Virus record (IMG/VR): IMGVR_UViG_3300021306_000185 | Source of the DNA: an uncultured virus (IMG/VR IMGVR_UViG_3300021306_000185) | Lineage: Duplodnaviria > Heunggongvirae > Uroviricota > Caudoviricetes | DNA length: 64,000 bases | Strand: one strand, 5' to 3' | In this document: in pieces, positions 1-64,000 of the stretch | Layout: every line of letters begins with the position of its first letter | Position numbering within the stretch: position 1 is the first letter of the stretch | Program-made: the position numbers and the translations under genes | The notes under the pieces: model-generated | The model's database searches: none | What the model saw: only the letters and a program-made list of their open reading frames with translations | What the model was told of the DNA's origin: nothing

Positions 1-1431
1 ATGAAAGCAAAGTTCAAACTCATACTTGGCCGCCGCAAGAATTATCCATTGCACATAGAGTTGGAAGTGTATAAGGGTGCTGACTGTAGAGTATTCATCT
101 CAACGGGCATTGTGCTTGAAAGTGCCAAGCAGTGGGACCCAGCCCGCCAGATTGTCGTTAAGCACACCAATGCGGAGCAGTACAACACGTTCATGCACGG
201 CATAATAGAGAACATTGAAACAGCGGAGAAGGATGCAGACGAGCATAACCGTCCATTCAATTCGATGGAAATAAAGGCAGCAGCTAAGAATCTTACGTCG
301 TTTGAAAGTGTGGACGTTATCGAGACGTTCAATAGGTATGTCGAGGAGGAGGAATGCAAGGCTAACACGCGAAAAGGACATAAGTATACAATGTCTTCAT
401 TCTGCAAGTTCATCAAGGAGTTCAAAGGAATCAAGAGCGCAAGACTTTCATTTAGCGAACTGAATTACGCCCTGATTGTCGAGTACGACAAGTATCTCAA
501 GGCAAACACGGGTAAAAATGGTTCTACGGCATTCAACTATCATATGTATCTGCGCAAGTTGTCACGCGAAGCCAAGCTGGATGGTCTAATACGAAATAAT
601 CCTTACGACGACTTCAATCTCGTCAAGGGGAAATCGACTCGTCGTCCATCGCTGACAACTGAGCAACTTGTGATTCTTGAGAATATTGACCGTAAAGCTC
701 TTGATGATGAACACATAAGTGAGGTGGTTCTTGACATGTTCCTGTTTTCCTGCTATACGGGACTGCGCTACAGCGATGTGAGCACGCTTCTCAAAAGTGA
801 ACTGCGCTACGACAAGAAAGGTATAGTGATTGAGCGAAAGACTCAAAAGACGGAAACCGATGTGGTTCTGCCTCTATATATGCTCTTCAATGGGAAGGCG
901 CAAAGAATAGCGGAGAAGTATATAAAGGAGCACGAAGACATAAATACTTTGTTTCCATCCCGAGTATTGCCAATCGTCAACAAGCATCTTCTGTCAATAG
1001 AAAAGTTCCTGCATCTGCCATTCCATCTCACTTTTCATGTGGCGCGTCATACTTGTGCTTCCCAATTGGCGGAGTTGGCCGACAATCCATTTGTCATCAT
1101 GCAAATTCTGGGACATGGGACTATACACACCTCGATGCGCTATATCCATAGGAGTCATAGGACTTCAGAGAAGAAACTTGCAGAAGTAGACTGGAGCGAT
1201 GCTGATGATATAGAGTATCCATCAAACGAGGAGACACTATCGATCTACAATAGCATAATTGAGGCTTGCAACGCAAAACAACTGTCCTCAGACCTCACTA
1301 ACATGGCGGTCGGTGCGGCGATGAGCAATTATCAGATGGCAGGAGAAATCAAGAATTGGATAAGCGGGCTAAAGAAAACCGACTACACGATGGAGGCTTG
1401 GGGCAAGAGATTGGAGATGGTGGTGGGGTAA
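1..1431 (+). CDS. Tyrosine recombinase/integrase, Bacteroidetes type, with C-terminal extension
   Basis: GLRYSD (R), HVARHT (HxxR), LGH, TSMRY (catalytic Y); arm-binding-like N-terminus. Confidence 0.95.
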   Translation: MKAKFKLILGRRKNYPLHIELEVYKGADCRVFISTGIVLESAKQWDPARQIVVKHTNAEQYNTFMHGIIENIETAEKDADEHNRPFNSMEIKAAAKNLTSFESVDVIETFNRYVEEEECKANTRKGHKYTMSSFCKFIKEFKGIKSARLSFSELNYALIVEYDKYLKANTGKNGSTAFNYHMYLRKLSREAKLDGLIRNNPYDDFNLVKGKSTRRPSLTTEQLVILENIDRKALDDEHISEVVLDMFLFSCYTGLRYSDVSTLLKSELRYDKKGIVIERKTQKTETDVVLPLYMLFNGKAQRIAEKYIKEHEDINTLFPSRVLPIVNKHLLSIEKFLHLPFHLTFHVARHTCASQLAELADNPFVIMQILGHGTIHTSMRYIHRSHRTSEKKLAEVDWSDADDIEYPSNEETLSIYNSIIEACNAKQLSSDLTNMAVGAAMSNYQMAGEIKNWISGLKKTDYTMEAWGKRLEMVVG

Positions 1432-1455
1432 GAACACAACTAAATGATCTATGTG

Positions 1456-1743
1456 TTAATCTAACGACTCGGGTTCGTCATCTTCTTCGCCGCTATCATC
1501 GATAGAAGTATCAAAAGCCATAAACACTTCCAAAAACGCTGTTTCACGAAAGAAATAGTTAGGGTCATCAGTTAATTTGTCCTCCATAAAATGAAAGCCC
1601 CAATTTGCGTATTCCTCCATTGTCTGCATAAGCATATCGACGGCTTTGCGAGATGTCATTTCTCCTTTTTCCAATGCTATGAAATCAATGTCGGTGCGAG
1701 CGACAAGGGCAGTGAAAATGTGCTCGCGAAGTTTCTGCCACAT
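1456..1743 (-). CDS. Hypothetical acidic protein
   Basis: 95 aa ORF downstream of and co-oriented with 1780..3585. Confidence 0.45.
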   Translation of the reverse strand: MWQKLREHIFTALVARTDIDFIALEKGEMTSRKAVDMLMQTMEEYANWGFHFMEDKLTDDPNYFFRETAFLEVFMAFDTSIDDSGEEDDEPESLD

Positions 1744-1779
1744 TTTTTTGTTATTTATGGCGTAATAGAACCTTTCTAA

Positions 1780-3585
1780 CTATTTACTTTTACATAAGTC
1801 ATAGTATATATTCTCAAGACTACACAATGGATTCTGACCATTTGTCTTTTGAGTGATTAAGTCTATCAAATTTGCATCGGACAAACACAATAATAATTTA
1901 TTCTCTTCTAATAATTTAATTTGAAACTTTTTAGCAGATTCGTCCAAACCATAACGAGAAAAAATTATTGCAAAATTCCCCGATAGTTTAGTCACATATT
2001 TAGATGGATTAAAAAACTCATCTTGATTTAACTGGTCTTTGTAATTTTTAAAATCAATAATAATCAAATTCGATTTATAATCACTTTTAACTAATTGCCA
2101 AAAACTTGGCGAATCCTTAAATGTGTTGTTTACAACCATATCCCTTCTAAAAATGCCATCAGCTGTAGGGGATTGAAATTCATATGTATAATTACGAAAA
2201 CTATCTGCAAACAAAAAACTGAATATCTCTCCTCCAATGTCTTCATACTGCTTCCATCCTTCTTTACCTTTAGGACAATTTTCTAATTTCTTTATTAAGA
2301 CATCACCAAGAGACATCGCTTTATAAGATTCATCAATTTGAAGATTAGAAAGGCGTGATTTGATAAACCAATGTATCATATCGCCATTTTGGTTATTAAT
2401 CAAATCAGTAGCTAAATGATTCACATCAATAATGGATATATTATTCGTCTCTAACATTTTTCTTGTAGAATCATCGGGATTTGAACGAAATGCCATATAT
2501 TTATAATCACACACACGCTCCTTGTCCAATTGTTTCTGCAAAACATCAACTGTTGGAACGTTATCAAAAAGTAACATACATTTTTCATCGCCTATTATTA
2601 TTGTTTTGTCAGAAAGAATTGACACTTTTTTTAGTCGTCCTCTAAGCATATATATCAAATAATCTCGCAAATCATCAACAGACGCATAACGCACAAACAA
2701 TCTGTTTAATTCAAAATGTATGGACAATATACTAAATAAATAATCCAAATCCTTATAATCTGGATAGGTAAATCCACTGTTTATCCCATTTGAAATCTTG
2801 TCATCAATTGCTTCGACATTTGAAAACCTATATAAGTAAACAACATCATTCGGATAGATTTGGACACTATACGACTGTGAGTCATACATATTCATTACAA
2901 ACTCATAGCAATTACCATATTTCAAGGAAATATAAACTCTAATCTGTTTATTATAAGACGGAAATGCATATTTAACAAATGAATAATTATTTTCTACGTA
3001 ATCCATATACATTTTATACTTTTCCGTTATCAAAGAAGAAAAAGAATCTATTACATCTTTGGGAAGTGTTGTCTCTTTTGGGAACGAGTTAAGAATATCA
3101 CAATTCCCTAAACGTAATTCATTTTTATATACCGCATAATTATTTTTATTATCAAAATAGAGTTTGTCTCGATTAATACAGAAGAAAAAACTATCATAAG
3201 TAAATTCTTGTATTTTAATATAATCCATACACCAGTCATTCGCTTGTTCATACGGGAATTCTGTTCTGCCCAATTCCAACGCTATTCTATATGAATTCAT
3301 TTTATAGATATCTGCCCAAAGAAACGAGAACATCATTTTTGCCAGATATATGTAAAGTTCCTTTGCCAGTTTTAATTTGTTCCTTTCAAAATCAAGATTT
3401 TCCCTTTCTGAAAGAGTATTATAAAAATCAGCTGAAAGATTTAAAGGAAACAAATAACACCTTTTAACTTCTTCTAAATTATGACTAATACCTTCCACAA
3501 TCTCCAAATAATCGTTAATTGAAGACTTGCACAATCTATTATGAAGAATTATTAGATCTTCGTATGTTTGTTTTGTATAGTTCAT
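1780..3585 (-). CDS. Protein with C-terminal PD-(D/E)xK restriction-endonuclease-like domain
   Basis: WKQYE...RRDMVV...IIIDFKNY motif set; very AT-rich gene. Confidence 0.7.
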   Translation of the reverse strand: MNYTKQTYEDLIILHNRLCKSSINDYLEIVEGISHNLEEVKRCYLFPLNLSADFYNTLSERENLDFERNKLKLAKELYIYLAKMMFSFLWADIYKMNSYRIALELGRTEFPYEQANDWCMDYIKIQEFTYDSFFFCINRDKLYFDNKNNYAVYKNELRLGNCDILNSFPKETTLPKDVIDSFSSLITEKYKMYMDYVENNYSFVKYAFPSYNKQIRVYISLKYGNCYEFVMNMYDSQSYSVQIYPNDVVYLYRFSNVEAIDDKISNGINSGFTYPDYKDLDYLFSILSIHFELNRLFVRYASVDDLRDYLIYMLRGRLKKVSILSDKTIIIGDEKCMLLFDNVPTVDVLQKQLDKERVCDYKYMAFRSNPDDSTRKMLETNNISIIDVNHLATDLINNQNGDMIHWFIKSRLSNLQIDESYKAMSLGDVLIKKLENCPKGKEGWKQYEDIGGEIFSFLFADSFRNYTYEFQSPTADGIFRRDMVVNNTFKDSPSFWQLVKSDYKSNLIIIDFKNYKDQLNQDEFFNPSKYVTKLSGNFAIIFSRYGLDESAKKFQIKLLEENKLLLCLSDANLIDLITQKTNGQNPLCSLENIYYDLCKSK

Positions 3586-3598
3586 TTTACCCTCCTTT

Positions 3599-4480
3599 TT
3601 AATACTTCTGTTTCCCCGGTATCACACCTCTAACACCGCCTTTCGGGTTTTCCACATCACCTTTGTAGCGCGGAATCAGGTGAATGTGAACGTGAAAAAC
3701 GCTTTGACCTGCGGCTTCGCCAACGTTTATGCCCACGTTGAAGCCATCGGGGTGGAAACGCTCCGCCAACAGTTTTTTGCAATGGTTCACCAAAAGCCAC
3801 AAGGCTCGCTGTTCACGGGTTGTTAAGTCGAAATAACTGGCAACGTGGCGTTTGGGGATAATCAGCGTGTGACCTTTGCTCACTGGGTAGCCATCGAAAA
3901 AAGCCACGGCGGTGGCGGTCTCGCTCAACAATTCCACTTTCGGATTCAGGTTACAGAATGGGCAACCGTTGGCAATCTCGTAATTCTTTTTGAAGTCGGT
4001 CTTGTTGAAGTGCTTGTACTCGTAGATTTCGCAGTTCTCGTTTTCAAAAACGCTTTTGTAAGGTAGAACCACATTGCATTGATATGTGGGTTGCTTGTGC
4101 ACAAAATGTGTGCGAAATCCTTCGCTTTTTAAATCGCGGCGGACTGCGAAATAGGCGGTTCCTGCTGGTTTGAGCAATTCTGAAACCGACATCAGCACTT
4201 CGGCTTGTTCTTCGGGTTCGAGAACATTGAGAACATAATTGCAAATTATTGTGCCAAAGCGTTTTGTTGGGTATTCGGGGCGGTAATAGTTGTCGTAACC
4301 GACAATGTTGTAGCCTTCCTTCTGAAGTTGGTCGGTGTCGAAACCAAAACCGCAGCCAAAATCAAGAATCTCGCCTTTCAAAAGGTTGTTTTGCTTCAGC
4401 CAACGGGTTGGAAACGAATATGTTGTGCGTTCTTTGGCCGTCAAATGCGGGTTGTTCTTTATCTTTTTCATCGCTCCCAA
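3599..4480 (-). CDS. Class I SAM methyltransferase / HIT hydrolase fusion
   Basis: LDFGCGFG motif I; CPFC, GHTLIIPKRH and HVHIHLIPR HIT motifs. Confidence 0.92.
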   Translation of the reverse strand: MGAMKKIKNNPHLTAKERTTYSFPTRWLKQNNLLKGEILDFGCGFGFDTDQLQKEGYNIVGYDNYYRPEYPTKRFGTIICNYVLNVLEPEEQAEVLMSVSELLKPAGTAYFAVRRDLKSEGFRTHFVHKQPTYQCNVVLPYKSVFENENCEIYEYKHFNKTDFKKNYEIANGCPFCNLNPKVELLSETATAVAFFDGYPVSKGHTLIIPKRHVASYFDLTTREQRALWLLVNHCKKLLAERFHPDGFNVGINVGEAAGQSVFHVHIHLIPRYKGDVENPKGGVRGVIPGKQKY

Positions 4481-5520
4481 TATTTAAAGCCCATATTTTC
4501 AGCAATCTGCGCCAATGGCGAGAATGTCTTTTGAAACACATTGCAAAAATCATCGTCTGACATACGAACCAATTCGCCAACAGAATCATATACAGTAAGA
4601 TAATCTTCGAGAATCTTGTTGTTAGGATTCTTCGGATAGATTGTTTTCAATGCCTTATGGTGCAACTCCGCATACGGCTTCAGATAAATATCCAACGGCG
4701 GCAGATTGTTGCTTTTAGACGAATTAATGCTTGAATCGGCTGGCAACAAATTCCATAACAGATTGTGCGACACAAAACTCCACGGAATAAAATGGTCCAA
4801 ATCGTAGTCTTTGGCAATCAACGGTTTATTGGTGTAAATGCAACGAATTGAGCCAACGGTTTCGATATAGGCGTCCCAAAACTTATGCTGCTTTGTGAGC
4901 GAGTCGCGCAGTATTGGTTTTATGAGTTTCGAAGGCACGTCGGGCACATTCGGGTTGCGTTTTTGCAGAAATTCAGTCAAGTTCCAAAATGCAAAATCGC
5001 GCAGAATGGTGTAATGCTCAGTCAGATATTCAACCCAATTGTCGTTGATTACAATTTCATCGCCGCAAATGGCATAAAGACATTCATTTTCAAATTGTTG
5101 CGATTTGACCACAACATCTTCATCATAAGTGTATTTTATCCACAGCGAAAGGAATCGATATGCCACATTGAGAGTGAAAACCCTTAAAAACTTCTTTGTA
5201 CAGTTCAGATTATCAAGCAAATATTTCTTTATCTTATCCTTATCAGATTCGATTGAAATCTGAAATGTGTTTTGGATTTCAAGCGATTTGTCGAACAGCG
5301 AATCGGACTTGCCAAACGAGATTTTGAAATAATGAATCGGATACCAAGATTCCGCCACCATTCCTGCAATGATTTCCCAAAACGAGATTCGCGTTTTGCG
5401 CTCTTTCACAACAATATCCAACAATGCCACAAACCAATAGAATTTGTACGTTGCAGTTGTGTTACTGAACATCCTTGATAGAGATGATATTGGGAGCTCA
5501 TATTTGTATGGTAGCTTCAT
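4468..5520 (-). CDS. HNH endonuclease-domain protein
   Basis: CIYT...DLDHFIPWSF...LWNL...NSSKSN; TYKFYW N-terminal motif; overlaps the MTase-HIT start. Confidence 0.85.
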   Translation of the reverse strand: MKLPYKYELPISSLSRMFSNTTATYKFYWFVALLDIVVKERKTRISFWEIIAGMVAESWYPIHYFKISFGKSDSLFDKSLEIQNTFQISIESDKDKIKKYLLDNLNCTKKFLRVFTLNVAYRFLSLWIKYTYDEDVVVKSQQFENECLYAICGDEIVINDNWVEYLTEHYTILRDFAFWNLTEFLQKRNPNVPDVPSKLIKPILRDSLTKQHKFWDAYIETVGSIRCIYTNKPLIAKDYDLDHFIPWSFVSHNLLWNLLPADSSINSSKSNNLPPLDIYLKPYAELHHKALKTIYPKNPNNKILEDYLTVYDSVGELVRMSDDDFCNVFQKTFSPLAQIAENMGFKYWER

Positions 5521-5994
5521 TTCTACTGAGTAATTAATTTTTATTAATTAAGGTATTTTTGATACACTTGAAATAAACTACATTGAATACCAAATTAAAT
5601 TATTTCAACGTCAGCAGAAAACGCGAGATTTTCTGCTGTATGTTTCGTTTATAGAAAACGTACTCTTTATGTTGCAATCTACCTCCATTATTTTCTGATG
5701 TATTTTTTTTCAAAATAAGCAATGTTTTCTAACTATATATGCAAAATTACAAAAAACAATCAACTGCATCAGATTGTAGAAAACTGAAATTTGGCGTTCA
5801 AAGTAAATTAGACATGATATGAATTATGTCCGACTATTACAGCCCATCATACATTCTTGCTACAGTAACAGAAAACAGTATAGCGCTGCCTTTGGCAGCC
5901 CCGAATCTGTCATTTATAGCGAACTTATCTAGGCTGATAGCGATTTAGCAGACATGAAATGTTCGGTTTTATGTGCATTTTACCGAACAATTAT

Positions 5995-6002
5995 TACCTT
6001 TG
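5995..6002 (+). promoter_or_regulatory. Bacteroidetes -7 promoter box TACCTTTG upstream of the abiE pair
   Basis: Exact TAnnTTTG ending 10 nt before the ATG at 6013. Confidence 0.6.
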
Positions 6003-6012
6003 CAGTGCATAG

Positions 6013-6750
6013 ATGGTTCATGTTATGGTAGCATCCAACGAAATAGAGGCAAAGGTTGAACAGATGGACACTGATGAAGTATTCTCTGTTGCCGACTTGG
6101 GCTTTCCGCCAGATTGGTACGACAATGTGCGTATCAAGCTTAGTCGCATGGTCGTCAAAGGACAGATAGTGAAGGTGGGCAAGGGACGATACTACAAGCC
6201 ACGACAGACAATGTTTGGCGCTTTGCAGCCAAGTCGCGAGGAGATTGTTAAGGATCTGCTCGTAAAGGATGGCAAGCCCGTGGGCTATTTCACTGGTTAC
6301 TCCATCTGGAACAAGATGGGACTGACTACTCAAGTGCCAAGTGTAATAGAGATTGGTAGCCAAATCCGTAAGAATAAGACGAACCGAGGTTCGTACTCTA
6401 TTCGTTTCGTGTTGCAGCCCAATGACATCACGAGAGTCAACATTCCATTGCTGCAAATACTCGACACTGTGAAGGCAGTAAAATCAATACCCGACACGAC
6501 TATCAACGACTCAGTATCAAGGCTCTCTACTATATTCAATGACTTATCTGATAAAGATGTTGCTCTGCTGGCAACACTGTCATTGAAGTATTCGCCTCAG
6601 ACGAGAGCTCTTGTAGGAGCATTGTTAGAACCAAGACTTAGCGAGGCTCAAGCGACTAAACTTCGAAACTCGCTAAACCCTATGACTGTATACAAGTTGG
6701 GCATATCAAACGCCGTCATGCCCAATCAAAACAACTGGTATATCGTATGA
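6013..6750 (+). CDS. abiEi: AbiEi-like type IV antitoxin / wHTH regulator (DUF6088-like)
   Basis: LSRMV..G.I.KVGKGRYYKP and GLTTQVP motifs; ATGA overlap with the toxin. Confidence 0.8.
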   Translation: MVHVMVASNEIEAKVEQMDTDEVFSVADLGFPPDWYDNVRIKLSRMVVKGQIVKVGKGRYYKPRQTMFGALQPSREEIVKDLLVKDGKPVGYFTGYSIWNKMGLTTQVPSVIEIGSQIRKNKTNRGSYSIRFVLQPNDITRVNIPLLQILDTVKAVKSIPDTTINDSVSRLSTIFNDLSDKDVALLATLSLKYSPQTRALVGALLEPRLSEAQATKLRNSLNPMTVYKLGISNAVMPNQNNWYIV

Positions 6751-7718
6751 AGTTGCACGAGAATAAACAACTGTTTGCGGATGCTGTCCGCGCGACTGCT
6801 GAAGCAATGGGTATTGCCCCCGAGTTTGTCGAGAAGGACTATTGGATATGCCAGATTCTCCAAAGATTGTCGAGACATCCAGACGCTGATCGTATTATAT
6901 GGAAAGGAGGAACGTCACTCTCTAAGGCCTACTCGCTTGTGAAGCGTTTCTCTTCCGATGTGGATTTTGCGGTAATCTCAGGAGAACTATCCCATAGTCA
7001 ACTGAAGCAGTTGATAACACGCATCAGTAAGGACACGACTACGGATCTTACAGAAAAGGAAGTTGAAGGTGGTACAAAAAAGATAGGGCGCTATCGTAAG
7101 ACATATCATGAATACGATAGCGTCATAGCACAACGCAATGCGAGGTACAACTTCCTTGGCAACCATGTGGTAGTTGAAATCAATACCTATGGGAATCCAT
7201 TTCCTTACTTCGAGAAGCAAATCAGCACGTTCATTGCGGACATGATGAAGCAGCGTGGGCTTGACAAAATGATTGTCGAGATGGATATGGAGCCTTTTGC
7301 GTTGAACGTCCTCGATAAACGGCGGACTTTGTGTGAGAAAGTAGCTTCGTTACTCAGATTCTCTTTAGATGATGATCCCATAAAGGGCTTATCAGCAAGG
7401 ATTCGTCACTTTTACGACTTATACTTCTTGACGCAAGATGAAGAGTGCAAGGCGTACTTGCAGACCGACTTTGCACACGACCTTCTTGATTTGATTGAGC
7501 ACGACAAGCGTGAATACGACAGACCTCCATTGTGGCGAGATGCAGACCTTAACACATCCATCTTGTTCACCGACTTTGATGCACTTTGGAAGAAACTCGC
7601 ACCACTATACGAATCAGAAGTTGGCGCTTTATCGTATGGTGATCTTCCATCAAAAGATGCCGTTGCGGTATCGATGAAGGGCTTATTAGAGCGAGTGGAA
7701 AGAATCATACCTCAATAG
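6747..7718 (+). CDS. abiEii: AbiEii/AbiGii nucleotidyltransferase toxin
   Basis: VEKDYW, KGGTSLSK, RFSSDVD, RTLCEK and RHFYD motifs. Confidence 0.92.
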   Translation: MKLHENKQLFADAVRATAEAMGIAPEFVEKDYWICQILQRLSRHPDADRIIWKGGTSLSKAYSLVKRFSSDVDFAVISGELSHSQLKQLITRISKDTTTDLTEKEVEGGTKKIGRYRKTYHEYDSVIAQRNARYNFLGNHVVVEINTYGNPFPYFEKQISTFIADMMKQRGLDKMIVEMDMEPFALNVLDKRRTLCEKVASLLRFSLDDDPIKGLSARIRHFYDLYFLTQDEECKAYLQTDFAHDLLDLIEHDKREYDRPPLWRDADLNTSILFTDFDALWKKLAPLYESEVGALSYGDLPSKDAVAVSMKGLLERVERIIPQ

Positions 7719-7739
7719 GAGTAGCAAGTACGACCGAAA

Positions 7740-8117
7740 ATGAAAAAGAGGAGAAAAATATTTGAACTACACGAAGCAGTACTTGATAATGACATAAGTA
7801 TGGTGAAATCATGTATCGCCGAAGGATATGATGTGAATGAGAAAGATGAGAATTCGTTCACACCTTTACATTATGCGGCTCAAGATGGCTTAGATGAAAT
7901 TGCTAAGATCTTATTGGACGCAGGTGCTGATGTGGATGCGAAAAATGCCAATGGCAACACGCCATTACTTATGGCAACAGGTTATTACAAGCCTTCGCTG
8001 ATAACATTGCTTTTAGAGCATGGCGCAAATAAGTATGAAAAGAATAATTCTGGGGTATCACCATATAGTTTGGCAAAAACTGTAGTTAATTATCCACTGC
8101 TGCAGTTCTTCGAATGA
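7740..8117 (+). CDS. Ankyrin repeat protein
   Basis: TPLHYAA...LLDAGADV and GNTPLLMA...LLEHGA repeats. Confidence 0.92.
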   Translation: MKKRRKIFELHEAVLDNDISMVKSCIAEGYDVNEKDENSFTPLHYAAQDGLDEIAKILLDAGADVDAKNANGNTPLLMATGYYKPSLITLLLEHGANKYEKNNSGVSPYSLAKTVVNYPLLQFFE

Positions 8118-8136
8118 TATAGTTTCATTGGATTTT

Positions 8137-8724
8137 CTATATCCACCTCACCACTGTATCTCCCTTCCACCCCTTCTCCCACACGAACCACGCATACAGC
8201 GCCGCACTTCCTTTGGTTGTCTCGAAGTCGCCATTCATAGCGCACTTGATGCGACTGGTGAATATGTAGACGGCCTGTGGTGGATGCTCATCAAAGAACT
8301 TGCGACGAGCCTTGCCTTCGAGAAACTGTATGCGTAGGAACATACAGACCTTACGCCCATCGGGGATTAGTTCGAGTGCTTTCTGAACAAACTCCAACGC
8401 ATAGCGAAATGGCGGATTGGTCACTATGTCACCATTATGATGACGTGTGCATCGCAAGAAATCAATATTCGGCTTGCCGTAGCCTCGGTCGATAAGATCC
8501 GAAGCTGCGGCAAGTCTGCTGTATTGGGCAAACACCTTGGCCAAGTGTCCAGCACCACATGCTGGCTCCCAGATGTCGGTTAGCTTTGGTTCAACCTCCA
8601 ATAGCATCTTTGCCGCCTTCGGGTCGGTAGCATAGTAGTCGTTTGTCTCACGGTCGTGGTCGGCGTGACTGCTTGCACCAAGCGTAGCAAACGTAGAGCG
8701 AGTGTTTCCTGTCCAATCTTTCAT
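8137..8724 (-). CDS. Small phage-type amino-DNA methyltransferase
   Basis: DYYATDP, WEPACGAG and VTNPPF motifs. Confidence 0.88.
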   Translation of the reverse strand: MKDWTGNTRSTFATLGASSHADHDRETNDYYATDPKAAKMLLEVEPKLTDIWEPACGAGHLAKVFAQYSRLAAASDLIDRGYGKPNIDFLRCTRHHNGDIVTNPPFRYALEFVQKALELIPDGRKVCMFLRIQFLEGKARRKFFDEHPPQAVYIFTSRIKCAMNGDFETTKGSAALYAWFVWEKGWKGDTVVRWI

Positions 8725-9554
8725 GCCGTCTTCATGTTTAGCTCTATCTCTACCGCCAACGCCTGCTGCATCTGCTTGCGCTTACGTTTCGCTTTGACTT
8801 GGTTCGATTGTTTCGCCTGCGCTACCTCTTCCTTCTGCTGCTTGCGTAACGCATCCTTTGTCGGAAATAGATGGCTTTCTGGGTCTTTATGCTCTGGCTC
8901 TGTCGTATCACTCCAGAGTGACTTGCGGCGCTCGTCTGTCTTCATGTGCCTACGATGCTGAGCGTTGCGCGCCTCCACCTCGCCACTCGTACGCTGATAG
9001 TTGAGCCAACCGCCAGCTGCCTGCACATTCGAGCCACGCTCGAAGCCCTCCATGCGCTGAATGAAATGCTGCGTCTCATGGATAAGCACCGACTCCAAAT
9101 CGTAGTTTTCATCGCCATTGATGATGGGCACAACGAGTGTCTTATTGGCTTCGTCGAAGTAACCGAGCGTAGTAGAGCCTGGCGGCAACAACTTCACGAA
9201 CAGCTTGTAGTTCTTTAGCTCTGGATACATAGTCAGCAGACGCTCATCCTTGACCAACTGTGAAAACGGAGTCGCCATGCCATACGAATATGCCTGGTTG
9301 AGGACCTTCTGCTTCCAAAAGAAGTCAGGCACCTCGTACCGCCACTCCATGTCAGCACCACGCTCCCAACCCGTCGCCATCTTTATTGTCAGCGCATCCT
9401 TATCTTGAATCTCCATCTCCTGCGCAATGGAGAGGTTCTGCTGAAGTTCTTGATTGTTGTTGTGACTGTCCCAACGCTCGGCGGCCTTCTTGCCAATCCA
9501 CGCCATGCCGAGCCCATGGGGCGCAGTCAAGTGCAGTACGTTCTTCCTTGCCAT
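8721..9554 (-). CDS. LPD23-like domain plus zincin metallopeptidase (polyvalent-protein type)
   Basis: TGWERGADMEWRYE; LIHETQHFIQ..EGF (HExxH); GEVEARN. Confidence 0.75.
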   Translation of the reverse strand: MARKNVLHLTAPHGLGMAWIGKKAAERWDSHNNNQELQQNLSIAQEMEIQDKDALTIKMATGWERGADMEWRYEVPDFFWKQKVLNQAYSYGMATPFSQLVKDERLLTMYPELKNYKLFVKLLPPGSTTLGYFDEANKTLVVPIINGDENYDLESVLIHETQHFIQRMEGFERGSNVQAAGGWLNYQRTSGEVEARNAQHRRHMKTDERRKSLWSDTTEPEHKDPESHLFPTKDALRKQQKEEVAQAKQSNQVKAKRKRKQMQQALAVEIELNMKTA

Positions 9555-10366
9555 CAGAGTACGCCCATTAATCCGTTCAACTGGCTTTCCGTGAGGTCGA
9601 TGCGTTCTACACGATTGTTTATATAATCATCAAGAGCGTGCTTAGCATCTTGTAGTTCTGGCACGTCTGGCGCTTTTGCGAGGAATTTACGAGCCTTGCT
9701 AATCTCGGGTCTGCGATGCTCGTATGTACTTATGAACGTCTTTATCCACGTCGTGACATTCGATACATGCTCGGAATTGGCGATGTCTACGTACTTCTGC
9801 AAGTCCTCTATCTCAACACGGTCGAGGTTCTTCGTCCTGAGTACTCGCAGCAACTGTTCTTGAATAGTCTGCATCTCACTTGCGTATGCAGATGTCGAGC
9901 GAATGACTCGCGTATTTATGAGCTTCTGTAGCTTGCGAAGCAAGTTCAACGCATGCTGGTATGCAGCATCACGACTCTTGCCGTGAATCTTGATGTATTG
10001 CTGGATGATATCCACCTCGGGCGTAAGTATGTCAACCAATTCGCCCTTGGTTTTTGATGTTGGTTTCTTCTCCTTTGGCTTCTCTTTCGGTTCTGGCTTC
10101 GGTTTCTCTGGCTCTGGCTTCGGTTCTTCCTTAGTTCCCTGCTCGGCATAGAATCGATTAATTTCAGCAAACAACTGAGTGATGACATCTCGTTGCTTCA
10201 CGAAGTCGTCATCGTTCCAATCGTCCCAGTTTACTGATGGTTCAGCTTCGGAGTCGAGGAGCTGCCAAGCGTTGTTGGTGAAGACATTCGGCATGAAGCC
10301 CGCTGCGGTTATGTCTTGGCGAATCTGCTCGCGGTTCGCCCAATAGTTTTCGCGTGTTACATTCAT
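9554..10366 (-). CDS. Hypothetical protein with Pro/Glu/Lys linker, ending LNGLMGVL
   Basis: 270 aa ORF coupled to both neighbours. Confidence 0.7.
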   Translation of the reverse strand: MNVTRENYWANREQIRQDITAAGFMPNVFTNNAWQLLDSEAEPSVNWDDWNDDDFVKQRDVITQLFAEINRFYAEQGTKEEPKPEPEKPKPEPKEKPKEKKPTSKTKGELVDILTPEVDIIQQYIKIHGKSRDAAYQHALNLLRKLQKLINTRVIRSTSAYASEMQTIQEQLLRVLRTKNLDRVEIEDLQKYVDIANSEHVSNVTTWIKTFISTYEHRRPEISKARKFLAKAPDVPELQDAKHALDDYINNRVERIDLTESQLNGLMGVL

Positions 10367-10370
10367 ATTC

Positions 10371-13300
10371 TTAGTTGAAAAGTGTTCTGATTATGTGGTC
10401 TGCGTCGGCTGTCGCGAGGGTAAAGATGTGCGCCGAACCCTTGCGCTTATGGTCATCAACCGTGATGTCATAGCCATCGTCACAACGCCTCACAATGAGG
10501 TATCGCTTGTCGTAATTCTTAGCTATGAAACGTCTCAGTTGAGTCGCCCTTGACTTGATGCCATCAACGCCATTCATACCCTTATTGGCAGCCGCTTGAC
10601 GCATTAGGTTTAGTTCTATCTCAATAGCCAACGCCAACTGCATCGCCTTGCGTTTGCGCTTTGCCTTGGCGTCATTATTCTTCGGCTTGCCATCGGGAAT
10701 ATCGCTCGGACTCCAATCGAGGCGTTCCCATTCGTAGTTGTATCGGTCCGCCTGAATCTTGTCGTAGATACTCTGCGGAATATTCTTCGTAGGCACTTCG
10801 ATGCTATAACCCAAATTCGTCAAGCAATCGAGAATCTTCTGCTCGTTAGTGTCAACATAGTCGGGCATGTCACTCCACCACCTTACCTGCGGCTGGTACT
10901 CGAAGATGTACTGCTTCGGCATGTGCTTGAAGATGGGATAGATCTCCTTGAAGACGCTAGTCTTTAGCTCCTCAAACAGTCTATTCTGCATACTATCCGT
11001 CGAACTGGTCATGTACTTTACCATTACGTGTCGCGTGCCCTCAATCTTGAAGAAGAAGTCCACAGGCACGTCCGAACCGCTAATCTTGTAGATGGTTGAC
11101 TTGCAGCCGTAACCCTTGACGCTGCTCGGACTCACCTTGCACAACGGAAGTCCCCACTCGAACGGCAGGAACGTAGTGTCGGTCGATTTCTCCTCCTGTA
11201 TATTCTCGGGCATCAAGAGTCCTGGCACCCACTGCGTTTCGCCATTGCGAAGCTGCATTGTGAAGTAGATTGTCTGCGGACGACGAGAAGCCACAAGCGG
11301 CGAACGGAATGCATCGATGATATTGCCCGTGACAATGTAACGCCTCTCTATGCCGTTCTGAAGCTGCCGAATCTCATCGCGCCACATATTTATGGCCATT
11401 GCGCACTCCTCGAAGATTGTGTTATCGTTGTTGTAGTAGAACACGTTGTAGTCACCGACGTTCGGACTACCACTGTACTTATCCACGTGGTCAACGAGTT
11501 GCGTGAGTACCTCGAAACCTCCATTCTTGTCATTCGACACGAGGTTTATCTCATAGTGCTTGCACGACTTGGCGATGGCGAAGTGCAGTTTTATCTTGCC
11601 TGGTAGAAACTTGTCCTTGTCCTCCTTGCCGAACGAGATACTCGTAAGGATAGCCATGGGATAGACTTCCGTACCGTCCGACTGCGTGCGTTTGAGCGGC
11701 AAAAACTCACGAACGACATCACCGATGCGTATCTTCTTGAGGCCGTTTTTCACCTGCTCGCAAGTCGCTACATTTCTCTCGCTTGCCGCCTGCTCGTCGA
11801 GATTCAGTTTGTTGAGCTTCATCTGAAAGAGCTGCTTGGCATCGTCAATCTCGTCTTCGTCGGCGAGCGTCTTCACGAGATCTTCATATTCGTCGGTGAG
11901 TTTCTTTCGTCGAGCATCGAATGCTGGCTTGAACTGCGCACCATTCGTCCATCGGTTGGCGTACCACTGCGAGATTTCGTTCTCCAAATCGATGGATATG
12001 TAGCACCGCCCGCCATAGCCCTCGATGCCAGACTTGGTCATATTGACCACCTCCTCGGGCAGGTACGGTTTACCACCGACACGGCACTCGTATAGTCCTA
12101 TGTATGATGAGCCACCAAGCGATGACTTGACCTTCGCTCTGTACGTTAGCAAACGTTCCGAGATGAGCTTTGCCTGCATGTCGAGCCTTTGAGTCTCCAA
12201 GTCCCACAAGCCCATGGACTGCAAGTTCTTCTCCAACTCTTTGTAGTCGTCGATGATAGCCGAGAACATCTGTTCTTGTGCCGTAGTGTCGAAGATTGCA
12301 GCGTGTCCCGTTGCGTCCTTTGCGCATCCGTTTTGGCTGACCTTGCCGTCTGTATCGGGGAAGAGCATCTTCGCTTCCTGATCGTGCTGCGTGAGCCAGT
12401 TTTTCACAACCTCGTCGCCATACTTATTATCGAAGTCTACGAACTCGGAAACCACATTTTCGTTCTGACGTTGTGAACCAGTCGTGTTTGCATCGAGCGA
12501 CTTTAGCTTCTTACGGAGCATCATCATCGTGCGACTCTCGTATGGAATGAACGAGGTCACATACTCATAAATAGGCAACTTGACCTGACCTGTTCTATTG
12601 ATACGGCCTCGCTTCTGAATCTCCGTGGCTACGTTCAACTCTGGCTGTGCGATTATCATCACACGCTGACGAACCTTCTCCAATGGCACTTTACCAGGTA
12701 TGATCTTCGCATGTGCCGATGCTCCAGTTGCTCCAGCCGCATTAATAATGAGCACATCGATGTTGTTGCACTGGAAGTCGTTATACATCTTGCCCGTGTC
12801 AACTTTTTTGCGCTCAATGAGTTTGCCGAGCGTGAAGTCGTCGAGCTTTGGATATTCAAGACCGAGTTGACGGCCAGTACACTCTTCGACTCGTATCTTT
12901 CGTCCGCCAACATCTTCTTTCACGAGCATCTGCTTGATTAGGTCAATCGGCGAGAGTGGTATGCCGAACTTCTCGTCAAGAATCTCCTTCTTGATGCGCT
13001 CGTATTCCTGTCTGATGATGATGGACTCCTGCAACTGCGTGCCCGTAATTGTTCCTTCGGCAAAGAGTTTCGCATAGTCGAGGTCGAGAATAGTCTTCTG
13101 GTCTTTGTGACTGCCGTCCTCGTTTTCCTCCTCGTCCTTACCTTGCGAAATGACAAGCGAACGCTCCAAGATGAACAAGAGATACTGCGCAAAATCACCT
13201 CGCACTAAGTCACCAACCTTGACGTTTCGACCCATCAAGTTGATGAGTCGCTGCGGTTCAAGATGCGCTGCTGATGTCTGGCTCAGTCCGATTACAACAG

Positions 13301-14549
13301 CACGCCCATCCCTCACATGCTCAATCGTCTTTCGCACCACGCTCTTCGCCTTGATAGCGAGCAGAAGTGCATTAGTAATGACGAACATGTATGAGAATAT
13401 GCTGTATGGCTTGGCTGATTTAGGCAGTATCTTCTGCGCTTTGAGTTGCGAGATTAGTTCACGAACGTGCATGTTCTGGAGGCTCAGTGCATCTCTCACG
13501 AAACGCATAATGCGGTTGTAGTTGACATCGTCAATCTGCCTATCCGCCTCGTCTGTGTTGTTGTAGTTGACCTCAATCTTTGTGTTGTCTCGCTGGCGGC
13601 GTACCATCTGTCCGCTCTCCACGAGTAGCGAGGAGATCAACTCTTGCAATGGTATTCCACCACGACTTATGGCCAATGACAATGTGAGTGGCGTTGTGCA
13701 GTCCTTGAGTTTCGTTCTCTGTATGTATAGCAGCAAGTTCTTCGGAGCTTTGGCGAATGTTGCCGACAAGAACACCACGTCGCAGTCCTCTTCGCTGATG
13801 AGCGTTCGCATCACGTCACCACGGCTCGACTGACCAGCTGCGTTATGAGCCTCGTCGCATACATATATCGCTTTCCCAGATTTCGCTACGGCACTTAGGA
13901 ACGCCGTCTTCTCCTCGCTGTCGGATAGCTGCGAATAGGTGCAGAGGATATAGTCATAGCCATCGGGCATCTTCTTGCTCTTGAAGATCTTAGCCATCTC
14001 GGCATTCGGAAGCGGTTCGTAGACTGCCTCGTACTTCTCTGCACCAGGTGTCGAGTCGATGCACTTGTCGTAGTCGTAGACTGCGCCGTCCGAGTTTATG
14101 ATGAGTGGCTTGTAATGCGCGATGCCAGTATCTTTTGCATCCCTATAGAAATCCGAAAAGAGGTTCTTCTTCTCGGTGAAGAATATTGGCAGTCTTCCAT
14201 TCTCTTTGGCGTATCTGACGATGCCAGCCGCCTGACGGCCTTTGCCCACACCCGTCTCGTCGCCACACACCATGGCCTCATGCCGAGCTTCAATGTTGTA
14301 TATTGCGAGCGCGATGGAGTCAACTTGCTCCGCCTTGAAGTACTGCGCCAGTTGGTCTCTGCTTATCTTGAGCCTTGCGCATACGAAGCCCGCCACATCG
14401 CCACCAAGTGCTTTGTCAAGTCGCTCAAGAGCCGACCTCATGCCTTCATCCATTGAGTCTGGGATTAGCGTATCGAGCGTCTCCACGCCCTTTGCTGCTG
14501 GTGTATATACTCCGTCGAGCGCGGCGTTCTTTCTATTTCGTCTGGTCAT
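10371..14549 (-). CDS. Strawberry-notch family SF2 helicase
   Basis: GDETGVGKGRQ Walker A, DEAH, LSAT, GATGASAHA, QKRGRINRTGQ, LKSLDANTT. Confidence 0.9.
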   Translation of the reverse strand: MTRRNRKNAALDGVYTPAAKGVETLDTLIPDSMDEGMRSALERLDKALGGDVAGFVCARLKISRDQLAQYFKAEQVDSIALAIYNIEARHEAMVCGDETGVGKGRQAAGIVRYAKENGRLPIFFTEKKNLFSDFYRDAKDTGIAHYKPLIINSDGAVYDYDKCIDSTPGAEKYEAVYEPLPNAEMAKIFKSKKMPDGYDYILCTYSQLSDSEEKTAFLSAVAKSGKAIYVCDEAHNAAGQSSRGDVMRTLISEEDCDVVFLSATFAKAPKNLLLYIQRTKLKDCTTPLTLSLAISRGGIPLQELISSLLVESGQMVRRQRDNTKIEVNYNNTDEADRQIDDVNYNRIMRFVRDALSLQNMHVRELISQLKAQKILPKSAKPYSIFSYMFVITNALLLAIKAKSVVRKTIEHVRDGRAVVIGLSQTSAAHLEPQRLINLMGRNVKVGDLVRGDFAQYLLFILERSLVISQGKDEEENEDGSHKDQKTILDLDYAKLFAEGTITGTQLQESIIIRQEYERIKKEILDEKFGIPLSPIDLIKQMLVKEDVGGRKIRVEECTGRQLGLEYPKLDDFTLGKLIERKKVDTGKMYNDFQCNNIDVLIINAAGATGASAHAKIIPGKVPLEKVRQRVMIIAQPELNVATEIQKRGRINRTGQVKLPIYEYVTSFIPYESRTMMMLRKKLKSLDANTTGSQRQNENVVSEFVDFDNKYGDEVVKNWLTQHDQEAKMLFPDTDGKVSQNGCAKDATGHAAIFDTTAQEQMFSAIIDDYKELEKNLQSMGLWDLETQRLDMQAKLISERLLTYRAKVKSSLGGSSYIGLYECRVGGKPYLPEEVVNMTKSGIEGYGGRCYISIDLENEISQWYANRWTNGAQFKPAFDARRKKLTDEYEDLVKTLADEDEIDDAKQLFQMKLNKLNLDEQAASERNVATCEQVKNGLKKIRIGDVVREFLPLKRTQSDGTEVYPMAILTSISFGKEDKDKFLPGKIKLHFAIAKSCKHYEINLVSNDKNGGFEVLTQLVDHVDKYSGSPNVGDYNVFYYNNDNTIFEECAMAINMWRDEIRQLQNGIERRYIVTGNIIDAFRSPLVASRRPQTIYFTMQLRNGETQWVPGLLMPENIQEEKSTDTTFLPFEWGLPLCKVSPSSVKGYGCKSTIYKISGSDVPVDFFFKIEGTRHVMVKYMTSSTDSMQNRLFEELKTSVFKEIYPIFKHMPKQYIFEYQPQVRWWSDMPDYVDTNEQKILDCLTNLGYSIEVPTKNIPQSIYDKIQADRYNYEWERLDWSPSDIPDGKPKNNDAKAKRKRKAMQLALAIEIELNLMRQAAANKGMNGVDGIKSRATQLRRFIAKNYDKRYLIVRRCDDGYDITVDDHKRKGSAHIFTLATADADHIIRTLFN

Positions 14550-14741
14550 TGTCAGTCTGAAACATGAATCTCAGACTGCAAAGGAATGGGTGGGTGGATG
14601 TGTAAATGTAGAGGTTAATGCACTTTGGAGTAAGGATATAACGATTAGTATGCTTCAGAAAAGTATCTCGAAGCTTTGCACTTTCAAGTATTTTCTACAA
14701 TTTTGTACTGTTTTCATACGAAGTGAAAATAGCACAAAATA

Positions 14742-15689
14742 ATGAAGACCTCCGATGTTATAGTAGCAGGCAAAGCGTTGTATTTGTCTCAATTTGAAGA
14801 CAGCGTGTTGAAAAGAATCCCGATAGACACGAAACTGAAGTTCAGGTTCTATCGAGCGACATTTAACGATAAGGCGTTTTGTCTTTTGAGTGCAAAGAAG
14901 GAAGAGAATCACGCCTCTATGGATTGCTCACGACTTGCAAATCGCTTAGAAAGCATTCTGCGACTGCCCATCGTTTTCTTGTTTGATAATCTTCAATTTG
15001 TAGAGCGGAATAGACTCGTAGAAAGAGGTGTGTATTTTATCGTCTCCAACAAGTTCGCCTTTTTACCGTTCTTGATCATCAATACAAGAGATAGCAATCG
15101 ACAGAAAACGGAAGAGCTGTCGGCTGCCGCTCAATACATCCTATTATACCATTTGCAGATAGACGATTTGAATGGCTGGTCGATGGCGGATATAGAGACT
15201 AAGATGCCGTTCTCATACGTAACGATTTCAAGGGCATTCAAGAACTTTGAAGACCTTCAGCTATGCAAAATTGAGATGGATGAGAATCGAGTGAAGCACA
15301 TTCATTTTGATGGGAGCAAGAAAGAGGTGTGGGAGCGCACGTTGCCATTTTTGAAGAGCCCCGTCAAAAAGAAGATATATTGCGATGGCGTCACAACGAA
15401 ACAACAACTGACTTACGGTGGCATCAGTGCCATGGCTCACTATACGGCATTGAATCCAGACGAAGTGACTACGTACGTGGTGAACGCTAAAGACTATAAT
15501 AGTCTGGCGGACAGAAGCGCCTTTGTCAACGCTAATGACGTAGAGGGCGACATCTGTATAGAGATTTGGAATTACCCACCGTTATACCAATACTATGCGG
15601 ACCAGTTGTCGCTCTATCTCACGCTACGTGATGACCGAGACCCAAGAATAGAAAAGGAATTAGAATCAATGATTAGTAAACTATGGTAA
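14742..15689 (+). CDS. wHTH protein, probable antitoxin partner of the downstream nucleotidyltransferase
   Basis: SYVTISRAF HTH; SLYLTL..D.DPRIE C-terminus; overlaps the next gene. Confidence 0.65.
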   Translation: MKTSDVIVAGKALYLSQFEDSVLKRIPIDTKLKFRFYRATFNDKAFCLLSAKKEENHASMDCSRLANRLESILRLPIVFLFDNLQFVERNRLVERGVYFIVSNKFAFLPFLIINTRDSNRQKTEELSAAAQYILLYHLQIDDLNGWSMADIETKMPFSYVTISRAFKNFEDLQLCKIEMDENRVKHIHFDGSKKEVWERTLPFLKSPVKKKIYCDGVTTKQQLTYGGISAMAHYTALNPDEVTTYVVNAKDYNSLADRSAFVNANDVEGDICIEIWNYPPLYQYYADQLSLYLTLRDDRDPRIEKELESMISKLW

Positions 15690-16459
15690 TAGGATTAGAT
15701 AAGTTCAGAGAGGCTTTCGCCAATTTCAAGGATAACTATGTGATTATTGGCGGTACAGCATGCGATATTGTCTTGAGTGACACCGATATGCGTCCGCGTG
15801 CCACCAATGACATTGACATGATTCTGGTCGTAGAGAATATGACCAAGGAATATGGCGATGCGTTTTGGCAGTTCATCAAGGATGGCGAATATAAAGCTGG
15901 CAAACGCGAGAAGGATGACAAGACACCTACTTACACGCTATATAGATTCACGACCGAGAAGACTGGCTATCCAGTGCAAATAGAATTATTGTCGCGCCAC
16001 TCAAATGTGCTTGGTGAACCTTCGGGCTTTCGCATCGAGCCGATTCCGTTGTCGGAAGATCTTTCGAGTCTTTCGGCCATAATGATGGATGATGAAAACT
16101 ATGAGCTTACTGTTGCTAACAGTGAGGAGCAAGACGGGCTGCGTATTGCCACTCCTGCGGCTCTCATTTGCTTGAAGGCGCGTGCATATCTGAATCTTCT
16201 ACAAGATAAGGCCAACGGGAAACAAGTAAATACGAAAGACATCAAGAAACATAAGACCGACGTGCTGAAACTTATTGCCACAGCATCCATACCTGAACCA
16301 ATAGCCGTGTCTCAGTATGTTTATGATAGCGTGATGGAATACGTATCTGCAATAGAAAAGGAATTGCCAAGCCAATCGTTACAGGATGCGTTGGATAGAG
16401 ATGCAGAGGCGATACAGGCCTACCTCGATGCGTTAAAGAGTACGTTCATTGTAAAATAA
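15683..16459 (+). CDS. Nucleotidyltransferase (AbiEii-like, second pair)
   Basis: YVIIGGTAC, RATNDID, LICLKA and KHKTDV motifs. Confidence 0.8.
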   Translation: MVIGLDKFREAFANFKDNYVIIGGTACDIVLSDTDMRPRATNDIDMILVVENMTKEYGDAFWQFIKDGEYKAGKREKDDKTPTYTLYRFTTEKTGYPVQIELLSRHSNVLGEPSGFRIEPIPLSEDLSSLSAIMMDDENYELTVANSEEQDGLRIATPAALICLKARAYLNLLQDKANGKQVNTKDIKKHKTDVLKLIATASIPEPIAVSQYVYDSVMEYVSAIEKELPSQSLQDALDRDAEAIQAYLDALKSTFIVK

Positions 16460-16464
16460 TAGGC

Positions 16465-17226
16465 ATGAAAATACAGTTTGCATCAGACCTTCATATTGAG
16501 TTTGCCGAAAACTGGAGAGTTCTGCGACAAGAGCCGCTACGCGTTAATGGCGACATACTCGTGCTTGCTGGCGACATAGGTTACCTTGGCGATGACAATT
16601 ATCGGACGCACCCTTTCTGGGATTGGGCATCGGAAAACTACCAACAGGTCATCGTGGCCTTGGGCAATCATGAGTTTTATAAATACTACGACTTGGCCAC
16701 AATGCACGACGGATTGATCGGCGAGATACGACACAATGTGCATTACTACTATAACACTGTTGTCAGAATCGAAAATGTGGACTTCATAGTATCGACCTTG
16801 TGGGCGAATATCGACCTGAAGGATGCTTACGTCACCGAGCAATGCGTGAGCGATTTTCGACGTATTCTTTATGGTGAGGAGATGCTTACTTTCTCCGACT
16901 TCAATCGGGAACACAGGCGATGCTTGGAGTTTATCAAGAAGTCCGTTGCGGAGAGTAATGCAAAATATAAGATTGTCGTCACGCATCATGTTCCGTCATA
17001 TCAGCTTATGGCGCAAGAGTTTCAAGGAAGCAAAATCAATGGCGCTTTCACCGTCGAACTGTCCGACTACATAGAGCAAAGCGGAATTGATTTCTGGATC
17101 TATGGACACTCTCATCGCAATATCGAAAAGACCATAGGCAAAACGCATTGCATCTGCAACCAATTCGGGTACGCATTCCACAATGAGCATCTTACATTCG
17201 ATAAAGGTAGATATATCGAAGTGTAG
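16465..17226 (+). CDS. Calcineurin-like metallophosphoesterase
   Basis: SDLH, AGDI, GNHE, THH and GHSH motifs. Confidence 0.93.
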   Translation: MKIQFASDLHIEFAENWRVLRQEPLRVNGDILVLAGDIGYLGDDNYRTHPFWDWASENYQQVIVALGNHEFYKYYDLATMHDGLIGEIRHNVHYYYNTVVRIENVDFIVSTLWANIDLKDAYVTEQCVSDFRRILYGEEMLTFSDFNREHRRCLEFIKKSVAESNAKYKIVVTHHVPSYQLMAQEFQGSKINGAFTVELSDYIEQSGIDFWIYGHSHRNIEKTIGKTHCICNQFGYAFHNEHLTFDKGRYIEV

Positions 17227-17490
17227 GTAGACATGACTAATTACGTCGAGACTATGACTCAACTGCGATATTACCTCGTCATGACCATGTCATAATTATG
17301 TTGTAACTACGTATCTATTGCGTCTCTATTGGGTAGAAACTGAGGATCGTTGTGTCTTGATTGATAAGCGATTGAGTTTTGACTCGTATCAATTGGGCGC
17401 TATTGAAGTGCTTTGTGGTATTGATTGAGCAAAGGCTACAAATACCACTAAGAAGCAAGGTCGAACCTCAGTAAAATATAGGTCGAATCG

Positions 17491-17925
17491 CTATTTCTCG
17501 CCAATTTTCTCGATTAGACGCTCAATCTGTTTTTCCTTGCGCTCAATCACTTTGTCCTTCTTCTTGAGTTCTTCTTGTAGACCGACGATTATGTCGAAGA
17601 GTTTTTGATTCTGGTCGGTCAGCTTTTCGACCTGAACTTTCTGACGTTCCACTTCGCGCTTGGCAAGTGTCACAGCCACATTCGCCTCGTCATCCTTATT
17701 CCTACGCCCAAAGGCGATTTTTTTCTCACCAATACCCGTCACGAGCCAGTTCAGATTTATGCCCATAGCCACCGCTTGAGGTATCACCGTGTTCAAATTG
17801 GCATTTCCCGTGCTTCGCCATTGCGAGATGCACGCCTCCGTGAAATTTAACTTCTGCGCAAGTTTCGCCTGAGTATCACAATCATACATAATCATCAAGC
17901 GATCTACGATGTTCTGGCCTGCCAT
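17491..17925 (-). CDS. CI-like HTH repressor with C-terminal coiled coil
   Basis: QAKLAQKL...ISQW...NLNWLVTGIG; ATG at 17925 preferred over the track start; divergent from early genes. Confidence 0.8.
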   Translation of the reverse strand: MAGQNIVDRLMIMYDCDTQAKLAQKLNFTEACISQWRSTGNANLNTVIPQAVAMGINLNWLVTGIGEKKIAFGRRNKDDEANVAVTLAKREVERQKVQVEKLTDQNQKLFDIIVGLQEELKKKDKVIERKEKQIERLIEKIGEK

Positions 17926-17987
17926 ATCAAAAAGGAATATAAATACAAAAAGTGCCCGCAAGACTACGTAATTAGAGAGTAATTAAG

Positions 17988-17995
17988 TAACTTTG
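17988..17995 (+). promoter_or_regulatory. Rightward -7 promoter box TAACTTTG
   Basis: Exact TAnnTTTG in the intergenic region between CI and the early genes. Confidence 0.55.
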
Positions 17996-18043
17996 CGACC
18001 TCAAATGCGCTATACAGCTTTGTATATACTAGTTATCACGTGG

Positions 18044-18051
18044 CAAAGTTA
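18044..18051 (-). promoter_or_regulatory. Leftward -7 promoter box TAACTTTG (towards CI)
   Basis: CAAAGTTA on the + strand. Confidence 0.55.
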
Positions 18052-18130
18052 TATGGTTAATTTGAATTGTGCAACTTAATGCAATCTAAATATTGCAGTC
18101 AGTTGCAATTTTAACAGTAAGACAATTCAC

Positions 18131-18189
18131 GTCCGCAAGGACGCAACCGTTTGCAACCGTTTCTGCAACCGAGCAGAGCAGTTGCGGAC
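18131..18189. repeat. Three GCAACCG direct repeats inside a GTCCGCAA/TTGCGGAC inverted repeat
   Basis: Read directly: repeats at 18143, 18153 and 18165. Confidence 0.8.
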
Positions 18190-18205
18190 ATAATATGACT
18201 ATGTC

Positions 18206-18634
18206 ATGGAAGAAGATTTCAATTCTATGATGGGACCTTTCCTGTCTATCATAGAGAAGACAGTGAAGAAGTCTGTTCAGGAGGCTCTCAGCGAGCAGAC
18301 TGGCGCATTGAGTGAGGCCATAAGCGCCAAGGTGTCAGAGCGTCAACTTGAAGACACCGAAGATAGCAAGGAGGAATTGTATCTGGGGTTTGCAACAGCT
18401 AATCAGATAATTAAACGAAGTGATCCTCGATTGTGTGAGGGTCCGGACGCTCCATTCAAGAGTAAGTACGACATCTGTCGTTTCTGCAAGGCCAATCCAG
18501 GTGTATTCATTGGCAAGCCTCGCAGTAAGAATCAGTCTGCAACAGCCATCAGCATTCACAATGCACTTATTCGTCAGAACGAGCGAGACATTGCTCAGGG
18601 CAAGAAAATTAAGTTCAATGTCAAACGCAAGTAG
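18206..18634 (+). CDS. Hypothetical early protein
   Basis: First ORF divergent from CI. Confidence 0.65.
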   Translation: MEEDFNSMMGPFLSIIEKTVKKSVQEALSEQTGALSEAISAKVSERQLEDTEDSKEELYLGFATANQIIKRSDPRLCEGPDAPFKSKYDICRFCKANPGVFIGKPRSKNQSATAISIHNALIRQNERDIAQGKKIKFNVKRK

Positions 18635-18767
18635 GCGCAACTAAAAGCATATAGCTATGCACAGTATCAAACAACACTTGCAACAGAATGCAACCAACAG
18701 CAAACCGACGATGCCAAAGGTTCGTCGGACAATCAGAAGCCCAGACGTGGGCAAGGAGGGTGATTAG

Positions 18768-19067
18768 ATGGACAACATAATCATCGACAATGGTCAGAAG
18801 TTGAGAGTCGGAAGAGTGCTCAAGCTTGAGATTTCTCGTGCGTTGGGGCTCAACCACAGATACGTGTGGTCACGGCTTATTCACAAGAACAAGATTGTGA
18901 TGCAACGGCTCAACGAGTTGCACTACGAAAAGAGTTCACACTTCGTCAGTCGCAGCATCGCCAGATTCCTTGCTAAGCACTTCGACATCTACATCGAAGG
19001 CATCAACGAGGAAGACAAGATGTTCGCAGACGTGCCAGACTCTACTTCTGACAGTACACAAGTTTAA
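18768..19067 (+). CDS. Small putative DNA-binding protein
   Basis: Basic, helical, EISRALGL HTH-like segment. Confidence 0.55.
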   Translation: MDNIIIDNGQKLRVGRVLKLEISRALGLNHRYVWSRLIHKNKIVMQRLNELHYEKSSHFVSRSIARFLAKHFDIYIEGINEEDKMFADVPDSTSDSTQV

Positions 19068-19148
19068 TCATTGGGGCTTGAGGTGAGCCTCGGCTTGCCT
19101 CACCCCTTATGCATAAGACATAATGACAAACAGTAAAGAAACATAGTA

Positions 19149-20087
19149 ATGAAGACCGAACAGCTGTGGTATCGCATGTCTGCTAACTCTCATGAATTAC
19201 CGAGCGTTATAGCCATGCGTAAGAAACTAGGCTGGGAAGGTTTCGGAATTTATGTTGGCATACTCGGTTTGCTTCGCAGTTCAAGAGACGGCTCTCTACC
19301 CACCGATTTCGATTCGTTCGGTTGGCATCTGCGTTGTCCGAACGGCATAGTCAAGTCTGTAATTATGGATTTTGGCCTATTTACGATTTCCGAAGATGGA
19401 ACTCGCTTCTTCGACCAGGATCTAATAGACGAGATGAAGCAGTATCAGAGTGCGCTCGATGAGCGGCGGGAAGCTGGAAGACGCAGCGCCGAAAGGCGTT
19501 GGGGAGCTAAAACTGACCAAAACTCAAATGGAGATGCTACATCCGAACCTGACCCAAGCGCCATAACGACCGAAAAACAAGCCAAAATCATGGGTGACCC
19601 ATCGAAAATTGTAACGGCCGTTACCGATTTCGATGCTATAAACAAACAAATAAAGAAAGAAACAGATAATACTTCGTATTGTTTTAGGGGAACGCCCGAT
19701 GGCGTTGTTTTGCCGAGAACAGAAATTCAAGAAGATTATTTCAATCAGCTTGATGAGCGATGGCAAGCAATAGTGATGCGGTGGTATGCCCACAAGAAAG
19801 AAATGTCGCCAAAGCTTAAAGGCCTTGCGAGCATCAAAAAGCAGGTTGAACTCCTACTTGAAATGTCGGAGGGAAATGCAGACTATGCCGAGGCTATCGT
19901 GGAGTACTCCGTCAAGCAGGGCTATGCGGGACTGTACAAGCCAGCCCAGGGCCGCGGCGACAAGGTCACGAAACCGAGCAAAAAGAAGGAAGTGAAATAC
20001 TCAAACGACACATGGAAAAACTCAGAGGTGAGTCTGCCGCGAGTCGAGTTAACAATCGACGAGAATGGCAATCCATGCCCGTTCTAA
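19149..20087 (+). CDS. Phage replication initiator-like protein (DUF4373/Lin1244-like N-terminus)
   Basis: LGWEGFGIY...VKSVIMDFGLF; RREAGRRSAERRW; lies upstream of the DnaC-like gene. Confidence 0.75.
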   Translation: MKTEQLWYRMSANSHELPSVIAMRKKLGWEGFGIYVGILGLLRSSRDGSLPTDFDSFGWHLRCPNGIVKSVIMDFGLFTISEDGTRFFDQDLIDEMKQYQSALDERREAGRRSAERRWGAKTDQNSNGDATSEPDPSAITTEKQAKIMGDPSKIVTAVTDFDAINKQIKKETDNTSYCFRGTPDGVVLPRTEIQEDYFNQLDERWQAIVMRWYAHKKEMSPKLKGLASIKKQVELLLEMSEGNADYAEAIVEYSVKQGYAGLYKPAQGRGDKVTKPSKKKEVKYSNDTWKNSEVSLPRVELTIDENGNPCPF

Positions 20088-20118
20088 CAAATAGAAAGCT
20101 ATAGCAAAAACAGAAAGC

Positions 20119-20868
20119 ATGGGCGATATTCTCAGCGAGATGCGTAAGCAGCATCCTCAAATTTCGTTCGTAAGGCGAGTAGAGGGAAAACCGATGGGGC
20201 GAGATTCGCTTCTAACGTATTGGGACCATCTGATACAGATAGGTAAGTTGTGCATTCCTGCATTCATCATCGACGACGATAACTCATTCGTCTACAAGAA
20301 CCTCATGTTATGGGCGCTTGCCGACCCTTCGTGCAAGGCAATTGACCCCGAGACCGCAAAAGAGATACCTGCGGACTTGAACAAGGGCATCTTTATCAGC
20401 GGAAAAACTGGCACGGGTAAGAGTGTGGCGCTTGAAGTGCTTCGCGAGTTCGTGAGAGAAGTCAGAGACCGTGGTTTCTACATCAACGGAATCTGCGAGA
20501 ACCTGACGTGGACAAACTTCCGTGCCGATGACATTGTGGACAGATTCTGTGAGGGCGAGAGCCTACGATGGATGAAGAAAGCGGCGATGCTTGGCATTCA
20601 GGACTTGGGCAGCGAACCGACGGAGGCCATCTACATGGGCAATCGCCACGAGTTGCTTCGTCTAATCCTCGAAAGCCGTGCAGACTATAGTACAGTAACC
20701 CTCGTGACATCCAACTTTGCAATGCTAGCACCAGAGCTGCGCAAGAAGTATGGTGACCGTGTGCAGAGCCGATGCCGCGAGATGTTCAACTACTACGTGC
20801 TCGGAGGCGAGGATAGAAGAGTTAACAAGAAAGGAAATCAAGAGGTTACAACTCTAAGCAACCAATGA
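20119..20868 (+). CDS. DnaC/IstB-like helicase-loader ATPase
   Basis: GKTGTGKS, IQDLGSE, TSN and YGDRVQSR motifs. Confidence 0.85.
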   Translation: MGDILSEMRKQHPQISFVRRVEGKPMGRDSLLTYWDHLIQIGKLCIPAFIIDDDNSFVYKNLMLWALADPSCKAIDPETAKEIPADLNKGIFISGKTGTGKSVALEVLREFVREVRDRGFYINGICENLTWTNFRADDIVDRFCEGESLRWMKKAAMLGIQDLGSEPTEAIYMGNRHELLRLILESRADYSTVTLVTSNFAMLAPELRKKYGDRVQSRCREMFNYYVLGGEDRRVNKKGNQEVTTLSNQ

Positions 20869-20889
20869 TTTGACCTTTCAGTCTGATGT

Positions 20890-20921
20890 TTGAGCTCCGC
20901 GGCAGTTGCTGCGGGGCTCAA
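20890..20921 (+). terminator. Hairpin after the replication module
   Basis: TTGAGCTCCGCGGCA/TGCTGCGGGGCTCAA stem. Confidence 0.6.
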
Positions 20922-21328
20922 GATTTACTTCAAGGCGAGTAAATGAGAGCCAGCTATTTGTGATGTTGAAATCAAAAAAGGCCTTCTATTCTTTCGCCAT
21001 TTGGTAGAAAAGTGTTAATTTAGAACTCGGATAATTTTGAATAATAACACGCAATCACAAATAGTGTCTACAAAAATTGTTTGTAACACAATTACTTATC
21101 CGAAATTATCCATGAGAACAAGAGAGTAAGGTGTCAACGAAAATAAACATACTGCAATATCAGTGGTGGACTAAAATCCAAGGTTCTGATATTGACGTTC
21201 CAAAATCCAATGCCATTGTCGGAGGTTGGGACGGTTGCTCGTTGAAACACGTTGTTGTTATCGGATGTCGGCTGAACGTTTTGAGTCGCACTCATGTTAT
21301 CCCTTTTGTAGAGTAAAAAACACGCAGT

Positions 21329-21742
21329 ATGGCTTCGATCCGAGATATATTGGCGTACACTCAACAAAACACGAGGAATAGAATAGTCTTTTGCAAAGAC
21401 GACATCGATGGAATACAATTCGTCAATGTCGGCAGGGAGTTGTCTGCACTCGTGAAAGAGGATACGTCAGTGGAGAATGGTGTTGAGTCGAAATACAAGC
21501 AGGTGCTAAGTCAGATTCGCGTTCATCCAACAATTGGTAAATACATTGCCATCGAAAATGTCGGGATTCTATTCGAGCCTGAGTTGAAGATTGACGTTTA
21601 TGCAATCTTGGATTCGTACTCAAAAGGCCTGTGTTTGTTTGTAAGGTCAGATGCTATGGTGCAAGATGACAAGCTTTATTTTCTATCATCCACCGACAAT
21701 ATTGCAGTGAACCTCAAAGGACTTTCCTATAAATACATATAA
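21329..21742 (+). CDS. brxF: BrxF-like protein lacking an evident P-loop
   Basis: VNVGRELS...IENVGILFEPELKID; first gene before brxC. Confidence 0.6.
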   Translation: MASIRDILAYTQQNTRNRIVFCKDDIDGIQFVNVGRELSALVKEDTSVENGVESKYKQVLSQIRVHPTIGKYIAIENVGILFEPELKIDVYAILDSYSKGLCLFVRSDAMVQDDKLYFLSSTDNIAVNLKGLSYKYI

Positions 21743-21757
21743 AAAGCAACTAACAAC

Positions 21758-24700
21758 ATGAAATATAGAGATCTTATTCAGTTTGAACCGATAAACGAAG
21801 TAGTAAAATTCGATAGGCTACAGGAGAACGATTATCGTCGTTCGCTGGTGAGCGATTTCGTATTTTCAGAGGCTTATGAGAAGAATATAATCCCTACGCT
21901 GTGTAAGAATCTTGATTACACAGCGAGTTACGATACATACGGTCTACAGATAGTGGGTAATTACGGTACAGGTAAATCACACCTGATGTCGTTATTTTCT
22001 CTTGTGGCCGAAGACGAGCAATACTTGGAATTTGTCAAAAGCGACACGGCACGTCAGGTGCTGCGAAATATTGCAGGAAAGTACAAGGTTGTTCGTTTTG
22101 AATTAGGCTCTAACGATGAGCTCTGGCGTATAGTTTGCCATCAAATAGACTTGCAACTCGAAAAATGGGGCGTCGACTACAGCATAGAAAAGGACGACAA
22201 GCCTGATATGTACACCGACAAATTGAACCGCATGATGGCTCAGTTTGAAGAAACGTTCCAGGGTAAAGGCCTGATGATTGTCATCGACGAGATGCTTAGC
22301 TATCTAAAGGGACGTAGCGGCTCGGCTGACTTGAACCGAGACCTCGCCGTGCTACAGGCTTTTGGTCAGATGAGTGACCACAGCAAATTCCGAATGGTGT
22401 TTGGCGTACAGGAGCATATATACAAAGCACCAGAGTTCCAGTTCGCAGCTAATATGTTGCAGAAGGTCAACGACCGTTTCCGTCAGATTGAAATCACCAA
22501 ACAAGACGTGCAGTTTGTGGTGCAACAACGTCTACTTCATAAGAATGATGCGCAGAAAGACATTATTCGCAAGCATCTAAGCAAGTTCACGCAGTATTTT
22601 AGCGACATACATGCCAATTTGGAAAACTACGTGAACCTGTTCCCTGTTAATCCATCGTTCTTTGAGAACTTCCAGCAAATCAAGATTGGCAAGAGTCAGC
22701 GAGAGGTAATGAAGACTCTCACCCGCAAGTTTGAGTCGTTGCTCGATGTAGATGTACCAGAGACAAATCCTGGACTTATCTGCTATGATAGCTATTGGGA
22801 AGATTTGCAGGTAAGCGATATGCAGACCAATCCAGATATTCGTCGAGTGACGGAAATCATGGATATAGTCCATCAGAAGATAGACGAAAACTTCACTGCC
22901 GCACGTGCAAAGAAGGCTCCTCTTGCGCATCGCATTGCCAATGCCTGTGCGGTAAAGATACTTCAAGACAGCCTCGAAAAGACTAATGGTGTAAGCGCGG
23001 AGAATCTTGTCGATGATCTCTGTTATGTTGATGCGACTTGCCTCAGTCGCGAGTTCTTGCTCGACACCATAAATACCGTGGCCAACCAAATAGTCACGGC
23101 CACTGTTGGTCAGTACTTCGAGAAGAACGACAATAATCAGGAATTTCACCTGCGCATCGAGGGCGGCGTTAACTACGAACAGAAGATTAAGGACTTCGTA
23201 GCCACCATGAGTGACGACAACAAGGATAGCCATTTCTTCAACTTCCTAGTGGAATATCTGCCCATCGAAACAGAGCAATATCGACGTGAGTTCAAGATAT
23301 TCTGTCACCGCATAGAGTGGAAGAGTCATAAGATAATGCTTGACGGCTACATATTCATGGGTAATCCAAATGAACGTAGCACAACACAGCCGCAACAGAA
23401 CTTCTACATATACTTCATGCCTATCTTCAATAAGGCGAAGATGAAGCATGACGATGAGCCAGACAGTGTTTACGTTCACCTTGACAAGATAAGTCAAGAG
23501 ATGAAGGATTATGTGGAGCTATACGCTTCTACAGAGGCTCTTATAGCCAGTGTAGATAGTTCGCAGAAGCCGTTCTACGAGGAGTATAAGAAACGATATA
23601 CCGACAAGTTGAAGGCGCTCTTCCAGCGCGACTTCATGCAATGCACAGAAATAGTTTATCAAGGCGAGGCGCAACCTGTTACGCCAGACAAGATGAACGG
23701 TGGCTCTAAAGAGCAGATAATTAGCAATATAGCCAGCACTCTACTCGAAGACTATTTCTGTCAGCAGTTGCCAAACTATCCTAAGTTCACACTTCTTCGT
23801 GCTCCGTTGACTGAAGTGAATCGTGTAAACATTCTCAAAGGAGCACGACGCAAGATTGCCAATCCAGCGACAGTAAACTCTGATGGCGATGCAATACTTG
23901 CAGGTCTATCACTCTTGCAAGACAATCAGCTCAGTGTGGATGCTTGCCAGTATGCAATAAGCATAAAGGAAAAATTGCATAACAAGGGCGAAGGGCAGGT
24001 TCTCAACCGAGACGAGATTTTGCATCGGTTCTTCAAAGAGTGGGATAACGAATGGCGCAGCAACGACTTCGACATCGATTCTGAATACGAGTTCCTTGTG
24101 CTTGCGGCCATGGTTGCGATGGGCGAAATTGAAATTGACTACCCTGGTGGTGTAAGTATCAATGCAACCAATCTTGCTGACATCGAGAATTTTGCGCACG
24201 ACAAGACATATACCTTCTCGCACATCCGCGCACCCAAAGGAATGAATGTGGCGGCAGTGCGTGAGCTCTTCCTTGGCATCACGGGCAAGGACATGACGGC
24301 CCAGCTACAGAATCTGGAGATATATGCCGAACTACTTAGCAATGCCAAGACTATTGCAGCTGACGCAGTAGAGTTAGGTCACAAGGTTGCAAACGGTATA
24401 GAACTTCAAGGACACGAGATACTATCGCCAAGCGAAGGCTTAAAACTCAACAACGACTTCAAAGCTCTGGCTGGCATGTGCGACAAACTTCAGGCCTATG
24501 CTACTCCAACAAAGATGCGCAATCTGCCTTGGCCTACCAACGAGATAAAGGAGAAGTGCGCACTGATTCGCAAGAAGGACGAAATAAAGAAGAAACTCTC
24601 GATAGTCTCGGAATTCAGTTCTCGCTTCAGCTACTTGAATCAGGCTAAGCAGTACATGACGAGCGAAGAGATGAAGCAATCTGTTGACTCTGCCATACAG

Positions 24701-25435
24701 AAGATAAACGGCGTAATAGCCGAGATGAACGACGAGCAGAAGGTGAGCGCTTATAAGGCTGAGCTTGATGCCATCATGAGCAATTATGCCGACTGGTATC
24801 TCTCGGAATACAACCGACTGCATATCACTGCTATACAAAATGCAGAGAAGAACAAGCTACTCAATAGCAACGAAAAGAAGGTATGCGAAACCATCTGTAG
24901 AGCAGACCAAAGCAATGGCTACTTCTCTATGGCCACACAGTATAGCGAATGGGAGAGGAAGATTCAGTCGCTCACTATGAGTAGCCCGAATGTCAACAAA
25001 GACGCAGTGCTTCGTGTGCCTTATCAGGGATTCAACCCTATGTCTTTTGTTGGTAAGCAATTGCCCGACCTTGGCGATTTGAAGGTCGAACTTGAAGCAA
25101 TATATGCCAATGCCGAAGAAACACTCCATGTCATACTCAGGGACGAAGACTTACTGAAGAACAAGGAGATTCTCGACGACAGCGAGCAGGGATTACTGAA
25201 CCGCTTCAACAATGGAGACGAGGAGTTGTCGCCTACGAATGCTGAACGATTGGTTAGCATTGTCGGCAAACTACATCAAGGTATCAACAAGATAACAATT
25301 GGGGTAGATGATATTCGTCGCAATGTATTCAATCGGCCGATGACACCAAACGAAGCACTCAAAGCATTCCGTGGTTATATTGATCAACTAACGAATGGTA
25401 GCAAAGCCGACAATGTGCGCATCATCTTCAAGTAA
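21758..25435 (+). CDS. brxC: BREX BrxC/PglY-type ATPase (DUF6079-like)
   Basis: GNYGTGKSH Walker A, VIDE Walker B, 1225 aa, operon context. Confidence 0.85.
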   Translation: MKYRDLIQFEPINEVVKFDRLQENDYRRSLVSDFVFSEAYEKNIIPTLCKNLDYTASYDTYGLQIVGNYGTGKSHLMSLFSLVAEDEQYLEFVKSDTARQVLRNIAGKYKVVRFELGSNDELWRIVCHQIDLQLEKWGVDYSIEKDDKPDMYTDKLNRMMAQFEETFQGKGLMIVIDEMLSYLKGRSGSADLNRDLAVLQAFGQMSDHSKFRMVFGVQEHIYKAPEFQFAANMLQKVNDRFRQIEITKQDVQFVVQQRLLHKNDAQKDIIRKHLSKFTQYFSDIHANLENYVNLFPVNPSFFENFQQIKIGKSQREVMKTLTRKFESLLDVDVPETNPGLICYDSYWEDLQVSDMQTNPDIRRVTEIMDIVHQKIDENFTAARAKKAPLAHRIANACAVKILQDSLEKTNGVSAENLVDDLCYVDATCLSREFLLDTINTVANQIVTATVGQYFEKNDNNQEFHLRIEGGVNYEQKIKDFVATMSDDNKDSHFFNFLVEYLPIETEQYRREFKIFCHRIEWKSHKIMLDGYIFMGNPNERSTTQPQQNFYIYFMPIFNKAKMKHDDEPDSVYVHLDKISQEMKDYVELYASTEALIASVDSSQKPFYEEYKKRYTDKLKALFQRDFMQCTEIVYQGEAQPVTPDKMNGGSKEQIISNIASTLLEDYFCQQLPNYPKFTLLRAPLTEVNRVNILKGARRKIANPATVNSDGDAILAGLSLLQDNQLSVDACQYAISIKEKLHNKGEGQVLNRDEILHRFFKEWDNEWRSNDFDIDSEYEFLVLAAMVAMGEIEIDYPGGVSINATNLADIENFAHDKTYTFSHIRAPKGMNVAAVRELFLGITGKDMTAQLQNLEIYAELLSNAKTIAADAVELGHKVANGIELQGHEILSPSEGLKLNNDFKALAGMCDKLQAYATPTKMRNLPWPTNEIKEKCALIRKKDEIKKKLSIVSEFSSRFSYLNQAKQYMTSEEMKQSVDSAIQKINGVIAEMNDEQKVSAYKAELDAIMSNYADWYLSEYNRLHITAIQNAEKNKLLNSNEKKVCETICRADQSNGYFSMATQYSEWERKIQSLTMSSPNVNKDAVLRVPYQGFNPMSFVGKQLPDLGDLKVELEAIYANAEETLHVILRDEDLLKNKEILDDSEQGLLNRFNNGDEELSPTNAERLVSIVGKLHQGINKITIGVDDIRRNVFNRPMTPNEALKAFRGYIDQLTNGSKADNVRIIFK

Positions 25436-25441
25436 ATAACT

Positions 25442-28162
25442 ATGGCAAAACAAGATAGCAATAACAACTCGCTGTTCTCTACCGAGGAACTTGACAAGTT
25501 GGTTGACAATTCACTTCTCAACAATGCCGAAGTAACTTGTCTTGGCCATACATTCCCAAACGATGATGCACGCCGAGAATACTTTCGCGATGAGCTGCGC
25601 AAGAAATTGCCAGAGTTGCGGAAGATAGAAGGATTCCCTATTGGCAACGATGACGACATAATAAATCTCTCCGACCCGCCATACTACACGGCCTGCCCTA
25701 ACCCATGGCTGAACGACTTTATTGCACAATGGGAAGAGGAAAAAAAACAACTTGAAGCCGAGGGCAAACGCAAGGCCGATTTTGAGGTGAAAGAACCGTA
25801 TGCAAGTGATGTAAGCGAGGGGAAAAACAATCCTGTATATACCGCCCACACGTACCATACCAAGGTGCCGCACCCTGCCATAATGCGTTATATACTACAG
25901 TATACTCAACCTGGAGACATTGTGCTTGATGGCTTTGCAGGCACAGGAATGACTGGTGTTGCCGCAGCAGCTTGCTCCAATGAAAATGATGAAATAGCTA
26001 AGCGCATCAATATTGAGTGGGAAAAACAGTTCGGACGCAAGCCCATTTGGGGAACACGCCATGCTATTATTGGCGACCTCTCGCCCTATGCCACCAATAT
26101 CGCTTATTTTTACAACACACCAGTAAATGTTTCGCTACTCAAAGCTGAGGTTGAGCGTATTCAGAAAGAGATGGAGGATGAATGCGGATGGATGTACACT
26201 ACAACGAATAGCAAAGGAGAACCCAATGGGAAGATTAGTTTTGTAGTGTGGAGTGACATCTTTATTTGTCCTGAATGTGGGAAGGAGTATGTGTTTTGGC
26301 ATCAAGCTGTAGATCATGAGCACAAATGTATGCTTGATGAGTTTGTATGTCCTCATTGTAATGCTATGCAGTCTAAGAAAACTGCAAGAGCTGCCATAGA
26401 GACATATTTTGATGATGCTTTGCAGAAAACTACACAAAGAGTGAAGCAGGTGCCTGTGATAGTAGTTGGCAAGGCTGGAAAAGAAAAGATTCAGAGAACT
26501 CCCACCGATTTCGACTTTGACGTACTGAAACGTATCGAAGAAACTAAAATTGATATTTTCTACCCAACCTACACTCTACCAGAGGGACAAGAGACGCAAA
26601 GAAACACCGATAGGGGAATCTATTATGCCCACCAATTCTACACAAAGCGTAACCTTATAGTCCTAGCTAAACTCTACGATAAAATTGAAAAGTCAAAGAT
26701 GCCACACGCATTACGTTTTATGTTCACGGCAATGATTAACCGTTCGACGTGTATGAACCGTGTGCATATAAATTACTATTTCAATGGTGGTGGCGGTTGG
26801 AATGCTGGATTTTTGAAAGGAACGCTTTATGTGCCGAATGCACCCACCGAAACTTCTGTATTGGAGCAAATAGGTGATAAATACAGCGCTATGGTACGTA
26901 CCGCAGAATTTCTTGCAAAGGAGCGTCCAAATGCACTTTATGTTGGCTCTGCCGATTCACTTCAGTTGTCCGACGACAGCGTTGACTATATATTTACAGA
27001 CCCGCCATTCGGCGCAAATATCTATTATTCAGAGCTAAACTCACTTCCCGAGCCGTGGCTGCGAGTAGTAACAAACAATAGCCACGAAGCCATTGAAAAT
27101 CCTGCACAAGGTAAAGATGCACGGCATTATCGTGAAACTATCAGTCAGTGTTTCTATGAGTATTGGAGAGTACTGAAACCTGGCAAATGGATGACAGTTG
27201 AGTTTAGTAACACAAATGCCATTGTATGGAATTCAATACAGTCGGCTTTGCAATACGCAGGATTTATAGTTGCCAACGTATCAGCTCTTGATAAAAGACA
27301 AGGCTCATTCAACGCGGTAACAACCACAACAGCCGTGAAGCAAGACCTTGTTATCACTTGCTATAAGCCATCAGAAGAGTTGTCTGCGCAATTTGAGATA
27401 CAGATGAACAGGCCTGATGTAGTATGGGATTTCATTCAGCAACATTTGGAGCATCTGGCCATCCATATAGAAAGAGAAAATAAGACAACTACTGTGGTCG
27501 AGCGCAGTCCGAAGATATTATACGACCGCCTAATTAGTTACTATGTGGTGCATGGTATGCCAGTGCCAATGGATGCACAGGAATTTCAAAAAGGCCTGCG
27601 TGAACGCTACATCGAGCGGGACGGTATGTTCTTCACTGCTGCGCAAGCAGCGGAATACGAAGAAAAGAAGAAGAATACAGACGGAATGGCCGTATTGGCT
27701 CTGTTTATCGGCAGTGAGGAGGAAGGCATCAATTGGCTAAAGAACGAGCTCAAAGTCAATGGAGCGCAGACCTATCAGGAGTTGCAGCCCAAGTGGATGA
27801 AAGCCCTCGTAGCAACCCGCAAGGGAGATATTCTGCCAGAGCTGAAGACCATACTCGAAGAAAACTTCATAGAGATGGAAGATGGCAAGTGGCGCTTGCC
27901 AGATGTTCACGATAACGTTGATAAGGAAGTCCTACGCAACAAAGCTCTGCTCCGAGAGTTCAAGGTGTACGTAGAAGCAGCAAACAAGAAAGGCCGAATA
28001 AAAGAGGCTCGCGTAGAGGCTCTACGAGCAGGCTTCCAACAGTGCTACAGCGACCACGACTTTCAGACGATAGTTGCCGTAGGCGATAAGATACCGCAGA
28101 ACCTCCGAGATGAGGATGAGGTGCTGCTCATGCTCTACGATATAGCGATGAATAAGATATAA
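25442..28162 (+). CDS. pglXI: BREX type 3 DNA methyltransferase PglXI-like
   Basis: YHTKVP, DGFAGTG, DPPF, two CxxC; BREX context. Confidence 0.85.
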   Translation: MAKQDSNNNSLFSTEELDKLVDNSLLNNAEVTCLGHTFPNDDARREYFRDELRKKLPELRKIEGFPIGNDDDIINLSDPPYYTACPNPWLNDFIAQWEEEKKQLEAEGKRKADFEVKEPYASDVSEGKNNPVYTAHTYHTKVPHPAIMRYILQYTQPGDIVLDGFAGTGMTGVAAAACSNENDEIAKRINIEWEKQFGRKPIWGTRHAIIGDLSPYATNIAYFYNTPVNVSLLKAEVERIQKEMEDECGWMYTTTNSKGEPNGKISFVVWSDIFICPECGKEYVFWHQAVDHEHKCMLDEFVCPHCNAMQSKKTARAAIETYFDDALQKTTQRVKQVPVIVVGKAGKEKIQRTPTDFDFDVLKRIEETKIDIFYPTYTLPEGQETQRNTDRGIYYAHQFYTKRNLIVLAKLYDKIEKSKMPHALRFMFTAMINRSTCMNRVHINYYFNGGGGWNAGFLKGTLYVPNAPTETSVLEQIGDKYSAMVRTAEFLAKERPNALYVGSADSLQLSDDSVDYIFTDPPFGANIYYSELNSLPEPWLRVVTNNSHEAIENPAQGKDARHYRETISQCFYEYWRVLKPGKWMTVEFSNTNAIVWNSIQSALQYAGFIVANVSALDKRQGSFNAVTTTTAVKQDLVITCYKPSEELSAQFEIQMNRPDVVWDFIQQHLEHLAIHIERENKTTTVVERSPKILYDRLISYYVVHGMPVPMDAQEFQKGLRERYIERDGMFFTAAQAAEYEEKKKNTDGMAVLALFIGSEEEGINWLKNELKVNGAQTYQELQPKWMKALVATRKGDILPELKTILEENFIEMEDGKWRLPDVHDNVDKEVLRNKALLREFKVYVEAANKKGRIKEARVEALRAGFQQCYSDHDFQTIVAVGDKIPQNLRDEDEVLLMLYDIAMNKI

Positions 28163-28181
28163 TAGGCCGAAAGCATTAGAT

Positions 28182-29186
28182 ATGACAAAGGATTTGACTA
28201 CGTCTGCTATAGACAGACAAAACATATTGAACAACGCCATTGCCCTACCCAAGATACAGGAATCTCTGGATGTAAAGTTCTATGAGTTTCAGGGGAAGTA
28301 TGTGATAACCAGGCAACAAGTGGCCGATTTTTATGAGGTCGATGTGCGCACAATAGACAGGTGCATCAAGGCTAACGAAGAGGAAATAATGAGCAATGGT
28401 TACTTTTTATGTAAGGGTAACGCATTGAAAGAGTTTAAGTTACGTTTTGGTAGCGACATCGATGTCGCTACCAAAACTACTCTGTTAGGACTCTTCGATT
28501 TTAGAGCTTTTCTCAATGTAGGTATGCTACTTACCGACAGCGAAAAGGCCAAGATGTTGCGCAGCAAGATACTCGACATAGTCCTGTATTCCATCTACGA
28601 AAAGACAGGAGGTAACACAAAGTATATAAATCGACGTGACAGTGGTTATCTTGCTTCTGCTATAATAGAAGAAAATTACCACAAGAATCTTACTGATGCC
28701 ATCAACAAATACGTCGAAGGCCATAAGACATTTAAGTATGCTCAAGTAACAGACTTGATATACAAAGCTGTATTCTGCGAGAAAGCCAAGGAGTATAAAC
28801 AACTGCTCGCCTTAACCAAGAAGGACAATATTAGGCACACGCTTTACTCAGAGGTTCTCACAGCTGTTTCTGCTTTCGAGAATGGTGCAGCCGATGAAAT
28901 TACACGTCGTGCCCAAGAGTTGGGGAGGTCATTGAGCATAGCACAAGTAGGCGAAATAGTAGAGCAGTTGGCCGCCATGCCGTTTGGAAAGCCTATTGTC
29001 GAGGATGCTCGCGTCAAGATGGCATCGCGTGATAATGCGCTTAGAAACGTATATCATGGTAATTTGGCAGCCTATATACGTGCTGTTATGCCAGAAGAGT
29101 ATCAGAAATTCTTAGGTGATACGTCGAACGACTTCGACAGACTGCTCGAAGAGAATAAAGACGTGCTTGACCACTTGAAGCAATAA
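28182..29186 (+). CDS. Putative DNA-binding protein paired with Doc
   Basis: TRQQVADFYEVDVRTIDR HTH-like segment; RAFLNVGMLLTDSE. Confidence 0.7.
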   Translation: MTKDLTTSAIDRQNILNNAIALPKIQESLDVKFYEFQGKYVITRQQVADFYEVDVRTIDRCIKANEEEIMSNGYFLCKGNALKEFKLRFGSDIDVATKTTLLGLFDFRAFLNVGMLLTDSEKAKMLRSKILDIVLYSIYEKTGGNTKYINRRDSGYLASAIIEENYHKNLTDAINKYVEGHKTFKYAQVTDLIYKAVFCEKAKEYKQLLALTKKDNIRHTLYSEVLTAVSAFENGAADEITRRAQELGRSLSIAQVGEIVEQLAAMPFGKPIVEDARVKMASRDNALRNVYHGNLAAYIRAVMPEEYQKFLGDTSNDFDRLLEENKDVLDHLKQ

Positions 29187-29663
29187 ATGAGAACCGCCAT
29201 GGGAATAGAATACATAGACTATGAGCAGGCTCTCAAAATCTACGCGAAAACAGTAGAAAAGAGTGGTGGAGGCTTAGCAGGAGTGCGTGACGTTGGAGGC
29301 ATACAATTAGTATTGGATATGGTGCAAAACGACGTGTACTATCCTGAAATTGCTGACAAAGCTGCATATATGATGTTTAGCCTATGCAGAGGTCACTACT
29401 TTGAGGACTGCAACAAGCGCATATCAATCACACTGACGATGTACTTCCTACTGCAAAATGGTTACTTGCTGGCAGCCCAAAGTTTCATGAAGGACACCGA
29501 AGAACTGGTGCTTGACCTTGCTGCAGGTTGCTTAGAGAAAGAAGTGCTGACGGCCATAATACAAAGCCTTATAGACGGAACAGAATACGAGGAATGGGTA
29601 AAGGTGGCCATCAATAATGGACGTGAACGACGCCTTGAAATAGAGAAACAATTCAAGGACTGA
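29187..29663 (+). CDS. doc: Fic/Doc family protein
   Basis: HYFEDCNKR variant of the Fic motif. Confidence 0.85.
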   Translation: MRTAMGIEYIDYEQALKIYAKTVEKSGGGLAGVRDVGGIQLVLDMVQNDVYYPEIADKAAYMMFSLCRGHYFEDCNKRISITLTMYFLLQNGYLLAAQSFMKDTEELVLDLAAGCLEKEVLTAIIQSLIDGTEYEEWVKVAINNGRERRLEIEKQFKD

Positions 29664-31123
29664 TGAGCGATCTGATAAAGAAAGTAGCACAACGGATTAC
29701 GGTAGACTACTGCAATCTGAGCATTGTGGAGAATCCCGACGGATTTCTCTCACAAGATGTGGTGCGCGCACTTTTACTTCAGGATTGTGGCATAGAAGTC
29801 GTTGTCGGCAGTAATCTGCAACTGCGCATACACTACGAATTGCACTATAAAGTTTCTACTGGGAGACGCTACGTATATATCTGCAAATCGAAAGACACAA
29901 TACTTGCTGACATGAAGCGGAGTGCACACGTAGTAGATTTTTCCATCAGTGATGTCTTCCCGTTGTTTGCAGACAAAGCCCTACTGAAAAAGCAACCATT
30001 TGAAGTCCTTGATATACTACACAGTCAAATAGACATCAGAAAGGTCAGTTTACAGGAATGTACACTACTCGTTCAAGCAATTGCCAAAGATCTTGCAGAC
30101 AAGAAACGCAAATCGGCAGATTATTTGGCGAAGCAACTTGCTGACATTGAATTAGATTGGAATAAGGCAACTACTATCTCTTTAGTTTCACAGGTTCTGG
30201 CTAAAGCAATCAAAGAAGGTGTCTACGAAGGCATAGAAAATAAGATTGACGAGATAAATGAGTCTTTCCAAAATTGGGTAGACAAAGAATACTTTGCGAC
30301 ACTTCAGAGTAATGCGCTGCTAAAAGCCAAGAGCGTTAATAAGATACTTCCACACATAGCAGCAAACAGAGAAGGAGACGAAAAGATCGCCTTACTTGTT
30401 GTTGATGGCTTTGCATACTGGCAATACGTCATACTGAAGGAATACTTGGGCAGAGAGACAATCAACATAGAAGACGGTTGCACATTGGCTTGGATGCCGA
30501 GCATCACGATGTTATCAAGGCAAGCCATTTTCCGCGGAGCTGTTCCACAACAAGACTACAAACAAAGTCCAGAGAATGAAAAGAAACTCTGGGTGGACTT
30601 CTGGCGCTCACAAGGCTTAGGAAGTTATGATGTTCAATATATTAGCGACAAAGATGAGTTTGCCATAAACGAGGGCATAAAATGTCTGGCAGTGGTGACC
30701 GTCAAGATGGACGAGAAGATGCATTCGTCGTCTGACTACAAAGACTTGTATTCATTGACAGAGAACTGGTGTCCAAGAATTGTAGAGCAGATTATAACTA
30801 TTGTGAATGCTGGCTATAAACTATATCTGACGTCAGACCATGGTAGTGTGCTTTCATACGGATGGCGAACACTGAGCCAGGTTGAGAAAGTATTCTTATA
30901 TAAAGACGGGAGTCGTGGAGCTAGGCATCTCATATATAACAACAAGGAAGAACAGGAGCGTTTCTTCCAAGAGAATCAAGATATACGTATGATAAAGCAT
31001 GACAATTGGATGTCAATACGCGACAACCATTGTTTTGTCAATGACAGAACAACAATGTTAACACATGGTGGTAGTCATTTTCTCGAAATGATTGTACCAT
31101 TGATAAAGATAGGGAGACTATAA
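29663..31123 (+). CDS. pglZ: PglZ alkaline-phosphatase-superfamily protein
   Basis: VVDG, PSIT..SR.AIF, TSDHG and THGG motifs. Confidence 0.9.
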   Translation: MSDLIKKVAQRITVDYCNLSIVENPDGFLSQDVVRALLLQDCGIEVVVGSNLQLRIHYELHYKVSTGRRYVYICKSKDTILADMKRSAHVVDFSISDVFPLFADKALLKKQPFEVLDILHSQIDIRKVSLQECTLLVQAIAKDLADKKRKSADYLAKQLADIELDWNKATTISLVSQVLAKAIKEGVYEGIENKIDEINESFQNWVDKEYFATLQSNALLKAKSVNKILPHIAANREGDEKIALLVVDGFAYWQYVILKEYLGRETINIEDGCTLAWMPSITMLSRQAIFRGAVPQQDYKQSPENEKKLWVDFWRSQGLGSYDVQYISDKDEFAINEGIKCLAVVTVKMDEKMHSSSDYKDLYSLTENWCPRIVEQIITIVNAGYKLYLTSDHGSVLSYGWRTLSQVEKVFLYKDGSRGARHLIYNNKEEQERFFQENQDIRMIKHDNWMSIRDNHCFVNDRTTMLTHGGSHFLEMIVPLIKIGRL

Positions 31124-31728
31124 TGGCGATAGGAGTAAAGGCATCAGCATCGTTAGGTTCGTTGAGTCTTGCCATGTCGGCAATACTCAACGGATCGTGT
31201 ACTAAAGATTACATACTCGAACTTGTCGCTTTGGAAACAAGTGGCAAAAGCCGCACAGAGAAGGTGAATAGAACAATTCGACGCATGACCGTAAATAATC
31301 AGCTATTACCTTTCATAAAAGAGCATTCACACGAGTTTCTTGCCAATAGCATTCAAGGGACTAACAAAACCGCAGTATATACTGCTCTTATGTGCGCTGC
31401 ATATCCGCTATTCTATGACCTTGTGACACTGCTTGGAAAACATTTTCACGTACAAGACGAAGTACCAACAAGTCTTATAATAGCGAAACTTAGCGAGAAG
31501 TACGGCTCAAGTGTCGATAGTACTATTGGTTTCAATAGTGCCATAAAGATGTTGGTTGAGGCTGGCCTTATAACACGTCCTGAAACAGGCATATATAAAG
31601 CTTGCAGACTGTCTGGCCTCTCAGATTTTAGCCTCTCATTCTACAAGAAAGCCTTTCTTGTCAATAATCCGACTTACAGCGAGTTGGACAATATTGAAAC
31701 TTATCCTTATTTTGAATTTATAAGCTAA
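31123..31728 (+). CDS. brxA: BrxA-like protein
   Basis: About 200 aa after pglZ; YPLFYD...LSEKYG winged-helix-like pattern. Confidence 0.55.
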   Translation: MAIGVKASASLGSLSLAMSAILNGSCTKDYILELVALETSGKSRTEKVNRTIRRMTVNNQLLPFIKEHSHEFLANSIQGTNKTAVYTALMCAAYPLFYDLVTLLGKHFHVQDEVPTSLIIAKLSEKYGSSVDSTIGFNSAIKMLVEAGLITRPETGIYKACRLSGLSDFSLSFYKKAFLVNNPTYSELDNIETYPYFEFIS

Positions 31729-31747
31729 CAGAACAAACATTCCAACT

Positions 31748-34672
31748 ATGGAGACACAGCGATTTGCAAATAAAGACGAAGTCAACGACTATATAGACTT
31801 CCTCGAAGCGAAAGGTAAGCCAGTGCCACAATGGGTGCTGGATGAGAAGGAACGCATTGAGATGGAGAATTCCATTCCTGAAGACGAGTACATCTTTGGG
31901 ACGATGAAGGCGAACAACAAGTTCATGACGGAAGAGAAGGAACAAGTTGTCCGCGAGATGGTCGATCAGCTGATGAAGGAAGATGAAACCGCTAAGCAAC
32001 CTTGCCTTTTGCTTGGTAAAGTGCAGTGCGGTAAGACCGATACCTTCCTTAGCATCATGGGGCTATGCTTCGATAGAGGAATTGACGTTGCAGTGGTTAT
32101 GACCAAAGGCACTAACACGTTGACGAAGCAGACCATACAGCGACTTAACAATGACTTCCGCTTCTTCAAGGATCAGCAGACCTATAACCAGAAAGTTATT
32201 ATTTCTGTTTGGGACATCCTTGACCTTGGCCATCGCGGTGGTCTCAGCGATTATCAGCTCAACAATCCAGCAAACAAGTTTATCATCGTTGTAAAAAAGG
32301 AGGATACCAACTTATCGTATCTCAATGCGATTTTCGAGAAGAGTGAACTTCTTCGTAGTAAGAAAGTTCTGGTTTGCGATGATGAGGCAGACTTTGCCAG
32401 CCGTAACTATTACAAGAGGAAGGGCGAACTATCACTGTTGAAGATAGCAGAGCACATTGAGAAGTTCATCACTCTGCCAACATACTGTCGATACTTGCAA
32501 ATAACAGCGACACCGTATTCTCTCTATTTGCAACCAGATGGTACGATACAGCTACGTAATGGAGAAGAGGCATCACCTTGGTTGCCTCGTTATACTGGCC
32601 TCGTACCGATTCACAACAGATACATTGGCGGTCGTCAGTACTATGAACTAAGCGAAGATGAGAATTCTATGTACAGCTGTCTTTACCAACCTGTAGACGA
32701 GGTCTGCATAGATGTTCTATCGGCAAGAAATGAGTGGTATTTGCAATCGAAAGCACACTCTGACAATCTTGACTCACTGAACTTTGCAATTGTCAGCTAT
32801 CTCTTTGCTACTGCTATTCGTAGTATACAGGTAAAGAAGAAGACCAACAAGAAATACTATTCAAGCTGTCTTATCCATTGCGAGATTTCAAAGAAGAATC
32901 ATGCCTGGCAGGAAAAACTCATCACAGAGATAATAGATGACATCAAGAATGCATTCTTGAATCAATCTAATTCAGACCTCCACATACTTGACTTGGAAAG
33001 AGATGCGTACGAGAGTTTCAAGTTGAGCAACGAGCTTGGCAACAAGTATGAACTCATCAGTGAGAAGTACCCGACGTTTGCCGAAGTTGAAGCAGAGGTT
33101 AAGCGTATCTTGGAGTACAATGACTACACCATCAATGTAGTCAATTCTGAGAATCCAGTTTCCACCATGCTAAACGAGAAAGGACAACTTCGTCTTGAAC
33201 AGGCCATGAATTTCTTCATAGGAGGCAACATCCTCGATCGCGGCATCACGATTGACAACATGCTCTGCTTCTTCTATGGACGTGACCCCAAGAAGTTCCA
33301 GATGGACACTGTTCTGCAACATGCACGTATGTATGGCGCACGAGACAAGGAAGACATGGCCTGCACTCGTTTCTTTACGACAGAAGCCATTTACAGTGTG
33401 CTCAAATCTATCAACAGCATCGATTCGATGATGTATGAGTACCTGAAAGCCCATCGCGATACCGTTCAGACAGATGACTTCACAAGCATGGTGATTGGTT
33501 ATGATAATCGCATCAATCCAAGTGCAGCTAACAAGTACACGCCTGCCAATACAAAGGTTATAAAACCGAAGCAGCGTATACTCCCCGTCGGTTTTCAAAC
33601 AGGAACATCTGAAGAAATATCTGATGCTGTTTCGCAGATTGAGAGACTCATCAAGTCATGTCCAGATTACGTCAACGTCAACGATGAAGAGCAATTCTTC
33701 CTCATGTCATACGAGACGGCTGTCGAAATCATCAATTTGATAGACAGTACATTCCGTTATGGCGAAGAATACGAGAATGTAGATTTCCTCTGGGACAAGA
33801 ACGAGATGCTGACCGCACTCGAACATTGTACGTTTGGCTCAGATGGTTTCATTTATTGCCTGCATCGTACAGGTCGTAACATGAGCCGTGAACGCCAAGA
33901 ATCAGCAACGAAAGGTAAACGTTGGATTGATTCTCCTGACGATGGTCACAGCGACACTGCCCCATCACGTGATAAGGCAGTAGACAGACCTGTACTTATG
34001 CTGCTTGGTCAGAATGGTGATGAAGCTAATGGCTGGCGCAATGCTCCGTTCTATTGGCCAGTCTTCGTAGTGCAGCAGAAGGTTAACGCAGGCATCTTCA
34101 CCATAAACGGCAACAAGAAGTTACGCGCTCCGCGTAAACAGATTACGATTGCACCTCCTGCGCCATATACGGAACAGGACATCCTTCGCCTGCCTATCAA
34201 GCAAGGATTCTTGTTCGACATTCTTGCAGGCATTAAGACAGAGGAGATAAGAGAAATAAAGCGAACGACTTGTTCTCTTTACCTTGCGAAAGACATCATG
34301 GGTAATTTCATCCTTGTCGATGAAGCAGATCCAGACAAGTACTACGACTTGAGTTCGTACAACGATGGAGTATTTCCGTATGAGGTTAAGCAGGTCAAGG
34401 CCCTCTATCTGCGAGCTTCGCAAGACTATAGTGGAAGTCAAGCGATTGTTGCTCTTAATTCTGACAGTCCTTACGAGCTTTTTCCAGATAGGTTTAACCA
34501 GTATGACGTAGTCTATTCAAGCAAGAATACTGGAGTAGACAAGATAGATGATAGCGTTTGCTGTTGGTACATTCAGTTCAATCTTGCAGACATTGTCAAG
34601 GTTGTACTTACACCTGAAGACGAAGAACTATTTGCTCAGTATAAGGCAAATTTAGAAAGCGAGAAAGAATAG
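31748..34672 (+). CDS. SF2-helicase-like Z1-domain protein with C-terminal ASCH/PUA-like domain
   Basis: GKVQCGKT, DDEAD, TATP, LDRGITI...DTVLQHARMYG; C-terminal LPIK...ILAGIKTEEIRE. Confidence 0.8.
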   Translation: METQRFANKDEVNDYIDFLEAKGKPVPQWVLDEKERIEMENSIPEDEYIFGTMKANNKFMTEEKEQVVREMVDQLMKEDETAKQPCLLLGKVQCGKTDTFLSIMGLCFDRGIDVAVVMTKGTNTLTKQTIQRLNNDFRFFKDQQTYNQKVIISVWDILDLGHRGGLSDYQLNNPANKFIIVVKKEDTNLSYLNAIFEKSELLRSKKVLVCDDEADFASRNYYKRKGELSLLKIAEHIEKFITLPTYCRYLQITATPYSLYLQPDGTIQLRNGEEASPWLPRYTGLVPIHNRYIGGRQYYELSEDENSMYSCLYQPVDEVCIDVLSARNEWYLQSKAHSDNLDSLNFAIVSYLFATAIRSIQVKKKTNKKYYSSCLIHCEISKKNHAWQEKLITEIIDDIKNAFLNQSNSDLHILDLERDAYESFKLSNELGNKYELISEKYPTFAEVEAEVKRILEYNDYTINVVNSENPVSTMLNEKGQLRLEQAMNFFIGGNILDRGITIDNMLCFFYGRDPKKFQMDTVLQHARMYGARDKEDMACTRFFTTEAIYSVLKSINSIDSMMYEYLKAHRDTVQTDDFTSMVIGYDNRINPSAANKYTPANTKVIKPKQRILPVGFQTGTSEEISDAVSQIERLIKSCPDYVNVNDEEQFFLMSYETAVEIINLIDSTFRYGEEYENVDFLWDKNEMLTALEHCTFGSDGFIYCLHRTGRNMSRERQESATKGKRWIDSPDDGHSDTAPSRDKAVDRPVLMLLGQNGDEANGWRNAPFYWPVFVVQQKVNAGIFTINGNKKLRAPRKQITIAPPAPYTEQDILRLPIKQGFLFDILAGIKTEEIREIKRTTCSLYLAKDIMGNFILVDEADPDKYYDLSSYNDGVFPYEVKQVKALYLRASQDYSGSQAIVALNSDSPYELFPDRFNQYDVVYSSKNTGVDKIDDSVCCWYIQFNLADIVKVVLTPEDEELFAQYKANLESEKE

Positions 34673-34678
34673 TCCATT

Positions 34679-35359
34679 ATGATTCCTACACTTGAGTATG
34701 TAAAGGCTAAGTTTAGCGAATTCAACGACTTATGTTTTGAAGGGAAGCTACCGTTGCTTCCCTTCAAACTTAGCAATGCACGAACGTTTCTTGGCCAAGT
34801 AAGATTTGTTAGAGATAAGAATCCCGACGGCACATGGCACTATTGTGGATTTCAGTTTGTCATAAGTACTAAACTTGATCTCCCAGAATCGCAAGTCGAG
34901 GATACGATAATCCATGAAATGATTCACTATTGGATTCTCTATAACCAGATGCAGGACAATGCACCTCATGGGGATTTGTTCTCCCAAAAGATGAAAGAAA
35001 TCAACATGAAGTTCAACAGGAATATTTCTGTAATCCATAATGTGACAAAAGAAGAGCACGATAATGATACCGAGACTCGCCAGCATCTCATTTGCGTTTC
35101 TCGTCTGAGAACAGGCAAGCGAGGTGTGACTGTTGCGACTAAGTCCTGTCTTTTCAAACTTTGGGACGAGATGCCAAGTTTTCCTAACATGGCTGAGCTA
35201 AAATGGGTTGTTTCGACAGATCCATTCTTCAATCGTTTCCCACGGGCAAATACTCCTAAGATTTATTTTGTCCCGTCAGAAGAACTTGAAGCGCACCTGA
35301 AAGACGCGAAAGAGCTGGTTAGAACGGGGAACAACATAAAGATTAAGGGAGTAGGCTAA
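34679..35359 (+). CDS. SprT-like zinc metalloprotease
   Basis: FNDLCFEGKL, HEMIH and HGDLF motifs. Confidence 0.88.
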   Translation: MIPTLEYVKAKFSEFNDLCFEGKLPLLPFKLSNARTFLGQVRFVRDKNPDGTWHYCGFQFVISTKLDLPESQVEDTIIHEMIHYWILYNQMQDNAPHGDLFSQKMKEINMKFNRNISVIHNVTKEEHDNDTETRQHLICVSRLRTGKRGVTVATKSCLFKLWDEMPSFPNMAELKWVVSTDPFFNRFPRANTPKIYFVPSEELEAHLKDAKELVRTGNNIKIKGVG

Positions 35360-35425
35360 AAGCATGGGTGTATTTATTTGAAGTAATATCCACCTGCTAT
35401 TATTTAGATAGAAGTCAACCAAAAT

Positions 35426-36334
35426 ATGTATACAATTTTCTTTTCTTGGCAATCGGATGTCAAAGAGAATTCAAATGACATTAGGAAAGCTCTAAAAGAC
35501 TATGCAAACCAAAATGAATTAGTAAATATTGATGAGGCCACTCGTAATTGTTCAGGCAGTCCCAATATACCGACAACAATTTTCAATAAGATAGGCAAAT
35601 GCGACATCTTTATTTGTGACCTAACAACTACTATCAAAAAAGGTGATGATTGTATTCCTAATCCCAATGTTTTAGTGGAGTTGGGTTATGCAGTAAAAAC
35701 TTTAGGATGGGAACGTATTGTGTGTTTTCTCAAAAAAGATGAATCTATAACTGATTATCCATTTGATATTAACCAGCAAAGGCTCTCACCTTATACAAAT
35801 CGCAATGAACTAAAAAAGATAGCTAAGACTGCTATTGATACTATAATCAACAACTACAATTCTATTTGTGATAGGTTCTATAAAGATTCTATTCAGTACA
35901 AGAATGAGTCAGTTTTCCAAAAATTAAACGGGATGCTCTCTGAAACAGAGTTATATGACATTATTCAGTATGTACCTACCAATCTATTTATTAGACATGA
36001 AGAGTACAAAAAAATGGACTCTATAATCGAGGCATTCAAATATGCTTCAAATAAGTTCTTAACAAATGAATTAAACTATTTATTTCAGCAATATATAGAT
36101 GCACTTCAGACTTTTGACTGTAAATGCATAACTTATTTGCGTCAGATAGTGTCAGTGAATGTAAAATACGAAGATAGATGCTGGAAGTATCCCGAATATG
36201 ATTATACGAAAGACTATCACGAACGATTAGCCTACGCCCAAAGCGAACTAACCAAACTATCAGAAACTGTTCGAGGTAAATACGAATTGTTTATACTCAA
36301 AAAGAGACAATATACAGTAGAAGCGAACGTTTAA
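35426..36334 (+). CDS. TIR-like domain protein
   Basis: IFFSWQSD, CDIFICD, NPNVLVELGYA, PFDI; AT-rich. Confidence 0.8.
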   Translation: MYTIFFSWQSDVKENSNDIRKALKDYANQNELVNIDEATRNCSGSPNIPTTIFNKIGKCDIFICDLTTTIKKGDDCIPNPNVLVELGYAVKTLGWERIVCFLKKDESITDYPFDINQQRLSPYTNRNELKKIAKTAIDTIINNYNSICDRFYKDSIQYKNESVFQKLNGMLSETELYDIIQYVPTNLFIRHEEYKKMDSIIEAFKYASNKFLTNELNYLFQQYIDALQTFDCKCITYLRQIVSVNVKYEDRCWKYPEYDYTKDYHERLAYAQSELTKLSETVRGKYELFILKKRQYTVEANV

Positions 36335-36448
36335 GTCAAGAGCAATTTATACTATTCTTTTATCACCAATCTCCACTAATCCTCACTAATCTATACATGC
36401 TCGCAGTGGGTTGCCTGCATCTTTGCCTTCACCAAGCGATAAGGCAAA

Positions 36449-37489
36449 ATGAACAGCAAGGCAATTATACTCATTGGGGCTATAGGGGCGTTGGCGGTCA
36501 TACTACTGAGGAAAGTCAGAGGGTATGCCGACATGGCGCAGCAGATTTCTTTCGTGCCGAAGGTCTACGACAAGCCGAAGATCAGTCTGTCGAAACTCAC
36601 CATACCCATCTGCATCGACATCACCAACCCAACCGCGGAGAAGGCAACTGTGACCGTTCTTCAAGGCTCGGCAATCATTGCAGGGCGTGAAGTCGCAAAA
36701 GTGGATGTGCCTGAGGAGGGAGCGACTGTTGTCATTTCGCCGAATAGCACAAGCAGACTCAAAGGACTGAGTATCGCTATACCAATCAACAACCTACTCA
36801 CCACAATTCTCGACAATCTCAATGACCTCATGAGCAAAGATTTCACGAAGGTCATTGCCAATACGTCGTTGCAGTTTGCTGTGACAGTCAACGGACTGGC
36901 AACTATCAGCGGCAACATGAGGTTTGACAAACAGACGTCGCTTGGTAGCCTTGGACTCACGGCATCGAGCAAACGAAGCATACGCCCACTTAGCGACTAC
37001 GCAGCGCTAATCCCACCACGCACAGAACTTCGCCGTGAAGACGCAATCAGAATGAGCAGCGCAGCGCCTGAGCAGACGGTCTTGTTTATGCACAAGGTGA
37101 TACGTGAGACGACAAGCGATACAGCACGTTTGGCACAGTCGCTACGTGCATCATCTCTACGAGAGACCCTTCAAAACATCTGGAACTTCGTCTATCAGCA
37201 TATCCAGTACGTACCTGACTCGGCTGTCATGGAGCAGGTTCGCAGACCATTGCGCACGCTCTACGACCAGAAAGGCGACTGCGATTGTTACGCTACGCTC
37301 ATAGGCAGCATACTTACAAACCTCGGCATTACATTCTCATTGCGCATAGCTAAGTACAATGGGCGTAGCTACTTCCAGCACGTCTATGTGGTCGTGCGCG
37401 ATGGCGACAAGGAACTCGTCGTTGACCCTGTTGTAGACAAGTGCTTCTACGAGAAGAAACCATCAGAGAAAAAGGATTTTCCGTGCTAA
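36449..37489 (+). CDS. N-terminal TM, LEA2-like beta-sandwich, transglutaminase-fold Cys enzyme; candidate maturation protease
   Basis: IWNFVYQHIQY..D, GDCDC, QHVYV and VDPV give a Cys-His-Asp triad. Confidence 0.75.
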   Translation: MNSKAIILIGAIGALAVILLRKVRGYADMAQQISFVPKVYDKPKISLSKLTIPICIDITNPTAEKATVTVLQGSAIIAGREVAKVDVPEEGATVVISPNSTSRLKGLSIAIPINNLLTTILDNLNDLMSKDFTKVIANTSLQFAVTVNGLATISGNMRFDKQTSLGSLGLTASSKRSIRPLSDYAALIPPRTELRREDAIRMSSAAPEQTVLFMHKVIRETTSDTARLAQSLRASSLRETLQNIWNFVYQHIQYVPDSAVMEQVRRPLRTLYDQKGDCDCYATLIGSILTNLGITFSLRIAKYNGRSYFQHVYVVVRDGDKELVVDPVVDKCFYEKKPSEKKDFPC

Positions 37490-37507
37490 CCACAACTAAG
37501 ACTCACT

Positions 37508-39841
37508 ATGCAACTTCAATATCTAAACGGCATAACATTAGGCGCAACGCAGACGCTCTTCGACAGTGTGCAGCATCAGTTACTGCATACAAGAGCGGAT
37601 GTTGACTCTGTCGTTGGCGGCTTTGACCTCGATAACTATGAAGGTCTCAATACCGCTAGCGACACAGAGAAGATCCGAGCATACCTAATACGAACAAAGA
37701 AAATAGCCGACCAATCGCCAGCACTCATTCAGTCAACGCGCAACCCAGAGACGTTCTCGCAAATGTGCGCTTACATACTTCATTATTGGGACTCATCAGA
37801 GCGTGAACAAGCAGCACTCTTGATGGCGCAAAAAGAACGACAGCTCTTTGCACATGGCATGATACGTCGTGTCGAGGGTGACGAGTTCGGCTCAGAGTTC
37901 TTCAAGGCGTTGTATATGATGCTGAGGCCGCAGAGCGAGATTGCAGGACTATGTGGAGCGGCCATACTAAGACGCGCCAAGAACAAGCTACGCAGCAGCA
38001 TACGTACAGCACGCCAAAACAACCAAGATACATCTTCTGCCATAGCAAGTACGATCCGCCGACACCGCAAGAGTCGTAGTGCGAACACTCCCAATCTGTC
38101 GGGCGTTGATGACCCTATGGACGAACTCACGCTCTGCGGTGTCGTGTACGGATTGGAAGACGAATACTATGGCGGCGATGAGACTAACAGACGTTATCTT
38201 ACTCGCTTGCATAACGCCATCGATGAAGCACCTACACTCTTCTTTCCGACAGAACGTGAAGCTCGTGCCGTAGTCAGTGGACTTGGTTCAGTGCTCGATT
38301 ACTGGGACAATAAGGAGTTGCGTGATATTGCACTAACGCAGGCGCAGAATAACCCTGCACTCACGCAGCAATCATCGGGACTCTTTGGTCGCTTACGCAA
38401 GGCATTCAAGAAAATCGGCAAAGGCATCAAGAAGGTGGCACAGACTGTTGGCAAGGGCGTTAAGACTGCGGCTCAGGCAGTAGCCAAAGGCGTCAAGTCG
38501 GCAGCCAAGGCAGTCGCGAAGATTACCAAGAAGATTGGCAAAAAGATAGCCAAAGTTGCGAAGAAGGTCGTCAAGTTCCTCATACGATTCAATCCTGTTA
38601 CGGCCATTATGCGAGCCATTCTATGTCTCTGCGCACGTTGCAATTGGTTCTCACTCGCGAGCAAATGCTATCCAGGCTCTTTGAGTGAAGCAGAGGCATT
38701 GAAAATCGGCATAAGCAAGGCTGACTACGAGAAGAAGTACAAGCCGTCGTATGCAAAGTTCAAGTCAGTCTTTGAAAAGATTGGCGGTAAGGAATCGAAA
38801 CTCAAATCGCGCCTAAAGACTGGCTACGGACGCAAGGCAAAAGGTGACCTGAATACGAGCATCACTAAATCAAGCCTAACTAAGCTATACGAGGAGGGCG
38901 AGAAAGATGCTAAGGAGGAAGTAGCCGACGAGAAAGCACAACTCAAGCAAGAAGGCGCAGTCGAGGACTCGACAGTGCCAGCAGGCGAGATCGTCAAGAC
39001 GCAAGTGACAGTCGAGGTGGCTGAGAACGCCATCACTACAACTGCTGCGGCATCGCTATACGAGTCAGCAACATCGACAAAAGTTCTCGCAAACATACCC
39101 GCAGGTACGTCACTTCTATATGATACGACAACCAATAACGCAACCTACTACAACGTCAACTACGGCGGTCAGAATGGCTATGTAAAGAAATCGCTCTGCC
39201 GTGCTGCGACCGATGCCGAGGCTCAGAAGTTACAGACGACCGACACAACTAAAACCGTAACCGTTGATGCTCCAGTTAGCGGATTGTTCGGTTTGGGCTA
39301 CGTAGAGCCAATGACACTCGCAGCGATAGCAGGAACAGTTTCAACAATCACAGGACTTGTTGCGAGTGTTGCCAAGGCCTTCGGCAAGGACAAGGCGGCA
39401 AGCGTGGCAGAGACCGTAAATACCACGACGAAACTTGCTCAGGGCATAGCAACGAACATCAAACAGGCGAAATCTGAGACTACGAGCAGTGCAGCAAAGA
39501 CGGATGCAAGCAAGAGTAAGGTCGCTACCATCCTCGACAAGGGCATGAAGATAGCCGATACCGTCAAGCAGATAACAGCCGACTTCGCACCAACGAAGCA
39601 GGTTGAGCCGACATACATATCGCCAGCGTCATCGACATCGCCATCTTCAGAGCCGTCATCAGTATCACCAATCAACCAAACACCTACAGAGACCGAGTCC
39701 GCCAGCAGTCAACCGCAAACAACAACCGCAAACACTTCGTTTAGCGTAGCTCTCGCGCCCGCAACGAAGAAGTATCTCATCATTGGCGGTGTAGCACTCG
39801 TTGGCGGACTCGCAGTCTTTGCTCTCACCCGAAAACGATAG
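37508..39841 (+). CDS. Multi-segment putative virion membrane/entry protein (basic amphipathic helix, SH3b-like domain, C-terminal TM)
   Basis: K/A-rich periodic helix, YYNVNYGGQNGYV, terminal hydrophobic helix. Confidence 0.6.
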   Translation: MQLQYLNGITLGATQTLFDSVQHQLLHTRADVDSVVGGFDLDNYEGLNTASDTEKIRAYLIRTKKIADQSPALIQSTRNPETFSQMCAYILHYWDSSEREQAALLMAQKERQLFAHGMIRRVEGDEFGSEFFKALYMMLRPQSEIAGLCGAAILRRAKNKLRSSIRTARQNNQDTSSAIASTIRRHRKSRSANTPNLSGVDDPMDELTLCGVVYGLEDEYYGGDETNRRYLTRLHNAIDEAPTLFFPTEREARAVVSGLGSVLDYWDNKELRDIALTQAQNNPALTQQSSGLFGRLRKAFKKIGKGIKKVAQTVGKGVKTAAQAVAKGVKSAAKAVAKITKKIGKKIAKVAKKVVKFLIRFNPVTAIMRAILCLCARCNWFSLASKCYPGSLSEAEALKIGISKADYEKKYKPSYAKFKSVFEKIGGKESKLKSRLKTGYGRKAKGDLNTSITKSSLTKLYEEGEKDAKEEVADEKAQLKQEGAVEDSTVPAGEIVKTQVTVEVAENAITTTAAASLYESATSTKVLANIPAGTSLLYDTTTNNATYYNVNYGGQNGYVKKSLCRAATDAEAQKLQTTDTTKTVTVDAPVSGLFGLGYVEPMTLAAIAGTVSTITGLVASVAKAFGKDKAASVAETVNTTTKLAQGIATNIKQAKSETTSSAAKTDASKSKVATILDKGMKIADTVKQITADFAPTKQVEPTYISPASSTSPSSEPSSVSPINQTPTETESASSQPQTTTANTSFSVALAPATKKYLIIGGVALVGGLAVFALTRKR

Positions 39842-39843
39842 AT

Positions 39844-40341
39844 ATGGCAAACATAACCACAGCATCGGCACTCAAGAATCTGGCATCAGTCGGCAAGCGC
39901 GTTGTAGCTACGAAGACCGATCCACTCAATCTGCGCCAAGCACCGACAACGTCGAGCCTCTCGCTACTACGCATTCCACGTGGTGCGACAGTGGATGTCC
40001 TCAACTGCACGACTACGAGCGGATGGACACCTGTGCGCTACAACACTACCGAGGGCTTCGTCTCGTCACAGTATCTTGCAATGCCGAGTACAACTCCGAC
40101 AGTCAAAGACACGCCACAGTCAGATGTCACATCTACAATAGTCACAAACCAACCATCTAACAACAACTCAATAATGGGCGAAAAAATCAAGAAATACGGC
40201 AAGTACGTCCTCATAGCGGCAGGCGTTGGCATCGTCGCTTTTGCGGGCTATAAGCTAATGAACAAGAGCAGCGGCGGCAGCTCCCGTAAGCGCAGTAAAT
40301 CGCTCAACGGCATCTCGCGCAAACCGCTCCGACTCAAGTAA
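39844..40341 (+). CDS. SH3b domain, TM helix and basic tail
   Basis: LNLRQAP...IPRG..V...GW..VRY...GFVSSQYL. Confidence 0.8.
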   Translation: MANITTASALKNLASVGKRVVATKTDPLNLRQAPTTSSLSLLRIPRGATVDVLNCTTTSGWTPVRYNTTEGFVSSQYLAMPSTTPTVKDTPQSDVTSTIVTNQPSNNNSIMGEKIKKYGKYVLIAAGVGIVAFAGYKLMNKSSGGSSRKRSKSLNGISRKPLRLK

Positions 40342-40367
40342 CCAAACCACTCAAACATCACAACAAC

Positions 40368-40874
40368 ATGGCAAAATCATCATTCACACGTGCCGTCAAC
40401 TCGGACAGTCTCAAGCGCATCGGTTGTATGCTGCTTGGCGTGGGTGTCGGGACGTTCATCAGCCGCAAACTATCTGACACCGTGCAGACATCGGGCGTGG
40501 ACGGCATCTCCAACTACGCCCACTACATCGGTCCAGCAGCCGTCGCCATAGCAGGTCTCATGGCGCATCAGTCGTCTAAGGACGGAATGCTTCGCGACGT
40601 GGCTCTCGGCGCTTCCATCTCGGGCGCATCGACAATCGTCAACAACGTCATCGGCAAGCAGGTCGTCTCTCTCAATGGCGACGTAGAACCGCTTCTCCCT
40701 GGCATGGGCGGCGACATCCCATTGCTTCCATCTGAGAACTATGCAGCCACTCACTACGAGGCAGAACCCGAGGACGCATCAGCCGAGGAAGTGCCCGTTG
40801 ACAACGTCGAAGGCATAGGCTCAGACCTCGCACCAGTTGACCTTTCGGGTATCGAAGAGGCAGCAATCGTGTAG
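40368..40874 (+). CDS. Membrane protein with acidic tail
   Basis: Two or three Gly-rich hydrophobic helices. Confidence 0.7.
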   Translation: MAKSSFTRAVNSDSLKRIGCMLLGVGVGTFISRKLSDTVQTSGVDGISNYAHYIGPAAVAIAGLMAHQSSKDGMLRDVALGASISGASTIVNNVIGKQVVSLNGDVEPLLPGMGGDIPLLPSENYAATHYEAEPEDASAEEVPVDNVEGIGSDLAPVDLSGIEEAAIV

Positions 40875-40918
40875 GTCGCAAACCGACAGAATAAATAACC
40901 ACAAAACCATCAATTCAA

Positions 40919-41560
40919 ATGGCAAAAACAGTAAACGTCAACGCCTCAGAGCAGGCAACAGTCATAGGCGGAAAGCTCGTCAAGAAGCATGGCTCAGTAG
41001 GTACTTACGACTCGTCCGCAAAGGTCGAGTTCGAGAGCCGTCTCGCGCTCCTCGACGAGGCAGTCGCAAAGGCCGTAGTCAATGGAAATCTCAAGATTGT
41101 AGACTACGAAATCTACTCCACCAAGTGTCTCAGCGAGTCAACCACTGTTGAGCTTATGGAATCAGCCGACCAAAAGAAAGTCGGTCTCCGAAACCTCAAT
41201 AAGCGTCAGCTTGAGGCCAACACCTACGCAGGCATTCAGTTCATTCAGATACTCTATTCCGAGTCGTCTGACACCGAGGATAAGGCGCGTGTAGCTACCG
41301 ATTGGAAGCCAATTAGCGACTCACTTCTCCGCAATGGCGAACTCGAAATCAAGCAGGGCGATAAGATCATCTATCCACGCAACTCCATGGAGTGCTTCTG
41401 CACCAAAGCCGATGCACAGCACGGACTTCAAGGCATGAAGCGACTGGAGAACATGAAGATTCTCGTTCCTCTCACCGACATCGTGCCGACGCTTTGGCTC
41501 CCAGCAGCTGCCAAGGGCGCAATCAAGATCGTCTTCAAAGGAGTCAAGAACAACGGCTAA
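40919..41560 (+). CDS. Candidate major capsid protein, single jelly-roll-like
   Basis: 213 aa soluble protein, N-terminal helices then about 8 alternating strands ending IKIVFKG; central in the operon; fold unverified. Confidence 0.45.
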   Translation: MAKTVNVNASEQATVIGGKLVKKHGSVGTYDSSAKVEFESRLALLDEAVAKAVVNGNLKIVDYEIYSTKCLSESTTVELMESADQKKVGLRNLNKRQLEANTYAGIQFIQILYSESSDTEDKARVATDWKPISDSLLRNGELEIKQGDKIIYPRNSMECFCTKADAQHGLQGMKRLENMKILVPLTDIVPTLWLPAAAKGAIKIVFKGVKNNG

Positions 41561-41614
41561 CAGGCATAGCCTGATTTAACTGTCAATTTTCAATTCTCAA
41601 TTTTCAATTGACCC

Positions 41615-42976
41615 GTGTTTCACGTCATTCCCATATCGTCCGAGCTGACCATTAGTGCTACGCCACTTGGTGCGAAGAGTATACGCCATCTCTACTTCGA
41701 GAATAAGAACGACGGACTCTTCCGCTTCAAGACTGCGCCCGACACGATCTCCATATCTATAGATGGCAAGCAGATATGCAGAGACTTGCTCGTTCTGCCG
41801 TTCTGCACCTCGTCGCCATACTCGCCAGACAGATTTGCTTGGCAGAAAGTGGCGCTTGAGGTCAACGTCAACTGCAACCTGTCGGAGATAAGAATACAGT
41901 CCTCGGCACTCGGTGATTTCAACGTCATCATGGTCTGCTCGGACGAGGGAGTTGACGAGTCGCTCGGCTTTGATTTCTTTGAGACTAAACGTATTACGCT
42001 GCGCAAGACTGCCAATATCAGCGTCATTCGCAAGGCGTTGCAGGAGGCTTTCGACAAGGCGGCATTGACGACAACGACAAGCGGAGACGGCAATTCTTCC
42101 GCAAGCTCATCATCAATGGAGTTGACCAAAGCGGACGTTGCTCGACTGTGGGAGCGGTTCATTGCCGACCAGCACGGCGTGGAGTGGAAACACACCATTT
42201 CTGGCGAGACGACGGTGCTTCTGAGAACGGCGCAATATACTCGAAACGGAGTCAAAGCACCGTCACCGCAAGAACCTTTGGCGTGCCTCTCGAAGTTCAC
42301 GAAACTCTTCTCGTTGACGGCACGAACAGTCTTCACCGAGGGCGGCTTTCCATCACTCATCATCGAAGGAACGCCCAAGGCATCACCCGATAATCTGATG
42401 TACTTAGGCGGGAATGGTGCGGTGGTGAAGATTGCCGACAGCGCGGCGTTTTCGGTACGTATTGACGATGCTGTTTACACGACCGCCGACTACTGCACCG
42501 ACAAGAGCATCGAGGGAACGGAGGTCCGCAAGGAAGACCTCTTCAGGATGGCCTCGTGGGTGCAACAAAAGGCACTCTACAACAGTGAGTTTTTTCGCCA
42601 GGAGAACATCTTCCGCTTCGACCATGAGCCGAAGATGATGTTCGTCTATAACCTCACGCGCATCCACTCGCCCAAGTCGAATGCCGACGACATTTGGCTG
42701 CATTGCGACTATCCGCTGACCTTCACACTGTCGGGGGCTGGACGTGAGATAACAGAGCCTGATACCGACCTCGAACTCTATACAGCAAACGACCGCATAC
42801 CCATGCGCGATGCGCTGATGACATTTGATGTCGAGGACGGCGTGACACGATCCATATCCGTCAATGTCAACAGACGCAAAGACGTGCGAGGGGCTGATAT
42901 AGCTATCACCAAACACCCAGTGATGTTCGCCGACTGGACGCTGTTCTTCCTGTTCGGTTACAAGAAAATAGTCTAA
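41615..42976 (+). CDS. Beta-rich structural protein (minor capsid/vertex candidate)
   Basis: GTG start; N- and C-terminal segments resemble the next ORF. Confidence 0.5.
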   Translation: MFHVIPISSELTISATPLGAKSIRHLYFENKNDGLFRFKTAPDTISISIDGKQICRDLLVLPFCTSSPYSPDRFAWQKVALEVNVNCNLSEIRIQSSALGDFNVIMVCSDEGVDESLGFDFFETKRITLRKTANISVIRKALQEAFDKAALTTTTSGDGNSSASSSSMELTKADVARLWERFIADQHGVEWKHTISGETTVLLRTAQYTRNGVKAPSPQEPLACLSKFTKLFSLTARTVFTEGGFPSLIIEGTPKASPDNLMYLGGNGAVVKIADSAAFSVRIDDAVYTTADYCTDKSIEGTEVRKEDLFRMASWVQQKALYNSEFFRQENIFRFDHEPKMMFVYNLTRIHSPKSNADDIWLHCDYPLTFTLSGAGREITEPDTDLELYTANDRIPMRDALMTFDVEDGVTRSISVNVNRRKDVRGADIAITKHPVMFADWTLFFLFGYKKIV

Positions 42977-42988
42977 CCACAAACAACC

Positions 42989-43393
42989 ATGAAGAGAAGC
43001 TTTCAGATATTCAGGAACATAATAGCCAAGGGCATAATCGAGAGTACCGACTCGGAGACGAATAAAGTCACGGCGGGCGGCAACATTGTGTCGCTGACGG
43101 ACCAGCTGCGCCAGGACTTTACGAAATGCGTGGGCGTGTTCGTCGTGCCACAGTCGGCAAGCACCGATTTGTCGGGCGTGACATGCTCGCTAAAGATTGC
43201 GCAGAACGAGATACTGCCAGACGGCTTCGACCTCTCGCTCATCGCGTTCAAAGGCGAGGTGTCGCTCGGGCAGACGATTTACGATTTCTCTAAAGATGAG
43301 ATACCAGCCAAGTCGAGCGAGTTCGAGATGATCCTAACGAACAACACCAAGACCGACCAGATGTTCAACCTCTATTTCGTGCTTGAGCGATGA
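42989..43393 (+). CDS. Small beta-sandwich-like structural protein (penton candidate)
   Basis: Alternating strands, e.g. CSLKIAQNEILP and FNLYFVLE. Confidence 0.5.
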   Translation: MKRSFQIFRNIIAKGIIESTDSETNKVTAGGNIVSLTDQLRQDFTKCVGVFVVPQSASTDLSGVTCSLKIAQNEILPDGFDLSLIAFKGEVSLGQTIYDFSKDEIPAKSSEFEMILTNNTKTDQMFNLYFVLER

Positions 43394-43923
43394 TTTATGT
43401 GGCTACGATAGAGATTCCAGACCATAAGAAATGGGGCGCGGTACATCAGGTGGAAGTCATTCTGCCATCGCAAGTGCGCCACGTCAGAGCCTTCTGGAGC
43501 AACGTCACGCTGCCGACCACGAGTGTTTTGCAGAAGGTCATTTGCGCTGCAAAGAAAGATTTGAAACAGACCGCTTACGGCGATCGCTCAGTGCAGATTG
43601 GCTCTCTGTCGGCTACGCTCAACAATACGCATGTGGTTGCGGATTCAACGCCTCTCTGCGTATTGAGCAAGGCCAATAAGGGCACTATAGATATGGTTCG
43701 CACGATGCTGCCGCAAGGTGGCATCGACGTGGAGAATGGTTCGGCACTACGCATCATCATTGAAGAGAAGCTGTTTGAACCTTTCGAGCGTGAAGATGAG
43801 CGACTGTCGCTTGACGATACGTGCGAGGCTCTCGACTACTTCAGTCTGACAGCGGACGGCAAACCCAAGAACGTGAGTACGAACGGCTACACTGCCAAAT
43901 TCTACATGGAGTATGATAAGTAG
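43390..43923 (+). CDS. Beta-rich hypothetical structural protein
   Basis: ATGA coupling; strand pattern. Confidence 0.55.
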   Translation: MIYVATIEIPDHKKWGAVHQVEVILPSQVRHVRAFWSNVTLPTTSVLQKVICAAKKDLKQTAYGDRSVQIGSLSATLNNTHVVADSTPLCVLSKANKGTIDMVRTMLPQGGIDVENGSALRIIIEEKLFEPFEREDERLSLDDTCEALDYFSLTADGKPKNVSTNGYTAKFYMEYDK

Positions 43924-44296
43924 ACTCGCATACATAGAGCAGCAACGCTTCGAGCGCATGGGCTTCAAGACGGTTGTCACACCAACAAGCATCACAGTCA
44001 CATCGCCATTGCAGATAATGCAGCTGATGAACGATAGCTACATACTTACGGGCATACGAGCTTCCGCACCAAACCTCGTGGAGGATTTGAACGAAGTGTG
44101 CCTAATCTCGCCAACTGATAGCCTTTTGGCGACAGAACAGGAGATTGCGACGCTTGGCACGACAACAAACCGCATGTTTCGCAACTATCTCATCATCAAG
44201 ACGACAGGCGCTAAAGCGTATTCAGCAGAGGACAAGATCACGCCGTTCCGCCTCGACTTCATTCGTGTAACTCCAATCATTCAACAGAAACGATGA
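43913..44296 (+). CDS. Hypothetical structural protein
   Basis: Coupled ORF in the operon. Confidence 0.55.
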   Translation: MISRLAYIEQQRFERMGFKTVVTPTSITVTSPLQIMQLMNDSYILTGIRASAPNLVEDLNEVCLISPTDSLLATEQEIATLGTTTNRMFRNYLIIKTTGAKAYSAEDKITPFRLDFIRVTPIIQQKR

Positions 44297-45426
44297 CTCA
44301 AACCGAAATACAACTCACACAGAACAACCTCGTGGCGAAGCTCCGCACGTGCAACAAGAAGGTACGTTGGAGCATTGCCTACACTAAGCAGGGCGACCCA
44401 ACAGTGCGCGAGTTCGACTCGTCGTATGAGGATGGTGCGCTCGCAGCTGCCAGTGTTGAGGAGAAACTGAACCTGCTTTTGAAGGACTCGCATATCGACT
44501 ACATCCGCGTGGACATGGGCAACTCGCGCGTCAGGAGCAAGGACTATGTGGAGTTTGTACTTCGGGATTCGCATCCGTTGAATGGCTTAACGCCAAGTCG
44601 TGCTGGTGAGGTCGAGATACTTTCGTCCGACACACGCGATGTGCGCAACGCTAAGGCCGCATACAACCAGATGCACGGTAATGCGCCGTTTGGGAACGTG
44701 AACGCTATGCTCGGACTGCTCGGCTTCGACATAGGTCTCAATGGAGCAGACGACAACTCGCCTCTCGGTGGCCTTGGTGCTATTCTGGCAGTGCGTGATG
44801 GAAATATACGCCAGCAGTACGAGATGAAGGAGCAGTCGAGATTGCTCGATGTAGCGCATCAAGATGCAGCAACGCTTCGAGAGGAGATTGCTTCGCTGAA
44901 AGGTGAGATAGCTACCAAGGACAAGACAATTGAGAAGCTATCTCGCAAGTTGGAAAGAAGTGAGGAACGTGTCGAGGAACTTGAGAAGATGAAGCCAGAG
45001 AACTCACTCGGTGGCATCGCTCTCAAGGCTCTTGGGCAGAGCATCCTTACGGGCGTTGTCAAGTCGAACACGGGCGTTATCAGTGCGCTATCGGGCATAC
45101 CCAAACCAGCACTCGATGCAGCTATGGCAGCTCAGGATGATGGCATGGGACAATACACAGCAGAGACGGATGATGATGCAGATGTGGAGGTGGAATCTGA
45201 AGATTTACGTTCTGGGCAAATACAGCAGATAGGGACATGGGCAAAAGGATTGACCGACGATGAGTTCAACCAGTTCTTGGCCATAATGAATGTCTTTATG
45301 CTCAACAAGCAGTCGATGACGAGTCTCTACAATCAGTGGAAAATGGCGACAGTGCAGACACAACACGCGCAAGCGCAACCTCGTGGGGCTGTTATGCACG
45401 ACGATAAAGATTTGAAACTACGATAG
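44293..45426 (+). CDS. Coiled-coil protein with LxG motifs
   Basis: Heptad segment LREEIASLKGEIATKDKTIEKL; PLNGL, GLNGA, PLGGLG. Confidence 0.7.
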   Translation: MTQTEIQLTQNNLVAKLRTCNKKVRWSIAYTKQGDPTVREFDSSYEDGALAAASVEEKLNLLLKDSHIDYIRVDMGNSRVRSKDYVEFVLRDSHPLNGLTPSRAGEVEILSSDTRDVRNAKAAYNQMHGNAPFGNVNAMLGLLGFDIGLNGADDNSPLGGLGAILAVRDGNIRQQYEMKEQSRLLDVAHQDAATLREEIASLKGEIATKDKTIEKLSRKLERSEERVEELEKMKPENSLGGIALKALGQSILTGVVKSNTGVISALSGIPKPALDAAMAAQDDGMGQYTAETDDDADVEVESEDLRSGQIQQIGTWAKGLTDDEFNQFLAIMNVFMLNKQSMTSLYNQWKMATVQTQHAQAQPRGAVMHDDKDLKLR

Positions 45427-45428
45427 CC

Positions 45429-46226
45429 ATGGCAGAGAAGTTCAAAGTAAACCCCATCACAGGCAAGTTCGACATGGTTGGCGACGGCAGTGGCAGCGAG
45501 GGCATGACCTACACCAATGCCGAGAAGACCATTGAGACAATCGGCGGTGTGAAGGCTGGTACATCGTTCGAGAACGCCACGATGGAGGATGTATTCAACA
45601 TGCTCTTCTATCCTGAGCGTGCACCGCTAATCTCGCTTTCAGCAAGCGATACCAACTACAATCGTGAAATTGGTGACGTCATCGATAAGCTCACGCTGAC
45701 GGCAACGACTACCAAGAAATCGTATGCAATCAAGTTGGTAAAGCTATCGGAAGGGCAGTCTATCGCTGCACCAAATGCTGCTGGCGGCGCTGAGATTTTC
45801 ATCGTTATGAACGTTGGTAAGAACGTCTCGTTTACTGCCACTGTTGCCGATGAAAAAGGTCTAACAGGAAAATCGAACGAGATAAAGTATGCTTTCCGCA
45901 GACCTATCTACTACGGCATCGTAGCTGATACCAACGCTAACCCAGGTATAACCCAAGGGCTAACGAAGGTCATACCTACGGCGAACAGCGGCACTATCAC
46001 GGCGGCATTCGGGAAGTTCGACTCGATGCGCATGATCGTGGCTGTGGCTGGTACAGTCTCGGACATACTTAACCCGTCGGGCTACAAGATTCTGAACTCG
46101 TTCGATACTCGGTTTGTCATCAAGATTCCGTGTCTCGATGGGCAGGAAGTGCCTTACAACATCTACATCTCTAACCCAAACAAGCAGGAGTCATATACCT
46201 GCAAAATCACTTACTCACTCAACTGA
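45429..46226 (+). CDS. Putative spike/fibre protein, Ig-like
   Basis: FKVNPITGKFD N-terminus; TIGGVKAGT; beta-rich. Confidence 0.55.
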   Translation: MAEKFKVNPITGKFDMVGDGSGSEGMTYTNAEKTIETIGGVKAGTSFENATMEDVFNMLFYPERAPLISLSASDTNYNREIGDVIDKLTLTATTTKKSYAIKLVKLSEGQSIAAPNAAGGAEIFIVMNVGKNVSFTATVADEKGLTGKSNEIKYAFRRPIYYGIVADTNANPGITQGLTKVIPTANSGTITAAFGKFDSMRMIVAVAGTVSDILNPSGYKILNSFDTRFVIKIPCLDGQEVPYNIYISNPNKQESYTCKITYSLN

Positions 46227-46552
46227 TGTCAAACTCTTTCGGCAAAGGCATAGCGATGAACTGCGGCTTCGACATGGGCTCACAAGAGCTCGTGGACAAC
46301 CGCTGTCGCTTCGATTCGTTGGCGGAACGCGATGCGCTTGAGGAGATCAAGCGTGCCGTGGGTTTGCAGGTCTTTGTGCGAGAGACAGACACTGTCTACG
46401 TGTGGAATGGCAAGGAGTGGATAGCTGTCGGGGGTGCGAATGACGAGGGCGAGTATCAGGTGTTCGAGAACCACTTCTTAGCATCCGAGGCGGGCAAAGA
46501 GATTGCCGACTGCCATAACTCCGATAACACTAAAGATGACTGTCTGAAATGA
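46226..46552 (+). CDS. Putative fibre-associated protein
   Basis: LAERDAL....R..GLQVFVRE...YVWNG motif. Confidence 0.55.
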   Translation: MSNSFGKGIAMNCGFDMGSQELVDNRCRFDSLAERDALEEIKRAVGLQVFVRETDTVYVWNGKEWIAVGGANDEGEYQVFENHFLASEAGKEIADCHNSDNTKDDCLK

Positions 46553-47076
46553 TTACGAGCGATTCCAACATAATGCAGAAACAGGGCGACTTCATCGCTC
46601 GCAAACTCATGCTCATGGAGGCTCGTCTCAGGGAGTGTGAGCGGCTGCTTGAATTGTACAAATGCAAGTGCAACGACAAGGATAAACTGACTTTCGAGGA
46701 TTTCGTCGAGTGTGATAGTCCTGTTGTCATTGCTGACACCATTGAGTTCAGTGATTTCGTAGAGTGCAGTAGTCCTGTTGTTATTGCCGATATTATTGAG
46801 TTCAGTGATTTCGTCGAGTGCGGTACTCCTATTGTCATTGCCGATACCATTGAGTTCGGTGATTTTGTAGATGCGAAAGGAGACATACTGACGTTCAAAG
46901 ACTTCGTGGATGCGAACGGCAATACATTGACGTTCAAAGACTTTGTGAATACGAATAGCAATCAATTGACATTCTCAAACTTCATAGAAACGAGCAAGAA
47001 CACCATGACCTTCGGCAACTTCGTGAACCAGACGGCCTCAACGCTAACCTTCAATAACTACATCAATCATGAGTAA
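46549..47076 (+). CDS. Repeat protein (3 x 18 aa, then about 5 x 13 aa)
   Basis: DFVECxxPVVIADxIEFS and DFVxxxxxxLTF units. Confidence 0.75.
   Translation: MITSDSNIMQKQGDFIARKLMLMEARLRECERLLELYKCKCNDKDKLTFEDFVECDSPVVIADTIEFSDFVECSSPVVIADIIEFSDFVECGTPIVIADTIEFGDFVDAKGDILTFKDFVDANGNTLTFKDFVNTNSNQLTFSNFIETSKNTMTFGNFVNQTASTLTFNNYINHE
46699..47067 (+). repeat. Coding tandem repeats: 54-bp x3, then degenerate 39-bp units
   Basis: 54-bp units start at 46699, 46753 and 46807; 39-bp units from 46861. Confidence 0.85.
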
Positions 47077-47593
47077 ATACGCGCTCTCCTTCACCACTCA
47101 GGGCAACGACCTGAACACCTACTACTTAGCCGCATCTGTACTTGGTATGGTAGCGACAAAGTACAGCAGTTCGTCTGTAAACATAAATACCAATAACGGA
47201 TTCAACAACTCATCCTACGCCAAAACGTTCCAGACGTTCATCGATGGCGTTTTCGATGCTAAGTATTGGAAGACATCTGTCAAGTGCATCCCCGCAGCTA
47301 AGATGTTCGCCATGAGCAACGTCTCCAACAATGCCACGAAGACTGCTACGGCGGTCTCTTACAGCTCTACAACGACAGGTACGACGGCCAACAACAGCCT
47401 ATCGGGACTCAACTCTTGGCTCAATGGCTTAACGGGCTACAATCAGTGGTCGTTAGCTGTCAACCAGTCTGTGCCCTACGTCAACTACAAGATTTCGTGC
47501 ATGAGCGAGACCGACTACAAGGATCTCGTCAATGCCGTCATCAAGGCAGGCAACCTCACTGGGTATTCACAGACCAACTCTCCAGTTCAGTAA
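47069..47593 (+). CDS. S/T/N-rich hypothetical protein
   Basis: Coupled ORF. Confidence 0.65.
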   Translation: MSKYALSFTTQGNDLNTYYLAASVLGMVATKYSSSSVNINTNNGFNNSSYAKTFQTFIDGVFDAKYWKTSVKCIPAAKMFAMSNVSNNATKTATAVSYSSTTTGTTANNSLSGLNSWLNGLTGYNQWSLAVNQSVPYVNYKISCMSETDYKDLVNAVIKAGNLTGYSQTNSPVQ

Positions 47594-47628
47594 ACTCTTA
47601 ACTCTAAACTTTTAACTCTTAACTATTT

Positions 47629-48021
47629 ATGGTACTCAACACAATTCTCGCAAAGATTGGTGACTTTCTTGGTCGCAAGTTCAAGCTCATCGCAAGTCAG
47701 TTCGACAACATCATCAACGTTGTCATCCCCAAGGCCAAGACCGAGGCTGTCACCGAAGCCAAGAAGTACACCGACGACAAGTGCACCGTCGTTCTCAACG
47801 AGGCTAAGGCGTACACCAATACACAGATAAACAACCTCGTCAACGGTGCGCCCGAGGCTCTCGACACCCTCAAGGAACTCGCCGATGCCGTCGGTCAGAA
47901 TGGCGACATCATCACCACCATCAACAACACGCTCAATGGCATTGGTACTTACGAAGAGTTCGTTGCGGCATTCAACGAGCAGGTCGGTAAGGACAGCATT
48001 TTCTATGAGAAGACAGCCTAA
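47629..48021 (+). CDS. Fibre-like protein with GAPEALDTLKELADA motif
   Basis: Motif typical of phage fibres; EAKKYTD/EAKAYTN repeats. Confidence 0.7.
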   Translation: MVLNTILAKIGDFLGRKFKLIASQFDNIINVVIPKAKTEAVTEAKKYTDDKCTVVLNEAKAYTNTQINNLVNGAPEALDTLKELADAVGQNGDIITTINNTLNGIGTYEEFVAAFNEQVGKDSIFYEKTA

Positions 48022-48040
48022 CCACTAATCCCGAACCACC

Positions 48041-48406
48041 ATGTTTGAAACGCTTCAACAATGGATGGCACTTGTACTCGTACCGCTCACCAGCGCAATA
48101 ACCTGGTGGGCGGCGAGGCACAAGCGCAACACAGAGCAGGCGCAACTCGACAACGACACCGTCAACGATCTCCGCAAGACCGTCGATGACTGCGTAGAGC
48201 AGAACAAACAGCTCTACGATAAGATTTTTCAGTTGCGTGTAGACTATGCGCAAATCAAGACCGAGTGCATCGAACTCGACAGCAAGAACAAGCAACTCGC
48301 GCAGACAATCGACATGCTCAAGCGTGCCAACGAGGAACTGAATCAGACTATCGATGCGCTCCGCAACGAGAATGAACAACTAAGAAAACTAATCTGTAGA
48401 GGTTAA
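48041..48406 (+). CDS. N-terminal TM plus coiled coil; holin-like
   Basis: Single TM then heptads; near the lysis genes. Confidence 0.55.
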   Translation: MFETLQQWMALVLVPLTSAITWWAARHKRNTEQAQLDNDTVNDLRKTVDDCVEQNKQLYDKIFQLRVDYAQIKTECIELDSKNKQLAQTIDMLKRANEELNQTIDALRNENEQLRKLICRG

Positions 48407-48751
48407 AGTTTGGCGAGGGAACGTGTAATAGACATTTAGTGCAAAGAAAGGAATTTCTAGTATGGCCAACACGCCAAATACGCTACGTGTAACTGCAAGT
48501 CCTATAAGGCCTATTGAGTATAAGCCAAACACTATTATCATTATTGCCGATAGACAATGATTTGTTTTACGTTTCAATAGACAAAAAGCAGCCCATAAAA
48601 ACAAAGGACTTGGTATCACTATTATCCATGCAATCCAGATAAGAAAGGCTACGAAAACATTATCATCATTAGCACCGTGCAACACAAGAGCCAAGATAAT
48701 AATGCTTGCCAAACTAACTAGTATGTCAACATAAGCGAGAATCCTTTTCAT
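48389..48751 (-). CDS. AT-rich four-TM membrane protein, antisense to the operon
   Basis: Four hydrophobic segments; composition shift. Confidence 0.7.
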   Translation of the reverse strand: MKRILAYVDILVSLASIIILALVLHGANDDNVFVAFLIWIAWIIVIPSPLFLWAAFCLLKRKTNHCLSAIMIIVFGLYSIGLIGLAVTRSVFGVLAILEIPFFALNVYYTFPRQTLTSTD

Positions 48752-48790
48752 ATTAATCCGAAAATATTACCGCAAAAGTAATAAATTACC

Positions 48791-48964
48791 ATGCAATACA
48801 AACTCTCAATCAAAGTAGATGCGAGCGGTGAAGCCGAGGTAAAGCAACTCGGCACGCTCCTCCAAAAGGTGCTATCTACGTCCGACAAGCAAGATGTTAT
48901 CCGCTTGCTCGACAAGGTGGTCAAGAACCCACTCCTCATCAAGACAGCTCTAAAATTCGCATGA
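48791..48964 (+). CDS. 57-aa protein MQYKLSIKV...KTALKFA (not in the ORF track)
   Basis: ATG at 48791; stop overlaps the next ATG (ATGA). Confidence 0.65.
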   Translation: MQYKLSIKVDASGEAEVKQLGTLLQKVLSTSDKQDVIRLLDKVVKNPLLIKTALKFA

Positions 48965-49386
48965 GCAGAATACTTATAGGCATACTAATGATGATGCTCG
49001 TCGTGAGCTGTCGACCGACGCAATACATAGAGACTGTGCGAAGGGTCGAGGTGCGCGATACGCTCATAGTTACGAAGCCCGACACTGCCAGTCTGCACGC
49101 GCTCATCGAGTGCGACTCGCTTGGCAACTTACTCGTACGTGAGATTGAGGCGCTGCAAGGTGAACGTGCGAAGGTCAACACAAATGTCAAGTTTAACAAC
49201 CATAAGGAAGCCGAGATAAACACTGTGTACATACTTCAGCCAGACACGGTCTACGTACCTATGTACCGAGAGAAGGAGACGACGACACAAACTGTTGCGC
49301 CAGAGGAAAAGCCCGACTTATGGTTTGCGTGGCTGCTCATCGGCATCATCATCGGCTGCTTAATCACATTCAAGCTAATCAGATGA
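48961..49386 (+). CDS. Lipoprotein with C-terminal TM; unimolecular spanin-like
   Basis: Lipobox LVVSC; C-terminal hydrophobic helix. Confidence 0.6.
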   Translation: MSRILIGILMMMLVVSCRPTQYIETVRRVEVRDTLIVTKPDTASLHALIECDSLGNLLVREIEALQGERAKVNTNVKFNNHKEAEINTVYILQPDTVYVPMYREKETTTQTVAPEEKPDLWFAWLLIGIIIGCLITFKLIR

Positions 49387-49856
49387 ATCTATCCGACAAT
49401 CAATTGCGTGTATTGCTCAAAGCGGCTGGCATCACGGCACTTGGTGTGACGGCGCTCGTCATAGGCGTGCGCATTGTCAAGCGCATACGCGAGGGTCGCA
49501 ACGAGCGTGAATTGTCAAACGCCGTCAACAGTCTGACCACAACCGACAATGAGATCTCAGCGACAATAACTTCCGAGCAGGCCAAGATATTCGCAAACAC
49601 GCTCTTCGAAGCGTTCAATGTCTGGAATGGTACGGATACCGATGTCATCAAGTCCGTCATCGCCAAGCTGAAGAATGGTAAGGACTGGCTCGCGGTTATC
49701 AAGGCGTTCGGTGTCAAGCCATACGGCACGACAGGCACGCCGTGGTTCGGCGATGGCATCCAGCTCGACCTCGTAGGTTGGTTTCGCAAGGAGCTCAGCG
49801 GCTCGATGATGGAGGAGATAGAGACTAAGCTCAGTAAGTATGGAATCAACATATAA
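49383..49856 (+). CDS. TM-anchored protein with annexin-like repeat
   Basis: ATGA-coupled start at 49383; LFEAF...GTDTDVI...L...ELSG pattern. Confidence 0.55.
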   Translation: MNLSDNQLRVLLKAAGITALGVTALVIGVRIVKRIREGRNERELSNAVNSLTTTDNEISATITSEQAKIFANTLFEAFNVWNGTDTDVIKSVIAKLKNGKDWLAVIKAFGVKPYGTTGTPWFGDGIQLDLVGWFRKELSGSMMEEIETKLSKYGINI

Positions 49857-50382
49857 CCGCAAGTGGACAATTCTTCTTGTGGCTGGCATAGCTACGACTG
49901 CTGCTGGCATAATCATCTACCGCAAATACAAGACTCAAATCATGAACCTCGTTGACAAGACAAAACTCGCTCTCGTGGGGCGGACTATCAATAAGATTAT
50001 CGTTCACTGCACCGCCACTCGTCCCTCGCAAGCCTGCACAGTCGAACTGATTGACAAGTGGCATCGTGAGCGTGGGTTCGACTGCATTGGCTATCACTAC
50101 GTCATTTATAGAGACGGTTCGGTGCATGAAGGCAGACCGCTGTCGAAAGTCGGGGCGCATTGCGTTGGGCAGAACTCGAACTCCATCGGCATATCGTATT
50201 GTGGCGGTGTGGCTGAGGACGGCAAGACACCGCAAGACAATCGAACTGATACACAGAAAGCCTCGCTTCGTCAACTTATCAAAGAACTCCGTCAGGCATA
50301 CGGCAATATTCCAGTCTATGGTCATCGTGACTTCGCCAACAAAGCCTGCCCATCATTCGACGCAAAATCAGAATTCAACTAA
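49840..50382 (+). CDS. N-acetylmuramoyl-L-alanine amidase (T7 lysozyme-like) with N-terminal TM
   Basis: IIVHCTAT, GYHY, GAHC, GHRDF and KACP motifs. Confidence 0.93.
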   Translation: MESTYNRKWTILLVAGIATTAAGIIIYRKYKTQIMNLVDKTKLALVGRTINKIIVHCTATRPSQACTVELIDKWHRERGFDCIGYHYVIYRDGSVHEGRPLSKVGAHCVGQNSNSIGISYCGGVAEDGKTPQDNRTDTQKASLRQLIKELRQAYGNIPVYGHRDFANKACPSFDAKSEFN

Positions 50383-50394
50383 CACGTAATAATC

Positions 50395-50712
50395 ATGGCA
50401 ACAAAGAAAACCACCAAGCGCAAGATAACTACGCGCACCTACAAGAAGCGCACGACAACTCGCAAGAAAACCGCTCGCAAGCGCACAACACGTTCAACAA
50501 GTAAGAAAACGACCAGCGTGTCTGGTTCGGTATGGAAAGCAATCCGCAAGGCTGCTGCCATTGTCCGCAGTGCTGTCCGTGCCAAGACGCACAACGAGAC
50601 AGCCGCTCGCAAGGCAGGACGTGCCGTTCGTGGTGCTGCTCGTCAGACTATCAAGAAGAACGTTGGCGCATCGGCTCTCAACGGTGTGAGGCGTGGCCGT
50701 CGCAGCCGTTAG
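50395..50712 (+). CDS. Very basic K/R/T-rich putative DNA-condensing protein
   Basis: Histone H1/protamine-like composition; only one acidic residue. Confidence 0.7.
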   Translation: MATKKTTKRKITTRTYKKRTTTRKKTARKRTTRSTSKKTTSVSGSVWKAIRKAAAIVRSAVRAKTHNETAARKAGRAVRGAARQTIKKNVGASALNGVRRGRRSR

Positions 50713-50741
50713 TGCAGCTCTCATCGCAACAACAATAATCT

Positions 50742-50774
50742 TGAAACGCTGATGCCAATCACGTCAGCGTTTCA
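50742..50774 (+). terminator. Hairpin
   Basis: TGAAACGCTGA/TCAGCGTTTCA perfect 11-bp stem. Confidence 0.55.
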
Positions 50775-50794
50775 TTCATACAATCATCGAACTC

Positions 50795-51091
50795 ATGAAT
50801 CCTACCAGCACTTCACTCCTGCTCGCTCTCCTCGGTGAGCAAACTACCCCTGCCATCGTCGAAGAACTCTCCGATACTCTCATGTACGTTGGCTATTGTC
50901 TGCCGACAACCACGAGCTACGATGATCCGACGTGGCTCATTCGCCGTGTCAAGAAGACCACCAATGAAGATGGATCGTCATTACAGACTATTATGTACCC
51001 GAATGGAGAAAGACGGTATAATCAGAAGTGGTCAGAAAGAGGGGAATTGGTCTTTACGTATGTCGCTGGCTGGTCAGAGAGTGATGATTAG
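50795..51091 (+). CDS. Hypothetical phage protein
   Basis: YVGY...WLIRRV...YPNG...W..R pattern. Confidence 0.6.
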   Translation: MNPTSTSLLLALLGEQTTPAIVEELSDTLMYVGYCLPTTTSYDDPTWLIRRVKKTTNEDGSSLQTIMYPNGERRYNQKWSERGELVFTYVAGWSESDD

Positions 51092-51287
51092 GACGAGAGA
51101 ATTCTTTAGACTCAAAATAAATTGCGCCTCCATTTCTTTGCGTAAAGGGGGCGTATTTGCGTTAAATTTGAGAGGCAAAACAAGGTCGTTGGGGAAGTGC
51201 TATAGAGTCGTTTGATACTATCTTGATACAATATTTTGCAATATATTGAATAACAATATCGTTTCTAAATCCCCTCCAACGGTTTCT

Positions 51288-52175
51288 TCACTTGATCCGG
51301 TATTCTATTGTTGAGTGCCAGCTATCGGTAGCATCGAAGCTGACCACGAAGTATCCACTTCCGGGCATCACACGGACGTCGATGGGTTTGGCATCGCCAT
51401 AGCCGCTGGAGGTCTGACCTGTTGCACTTACGGCGGTGCTGCTTGCTTCCACGATGTGCGGCACTTCTACTCCATCTACCGTCTGAAGGTAGTCTGTGAG
51501 ATGCTCCAAGACGAGTTCGCCGTTGAATGGTAGCTGCTTCAAATACTCTTTGATAGCCGTTTGAATGGGGCTCGAAGGCTCGCTGATGAGCGTTCCATCG
51601 GTGTTATACATAGTGTCGTCTACATATACAACGAGTTTGAGCGTCAGACGATCACCCGCTTGGCTAAGTATGGTGGTTTGAATGCCGGCATCTTTTATCC
51701 TACCTATGTATGATGAGAATGCCGACAGACGGTTGCTCGGTAGGTATGTGAGGTTGCCATCGCTATCGGTGGTGGCAACTTTTATGACGAGTCCGCCCGT
51801 GTCGGCTTCGTTTACGGCGCATTGGCTGACGGGCTTCTCCGTGTCGGATGTCTCGTCGGTGGTGTAGTCGGCAGTTGCATCGTCGATGGCTTCGCCATAG
51901 CGGAATGCGAGCGCCTTCTGCTGATACCAGGTGAGCGTATGTGGGCGTAGAGCCGCCACAACCGACGTCACTTCGGTGAGGTGCGTTTCGGTGAGGCGCT
52001 CAATGGCGTAGGCACACACGGCAAATACATAGAATAGTATGCTCTCGATACTTGCCTTGCTGAAATGTGCCGAGAACTTCTGATTTTCGCCAAATCCGTA
52101 TGCCGACTGTGCCGCGCTGTCGCGCATAAAGGCGGTGGTCATCGCCTCTTTTATCTCTTCTATTGTTCGTGCCAT
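51288..52175 (-). CDS. Baseplate J-like protein
   Basis: MARTIEEIK, PHTL.WY...AL.F.YG, IKDAG and YL..LPFNG motifs. Confidence 0.75.
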   Translation of the reverse strand: MARTIEEIKEAMTTAFMRDSAAQSAYGFGENQKFSAHFSKASIESILFYVFAVCAYAIERLTETHLTEVTSVVAALRPHTLTWYQQKALAFRYGEAIDDATADYTTDETSDTEKPVSQCAVNEADTGGLVIKVATTDSDGNLTYLPSNRLSAFSSYIGRIKDAGIQTTILSQAGDRLTLKLVVYVDDTMYNTDGTLISEPSSPIQTAIKEYLKQLPFNGELVLEHLTDYLQTVDGVEVPHIVEASSTAVSATGQTSSGYGDAKPIDVRVMPGSGYFVVSFDATDSWHSTIEYRIK

Positions 52176-52181
52176 GGGGTA

Positions 52182-52502
52182 TTAATTATTGGGTGAGACC
52201 ACGAAGACCGGCACTGGCGCTTTTATGTACCAATATGCTATGCCTTCGGGGTTTAGTTCATCTATCTCTTCTTGGCTTGCCGACGTGGCAGGCGTTATGC
52301 TGTTCAACTCGTATGCACTCACCACGGCGCGGTCGGTCTTAGCATCCACTGTCGGTATTAGCAAAACAGTATTTGCTGCCACTTCGTCGGATAGAACCAG
52401 GTCGTTGGCTTCGGCAAGGTTGTAGGCTAATTCGGCGCGGCCCCACACTTCGAGGGCTATGTCAAAAAGCGTTTGTCTGTCTTGGGCTGTAATGGTTTGC
52501 AC
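52182..52502 (-). CDS. LysM-like / tail X protein
   Basis: QTLFDIAL..WG.......LAEAN. Confidence 0.7.
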   Translation of the reverse strand: MQTITAQDRQTLFDIALEVWGRAELAYNLAEANDLVLSDEVAANTVLLIPTVDAKTDRAVVSAYELNSITPATSASQEEIDELNPEGIAYWYIKAPVPVFVVSPNN

Positions 52503-52585
52503 GTCTTTAGTTATAAGTTATTAGTTACGAGTGTTAGTCGCTGATGGACGATGGTTACTCGGAACTCGTAATTGGGAATTCGGAA

Positions 52586-52876
52586 CTATTCAACTTCCAT
52601 TTGAATGGCGTTTGAACGGCTATCAACGGCGAGGTTCTTCACCTTCAGCCCTACCGCCACAAGTTGTTTGCGTAGGCGTGTCAGCCAGAGCGCTTGACGA
52701 GGAGAACCGAGTTGACGGTTGGCTTCGCCACCGATGAGTGGCAGCTCCTTCAGTTCACCTCGGTTGGCCGTGGTGACAATGGTTGCTATCGTCGTTTGTG
52801 GACGACCCAACGCAATGCATCTGCCATCTATTAGCAGGTCGTTGGTTTCGCTGTCGAGTATTAGTCCAAGGGTCAT
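52586..52876 (-). CDS. Baseplate wedge (gp25/gp46-like) protein
   Basis: DLLI...GELKE.PLIG; position before LysM and J. Confidence 0.6.
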   Translation of the reverse strand: MTLGLILDSETNDLLIDGRCIALGRPQTTIATIVTTANRGELKELPLIGGEANRQLGSPRQALWLTRLRKQLVAVGLKVKNLAVDSRSNAIQMEVE

Positions 52877-52908
52877 TGAGAATTAAGAATTTATAATTAA
52901 GAAGTAAG

Positions 52909-52961
52909 AATTATAAGAGCATGGCTTACGGCGGACGCGGCACGCCACGGCTCTCTTACTT
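52909..52961 (-). repeat. 53-bp repeat, inverted copy of 62346..62398
   Basis: Exact reverse complement by direct reading. Confidence 0.9.
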
Positions 52962-52984
52962 ATTACTTTCTACTTACTACTTTT

Positions 52985-54946
52985 TTACATCGCATAGTTC
53001 ACATCATTTACGGCATCGATGAGGGCGCGGGCAACCATGTCGCGAACGTCGGTGGCTGTCTGTTGCATATTGGTAGTGGCCACGGTGAAGTTCTCCACCA
53101 CCTTGTCGATGGTTATGTCGATGCGTTTTATTTGGCTCGACTGCGCAGTGGCTTTTGTAGCTGTGCCGTTAGCAGCGAGGTTGATGCCGAGCGGTCCGAG
53201 CTTCTTTTCCTCCTTCTTCTTGTTGTCGGCTTTGGTTTCGGCGGTCTTGTTGTCGGTGGCTTTGGTCTCTTCGGGCTTAGCAAGGTTGTGATCGATGCGC
53301 ACCTCTTGCACCCAGTTAGCAGCCTTCTTAGCCCAATCCCACCCCGTGAGTTCGCCCACCCATCCGAGGAGCTTCTGCACAGGGCGCAGCAACACGTCCA
53401 TAAGTACCTCGCCGATACGCTTCAGTCCGGCTATTATGCCCTCGTTTTTGAACGCATCTACAATGCTATCCCAATGCGTCTTGAATGCAAGAATCATCGA
53501 ACCAAGCGGACCGAAGAGCATTAGAGCCTCGTCGCCCCATTTCTTGAAGGCTTCTATTACGAGATACACCACGCCGATAAGCGCCATGATGCCAAGCACT
53601 ATCAAGACTATCGGGTTCATGCTCATAATTACATTGAACACCTTCTGTACAGCCGTCCACACCTTGGTTACGGCAATGACAACCTTTTGTGCCGCCGCTG
53701 TTTTCATCAGTGAAGTGCGTAGCATATTGAAGCGCAAACGCAACAGGCGAACCGACGCAAGCGGATTGAGAAGCACGCGACCCATGTTGTGGGTGACGGA
53801 AATAAAAGTTTTACCTAACGCGCCCGCAAGTTTTGTGGCTTCACCAAGAGCGACAAACTGTTGTGCACCCTCCGACAACACTGTGGTCCACGCTGCTGCA
53901 GGTCCGAGGGCTGTACCTATACTTATCTTCAGGTCGTCGAACTGTGCGCGCGTAATCTCAAGTTGATGCGCCCAAGTGGCATTGCGGATTTCGGCTTGCT
54001 CTTGTGCGGCTTGGGTGTTGGTTACAGCGTCGGTCATATCGCGCACGGCATCGGCATTTTGAATGAGGTAAGTGGCTGCCGTTACATTGGCTATGCCGAA
54101 TGTTTTGGCAAGAAATTCGGTGTCTTGCAGTTTAGGTCGCAAAGCCGCCAGTGCGTCCGAGAGGTCGGTTACCGAAGTGTCTACACCGAGTTTCGTTTTG
54201 AGGCTAAGCAGCACGTTGCGTAGTGCCGTACCAGCCTCAGCGCCTTTGATGTTTGCACCGCCAAGCACTTCGAGTGCACCAGCCGTATGCTCCACATCTA
54301 CGCCAAGGCTCGAAGCTGCTGCGCCTACCACCTTGAACGACTGTGCAAGGTCTACCACTTCGCTCGCTCCCACGCGGCTACCAGCGGCAAGCACATTCAT
54401 AATGCGGTCGGCATCGTTGGCGGCAAGTCCATATTGGCTGATGGTGGCGGCAAGCGAGTTGGCAGCATCGTCGATGGTGAGACCTGCCGCCTGTGCGAGG
54501 GTGGCACTCTTATCGAGAATAAGCCCGATGTCGTCTACTGGAGCGTCCAGCTGACCAGCAAGCACCGAGAAGGCACGAGCCGCTTCGGCAGCACCAAGTC
54601 CGCTCTCTTTGCCTATCTGACGTGCCATCTCGCCTACGCGTTCAAGATCTTTGCCTGTCACGCCTGTTATGGCCGACAGGTCTGCCATACGCTGCTGAAA
54701 CTCTATGGCAGGCGTTGTCGTCTGCATTATGGTGTCGCCAACGTGTTTTATAGCGTCTGAAGCCGTCTTAAATTTGAATAGAGAGTCGGTGGTTTTGTCG
54801 AAGACCTCTTTCTGCTTTTTTGCAGCATCGAGGACTTTCTTCACGGCGTTCTCTACACCCTCAATCGAGCCAGTTATATTCTGCACCGCACCTGTAACGT
54901 TGTCGACGAGTTGAAGTTTTAACTCTACTGTATTGTTATTGGCCAT
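52985..54946 (-). CDS. Tail tape measure protein (TP901-like core)
   Basis: FQQRMADL.AITG, GAEAGTALRN, NPI.L and TM segments. Confidence 0.92.
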   Translation of the reverse strand: MANNNTVELKLQLVDNVTGAVQNITGSIEGVENAVKKVLDAAKKQKEVFDKTTDSLFKFKTASDAIKHVGDTIMQTTTPAIEFQQRMADLSAITGVTGKDLERVGEMARQIGKESGLGAAEAARAFSVLAGQLDAPVDDIGLILDKSATLAQAAGLTIDDAANSLAATISQYGLAANDADRIMNVLAAGSRVGASEVVDLAQSFKVVGAAASSLGVDVEHTAGALEVLGGANIKGAEAGTALRNVLLSLKTKLGVDTSVTDLSDALAALRPKLQDTEFLAKTFGIANVTAATYLIQNADAVRDMTDAVTNTQAAQEQAEIRNATWAHQLEITRAQFDDLKISIGTALGPAAAWTTVLSEGAQQFVALGEATKLAGALGKTFISVTHNMGRVLLNPLASVRLLRLRFNMLRTSLMKTAAAQKVVIAVTKVWTAVQKVFNVIMSMNPIVLIVLGIMALIGVVYLVIEAFKKWGDEALMLFGPLGSMILAFKTHWDSIVDAFKNEGIIAGLKRIGEVLMDVLLRPVQKLLGWVGELTGWDWAKKAANWVQEVRIDHNLAKPEETKATDNKTAETKADNKKKEEKKLGPLGINLAANGTATKATAQSSQIKRIDITIDKVVENFTVATTNMQQTATDVRDMVARALIDAVNDVNYAM

Positions 54947-55105
54947 AAATACTTATATATTTGAAATGTGAATACGACAAAGTCATGGTACTCTTCGTTT
55001 ACATATTAACTGGAATTGGTTGTTGGTGTCTCTTCAAAGAGATGGGTATATTCGGCAATCGAGATTAGATGTAGCGTCTTGCAATTCCCTCTCAACGCAG
55101 AATTT

Positions 55106-55330
55106 TCAATCCTTTTTACTACCAAATAGCCTTCCGAGCATTTCTGCTTGGTTGCGCAGTCGCCATGTCTCTATCCAAAGGGATTCGGAGCACAGACGCG
55201 CCCACGTCTCTTCGTCGAGAGTAGACGGATCAAGGTGGAAGTTGGCACGTATTAGTGCATCGCCTTTGAGGAGTTCATCTTCCTCGTTGTCGGAGTCTAC
55301 CTTGAGGGCAAACTCCGTCAGACGTTTTTT
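55106..55330 (-). CDS. Tail chaperone GT extension in the -1 frame
   Basis: A AAA AAC slippery site opens KKRLTEF...ALIRANFHLDP...WARL...GSKKD*. Confidence 0.8.
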   Translation of the reverse strand, partial: KKRLTEFALKVDSDNEEDELLKGDALIRANFHLDPSTLDEETWARLCSESLWIETWRLRNQAEMLGRLFGSKKD

Positions 55331-55626
55331 ATTGTAGCCTTGGCTGCGCCTACAATCTTCGAGAGTTCGCCCACAGTAGCCATGAAGAGCGAGGTGTCGC
55401 TTTTGACGGTGTCGGCACCACCCACGAAACAGTTTTCGAGCAGTATTTGAGAAGCTTTTATCTCGTCGGTTTTGGCCATTTTGGTCATGGCGCTGAGTGT
55501 GCCCATGTCGGGGCGGCGGAAGTAGGCAACGTATTGTTCGCCATCGTCTTCGGCTGTGATTTCGTAAATCTTACCATACTGAGCTTTGAGGCGGTTGATT
55601 TCGGCCTCGGTGAGTTGTCCGGTCAT
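55318..55626 (-). CDS. Tail assembly chaperone (G)
   Basis: ATG at 55626; LKAQYGKI, YFRRP and LENCFVGG motifs; upstream of TMP. Confidence 0.8.
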   Translation of the reverse strand: MTGQLTEAEINRLKAQYGKIYEITAEDDGEQYVAYFRRPDMGTLSAMTKMAKTDEIKASQILLENCFVGGADTVKSDTSLFMATVGELSKIVGAAKATIKNV

Positions 55627-55658
55627 TTCTTTAGTTATAAGTTTTGAGTTATTAGTTA

Positions 55659-55683
55659 CGTTCAGGCGGATTTGCAAATCCGC
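55659..55683. repeat. REP-like palindrome GCGGATTTGCAAATCCGC; related copy at about 61144-61168
   Basis: Read directly. Confidence 0.75.
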
Positions 55684-55785
55684 TCCAACGGCCACAAAGT
55701 TGCCGCCCGTGAATCGTTGCGGGAAATAGTTGCGCCAATTTGGCTCACCTATTTTGCGGGGGTGTAGAGGCAATTCATTTTTGCC

Positions 55786-56727
55786 ATGAAAACAAAAACA
55801 ACCTATTCCCTAATGAAACGTATCGACCGTGAATTTTGCCTAACCGACAACTCCGTCAACTGCTATGGCTATCGCTTGCTTACTGATGGTATGGAACTCG
55901 ACCGCTACCGACCGCCAGTGGGTTTCCTTATGCACGACCGCGACAAAGGTGTTGCAGTGCAGTGGACCGACTTCCGCCGTGAAGGCGATGCTCTCTTTGC
56001 CGTTCCTATTGTCAACGACACACTCTTCCCCGACCTCGCCCAACAAATAGAGGAAGGCTTCATCAATGCTGCTTCGGTGGGCCATATCGTTGCGCTTGAG
56101 ATAAGCGACGACCTATCCGATAAACTCCCCGGACAAGATGGTCCAACAGTGAAACGTTGGTTCCCGCGCGAGATTAGTCTCGTTGATATTCCTGGCAACT
56201 ACAACGCTCTGGGCCGACTTTATGACGAAAACGACAATGTGCTGCACGACCTTGCGGCGCGTATTAATAACCATAATAATATGAACTACAAAGAAATCTT
56301 TCCCGACCTCCAAAGCGAGGACGAAGAGGTGCTAAAGCCATATTTGGTAAACCTCAAGGCGAAAGCCGACCGCGCCGACGCTCTGCAAAAAGAGCTCGAC
56401 AACCTCAAAGCCTCCAACGACCAAAACGCCGTGCAACAGATGCTCGAAAAGGCAGTTGCCGATCATCGCATCACTCAACAACTTGCCGACTGTCTGAAGA
56501 AAGACTACGTAGGCCGACTTGAAGCGCTACAAAACCTCCTTGCCGCTATGCCAGCCAAGAAGAGCGTGCCAACGCCAGAACCAAAACAAAGCAAAACCGA
56601 CTTCGCTTCGCTCTCGTGGGACGAACTGGACCGCAAGAACCTTCTCGCGCAACTCAAAGCCGAAAACAAAGAGCTCTTCGAGAAGAAGTTCTTCGAGAAA
56701 TTCGGTCAGAAACTCAACCTCGAGTAA
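55786..56727 (+). CDS. Prohead protease / scaffold protein
   Basis: SVNCYGYR, FLMH, AASVG and EISLVDIPGN motifs; coiled-coil tail. Confidence 0.85.
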   Translation: MKTKTTYSLMKRIDREFCLTDNSVNCYGYRLLTDGMELDRYRPPVGFLMHDRDKGVAVQWTDFRREGDALFAVPIVNDTLFPDLAQQIEEGFINAASVGHIVALEISDDLSDKLPGQDGPTVKRWFPREISLVDIPGNYNALGRLYDENDNVLHDLAARINNHNNMNYKEIFPDLQSEDEEVLKPYLVNLKAKADRADALQKELDNLKASNDQNAVQQMLEKAVADHRITQQLADCLKKDYVGRLEALQNLLAAMPAKKSVPTPEPKQSKTDFASLSWDELDRKNLLAQLKAENKELFEKKFFEKFGQKLNLE

Positions 56728-56825
56728 GTAAAAAGTAAAAGAGCAGAGCGTAGTGGGTATAGCGAAGTGCAGATACCGATGGCGCGTCTCTCGTAATTAT
56801 TAATTCGTAATTCTTAATTCTAAAC

Positions 56826-57705
56826 ATGGCTTTACAGAAAGAAATTTGGCTCAACGACATTGTCGCACCCCTTTTTGCCGACAACACCTTTGCGGCACGC
56901 GCTATCAACCACTCGGGCTTTGTGAACAACAAGACTGTCCACGTCCCCAATGCTGGTTCTGCCCCCTCTATCGTCAAGAATCGCTCTACTTTCCCTGCTC
57001 AGGCTGGCGGTAGAACCGACTCAGACCTCACCTACAACATCAACGATGTATACTTCCGATCCTATTCACATCACCAATGGCGAAGAGGTGGAACTCTCGT
57101 ACGACAAACGCCAAAGCGTCATTGCTCAGATGCGTGCAGCTCTTGTCGATGCTGTGCATGGCGACATTGTGGACGCCTGGATAGACGGCGTAACGCCTAC
57201 CATGAAGGCTATTGCAAGCTTCGGCTCATCGGATGTGCTCGACCTTGCTACCACCTTCAACTCTCAAGATGTGCCGCAAACAGGACGTTGTCTTCTCCTC
57301 AACGCACAGGCATATAGCCAACTGCTTGAAGACCTCACTCAGCAGCAGAGCCAAGCATTCCTTGCTTCTGCCGATGCTCAGAAAGGCACCGTGGGTGCCA
57401 TCTATGGCTTCGACGTCTATCTGCGTTCGTCTGTTTCGCCTGCCAATAGCAATGTGTATGCTGTGGCATGGCAACAAGAGTGCGTAAGCCGCGCACTTGG
57501 CAACGTGGATCTCTTCGTCGACGAAAAGAATCCGTCGTACTACGGCGACATCCTCTCGGCTCTCGTTCGCGCTGGTGGCGCTGCCATCCGTCAAGATGGC
57601 AAGGGCATAGCTGCTATCTCTGCAAGTGCACCAACCACCGAGGGTGATACTCAAGAGACCACCACCGAGGGTGATACTCAAGAGACCGACGGCGAAGGTG
57701 AGTAG
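56826..57705 (+). pseudogene. Major capsid protein copy 1, split by one extra base at about 57047-57048
   Basis: Two overlapping frames join to align with the paralogue at 58717. Confidence 0.75.
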
Positions 57706-57763
57706 ACTGTGACTGTTGATTTAGCTCACACTTAAATCATACACATTATACACTTTCTTTTCA

Positions 57764-58171
57764 ATGAGACCAATTACCGAAATAATAATCCACTGCACAG
57801 CCACGCGCGAGGGCCGCGATTTCTCTATCGAGACCTTTCGCCGTTGGCACCGCAAACGTGGGTTTTCCGACGTAGGCTACCATTACATCATACACCCTGA
57901 CGGCTCGGTTAGCATAGGTCGTCCGCTTACCATAGCGGGCGCACACTGCACGGGTCACAACGCCAATTCAATAGGTGTGGCCTACGTCGGCGGCTTGGCC
58001 TCTAATGGAAAGACGCCTAAAGACACTCGCACCGAGGCACAAAAGGTGGCTATGCGCAACCTCTTGCGCGAACTGCATACTCAGTTCCCTCGAGCCACTG
58101 TGCATGGACATAGCGAGTTTGCCAACAAAGCTTGCCCGTGCTTCGACGTGAAAGAATTGACAATGGAGTAA
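57764..58171 (+). CDS. N-acetylmuramoyl-L-alanine amidase endolysin
   Basis: IIHCTAT, GYHY, GAHC, GHSEF and KACP motifs. Confidence 0.93.
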   Translation: MRPITEIIIHCTATREGRDFSIETFRRWHRKRGFSDVGYHYIIHPDGSVSIGRPLTIAGAHCTGHNANSIGVAYVGGLASNGKTPKDTRTEAQKVAMRNLLRELHTQFPRATVHGHSEFANKACPCFDVKELTME

Positions 58172-58224
58172 AGAGTAGTGAGTAGAGTGTAAAGAGTAGT
58201 GTCGATACTATATCTAACTACACT

Positions 58225-58286
58225 CAACTCTGAACTTTCAACTCTGAACTTTCAACTCTGAACTTTCAACTCTGAACTTTCAACTC
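58225..58286 (+). repeat. Tandem 14-mer CAACTCTGAACTTT x4
   Basis: Read directly; related runs near 58650-58705 and 59945-60005. Confidence 0.9.
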
Positions 58287-58312
58287 GTAACTCTTAATTC
58301 ATAATTATAAAG

Positions 58313-58474
58313 ATGTCTGTAATGAAATTCGTTCTAAGACTCATACTGCGCGACCTCATTGGTTTCGTGGTAGCCAACATCGGTTCTTGGATTGGTGCTG
58401 TAGGTGAAGGAATGCAAAAATTCTACACCGACGACACCAAGAAGACCGAACAGACCGACACCGAGAAACAATGA
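58313..58474 (+). CDS. 53-aa hydrophobic peptide, holin-like candidate
   Basis: MSVMKFVLRLIL...; follows the repeat leader. Confidence 0.5.
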   Translation: MSVMKFVLRLILRDLIGFVVANIGSWIGAVGEGMQKFYTDDTKKTEQTDTEKQ

Positions 58475-58617
58475 GAGGTGTCGTTCGCTTCATAGCCGCC
58501 GCAACCTTAGGGGTGGGCGGCTTACTTCTAACCTTCGTAGGCGACATGCTATCGACAGTGGGCGAAAGCAATTTCCGCCTATACTCAACGATTGATAAAT
58601 GGGCGAAGGGGAATTGA
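58471..58617 (+). CDS. 48-aa membrane peptide
   Basis: ATGA coupling; MRGVVRFIAAATLGVGGLLLTFVG. Confidence 0.5.
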   Translation: MRGVVRFIAAATLGVGGLLLTFVGDMLSTVGESNFRLYSTIDKWAKGN

Positions 58618-58716
58618 CAATTGACAATTGAGAATTGAGAATTGAAAAATACTCTAAACTCTAAACTTTCAACTCTCAACTCTAAACTTTCAACACTAAA
58701 CTCGTAACTAAACAAA

Positions 58717-59517
58717 GTGGCACTAAACAAAGAACTATGGCTTAGTGAGATAATTGCTCCGCTACGCAACAATAATAGCTTCATACGTCGTTCGCTCGAC
58801 CATTCGGCGTTTATCGATGGGCGTCAGGTGCATGTGCCCTGCGCTATGGGCGAGGTGCAGGTGGCTAAAGACCGCGCCACGTTCCCTGCCACGCCAGGCA
58901 GTCGCGACGACATCGATGTGCATTATCCTGTCAGCGAGTTTTCCACATCGCCTATACTTATTCCCTTCCGCGACCGCATAGAGCAAAACGCCAACGCGCG
59001 TGCTGCTACTATATCGCAGATGCGCGACAGACTCGAGGATGCCATCACCGAAGAGATAGTGTCGCGTTGGCTTGGCGGTTGCCAAACAAACGTGATTACA
59101 GGTGCCAGCATGGCCGACAACCTTCTTGTGGCTACCGACACCTACTTCAGTCAAAAGCGCCTACCGCGCACTGGACGTTGCTTGCTCGTGAAGCCAAGTC
59201 GATGGATAGAGATACTCGACACCATCACCAGTAAGCCAATAAGCGTGGTGCTGCCACCGCCAAGTGTGCCTGGTGCTGCTACTAATCTCTTTGGCTTCGA
59301 CGTATACATACGCCAAACCATCTCGGAGACTTATCCGAATGTGTATGCTATGGCTTGGCAACAAGACTGCGTAAGCCACGCCATTGGTGGAGACGAACTC
59401 TTTGTGGACGAACGCAACCCGCTATACTATGGCGAAGTTGTTTCGGCTCTCGTGCGCGCTGGTGGCTCTCGCATCAACGTCGACAACGAAGGCGTGGTAG
59501 CATTTGCGGACAATTGA
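58717..59517 (+). CDS. Major capsid protein copy 2 (diverged paralogue)
   Basis: ALNKELW, GRCLL, FGFDVY, AWQQ.CVS and SALVRAGG shared with copy 1. Confidence 0.75.
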   Translation: MALNKELWLSEIIAPLRNNNSFIRRSLDHSAFIDGRQVHVPCAMGEVQVAKDRATFPATPGSRDDIDVHYPVSEFSTSPILIPFRDRIEQNANARAATISQMRDRLEDAITEEIVSRWLGGCQTNVITGASMADNLLVATDTYFSQKRLPRTGRCLLVKPSRWIEILDTITSKPISVVLPPPSVPGAATNLFGFDVYIRQTISETYPNVYAMAWQQDCVSHAIGGDELFVDERNPLYYGEVVSALVRAGGSRINVDNEGVVAFADN

Positions 59518-59600
59518 TAGTTGATAATTGACAATGCACAATGCATAACTCGTAATTATAGACGCTCGTAATTCGTAACTCATAACTCGTAACTAAAGAA

Positions 59601-59912
59601 GTGGACACAATCGATATAATACGGACCATTGGTGAAGCGGTGCTCTCGTCGGGGCTGATAGCTTCACTGTTCACATTGCGCACAACCAAGCGCAAAGCCG
59701 AAGAGGAACTACAAGAGATAAAAGCCACAAATGCCGACAGCATCTTGCGCACCAACGAAGAGTATATCGTAAAGCCGCTCAAACGCGAGATAAACGGTCT
59801 TCGAACCACAGTGCGCCAGCTGACTAAGGTGATTCAGAAGGCTCAGGAATGCCCGCATGCTGGCGACTGCCCTGTGCGCAACGAGATGCTGGATGTCTCG
59901 ACAAACAATTGA
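59601..59912 (+). CDS. TM plus coiled-coil holin-like protein
   Basis: Hydrophobic N-terminus, heptads, CP...CP tail. Confidence 0.55.
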   Translation: MDTIDIIRTIGEAVLSSGLIASLFTLRTTKRKAEEELQEIKATNADSILRTNEEYIVKPLKREINGLRTTVRQLTKVIQKAQECPHAGDCPVRNEMLDVSTNN

Positions 59913-60010
59913 CAATTGAGAATTGAAAATTGACAATTACTCTAAACTCTGAACTTTCAACTCTGAACTTTCAACTCGTAACTCTTAACTCATAACTCGT
60001 AACTATAGAA

Positions 60011-60487
60011 ATGAGCACATTAATGACACAACTCGGCACCTACATTGCCGGGAGGCTTCAAGGCATCAAAGACTATGCAGATGGGCTGATTACCATTTCC
60101 AACGCCGACCTCAAGGCTATCATCAAGACTTGCATTCAAGATGCTACCAATAGCTCTGCGTCCAACGGCATGGGCACCGAGACGAATGGCACAGGCCAAG
60201 GCGTGGTATACGCCGCCATCAACCAAGCCATATCCGATCTTATCGATGGTGCACCAGCGGCAATGGACACCTTGAAGGAACTTGCCGATGCCATAGAGGA
60301 CAACGGCGACCTTATTGCTGCACTTCAGGCAGCTACGGGCAACCACACCCACAGCAACGCTACGCAATCGACCGCTGGCTTCATGTCCGCCGAGGATAAA
60401 ACGAAGCTCGATGGTTTGGGCACATACGCAGAGTTCGTTTCTGCATTCGAGACGGCATACGGTAGTAACAGTAATAGCAACAGCTAA
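60011..60487 (+). CDS. Fibre-like protein
   Basis: GAPAAMDTLKELADA; HTH..AT...AGFMSAEDKTKLDG. Confidence 0.75.
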   Translation: MSTLMTQLGTYIAGRLQGIKDYADGLITISNADLKAIIKTCIQDATNSSASNGMGTETNGTGQGVVYAAINQAISDLIDGAPAAMDTLKELADAIEDNGDLIAALQAATGNHTHSNATQSTAGFMSAEDKTKLDGLGTYAEFVSAFETAYGSNSNSNS

Positions 60488-60498
60488 GCCTAATACCT

Positions 60499-60609
60499 AT
60501 GAATACACTTGAACAGATGGCGCAATACTTGGCTACGGTGATAGCCGAATTCAACACTCGTATAGAGGCTCTGAATGCACGCATAGCAGCCCTCGAAGGC
60601 GAAAAATAG
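60499..60609 (+). CDS. 36-aa coiled-coil peptide
   Basis: MNTLEQMAQYLATVIAEFNTRIEALNARIAALEGEK fills the gap between two genes. Confidence 0.55.
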   Translation: MNTLEQMAQYLATVIAEFNTRIEALNARIAALEGEK

Positions 60610-60612
60610 CCA

Positions 60613-61104
60613 ATGAGCACTACGTATGATATAGGCTACTACTTAGGCACCAAGCTAAAGCACCTTTCCGACCTCCTCGATGGTTTGGAAGGACGTGCGA
60701 CGGCGCTGGAAGAGGCGGAACCGGAAAGTGAAGGGGTAACATATCTCAAGGCACAGGCGCGAGAGATGAACTCTACGGATATGGTTTATGTATACATACC
60801 TATTTCAATGACGTCATCTTATAGTAGTATGTACAACATCTATAACGTTGATATTTACTTCCCTTCGGTTTCAAGCGTGCGAACAACTTGGGCATCGCGA
60901 GTAGAAACCGAAGACGGCGTCTATAACCGTTTTGGGTATAACGCAAACCAGGTATCAGGTAGACCTTTTGAGAAGGCGTCCTTCATTCGCCTCGATTGCT
61001 CAGGTGGTCAGAAGACTATCAGATGCACAGTACCATATATGTACAAAGACACCGCCAGCAATAATGCATACTACATATTTGAAGAGTACATTCCTGAGTA
61101 TTAG
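60613..61104 (+). CDS. Short coiled coil plus Tyr-rich domain; possible fibre tip
   Basis: LDGLEGRATALE followed by a beta-rich domain. Confidence 0.55.
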   Translation: MSTTYDIGYYLGTKLKHLSDLLDGLEGRATALEEAEPESEGVTYLKAQAREMNSTDMVYVYIPISMTSSYSSMYNIYNVDIYFPSVSSVRTTWASRVETEDGVYNRFGYNANQVSGRPFEKASFIRLDCSGGQKTIRCTVPYMYKDTASNNAYYIFEEYIPEY

Positions 61105-61222
61105 TTCTGTTGTAGGGAATTTGTAATCCCCGACGAGGGAATAGCGGATTTGAAATCCGTCTGAACGCCTTCTCCGTACGCTACGTCTCGTAACTCTTAA
61201 TTCTTAACTCATAACTATAGAA

Positions 61223-62326
61223 ATGCAAACACTCGTAATCAACCGCGAAAACGGCAACATTGCCAAGAGCCTTGCAGGGCAGGACCACATAAGTGGTTTG
61301 CTCTTCCTCGTCAGCGAAGCGTCCGACATACCCGACGAATTCGAATCCAACCCATTTCAGCCATGCTCGTCTACCAAGACAGCCGAAGCGCTCGGCCTTG
61401 CCGCCTCCGATACCTATGGCTACCACGTCCATGAAGCCCTACGCCTCAACCCTGGACTATCGCTCTGGGTTGGCTTTGCCGTCCGCACTGCCGACATGCA
61501 TGCCGTGGGCGACTTTCAACGTGCTGCCTCTGGCAACCTCCGTCAGATAGGTATACTCGACACCACTGTCGAGATAACCCGTGCCACCATTACTGCACTT
61601 CAGGCTCAAGCCTCTGCCCTCGACGAGGCGTGGATGCCACTCTCCATCGTCATCGCACCTAAGGTTACCGACATCGACGCTCTGCCCACCGACATCGCCG
61701 GTAGTGCGCCTAACGTCTCTGTACTCATCAGTCGAGATTCCGAAGTCTCTGCACCTGCTATTGGTACACTCATCGGCATCCTCTCGGCTCGTGCCGTCAA
61801 CGAAAGCATAGCATGGGTGGAGCGCTGCGAAACGGGGCTCACCAAACCCTACTTCTCCGATGGTCAAGCCTACGCCGATGTCTACAAGGTTATCCTCGAA
61901 TCTCTCGACGAAGCTCGTTATATATACCTACGTACCTATCCAGGACTGTCGGGCGTATACTTCAGCGATAGCCATAATATGGACAGCGCACAGAGCGACT
62001 ACTGCACCATTGAGCTACAACGCACCATGGATAAGGCAGTGCGCGGCACGCGTACATACTTATTGCCAGAACTCGGTCGCCCCATCTATTACAACAACGA
62101 CGGCACTCTCCGCGCCGACACACTGCAGCACCTCAAGACGGTAGCTCAAAAGGCTGTGGAAGATATGGAGAAGGCTGGCGAGGTGAGTGGCTGGGAAGTT
62201 CAGATAGATCCCGCACAAGACGTTCTTGGCACCAGCACGGTGGAGTTCACCATTCATGCCGTGCCAGTGGGCATCATGCGCAAAGCAGTAGTGAATATCG
62301 GCTTCGTGAAAGCAACGGAAGATTGA
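61223..62326 (+). CDS. Tail sheath protein (DUF2586-like)
   Basis: DHISGL, ESIAWV, RTMDKA.R and PVG..R...V.IGF motifs. Confidence 0.85.
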   Translation: MQTLVINRENGNIAKSLAGQDHISGLLFLVSEASDIPDEFESNPFQPCSSTKTAEALGLAASDTYGYHVHEALRLNPGLSLWVGFAVRTADMHAVGDFQRAASGNLRQIGILDTTVEITRATITALQAQASALDEAWMPLSIVIAPKVTDIDALPTDIAGSAPNVSVLISRDSEVSAPAIGTLIGILSARAVNESIAWVERCETGLTKPYFSDGQAYADVYKVILESLDEARYIYLRTYPGLSGVYFSDSHNMDSAQSDYCTIELQRTMDKAVRGTRTYLLPELGRPIYYNNDGTLRADTLQHLKTVAQKAVEDMEKAGEVSGWEVQIDPAQDVLGTSTVEFTIHAVPVGIMRKAVVNIGFVKATED

Positions 62327-62345
62327 GTAAAAATGAAAAAGTAAA

Positions 62346-62398
62346 AAGTAAGAGAGCCGTGGCGTGCCGCGTCCGCCGTAAGCCATGCTCTTATAATT
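62346..62398 (+). repeat. 53-bp repeat, inverted copy of 52909..52961
   Basis: Read directly. Confidence 0.9.
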
Positions 62399-62429
62399 TC
62401 TACTTCTTAATTGTTAATTCTTAATTACC

Positions 62430-62861
62430 ATGAACATAATTCCACTAATCAACGGCAACTTATATGAGTGGGCCGATATTACGGTGCTCGTAGGTGGTGC
62501 TCCAATGACGGGCATACGCGGGGTGAAATACTCCGACAAGCAAGATGTTGTCAATATTTACGGCGCTGGTCGCTATCCCGTTGGTCGCGGCAAAGGACGC
62601 ATCACGTGTGAGGCTTCGCTCAAACTGCTTCTCGACGAAGTGCGCTCGCTTGCCAGTTCATCTACCACGGGACGTTTGCAAGACCTTGGCGTGTTCGACA
62701 TACAAGTAAGCTACATACCAGACGAAAGCGGCAAAATAGTCCACGACGTGATACACGACTGCCAGTTCTCCGAAGTGGAGATAGACTGGAGCGAAGGCGA
62801 CACAAGCAAAGAGGTGGACATTCCGCTCGTCTGCTCGCGCATAGAGTGGGGAAAACTATAA
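62430..62861 (+). CDS. Tail tube protein
   Basis: ING..YEWADI, YGAGRYPVGRGKG; follows the sheath. Confidence 0.85.
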   Translation: MNIIPLINGNLYEWADITVLVGGAPMTGIRGVKYSDKQDVVNIYGAGRYPVGRGKGRITCEASLKLLLDEVRSLASSSTTGRLQDLGVFDIQVSYIPDESGKIVHDVIHDCQFSEVEIDWSEGDTSKEVDIPLVCSRIEWGKL

Positions 62862-62968
62862 TAAGTAAAAATGGAAAAGTAAAAAGTAAAAGAGTAAAGC
62901 GTATAGCGTAGTGTATATAGCTGCCGCACGGCTCTTTTACTTCTTACCTCTTAATTATTAGTTATAGG

Positions 62969-63586
62969 GTGGAAGCCTACATTCAAACCAACCTGCCGCA
63001 TTTGCCACAGACGCGACAGAGCCTTCGCTTGGTGACAACGGGCGCAGCGAGCCACTTCAAAGGGCGGCTTGTGCAGACGCATACGCTGCAAACCGATAGT
63101 CAAGCGCGCGACGTTCAAACCGCTGCCGATGGTTCTGTTGGCGTTGTGCCACGCGATAGCTACTTAGGTAGGTATTACAACACCGACCTCTCGCTTGGCC
63201 TCACCGAGACGGCCGACGATGTGCTTATAACAAGCGCCGTGTGCAAAGTGACGATGGCAAAGAATATCGTATCCACAGCTATCGCTGGACGCGACGGGAC
63301 TGTCAAGGAAATGATTTCGGCTCAGGACTACGAAATTGAGGTTACGTTTTCGCTCATAAATACCGAGGACGAGTACCCAGCCGATGCCATGCGACAACTC
63401 TCGGAACTCGCCCGTGAAAACAGCGCAGTCTACATCGATAGTGCATTCTTGCGCATCTTCGACATAGACCGTGTAGTGGTGGAAAAAATGGAAATTGATC
63501 AAGCTACGTATGGAAATACTCAGGAGGTGGTGATGACACTAAAGAGTGATGACGACTACGAAGTAGAGGTCGTGCAAACCATTTAA
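62969..63586 (+). CDS. Tube-initiator-like protein (DUF6046-like)
   Basis: KNIV.T.IAGRDGTVKE.IS..DYEI; S.FL..FDI; SD near the end. Confidence 0.75.
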   Translation: MEAYIQTNLPHLPQTRQSLRLVTTGAASHFKGRLVQTHTLQTDSQARDVQTAADGSVGVVPRDSYLGRYYNTDLSLGLTETADDVLITSAVCKVTMAKNIVSTAIAGRDGTVKEMISAQDYEIEVTFSLINTEDEYPADAMRQLSELARENSAVYIDSAFLRIFDIDRVVVEKMEIDQATYGNTQEVVMTLKSDDDYEVEVVQTI

Positions 63587-63915
63587 CGGCATGGACGATT
63601 GACACCAGGCAAGCTCTCCACATATCGAATTGTAAAGTCTTCGCCACTCTCGACAAAACATACCGAAAAATCTTGTCCGCTCTCCACAAACCGCCATTCA
63701 CCAGGGTCATTGGCAATGCCATCTACGACGCGCACATGGAGGTCGGCAAGACTACCAACCACTTTTACTTTGAAGTCGGCCAAACTGTCTACAATCTTCA
63801 CCCTTCCGCACAGCCTTTTCCCACGAAAATATCCGTCTTTGGATATGCAGTCGTCCGACCTCATCGAGCAGCAAAGTGCACTAATGACTATAAGTATAAA
63901 TAGAATGCGTTTCAT
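63583..63915 (-). CDS. Exported small repeat protein, antisense insert
   Basis: Signal peptide; ADFKVKVV/ADLHVRVV/DFSVCFVE repeats. Confidence 0.7.
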   Translation of the reverse strand: MKRILFILIVISALCCSMRSDDCISKDGYFRGKRLCGRVKIVDSLADFKVKVVGSLADLHVRVVDGIANDPGEWRFVESGQDFSVCFVESGEDFTIRYVESLPGVNRPCR

Positions 63916-63918
63916 AAC

Positions 63919-64000
63919 ATGTACCGATTAACGTGCGATATAGAGATTTCTACGACAGAAGGCGTCATAAGGTTCGACCATGCCGAGAGCGTAAATATAC
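63919..64000 (+). CDS. Partial: probable baseplate hub / late control D-like protein
   Basis: MYRLTCDIEI...FDHAESVNI open to the window end; position after the DUF6046-like gene. Confidence 0.5.
   Translation, partial: MYRLTCDIEISTTEGVIRFDHAESVNI

What the first reader, a model, noticed from the sequence alone, without database searches (positions are those of the whole stretch)
8736..10668. Two unrelated enzymes share a 20-aa C-terminal tag
Seen: KAKRKRKQMQQALAVEIELN ends the LPD23/zincin protein (about 8736-8796). KAKRKRKAMQLALAIEIELN lies near the end of the Strawberry-notch helicase (about 10608-10668), just before GMNGVDG. Many DNA differences are synonymous. Inference: a portable signal for packaging cargo into the virion or delivering it with the DNA.
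Basis: partly seen in the sequence, partly recalled or inferred. Interest (0 to 1): 0.8.

Follow-up and report, generated by a model that had tools for sequence, protein, structure and literature searches.

The report
Charge-coded docking tag for viral enzymes
Unrelated enzymes of an apparently undescribed tailless virus hidden in Bacteroidota genomes carry the same short peptide tag, and the small protein encoded between them switches its charge whenever the tag does, which points to a private lock-and-key system that probably loads these enzymes into the virus particle, although neither binding nor packaging has been shown.

Summary
The tag is real: 17 of 20 residues identical, 7 synonymous versus 3 non-synonymous codon changes, only two copies in the genome. 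It is terminal in the LPD23-zincin but 78 residues from the helicase end. It is one dialect of a family-wide system. Related Bacteroidota proviruses with a single-jelly-roll capsid candidate put an element-specific tag on helicases, methyltransferases and LPD/PBECR proteins. Tags are basic or acidic, and the label changed at least four times. The gene between the two tagged genes (9554-10366) is the likely receptor. Its N-terminal helical domain carries the opposite charge in 27 of 27 training elements and in 39 of 39 non-redundant new elements under a rule fixed beforehand. Giant fused helicases of other viral contigs have neither tag nor receptor (0 of 54). Best model: a tag-adaptor docking system, probably loading DarB-like enzymes into the virion. 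It works like the T4 and P1 capsid-targeting sequences but is not one of them. Direct binding and packaging are inferred; co-folding was unavailable.

The parts
8736..8795 (-). Tag copy 1, aa 254-273 of the LPD23-zincin, 4 residues before the stop
10608..10667 (-). Tag copy 2, aa 1295-1314 of the Strawberry-notch helicase, 78 residues before the stop
8721..9554 (-). Tagged cargo 1: LPD23 domain plus zincin metallopeptidase (HExxH at aa 159-163, 9066-9080), 277 aa
   Evidence: Pfam LPD23 E 2.6e-08; motifs
10371..14549 (-). Tagged cargo 2: Strawberry-notch-like SF2 helicase, 1392 aa
   Evidence: Pfam Helicase_C_4 E 9.4e-18, AAA_34 E 2.1e-14
9554..10366 (-). p270, proposed adaptor: N-domain, disordered K/P/E linker, tandem helical C-domain, ending in an LNGL motif; fused or adjacent to a RadA/KaiC-like ATPase in most relatives but not here
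   Evidence: AlphaFold2 model pLDDT 82; profile hits; no Pfam, PHROG or NCBIfam family; ATPase
10139..10366 (-). p270 N-domain (aa 1-76, four helices, net charge -8): predicted tag-binding domain
   Evidence: charge anticorrelation with the tag; net charge; helices
9581..10042 (-). p270 C-domain (aa 109-262), two three-helix repeats; proposed anchor to the virion core or DNA (inferred)
10560..10577 (-). MNGVDG, an L/M-x-G type motif after the internal tag; candidate processing site
   Evidence: 32 of 39 internal tag copies are followed by [LMVI].?G within 18 aa, background 31%; cleavage itself is inference
8137..8724 (-). Untagged DNA methyltransferase closing the operon
   Evidence: phrog_799 E 1.8e-64; no tag
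40919..41560 (+). Major capsid protein candidate, single jelly roll, 213 aa
   Evidence: model pLDDT 85.9; best VIA match SPV1 capsid Z 8.6, rmsd 3.7, 144 aligned
36449..37489 (+). Membrane-anchored transglutaminase-fold protein with Cys, His, Asp motifs; candidate maturation protease
   Evidence: Pfam DUF553, Transglut_core; motifs and N-terminal hydrophobic stretch
36449..51091 (+). Virion and lysis module of the element (LxG-rich membrane proteins, conserved small proteins, amidase, a 105-aa protein with 36 K/R)
1..1431 (+). Tyrosine integrase facing the cargo operon
   Evidence: Pfam Phage_integrase
19149..20868 (+). Replication initiator-like protein and DnaC-like loader
   Evidence: phrog_2562 (weak), phrog_50

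Best explanation
The 20-mer is a docking peptide. It most likely forms a helix with two hydrophobic stripes and charged edges and binds the N-terminal helical domain of the adaptor p270, encoded between the two tagged genes. Each element has its own tag dialect, and the charged residues of tag and adaptor are complementary, so specificity is set per element. Any accessory enzyme that gains the tag at a free end or in a linker is recruited to p270. p270, through its C-domain, most likely ties this cargo to the core of a tailless, membrane-containing single-jelly-roll virion, so that DarB/DdrB-like enzymes (helicase, adenine methyltransferase, zincin, nucleases) enter the next host with the DNA. 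LxG motifs after internal tags and after the p270 C-domain are probably cut during maturation. SHOWN: shared, element-specific, protein-level conserved tags; cargo identity; charge co-variation with p270N; co-occurrence with the capsid gene. INFERRED: physical binding (about 0.85), helix geometry, virion loading (about 0.7 given binding), cleavage (about 0.5), anti-restriction role.
For: (1) In 21 hand-picked loci the helicase tail matches a non-helicase protein of its own locus at score 45 or more in 13 of 21 cases versus 15 of 420 cross-locus pairs; 0 of 100,000 permutations reach the mean; in those 13 pairs 81 of 150 conserved non-M/W residues use different synonymous codons. (2) The window's own genome holds a second element with a different tag shared by its helicase and a 1062-aa methyltransferase-bearing protein. 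(3) Tag charge versus p270N charge: all 18 basic tags pair with a core charge of -4 or lower and all 9 acidic tags with -1 or higher; Spearman -0.63; 173 control windows from the p270 C-domain and the helicase reach -0.50 at most. (4) A rule written down before the new loci were analysed held in 61 of 61 new non-neutral cases and 39 of 39 after removing near-copies at 90% identity; one further tag was neutral. (5) The acidic label needs 5 changes on a quick helicase tree, at least 4 forced by starred branches; G453 (basic) sits inside an acidic group and L128 (acidic) inside a basic group, and p270N follows in both. (6) The co-varying p270N columns 33, 37, 40 and 54, 55, 59 (r -0.69 to -0.84, 62 pairs) have helical spacing on two helices of the model. 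(7) One element encodes a 109-aa protein made of only p270N plus a tag (L384). (8) Five elements with a fused methyltransferase-helicase keep a single tag in the stretch examined (34-39 kb for four, 22 kb for L069), so a third party is needed. (9) Of 122 new complete helicases, 65 of 68 short ones have a tag and 63 of 68 lie beside p270; 0 of 54 giant ones have tag, p270 or this capsid gene. (10) In 133 family genomes the capsid gene is in 42, p270 in 45, both in 39; four genomes whose helicase loci showed no tag partner or no p270 (G098, G102, G107, G120; 91-98% complete) gave no hit for either gene (the G098 helicase itself was not inspected). (11) Tagged partners carry LPD1, LPD3, LPD23, PBECR1 and methylase domains, the polyvalent-protein domains that PMC5512222 (passages) predicts are delivered with the DNA; DarB and DdrB are head proteins of P1 (PMC9024508, passages).
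Against: No binding, virion or expression data. Charge co-variation could reflect an indirect contact, and related elements are not independent: the independent switches number about four or five, not 39. The core columns and the tag score cut-off of 33 were chosen after seeing data; with the whole domain the two classes touch at -2. Nothing shows what the p270 C-domain binds: its net charge is 0 in the window. No tag was found in 24 capsid and 46 other core structural ORFs, and no charge signal was found in them, so the link to the particle rests on co-occurrence and the shared LxG motif. The capsid assignment has only a middling Z (8.6; a non-viral enzyme scores 8.1). 7 of 39 internal tags, including the zincin tags of the window's own clade, lack a following LxG. 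The window's methyltransferase is untagged. Six genomes have p270 without a capsid hit (several are fragmented).
Confidence: 0.6

Rival explanations
1. Same tag-p270N docking, but the complex stays in the cell: p270 scaffolds helicase, methyltransferase, peptidase and the RadA-like ATPase on element DNA for replication, modification or defence, like a dockerin-cohesin or polyketide docking pair, and is never packaged.
For: All co-variation evidence fits equally. p270 is usually fused to or next to a RadA/KaiC-like ATPase, which PMC5512222 links to DNA manipulation (passage). No core structural protein carries or tracks the tag.
Against: Tag and p270 disappear with the capsid module while the helicase and an LPD23 gene persist. 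p270 ends in the LxG motif that is enriched in the virion genes. Cargo differs freely between elements, including elements without this helicase, which suits a loading signal better than a fixed machine.
Confidence: 0.25
2. The tag is homotypic: tagged enzymes stick to each other, or polymerise through alternating charged and hydrophobic residues, without a third partner.
For: Strict alternation of hydrophobic and charged residues; two hydrophobic stripes allow tag-tag contact on one face. Many fused proteins keep two tags.
Against: Tags of one element carry the same strong charge (down to -8 or up to +9) and would repel; single-tag elements exist; it does not explain the p270N anticorrelation.
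Confidence: 0.06
3. The tag addresses host or conjugative machinery: a type IV or type IX secretion signal, a DNA-binding basic tail, or a protease degron.
For: Mostly near the C-terminus (103 of 142 copies within 25 aa of the stop); basic in the window; some helicases end in LAA, a ClpX-type ending (recalled).
Against: Two elements in one host use different tags; about as many tags are strongly acidic; 39 of 142 copies are internal and one is near an N-terminus; no signal peptide on the cargo; no secretion-system family among the 43 window proteins scanned and no sorting-domain hit; a circular form of the element is typed non-mobilizable.
Confidence: 0.05
4. A recent DNA duplication or chance low-complexity match with no function.
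For: The two genes are 1.9 kb apart and the DNA is 47 of 60 identical.
Against: Synonymous excess in the window (7 versus 3) and across 13 pairs (one pair is 16 of 16 identical with 10 synonymous changes); sharp edges; recurrence with different sequences in many lineages.
Confidence: 0.01

Closest known systems
T4 capsid targeting sequence (CTS) of internal proteins IPI-IPIII (PMC9026906, passages)
   Same: Short portable peptide shared by otherwise unrelated accessory proteins; affinity for a core protein rather than the shell; proposed there as a way to add new cargo.
   Different: CTS is a 10-residue N-terminal propeptide removed by gp21 in a tailed HK97-type head. This tag is about 16-20 residues, mostly C-terminal or internal, appears retained, has a dedicated co-varying adaptor with charge-reversed dialects, and sits in a tailless single-jelly-roll element.
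P1 Dar system and the DarB N-terminal packaging signal (PMC9024508, passages)
   Same: Cargo of the same kind (methyltransferase-helicase dyad, zincin, DdrB-like ParB); a peptide of under 30 residues suffices there to load a reporter.
   Different: That paper found no consensus among Dar N-termini; here all cargo of an element shares one tag and a receptor candidate is identified.
Polyvalent proteins of phages and conjugative elements (PMC5512222, passages; supplements not available)
   Same: Same domain set: Strawberry-notch SWI2/SNF2 ATPase, adenine methyltransferase, MPTase, LPD1/3/23, PBECR1, DdrB-ParB, SMS/RadA of Bacteroidetes.
   Different: There the domains are joined covalently, and the Bacteroidetes SMS/RadA proteins were assigned mainly to conjugative elements or plasmids. 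Here the domains are often separate genes linked by a tag, beside a jelly-roll capsid module; the text has no hit for 'jelly', 'tailless' or 'transglutaminase'.
Encapsulation peptides of bacterial microcompartments (PMC4594438, abstract); encapsulin cargo-loading peptides and cohesin-dockerin pairs (recalled)
   Same: About 17-residue amphipathic helical extensions at either end of unrelated enzymes of one locus that bring them into a shell or onto a scaffold.
   Different: Cellular organelles; the peptide meets shell proteins, not a viral adaptor; no sequence relation tested or expected.
Portogloboviridae (SPV1) and other vertical single-jelly-roll viruses (PMC8459092, whole text)
   Same: Best structural matches of the capsid candidate (SPV1 Z 8.6, HCIV-1 8.2, P23-77 VP17 7.5); membrane proteins and a highly basic protein in the module.
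   Different: Host is Bacteroidota; element roughly 35-50 kb, integrating or plasmid-borne, with replication and lysis genes; SPV1 is a 20-kb archaeal non-lytic virus.

Membership tests
T4-type capsid targeting sequence | N-terminal position, about 10 residues | tested here: not met
   Window copies at aa 254 of 277 and 1295 of 1392; 103 of 142 copies within 25 aa of the stop, 39 internal
T4-type capsid targeting sequence | Shared by unrelated accessory proteins of one virus | tested here: met
T4-type capsid targeting sequence | Sufficient to load a foreign protein into the particle | not testable with these tools
   needs a reporter fusion
T4-type capsid targeting sequence | Removed by the maturation protease | tested here: inconclusive
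   LxG follows 32 of 39 internal tags (background 31%), which would leave the tag on the cargo; cleavage not shown
P1 Dar-like antirestriction cargo | Adenine methyltransferase plus SF2 helicase dyad | tested here: met
   Fused or adjacent in most relatives. In the window itself the family methyltransferase profile gave no hit; a different methyltransferase closes the operon
P1 Dar-like antirestriction cargo | Present in virions and protects incoming DNA | not testable with these tools
   no isolate matched in INPHARED
Polyvalent proteins (Iyer 2017) | Characteristic domain set (LPDs, MPTase, SNO ATPase, PBECR, SMS/RadA) | tested here: met
Polyvalent proteins (Iyer 2017) | Disparate domains in one polypeptide | tested here: inconclusive
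   Only LPD23+zincin in the window; methyltransferase-helicase fusions in many relatives; giant fusions lack the tag
Type IX secretion cargo | N-terminal signal peptide and C-terminal sorting domain | tested here: not met
   No hydrophobic N-terminus; no NCBIfam or Pfam sorting-domain hit
Type IV secretion substrate | Basic C-terminal signal and an element-encoded relaxase or T4SS | tested here: not met
   45 of 62 new tags acidic; no such family among 43 window proteins scanned; pPP10 typed non-mobilizable
Single-jelly-roll tailless viruses (Portogloboviridae, Singelaviria) | Single-jelly-roll major capsid protein | tested here: inconclusive
   Confident jelly-roll model; 9 of the top 12 VIA rows are viral capsid proteins but best Z is 8.6; Foldseek PDB no E below 0.001
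Portogloboviridae | Archaeal host, about 20-kb genome without recognisable replication initiator | tested here: not met
   Bacteroidota hosts; DnaC-like loader and integrase; definition from PMC8459092
Single-jelly-roll tailless viruses (Portogloboviridae, Singelaviria) | FtsK/A32-type packaging ATPase (recalled for Singelaviria) | tested here: inconclusive
   The only conserved P-loop protein in 7 other elements is the p270-linked RadA/KaiC-like ATPase, and the window lacks it

The most novel reading that the evidence does not exclude
An undescribed family of tailless single-jelly-roll viruses of Bacteroidota loads a freely exchangeable set of enzymes into its particles through a two-part address system: a 16-20-residue tag on each cargo and a 65-75-residue adaptor domain. 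The pair has flipped polarity repeatedly, giving naturally orthogonal lock-and-key dialects that keep co-resident elements from loading each other's cargo, and replacing the giant covalent polyvalent proteins of other phages.
Probability: 0.5. Interest if true: 0.92.

Novelty: new variant of a known kind. Interest (0 to 1): 0.83.

Why it matters
How anti-defence and host-takeover enzymes get into virions is known for few phages, and the P1 study read here found no shared signal among its Dar proteins. Here sequence alone yields both the signal and its probable reader, with dozens of natural cognate pairs of opposite polarity, so the question can be tested with two small recombinant parts. It would show that tagging is an alternative to covalent polyvalent proteins, define a virus family that is common in one Bacteroidota family (capsid gene in 42 of 133 genomes) and appears to lack cultured representatives, and supply a natural library of orthogonal peptide-domain pairs. 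A cultured marine strain carries the whole module on a circular plasmid.

Tried and rejected
Capsid protein as receptor: it is 94% identical between the window and G111 although their tags differ clearly, and column-wise charge scans of the capsid protein and eight other conserved families gave no column that followed L128 convincingly (noisy alignments, inconclusive). p270 C-domain as receptor: no compensation. 'Fusion to p270 replaces the tag' (G128, G129): not upheld, those helicases hold an internal stretch like the end of their ParB protein. Tag profile against 1.84 billion representatives: only 3 hits, a helicase and two zincin-tail fragments, so the window's dialect is clade-restricted; a 32-column profile is weak. 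Fold searches with the p270 model: nothing informative (Foldseek best E 0.81; VIA best Z 6.8 on generic helical bundles, N-domain barely tested); ESM Atlas no usable hit. BFVD search with the capsid model: weak jelly-roll matches only. INPHARED: no capsid match, one weak ATPase-part match. No attachment-site repeat was found within the window. A first LxG pattern that missed the xLG form gave 5 of 24 versus 18% background; the wider pattern was chosen after seeing those sequences. L057 (frameshifted helicase) was left out, L057 and L058, and four window-clade or C16-type rows of its statistics; at least two rows (G099, L068) were mis-registered. Literature: ten full-text searches listed no paper describing this tag, this adaptor or this virus family; the library lacks most subscription papers, and the supplements of PMC5512222, which could name these domains, could not be read.
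Full report
Observation. They share 17 of 20 residues; 10 codons are identical, 7 differ synonymously and 3 non-synonymously; similarity stops at both edges. No third copy exists in the six frames of the 3.55-Mb genome (scores 87 and 86, next independent site 33). The proteins are otherwise unrelated. One is an LPD23 domain plus a zincin, the other a Strawberry-notch helicase. In the helicase 78 residues follow the tag. Among 27 database relatives of the zincin, 13 have this tag (4 of them internally), 4 a shifted version, 1 diverges before it, and the 9 distant ones lack it.

The element. The operon (helicase, p270, zincin, methyltransferase) faces an integrase at 1-1431; replication genes lie at 19149-20868 and a conserved module at 36449-51091 holds a transglutaminase-fold protein, membrane proteins, an amidase and a 213-aa protein. 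That protein folds confidently (pLDDT 85.9) as a single jelly roll; its best structural matches are capsid proteins of SPV1 (Z 8.6, rmsd 3.7, 144 aligned), HCIV-1 (8.2), EhV-201 (8.1), PBCV-1 (8.0) and P23-77 (7.5), with a non-viral enzyme at 8.1. I read the element as a tailless provirus; the Z values alone do not prove it. Close relatives are titled as Marinilabiliaceae. The helicase is in 44 of 133 family genomes, own genome included, and in 5 of 400 other genomes sampled from the phylum. No isolated phage matched, but the circular, non-mobilizable 53-kb plasmid pPP10 of Persicobacter psychrovividus carries the module with a tagged helicase, a tagged methyltransferase and p270.

The tag is a family trait with dialects. 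Other lineages carry different peptides at the helicase end, and the same peptide recurs on other proteins of that element: a KLRAKAIL type in many Marinilabiliaceae, an acidic ELEAEAL type, RLRIAKAKAK, ALQLEMEMEFEF and more. The window's own genome has a second element whose helicase and a 1062-aa protein share yet another tag. In 21 hand-picked loci the helicase tail matched a protein of its own locus at 45 or more in 13 cases, against 15 of 420 cross-locus pairs, mostly between elements of one dialect; no permutation of 100,000 reached the observed mean. In those 13 pairs, 81 of 150 conserved residues use different synonymous codons. The eight misses include loci without a capsid module and elements whose methyltransferase is fused to the helicase. 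Tagged partners bear adenine and cytosine methylase, LPD1, LPD3, LPD23 and PBECR1 domains. Elements in which my helicase pattern found no gene also tag their large accessory proteins (L382, L386, L391). In 65 new tagged loci there were 85 tag copies in helicase frames, 11 in methyltransferases, 3 in other proteins and none in 24 capsid, 46 other core structural or 61 p270 ORFs. Of 142 distinct copies, 103 lie within 25 residues of the stop and 39 are internal.

The receptor. The gene between the two tagged genes, p270 (9554-10366), has no family in Pfam, PHROGs or NCBIfam but follows the helicase throughout the family. Its model has a four-helix N-domain (aa 5-76), a disordered linker and a helical C-domain. 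Scans for charge compensation in the C-domain, the capsid protein and other conserved proteins were negative or inconclusive. The N-domain showed it plainly: in 27 elements all 18 basic tags go with a core charge of -4 or lower and all 9 acidic tags with -1 or higher (Spearman -0.63; whole domain -0.62), while 173 control windows never fell below -0.50. The core columns were chosen on this set. I then wrote down a rule and applied it to loci from a metagenome and a viral scan: it held for 16 of 16 basic and 45 of 45 acidic tags, with one neutral tag; after removing helicases 90% identical to the training set or to each other, for 12 of 12 and 27 of 27 (Spearman -0.77, n 40). The tag cut-off of 33 was set after seeing the scores. 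Kinship inflates these counts, but the polarity switched repeatedly: the acidic label needs 5 changes on a quick helicase tree, at least 4 forced by starred branches, with G453 basic inside an acidic group and L128 acidic inside a basic one; L261, 83% identical to acidic-type helicases, has a basic tag and an acidic N-domain. The responsible columns (33, 37, 40, 54, 55, 59; r -0.69 to -0.84) are spaced as on two helix faces, and the tag's hydrophobic residues fall into two stripes if it is helical (geometry is inference). The window fits: tags +4, N-domain -8. In L057, a near relative with a 94% identical capsid protein, helicase and zincin tags have both shifted to an RK-x-WML form and p270 is only 60% identical. 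One element encodes a 109-aa protein that is just an N-domain plus a tag. Co-folding was not available, so binding is inferred from co-variation.

Link to the virion. Of 122 new complete helicases, the 68 under 2300 aa have a tag in 65 and p270 in 63; the 54 giant ones, all from viral contigs, have no tag, p270 or this capsid gene. In the host family the capsid gene occurs in 42 genomes, p270 in 45, both in 39. Helicase loci of G102, G107 and G120 showed no tag, and these genomes and G098 gave no hit for capsid gene or p270. Five elements with a fused methyltransferase-helicase have one tag in the stretch examined, others keep two in one chain, so the tag is not merely joining cargo to cargo. 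p270 ends in LNGL, a motif type enriched in the window's virion genes (16 sites in six ORFs of 2103 aa, p270 included, versus 1 in 3105 aa of three control ORFs), and 32 of 39 internal tags are followed by such a motif within 18 residues (background 31%; pattern widened). None of this shows packaging.

Mechanism and rivals. Most likely (0.6): tag helix docks on p270N, p270 ties the cargo to the virion core, and the enzymes enter the next cell with the DNA to methylate, remodel or protect it, as DarB does for P1. Next (0.25): the same docking builds an intracellular complex that is not packaged. Homotypic assembly (0.06), host export or degradation signal (0.05) and neutral duplication (0.01) each fail at least one test above.

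Comparison with known systems. It works like the T4 capsid targeting sequence (PMC9026906, passages) and the P1 DarB signal (PMC9024508, passages), but fails the T4 definition (N-terminal, 10 residues), and the P1 study found no shared consensus. The cargo is that of polyvalent proteins (PMC5512222, passages; supplements unreadable), whose authors placed the Bacteroidetes SMS/RadA proteins mainly in conjugative elements. In form it recalls microcompartment encapsulation peptides (PMC4594438, abstract). The capsid resembles that of Portogloboviridae (PMC8459092, whole text) without meeting that family's definition; the passages read in the survey of double-jelly-roll viruses (PMC5894146) do not describe this group, and bioRxiv 2025.08.03.668216 (abstract) concerns another element. 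Ten searches listed no description of tag, adaptor or family.

Verdict. Observation confirmed; interpretation partly supported and extended by a receptor candidate with strong, out-of-sample co-variation. New variant of a known kind; interest 0.83.

Noticed in passing
window 36449-51091; relatives G029, G004, G270, L394: The virion module itself appears to define an undescribed family of tailless single-jelly-roll proviruses of Bacteroidota; several genomes hold up to four copies, and no phage in INPHARED matched.
   Followed up: partly
L394 34060-48721 (NZ_AP025302.1, plasmid pPP10): Whole module on a circular non-mobilizable plasmid of a cultured marine strain; a second copy lies on plasmid pPP1 (L395). 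A phage-plasmid form and an experimental handle.
   Followed up: partly
own genome C16:7325-42201: Second element of the family in the same host, with its own tag dialect and a p270 fused to the ATPase.
   Followed up: yes
own genome C17:290094-295074; G102, G107, G119:C19, G120, L127: Strawberry-notch helicase loci without capsid module, tag or p270; in several the helicase ends in a helix like the last helix of p270 and is followed by a lone LPD23-zincin. Possibly domesticated remnants.
   Followed up: partly
L384 3452-3778: 109-aa protein made of a p270 N-domain plus a tag: a possible chain extender or specificity converter.
   Followed up: no
window 14600-51200: Gene order differs from G111, where structural genes, helicase, p270 and zincin run in one direction; the block looks inverted, with defence-type genes inserted (DUF6079, methylase, Z1 at 21758-34672).
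   Followed up: no
L066 905-1744 and related capsid genes: Many capsid proteins have an acidic N-terminal extension ending in EGIG followed by an arginine-rich arm, like a cleavable propeptide; the window's capsid protein lacks it.
   Followed up: no
window 50395-50712: 105-aa protein with 36 K/R and 1 D/E ending near an LNG motif; candidate nucleoprotein.
   Followed up: no
C16, G004, G029, G194, G270, G493, L394: The only conserved P-loop protein of the module is the RadA/KaiC-like ATPase after p270; it could be the packaging motor, yet the window's element lacks it.
   Followed up: partly
window 51288-64000: Separate Mu-like tailed-phage genes (tape measure, Mu-like protease, DUF2586 sheath, two coat-like paralogues) with a 101-nt inverted repeat at 52881-52981 and 62326-62426 that may mark an inverted segment, and heptamer repeat arrays at gene borders.
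   Followed up: no
window 1780-8117: Accessory genes between integrase and cargo operon: HIT-methyltransferase, HNH nuclease, DUF6088 with an AbiEii-type gene, ankyrin protein.
   Followed up: no
window 46699-46871: 54-nt tandem repeat inside the 175-aa virion-module ORF.
   Followed up: no
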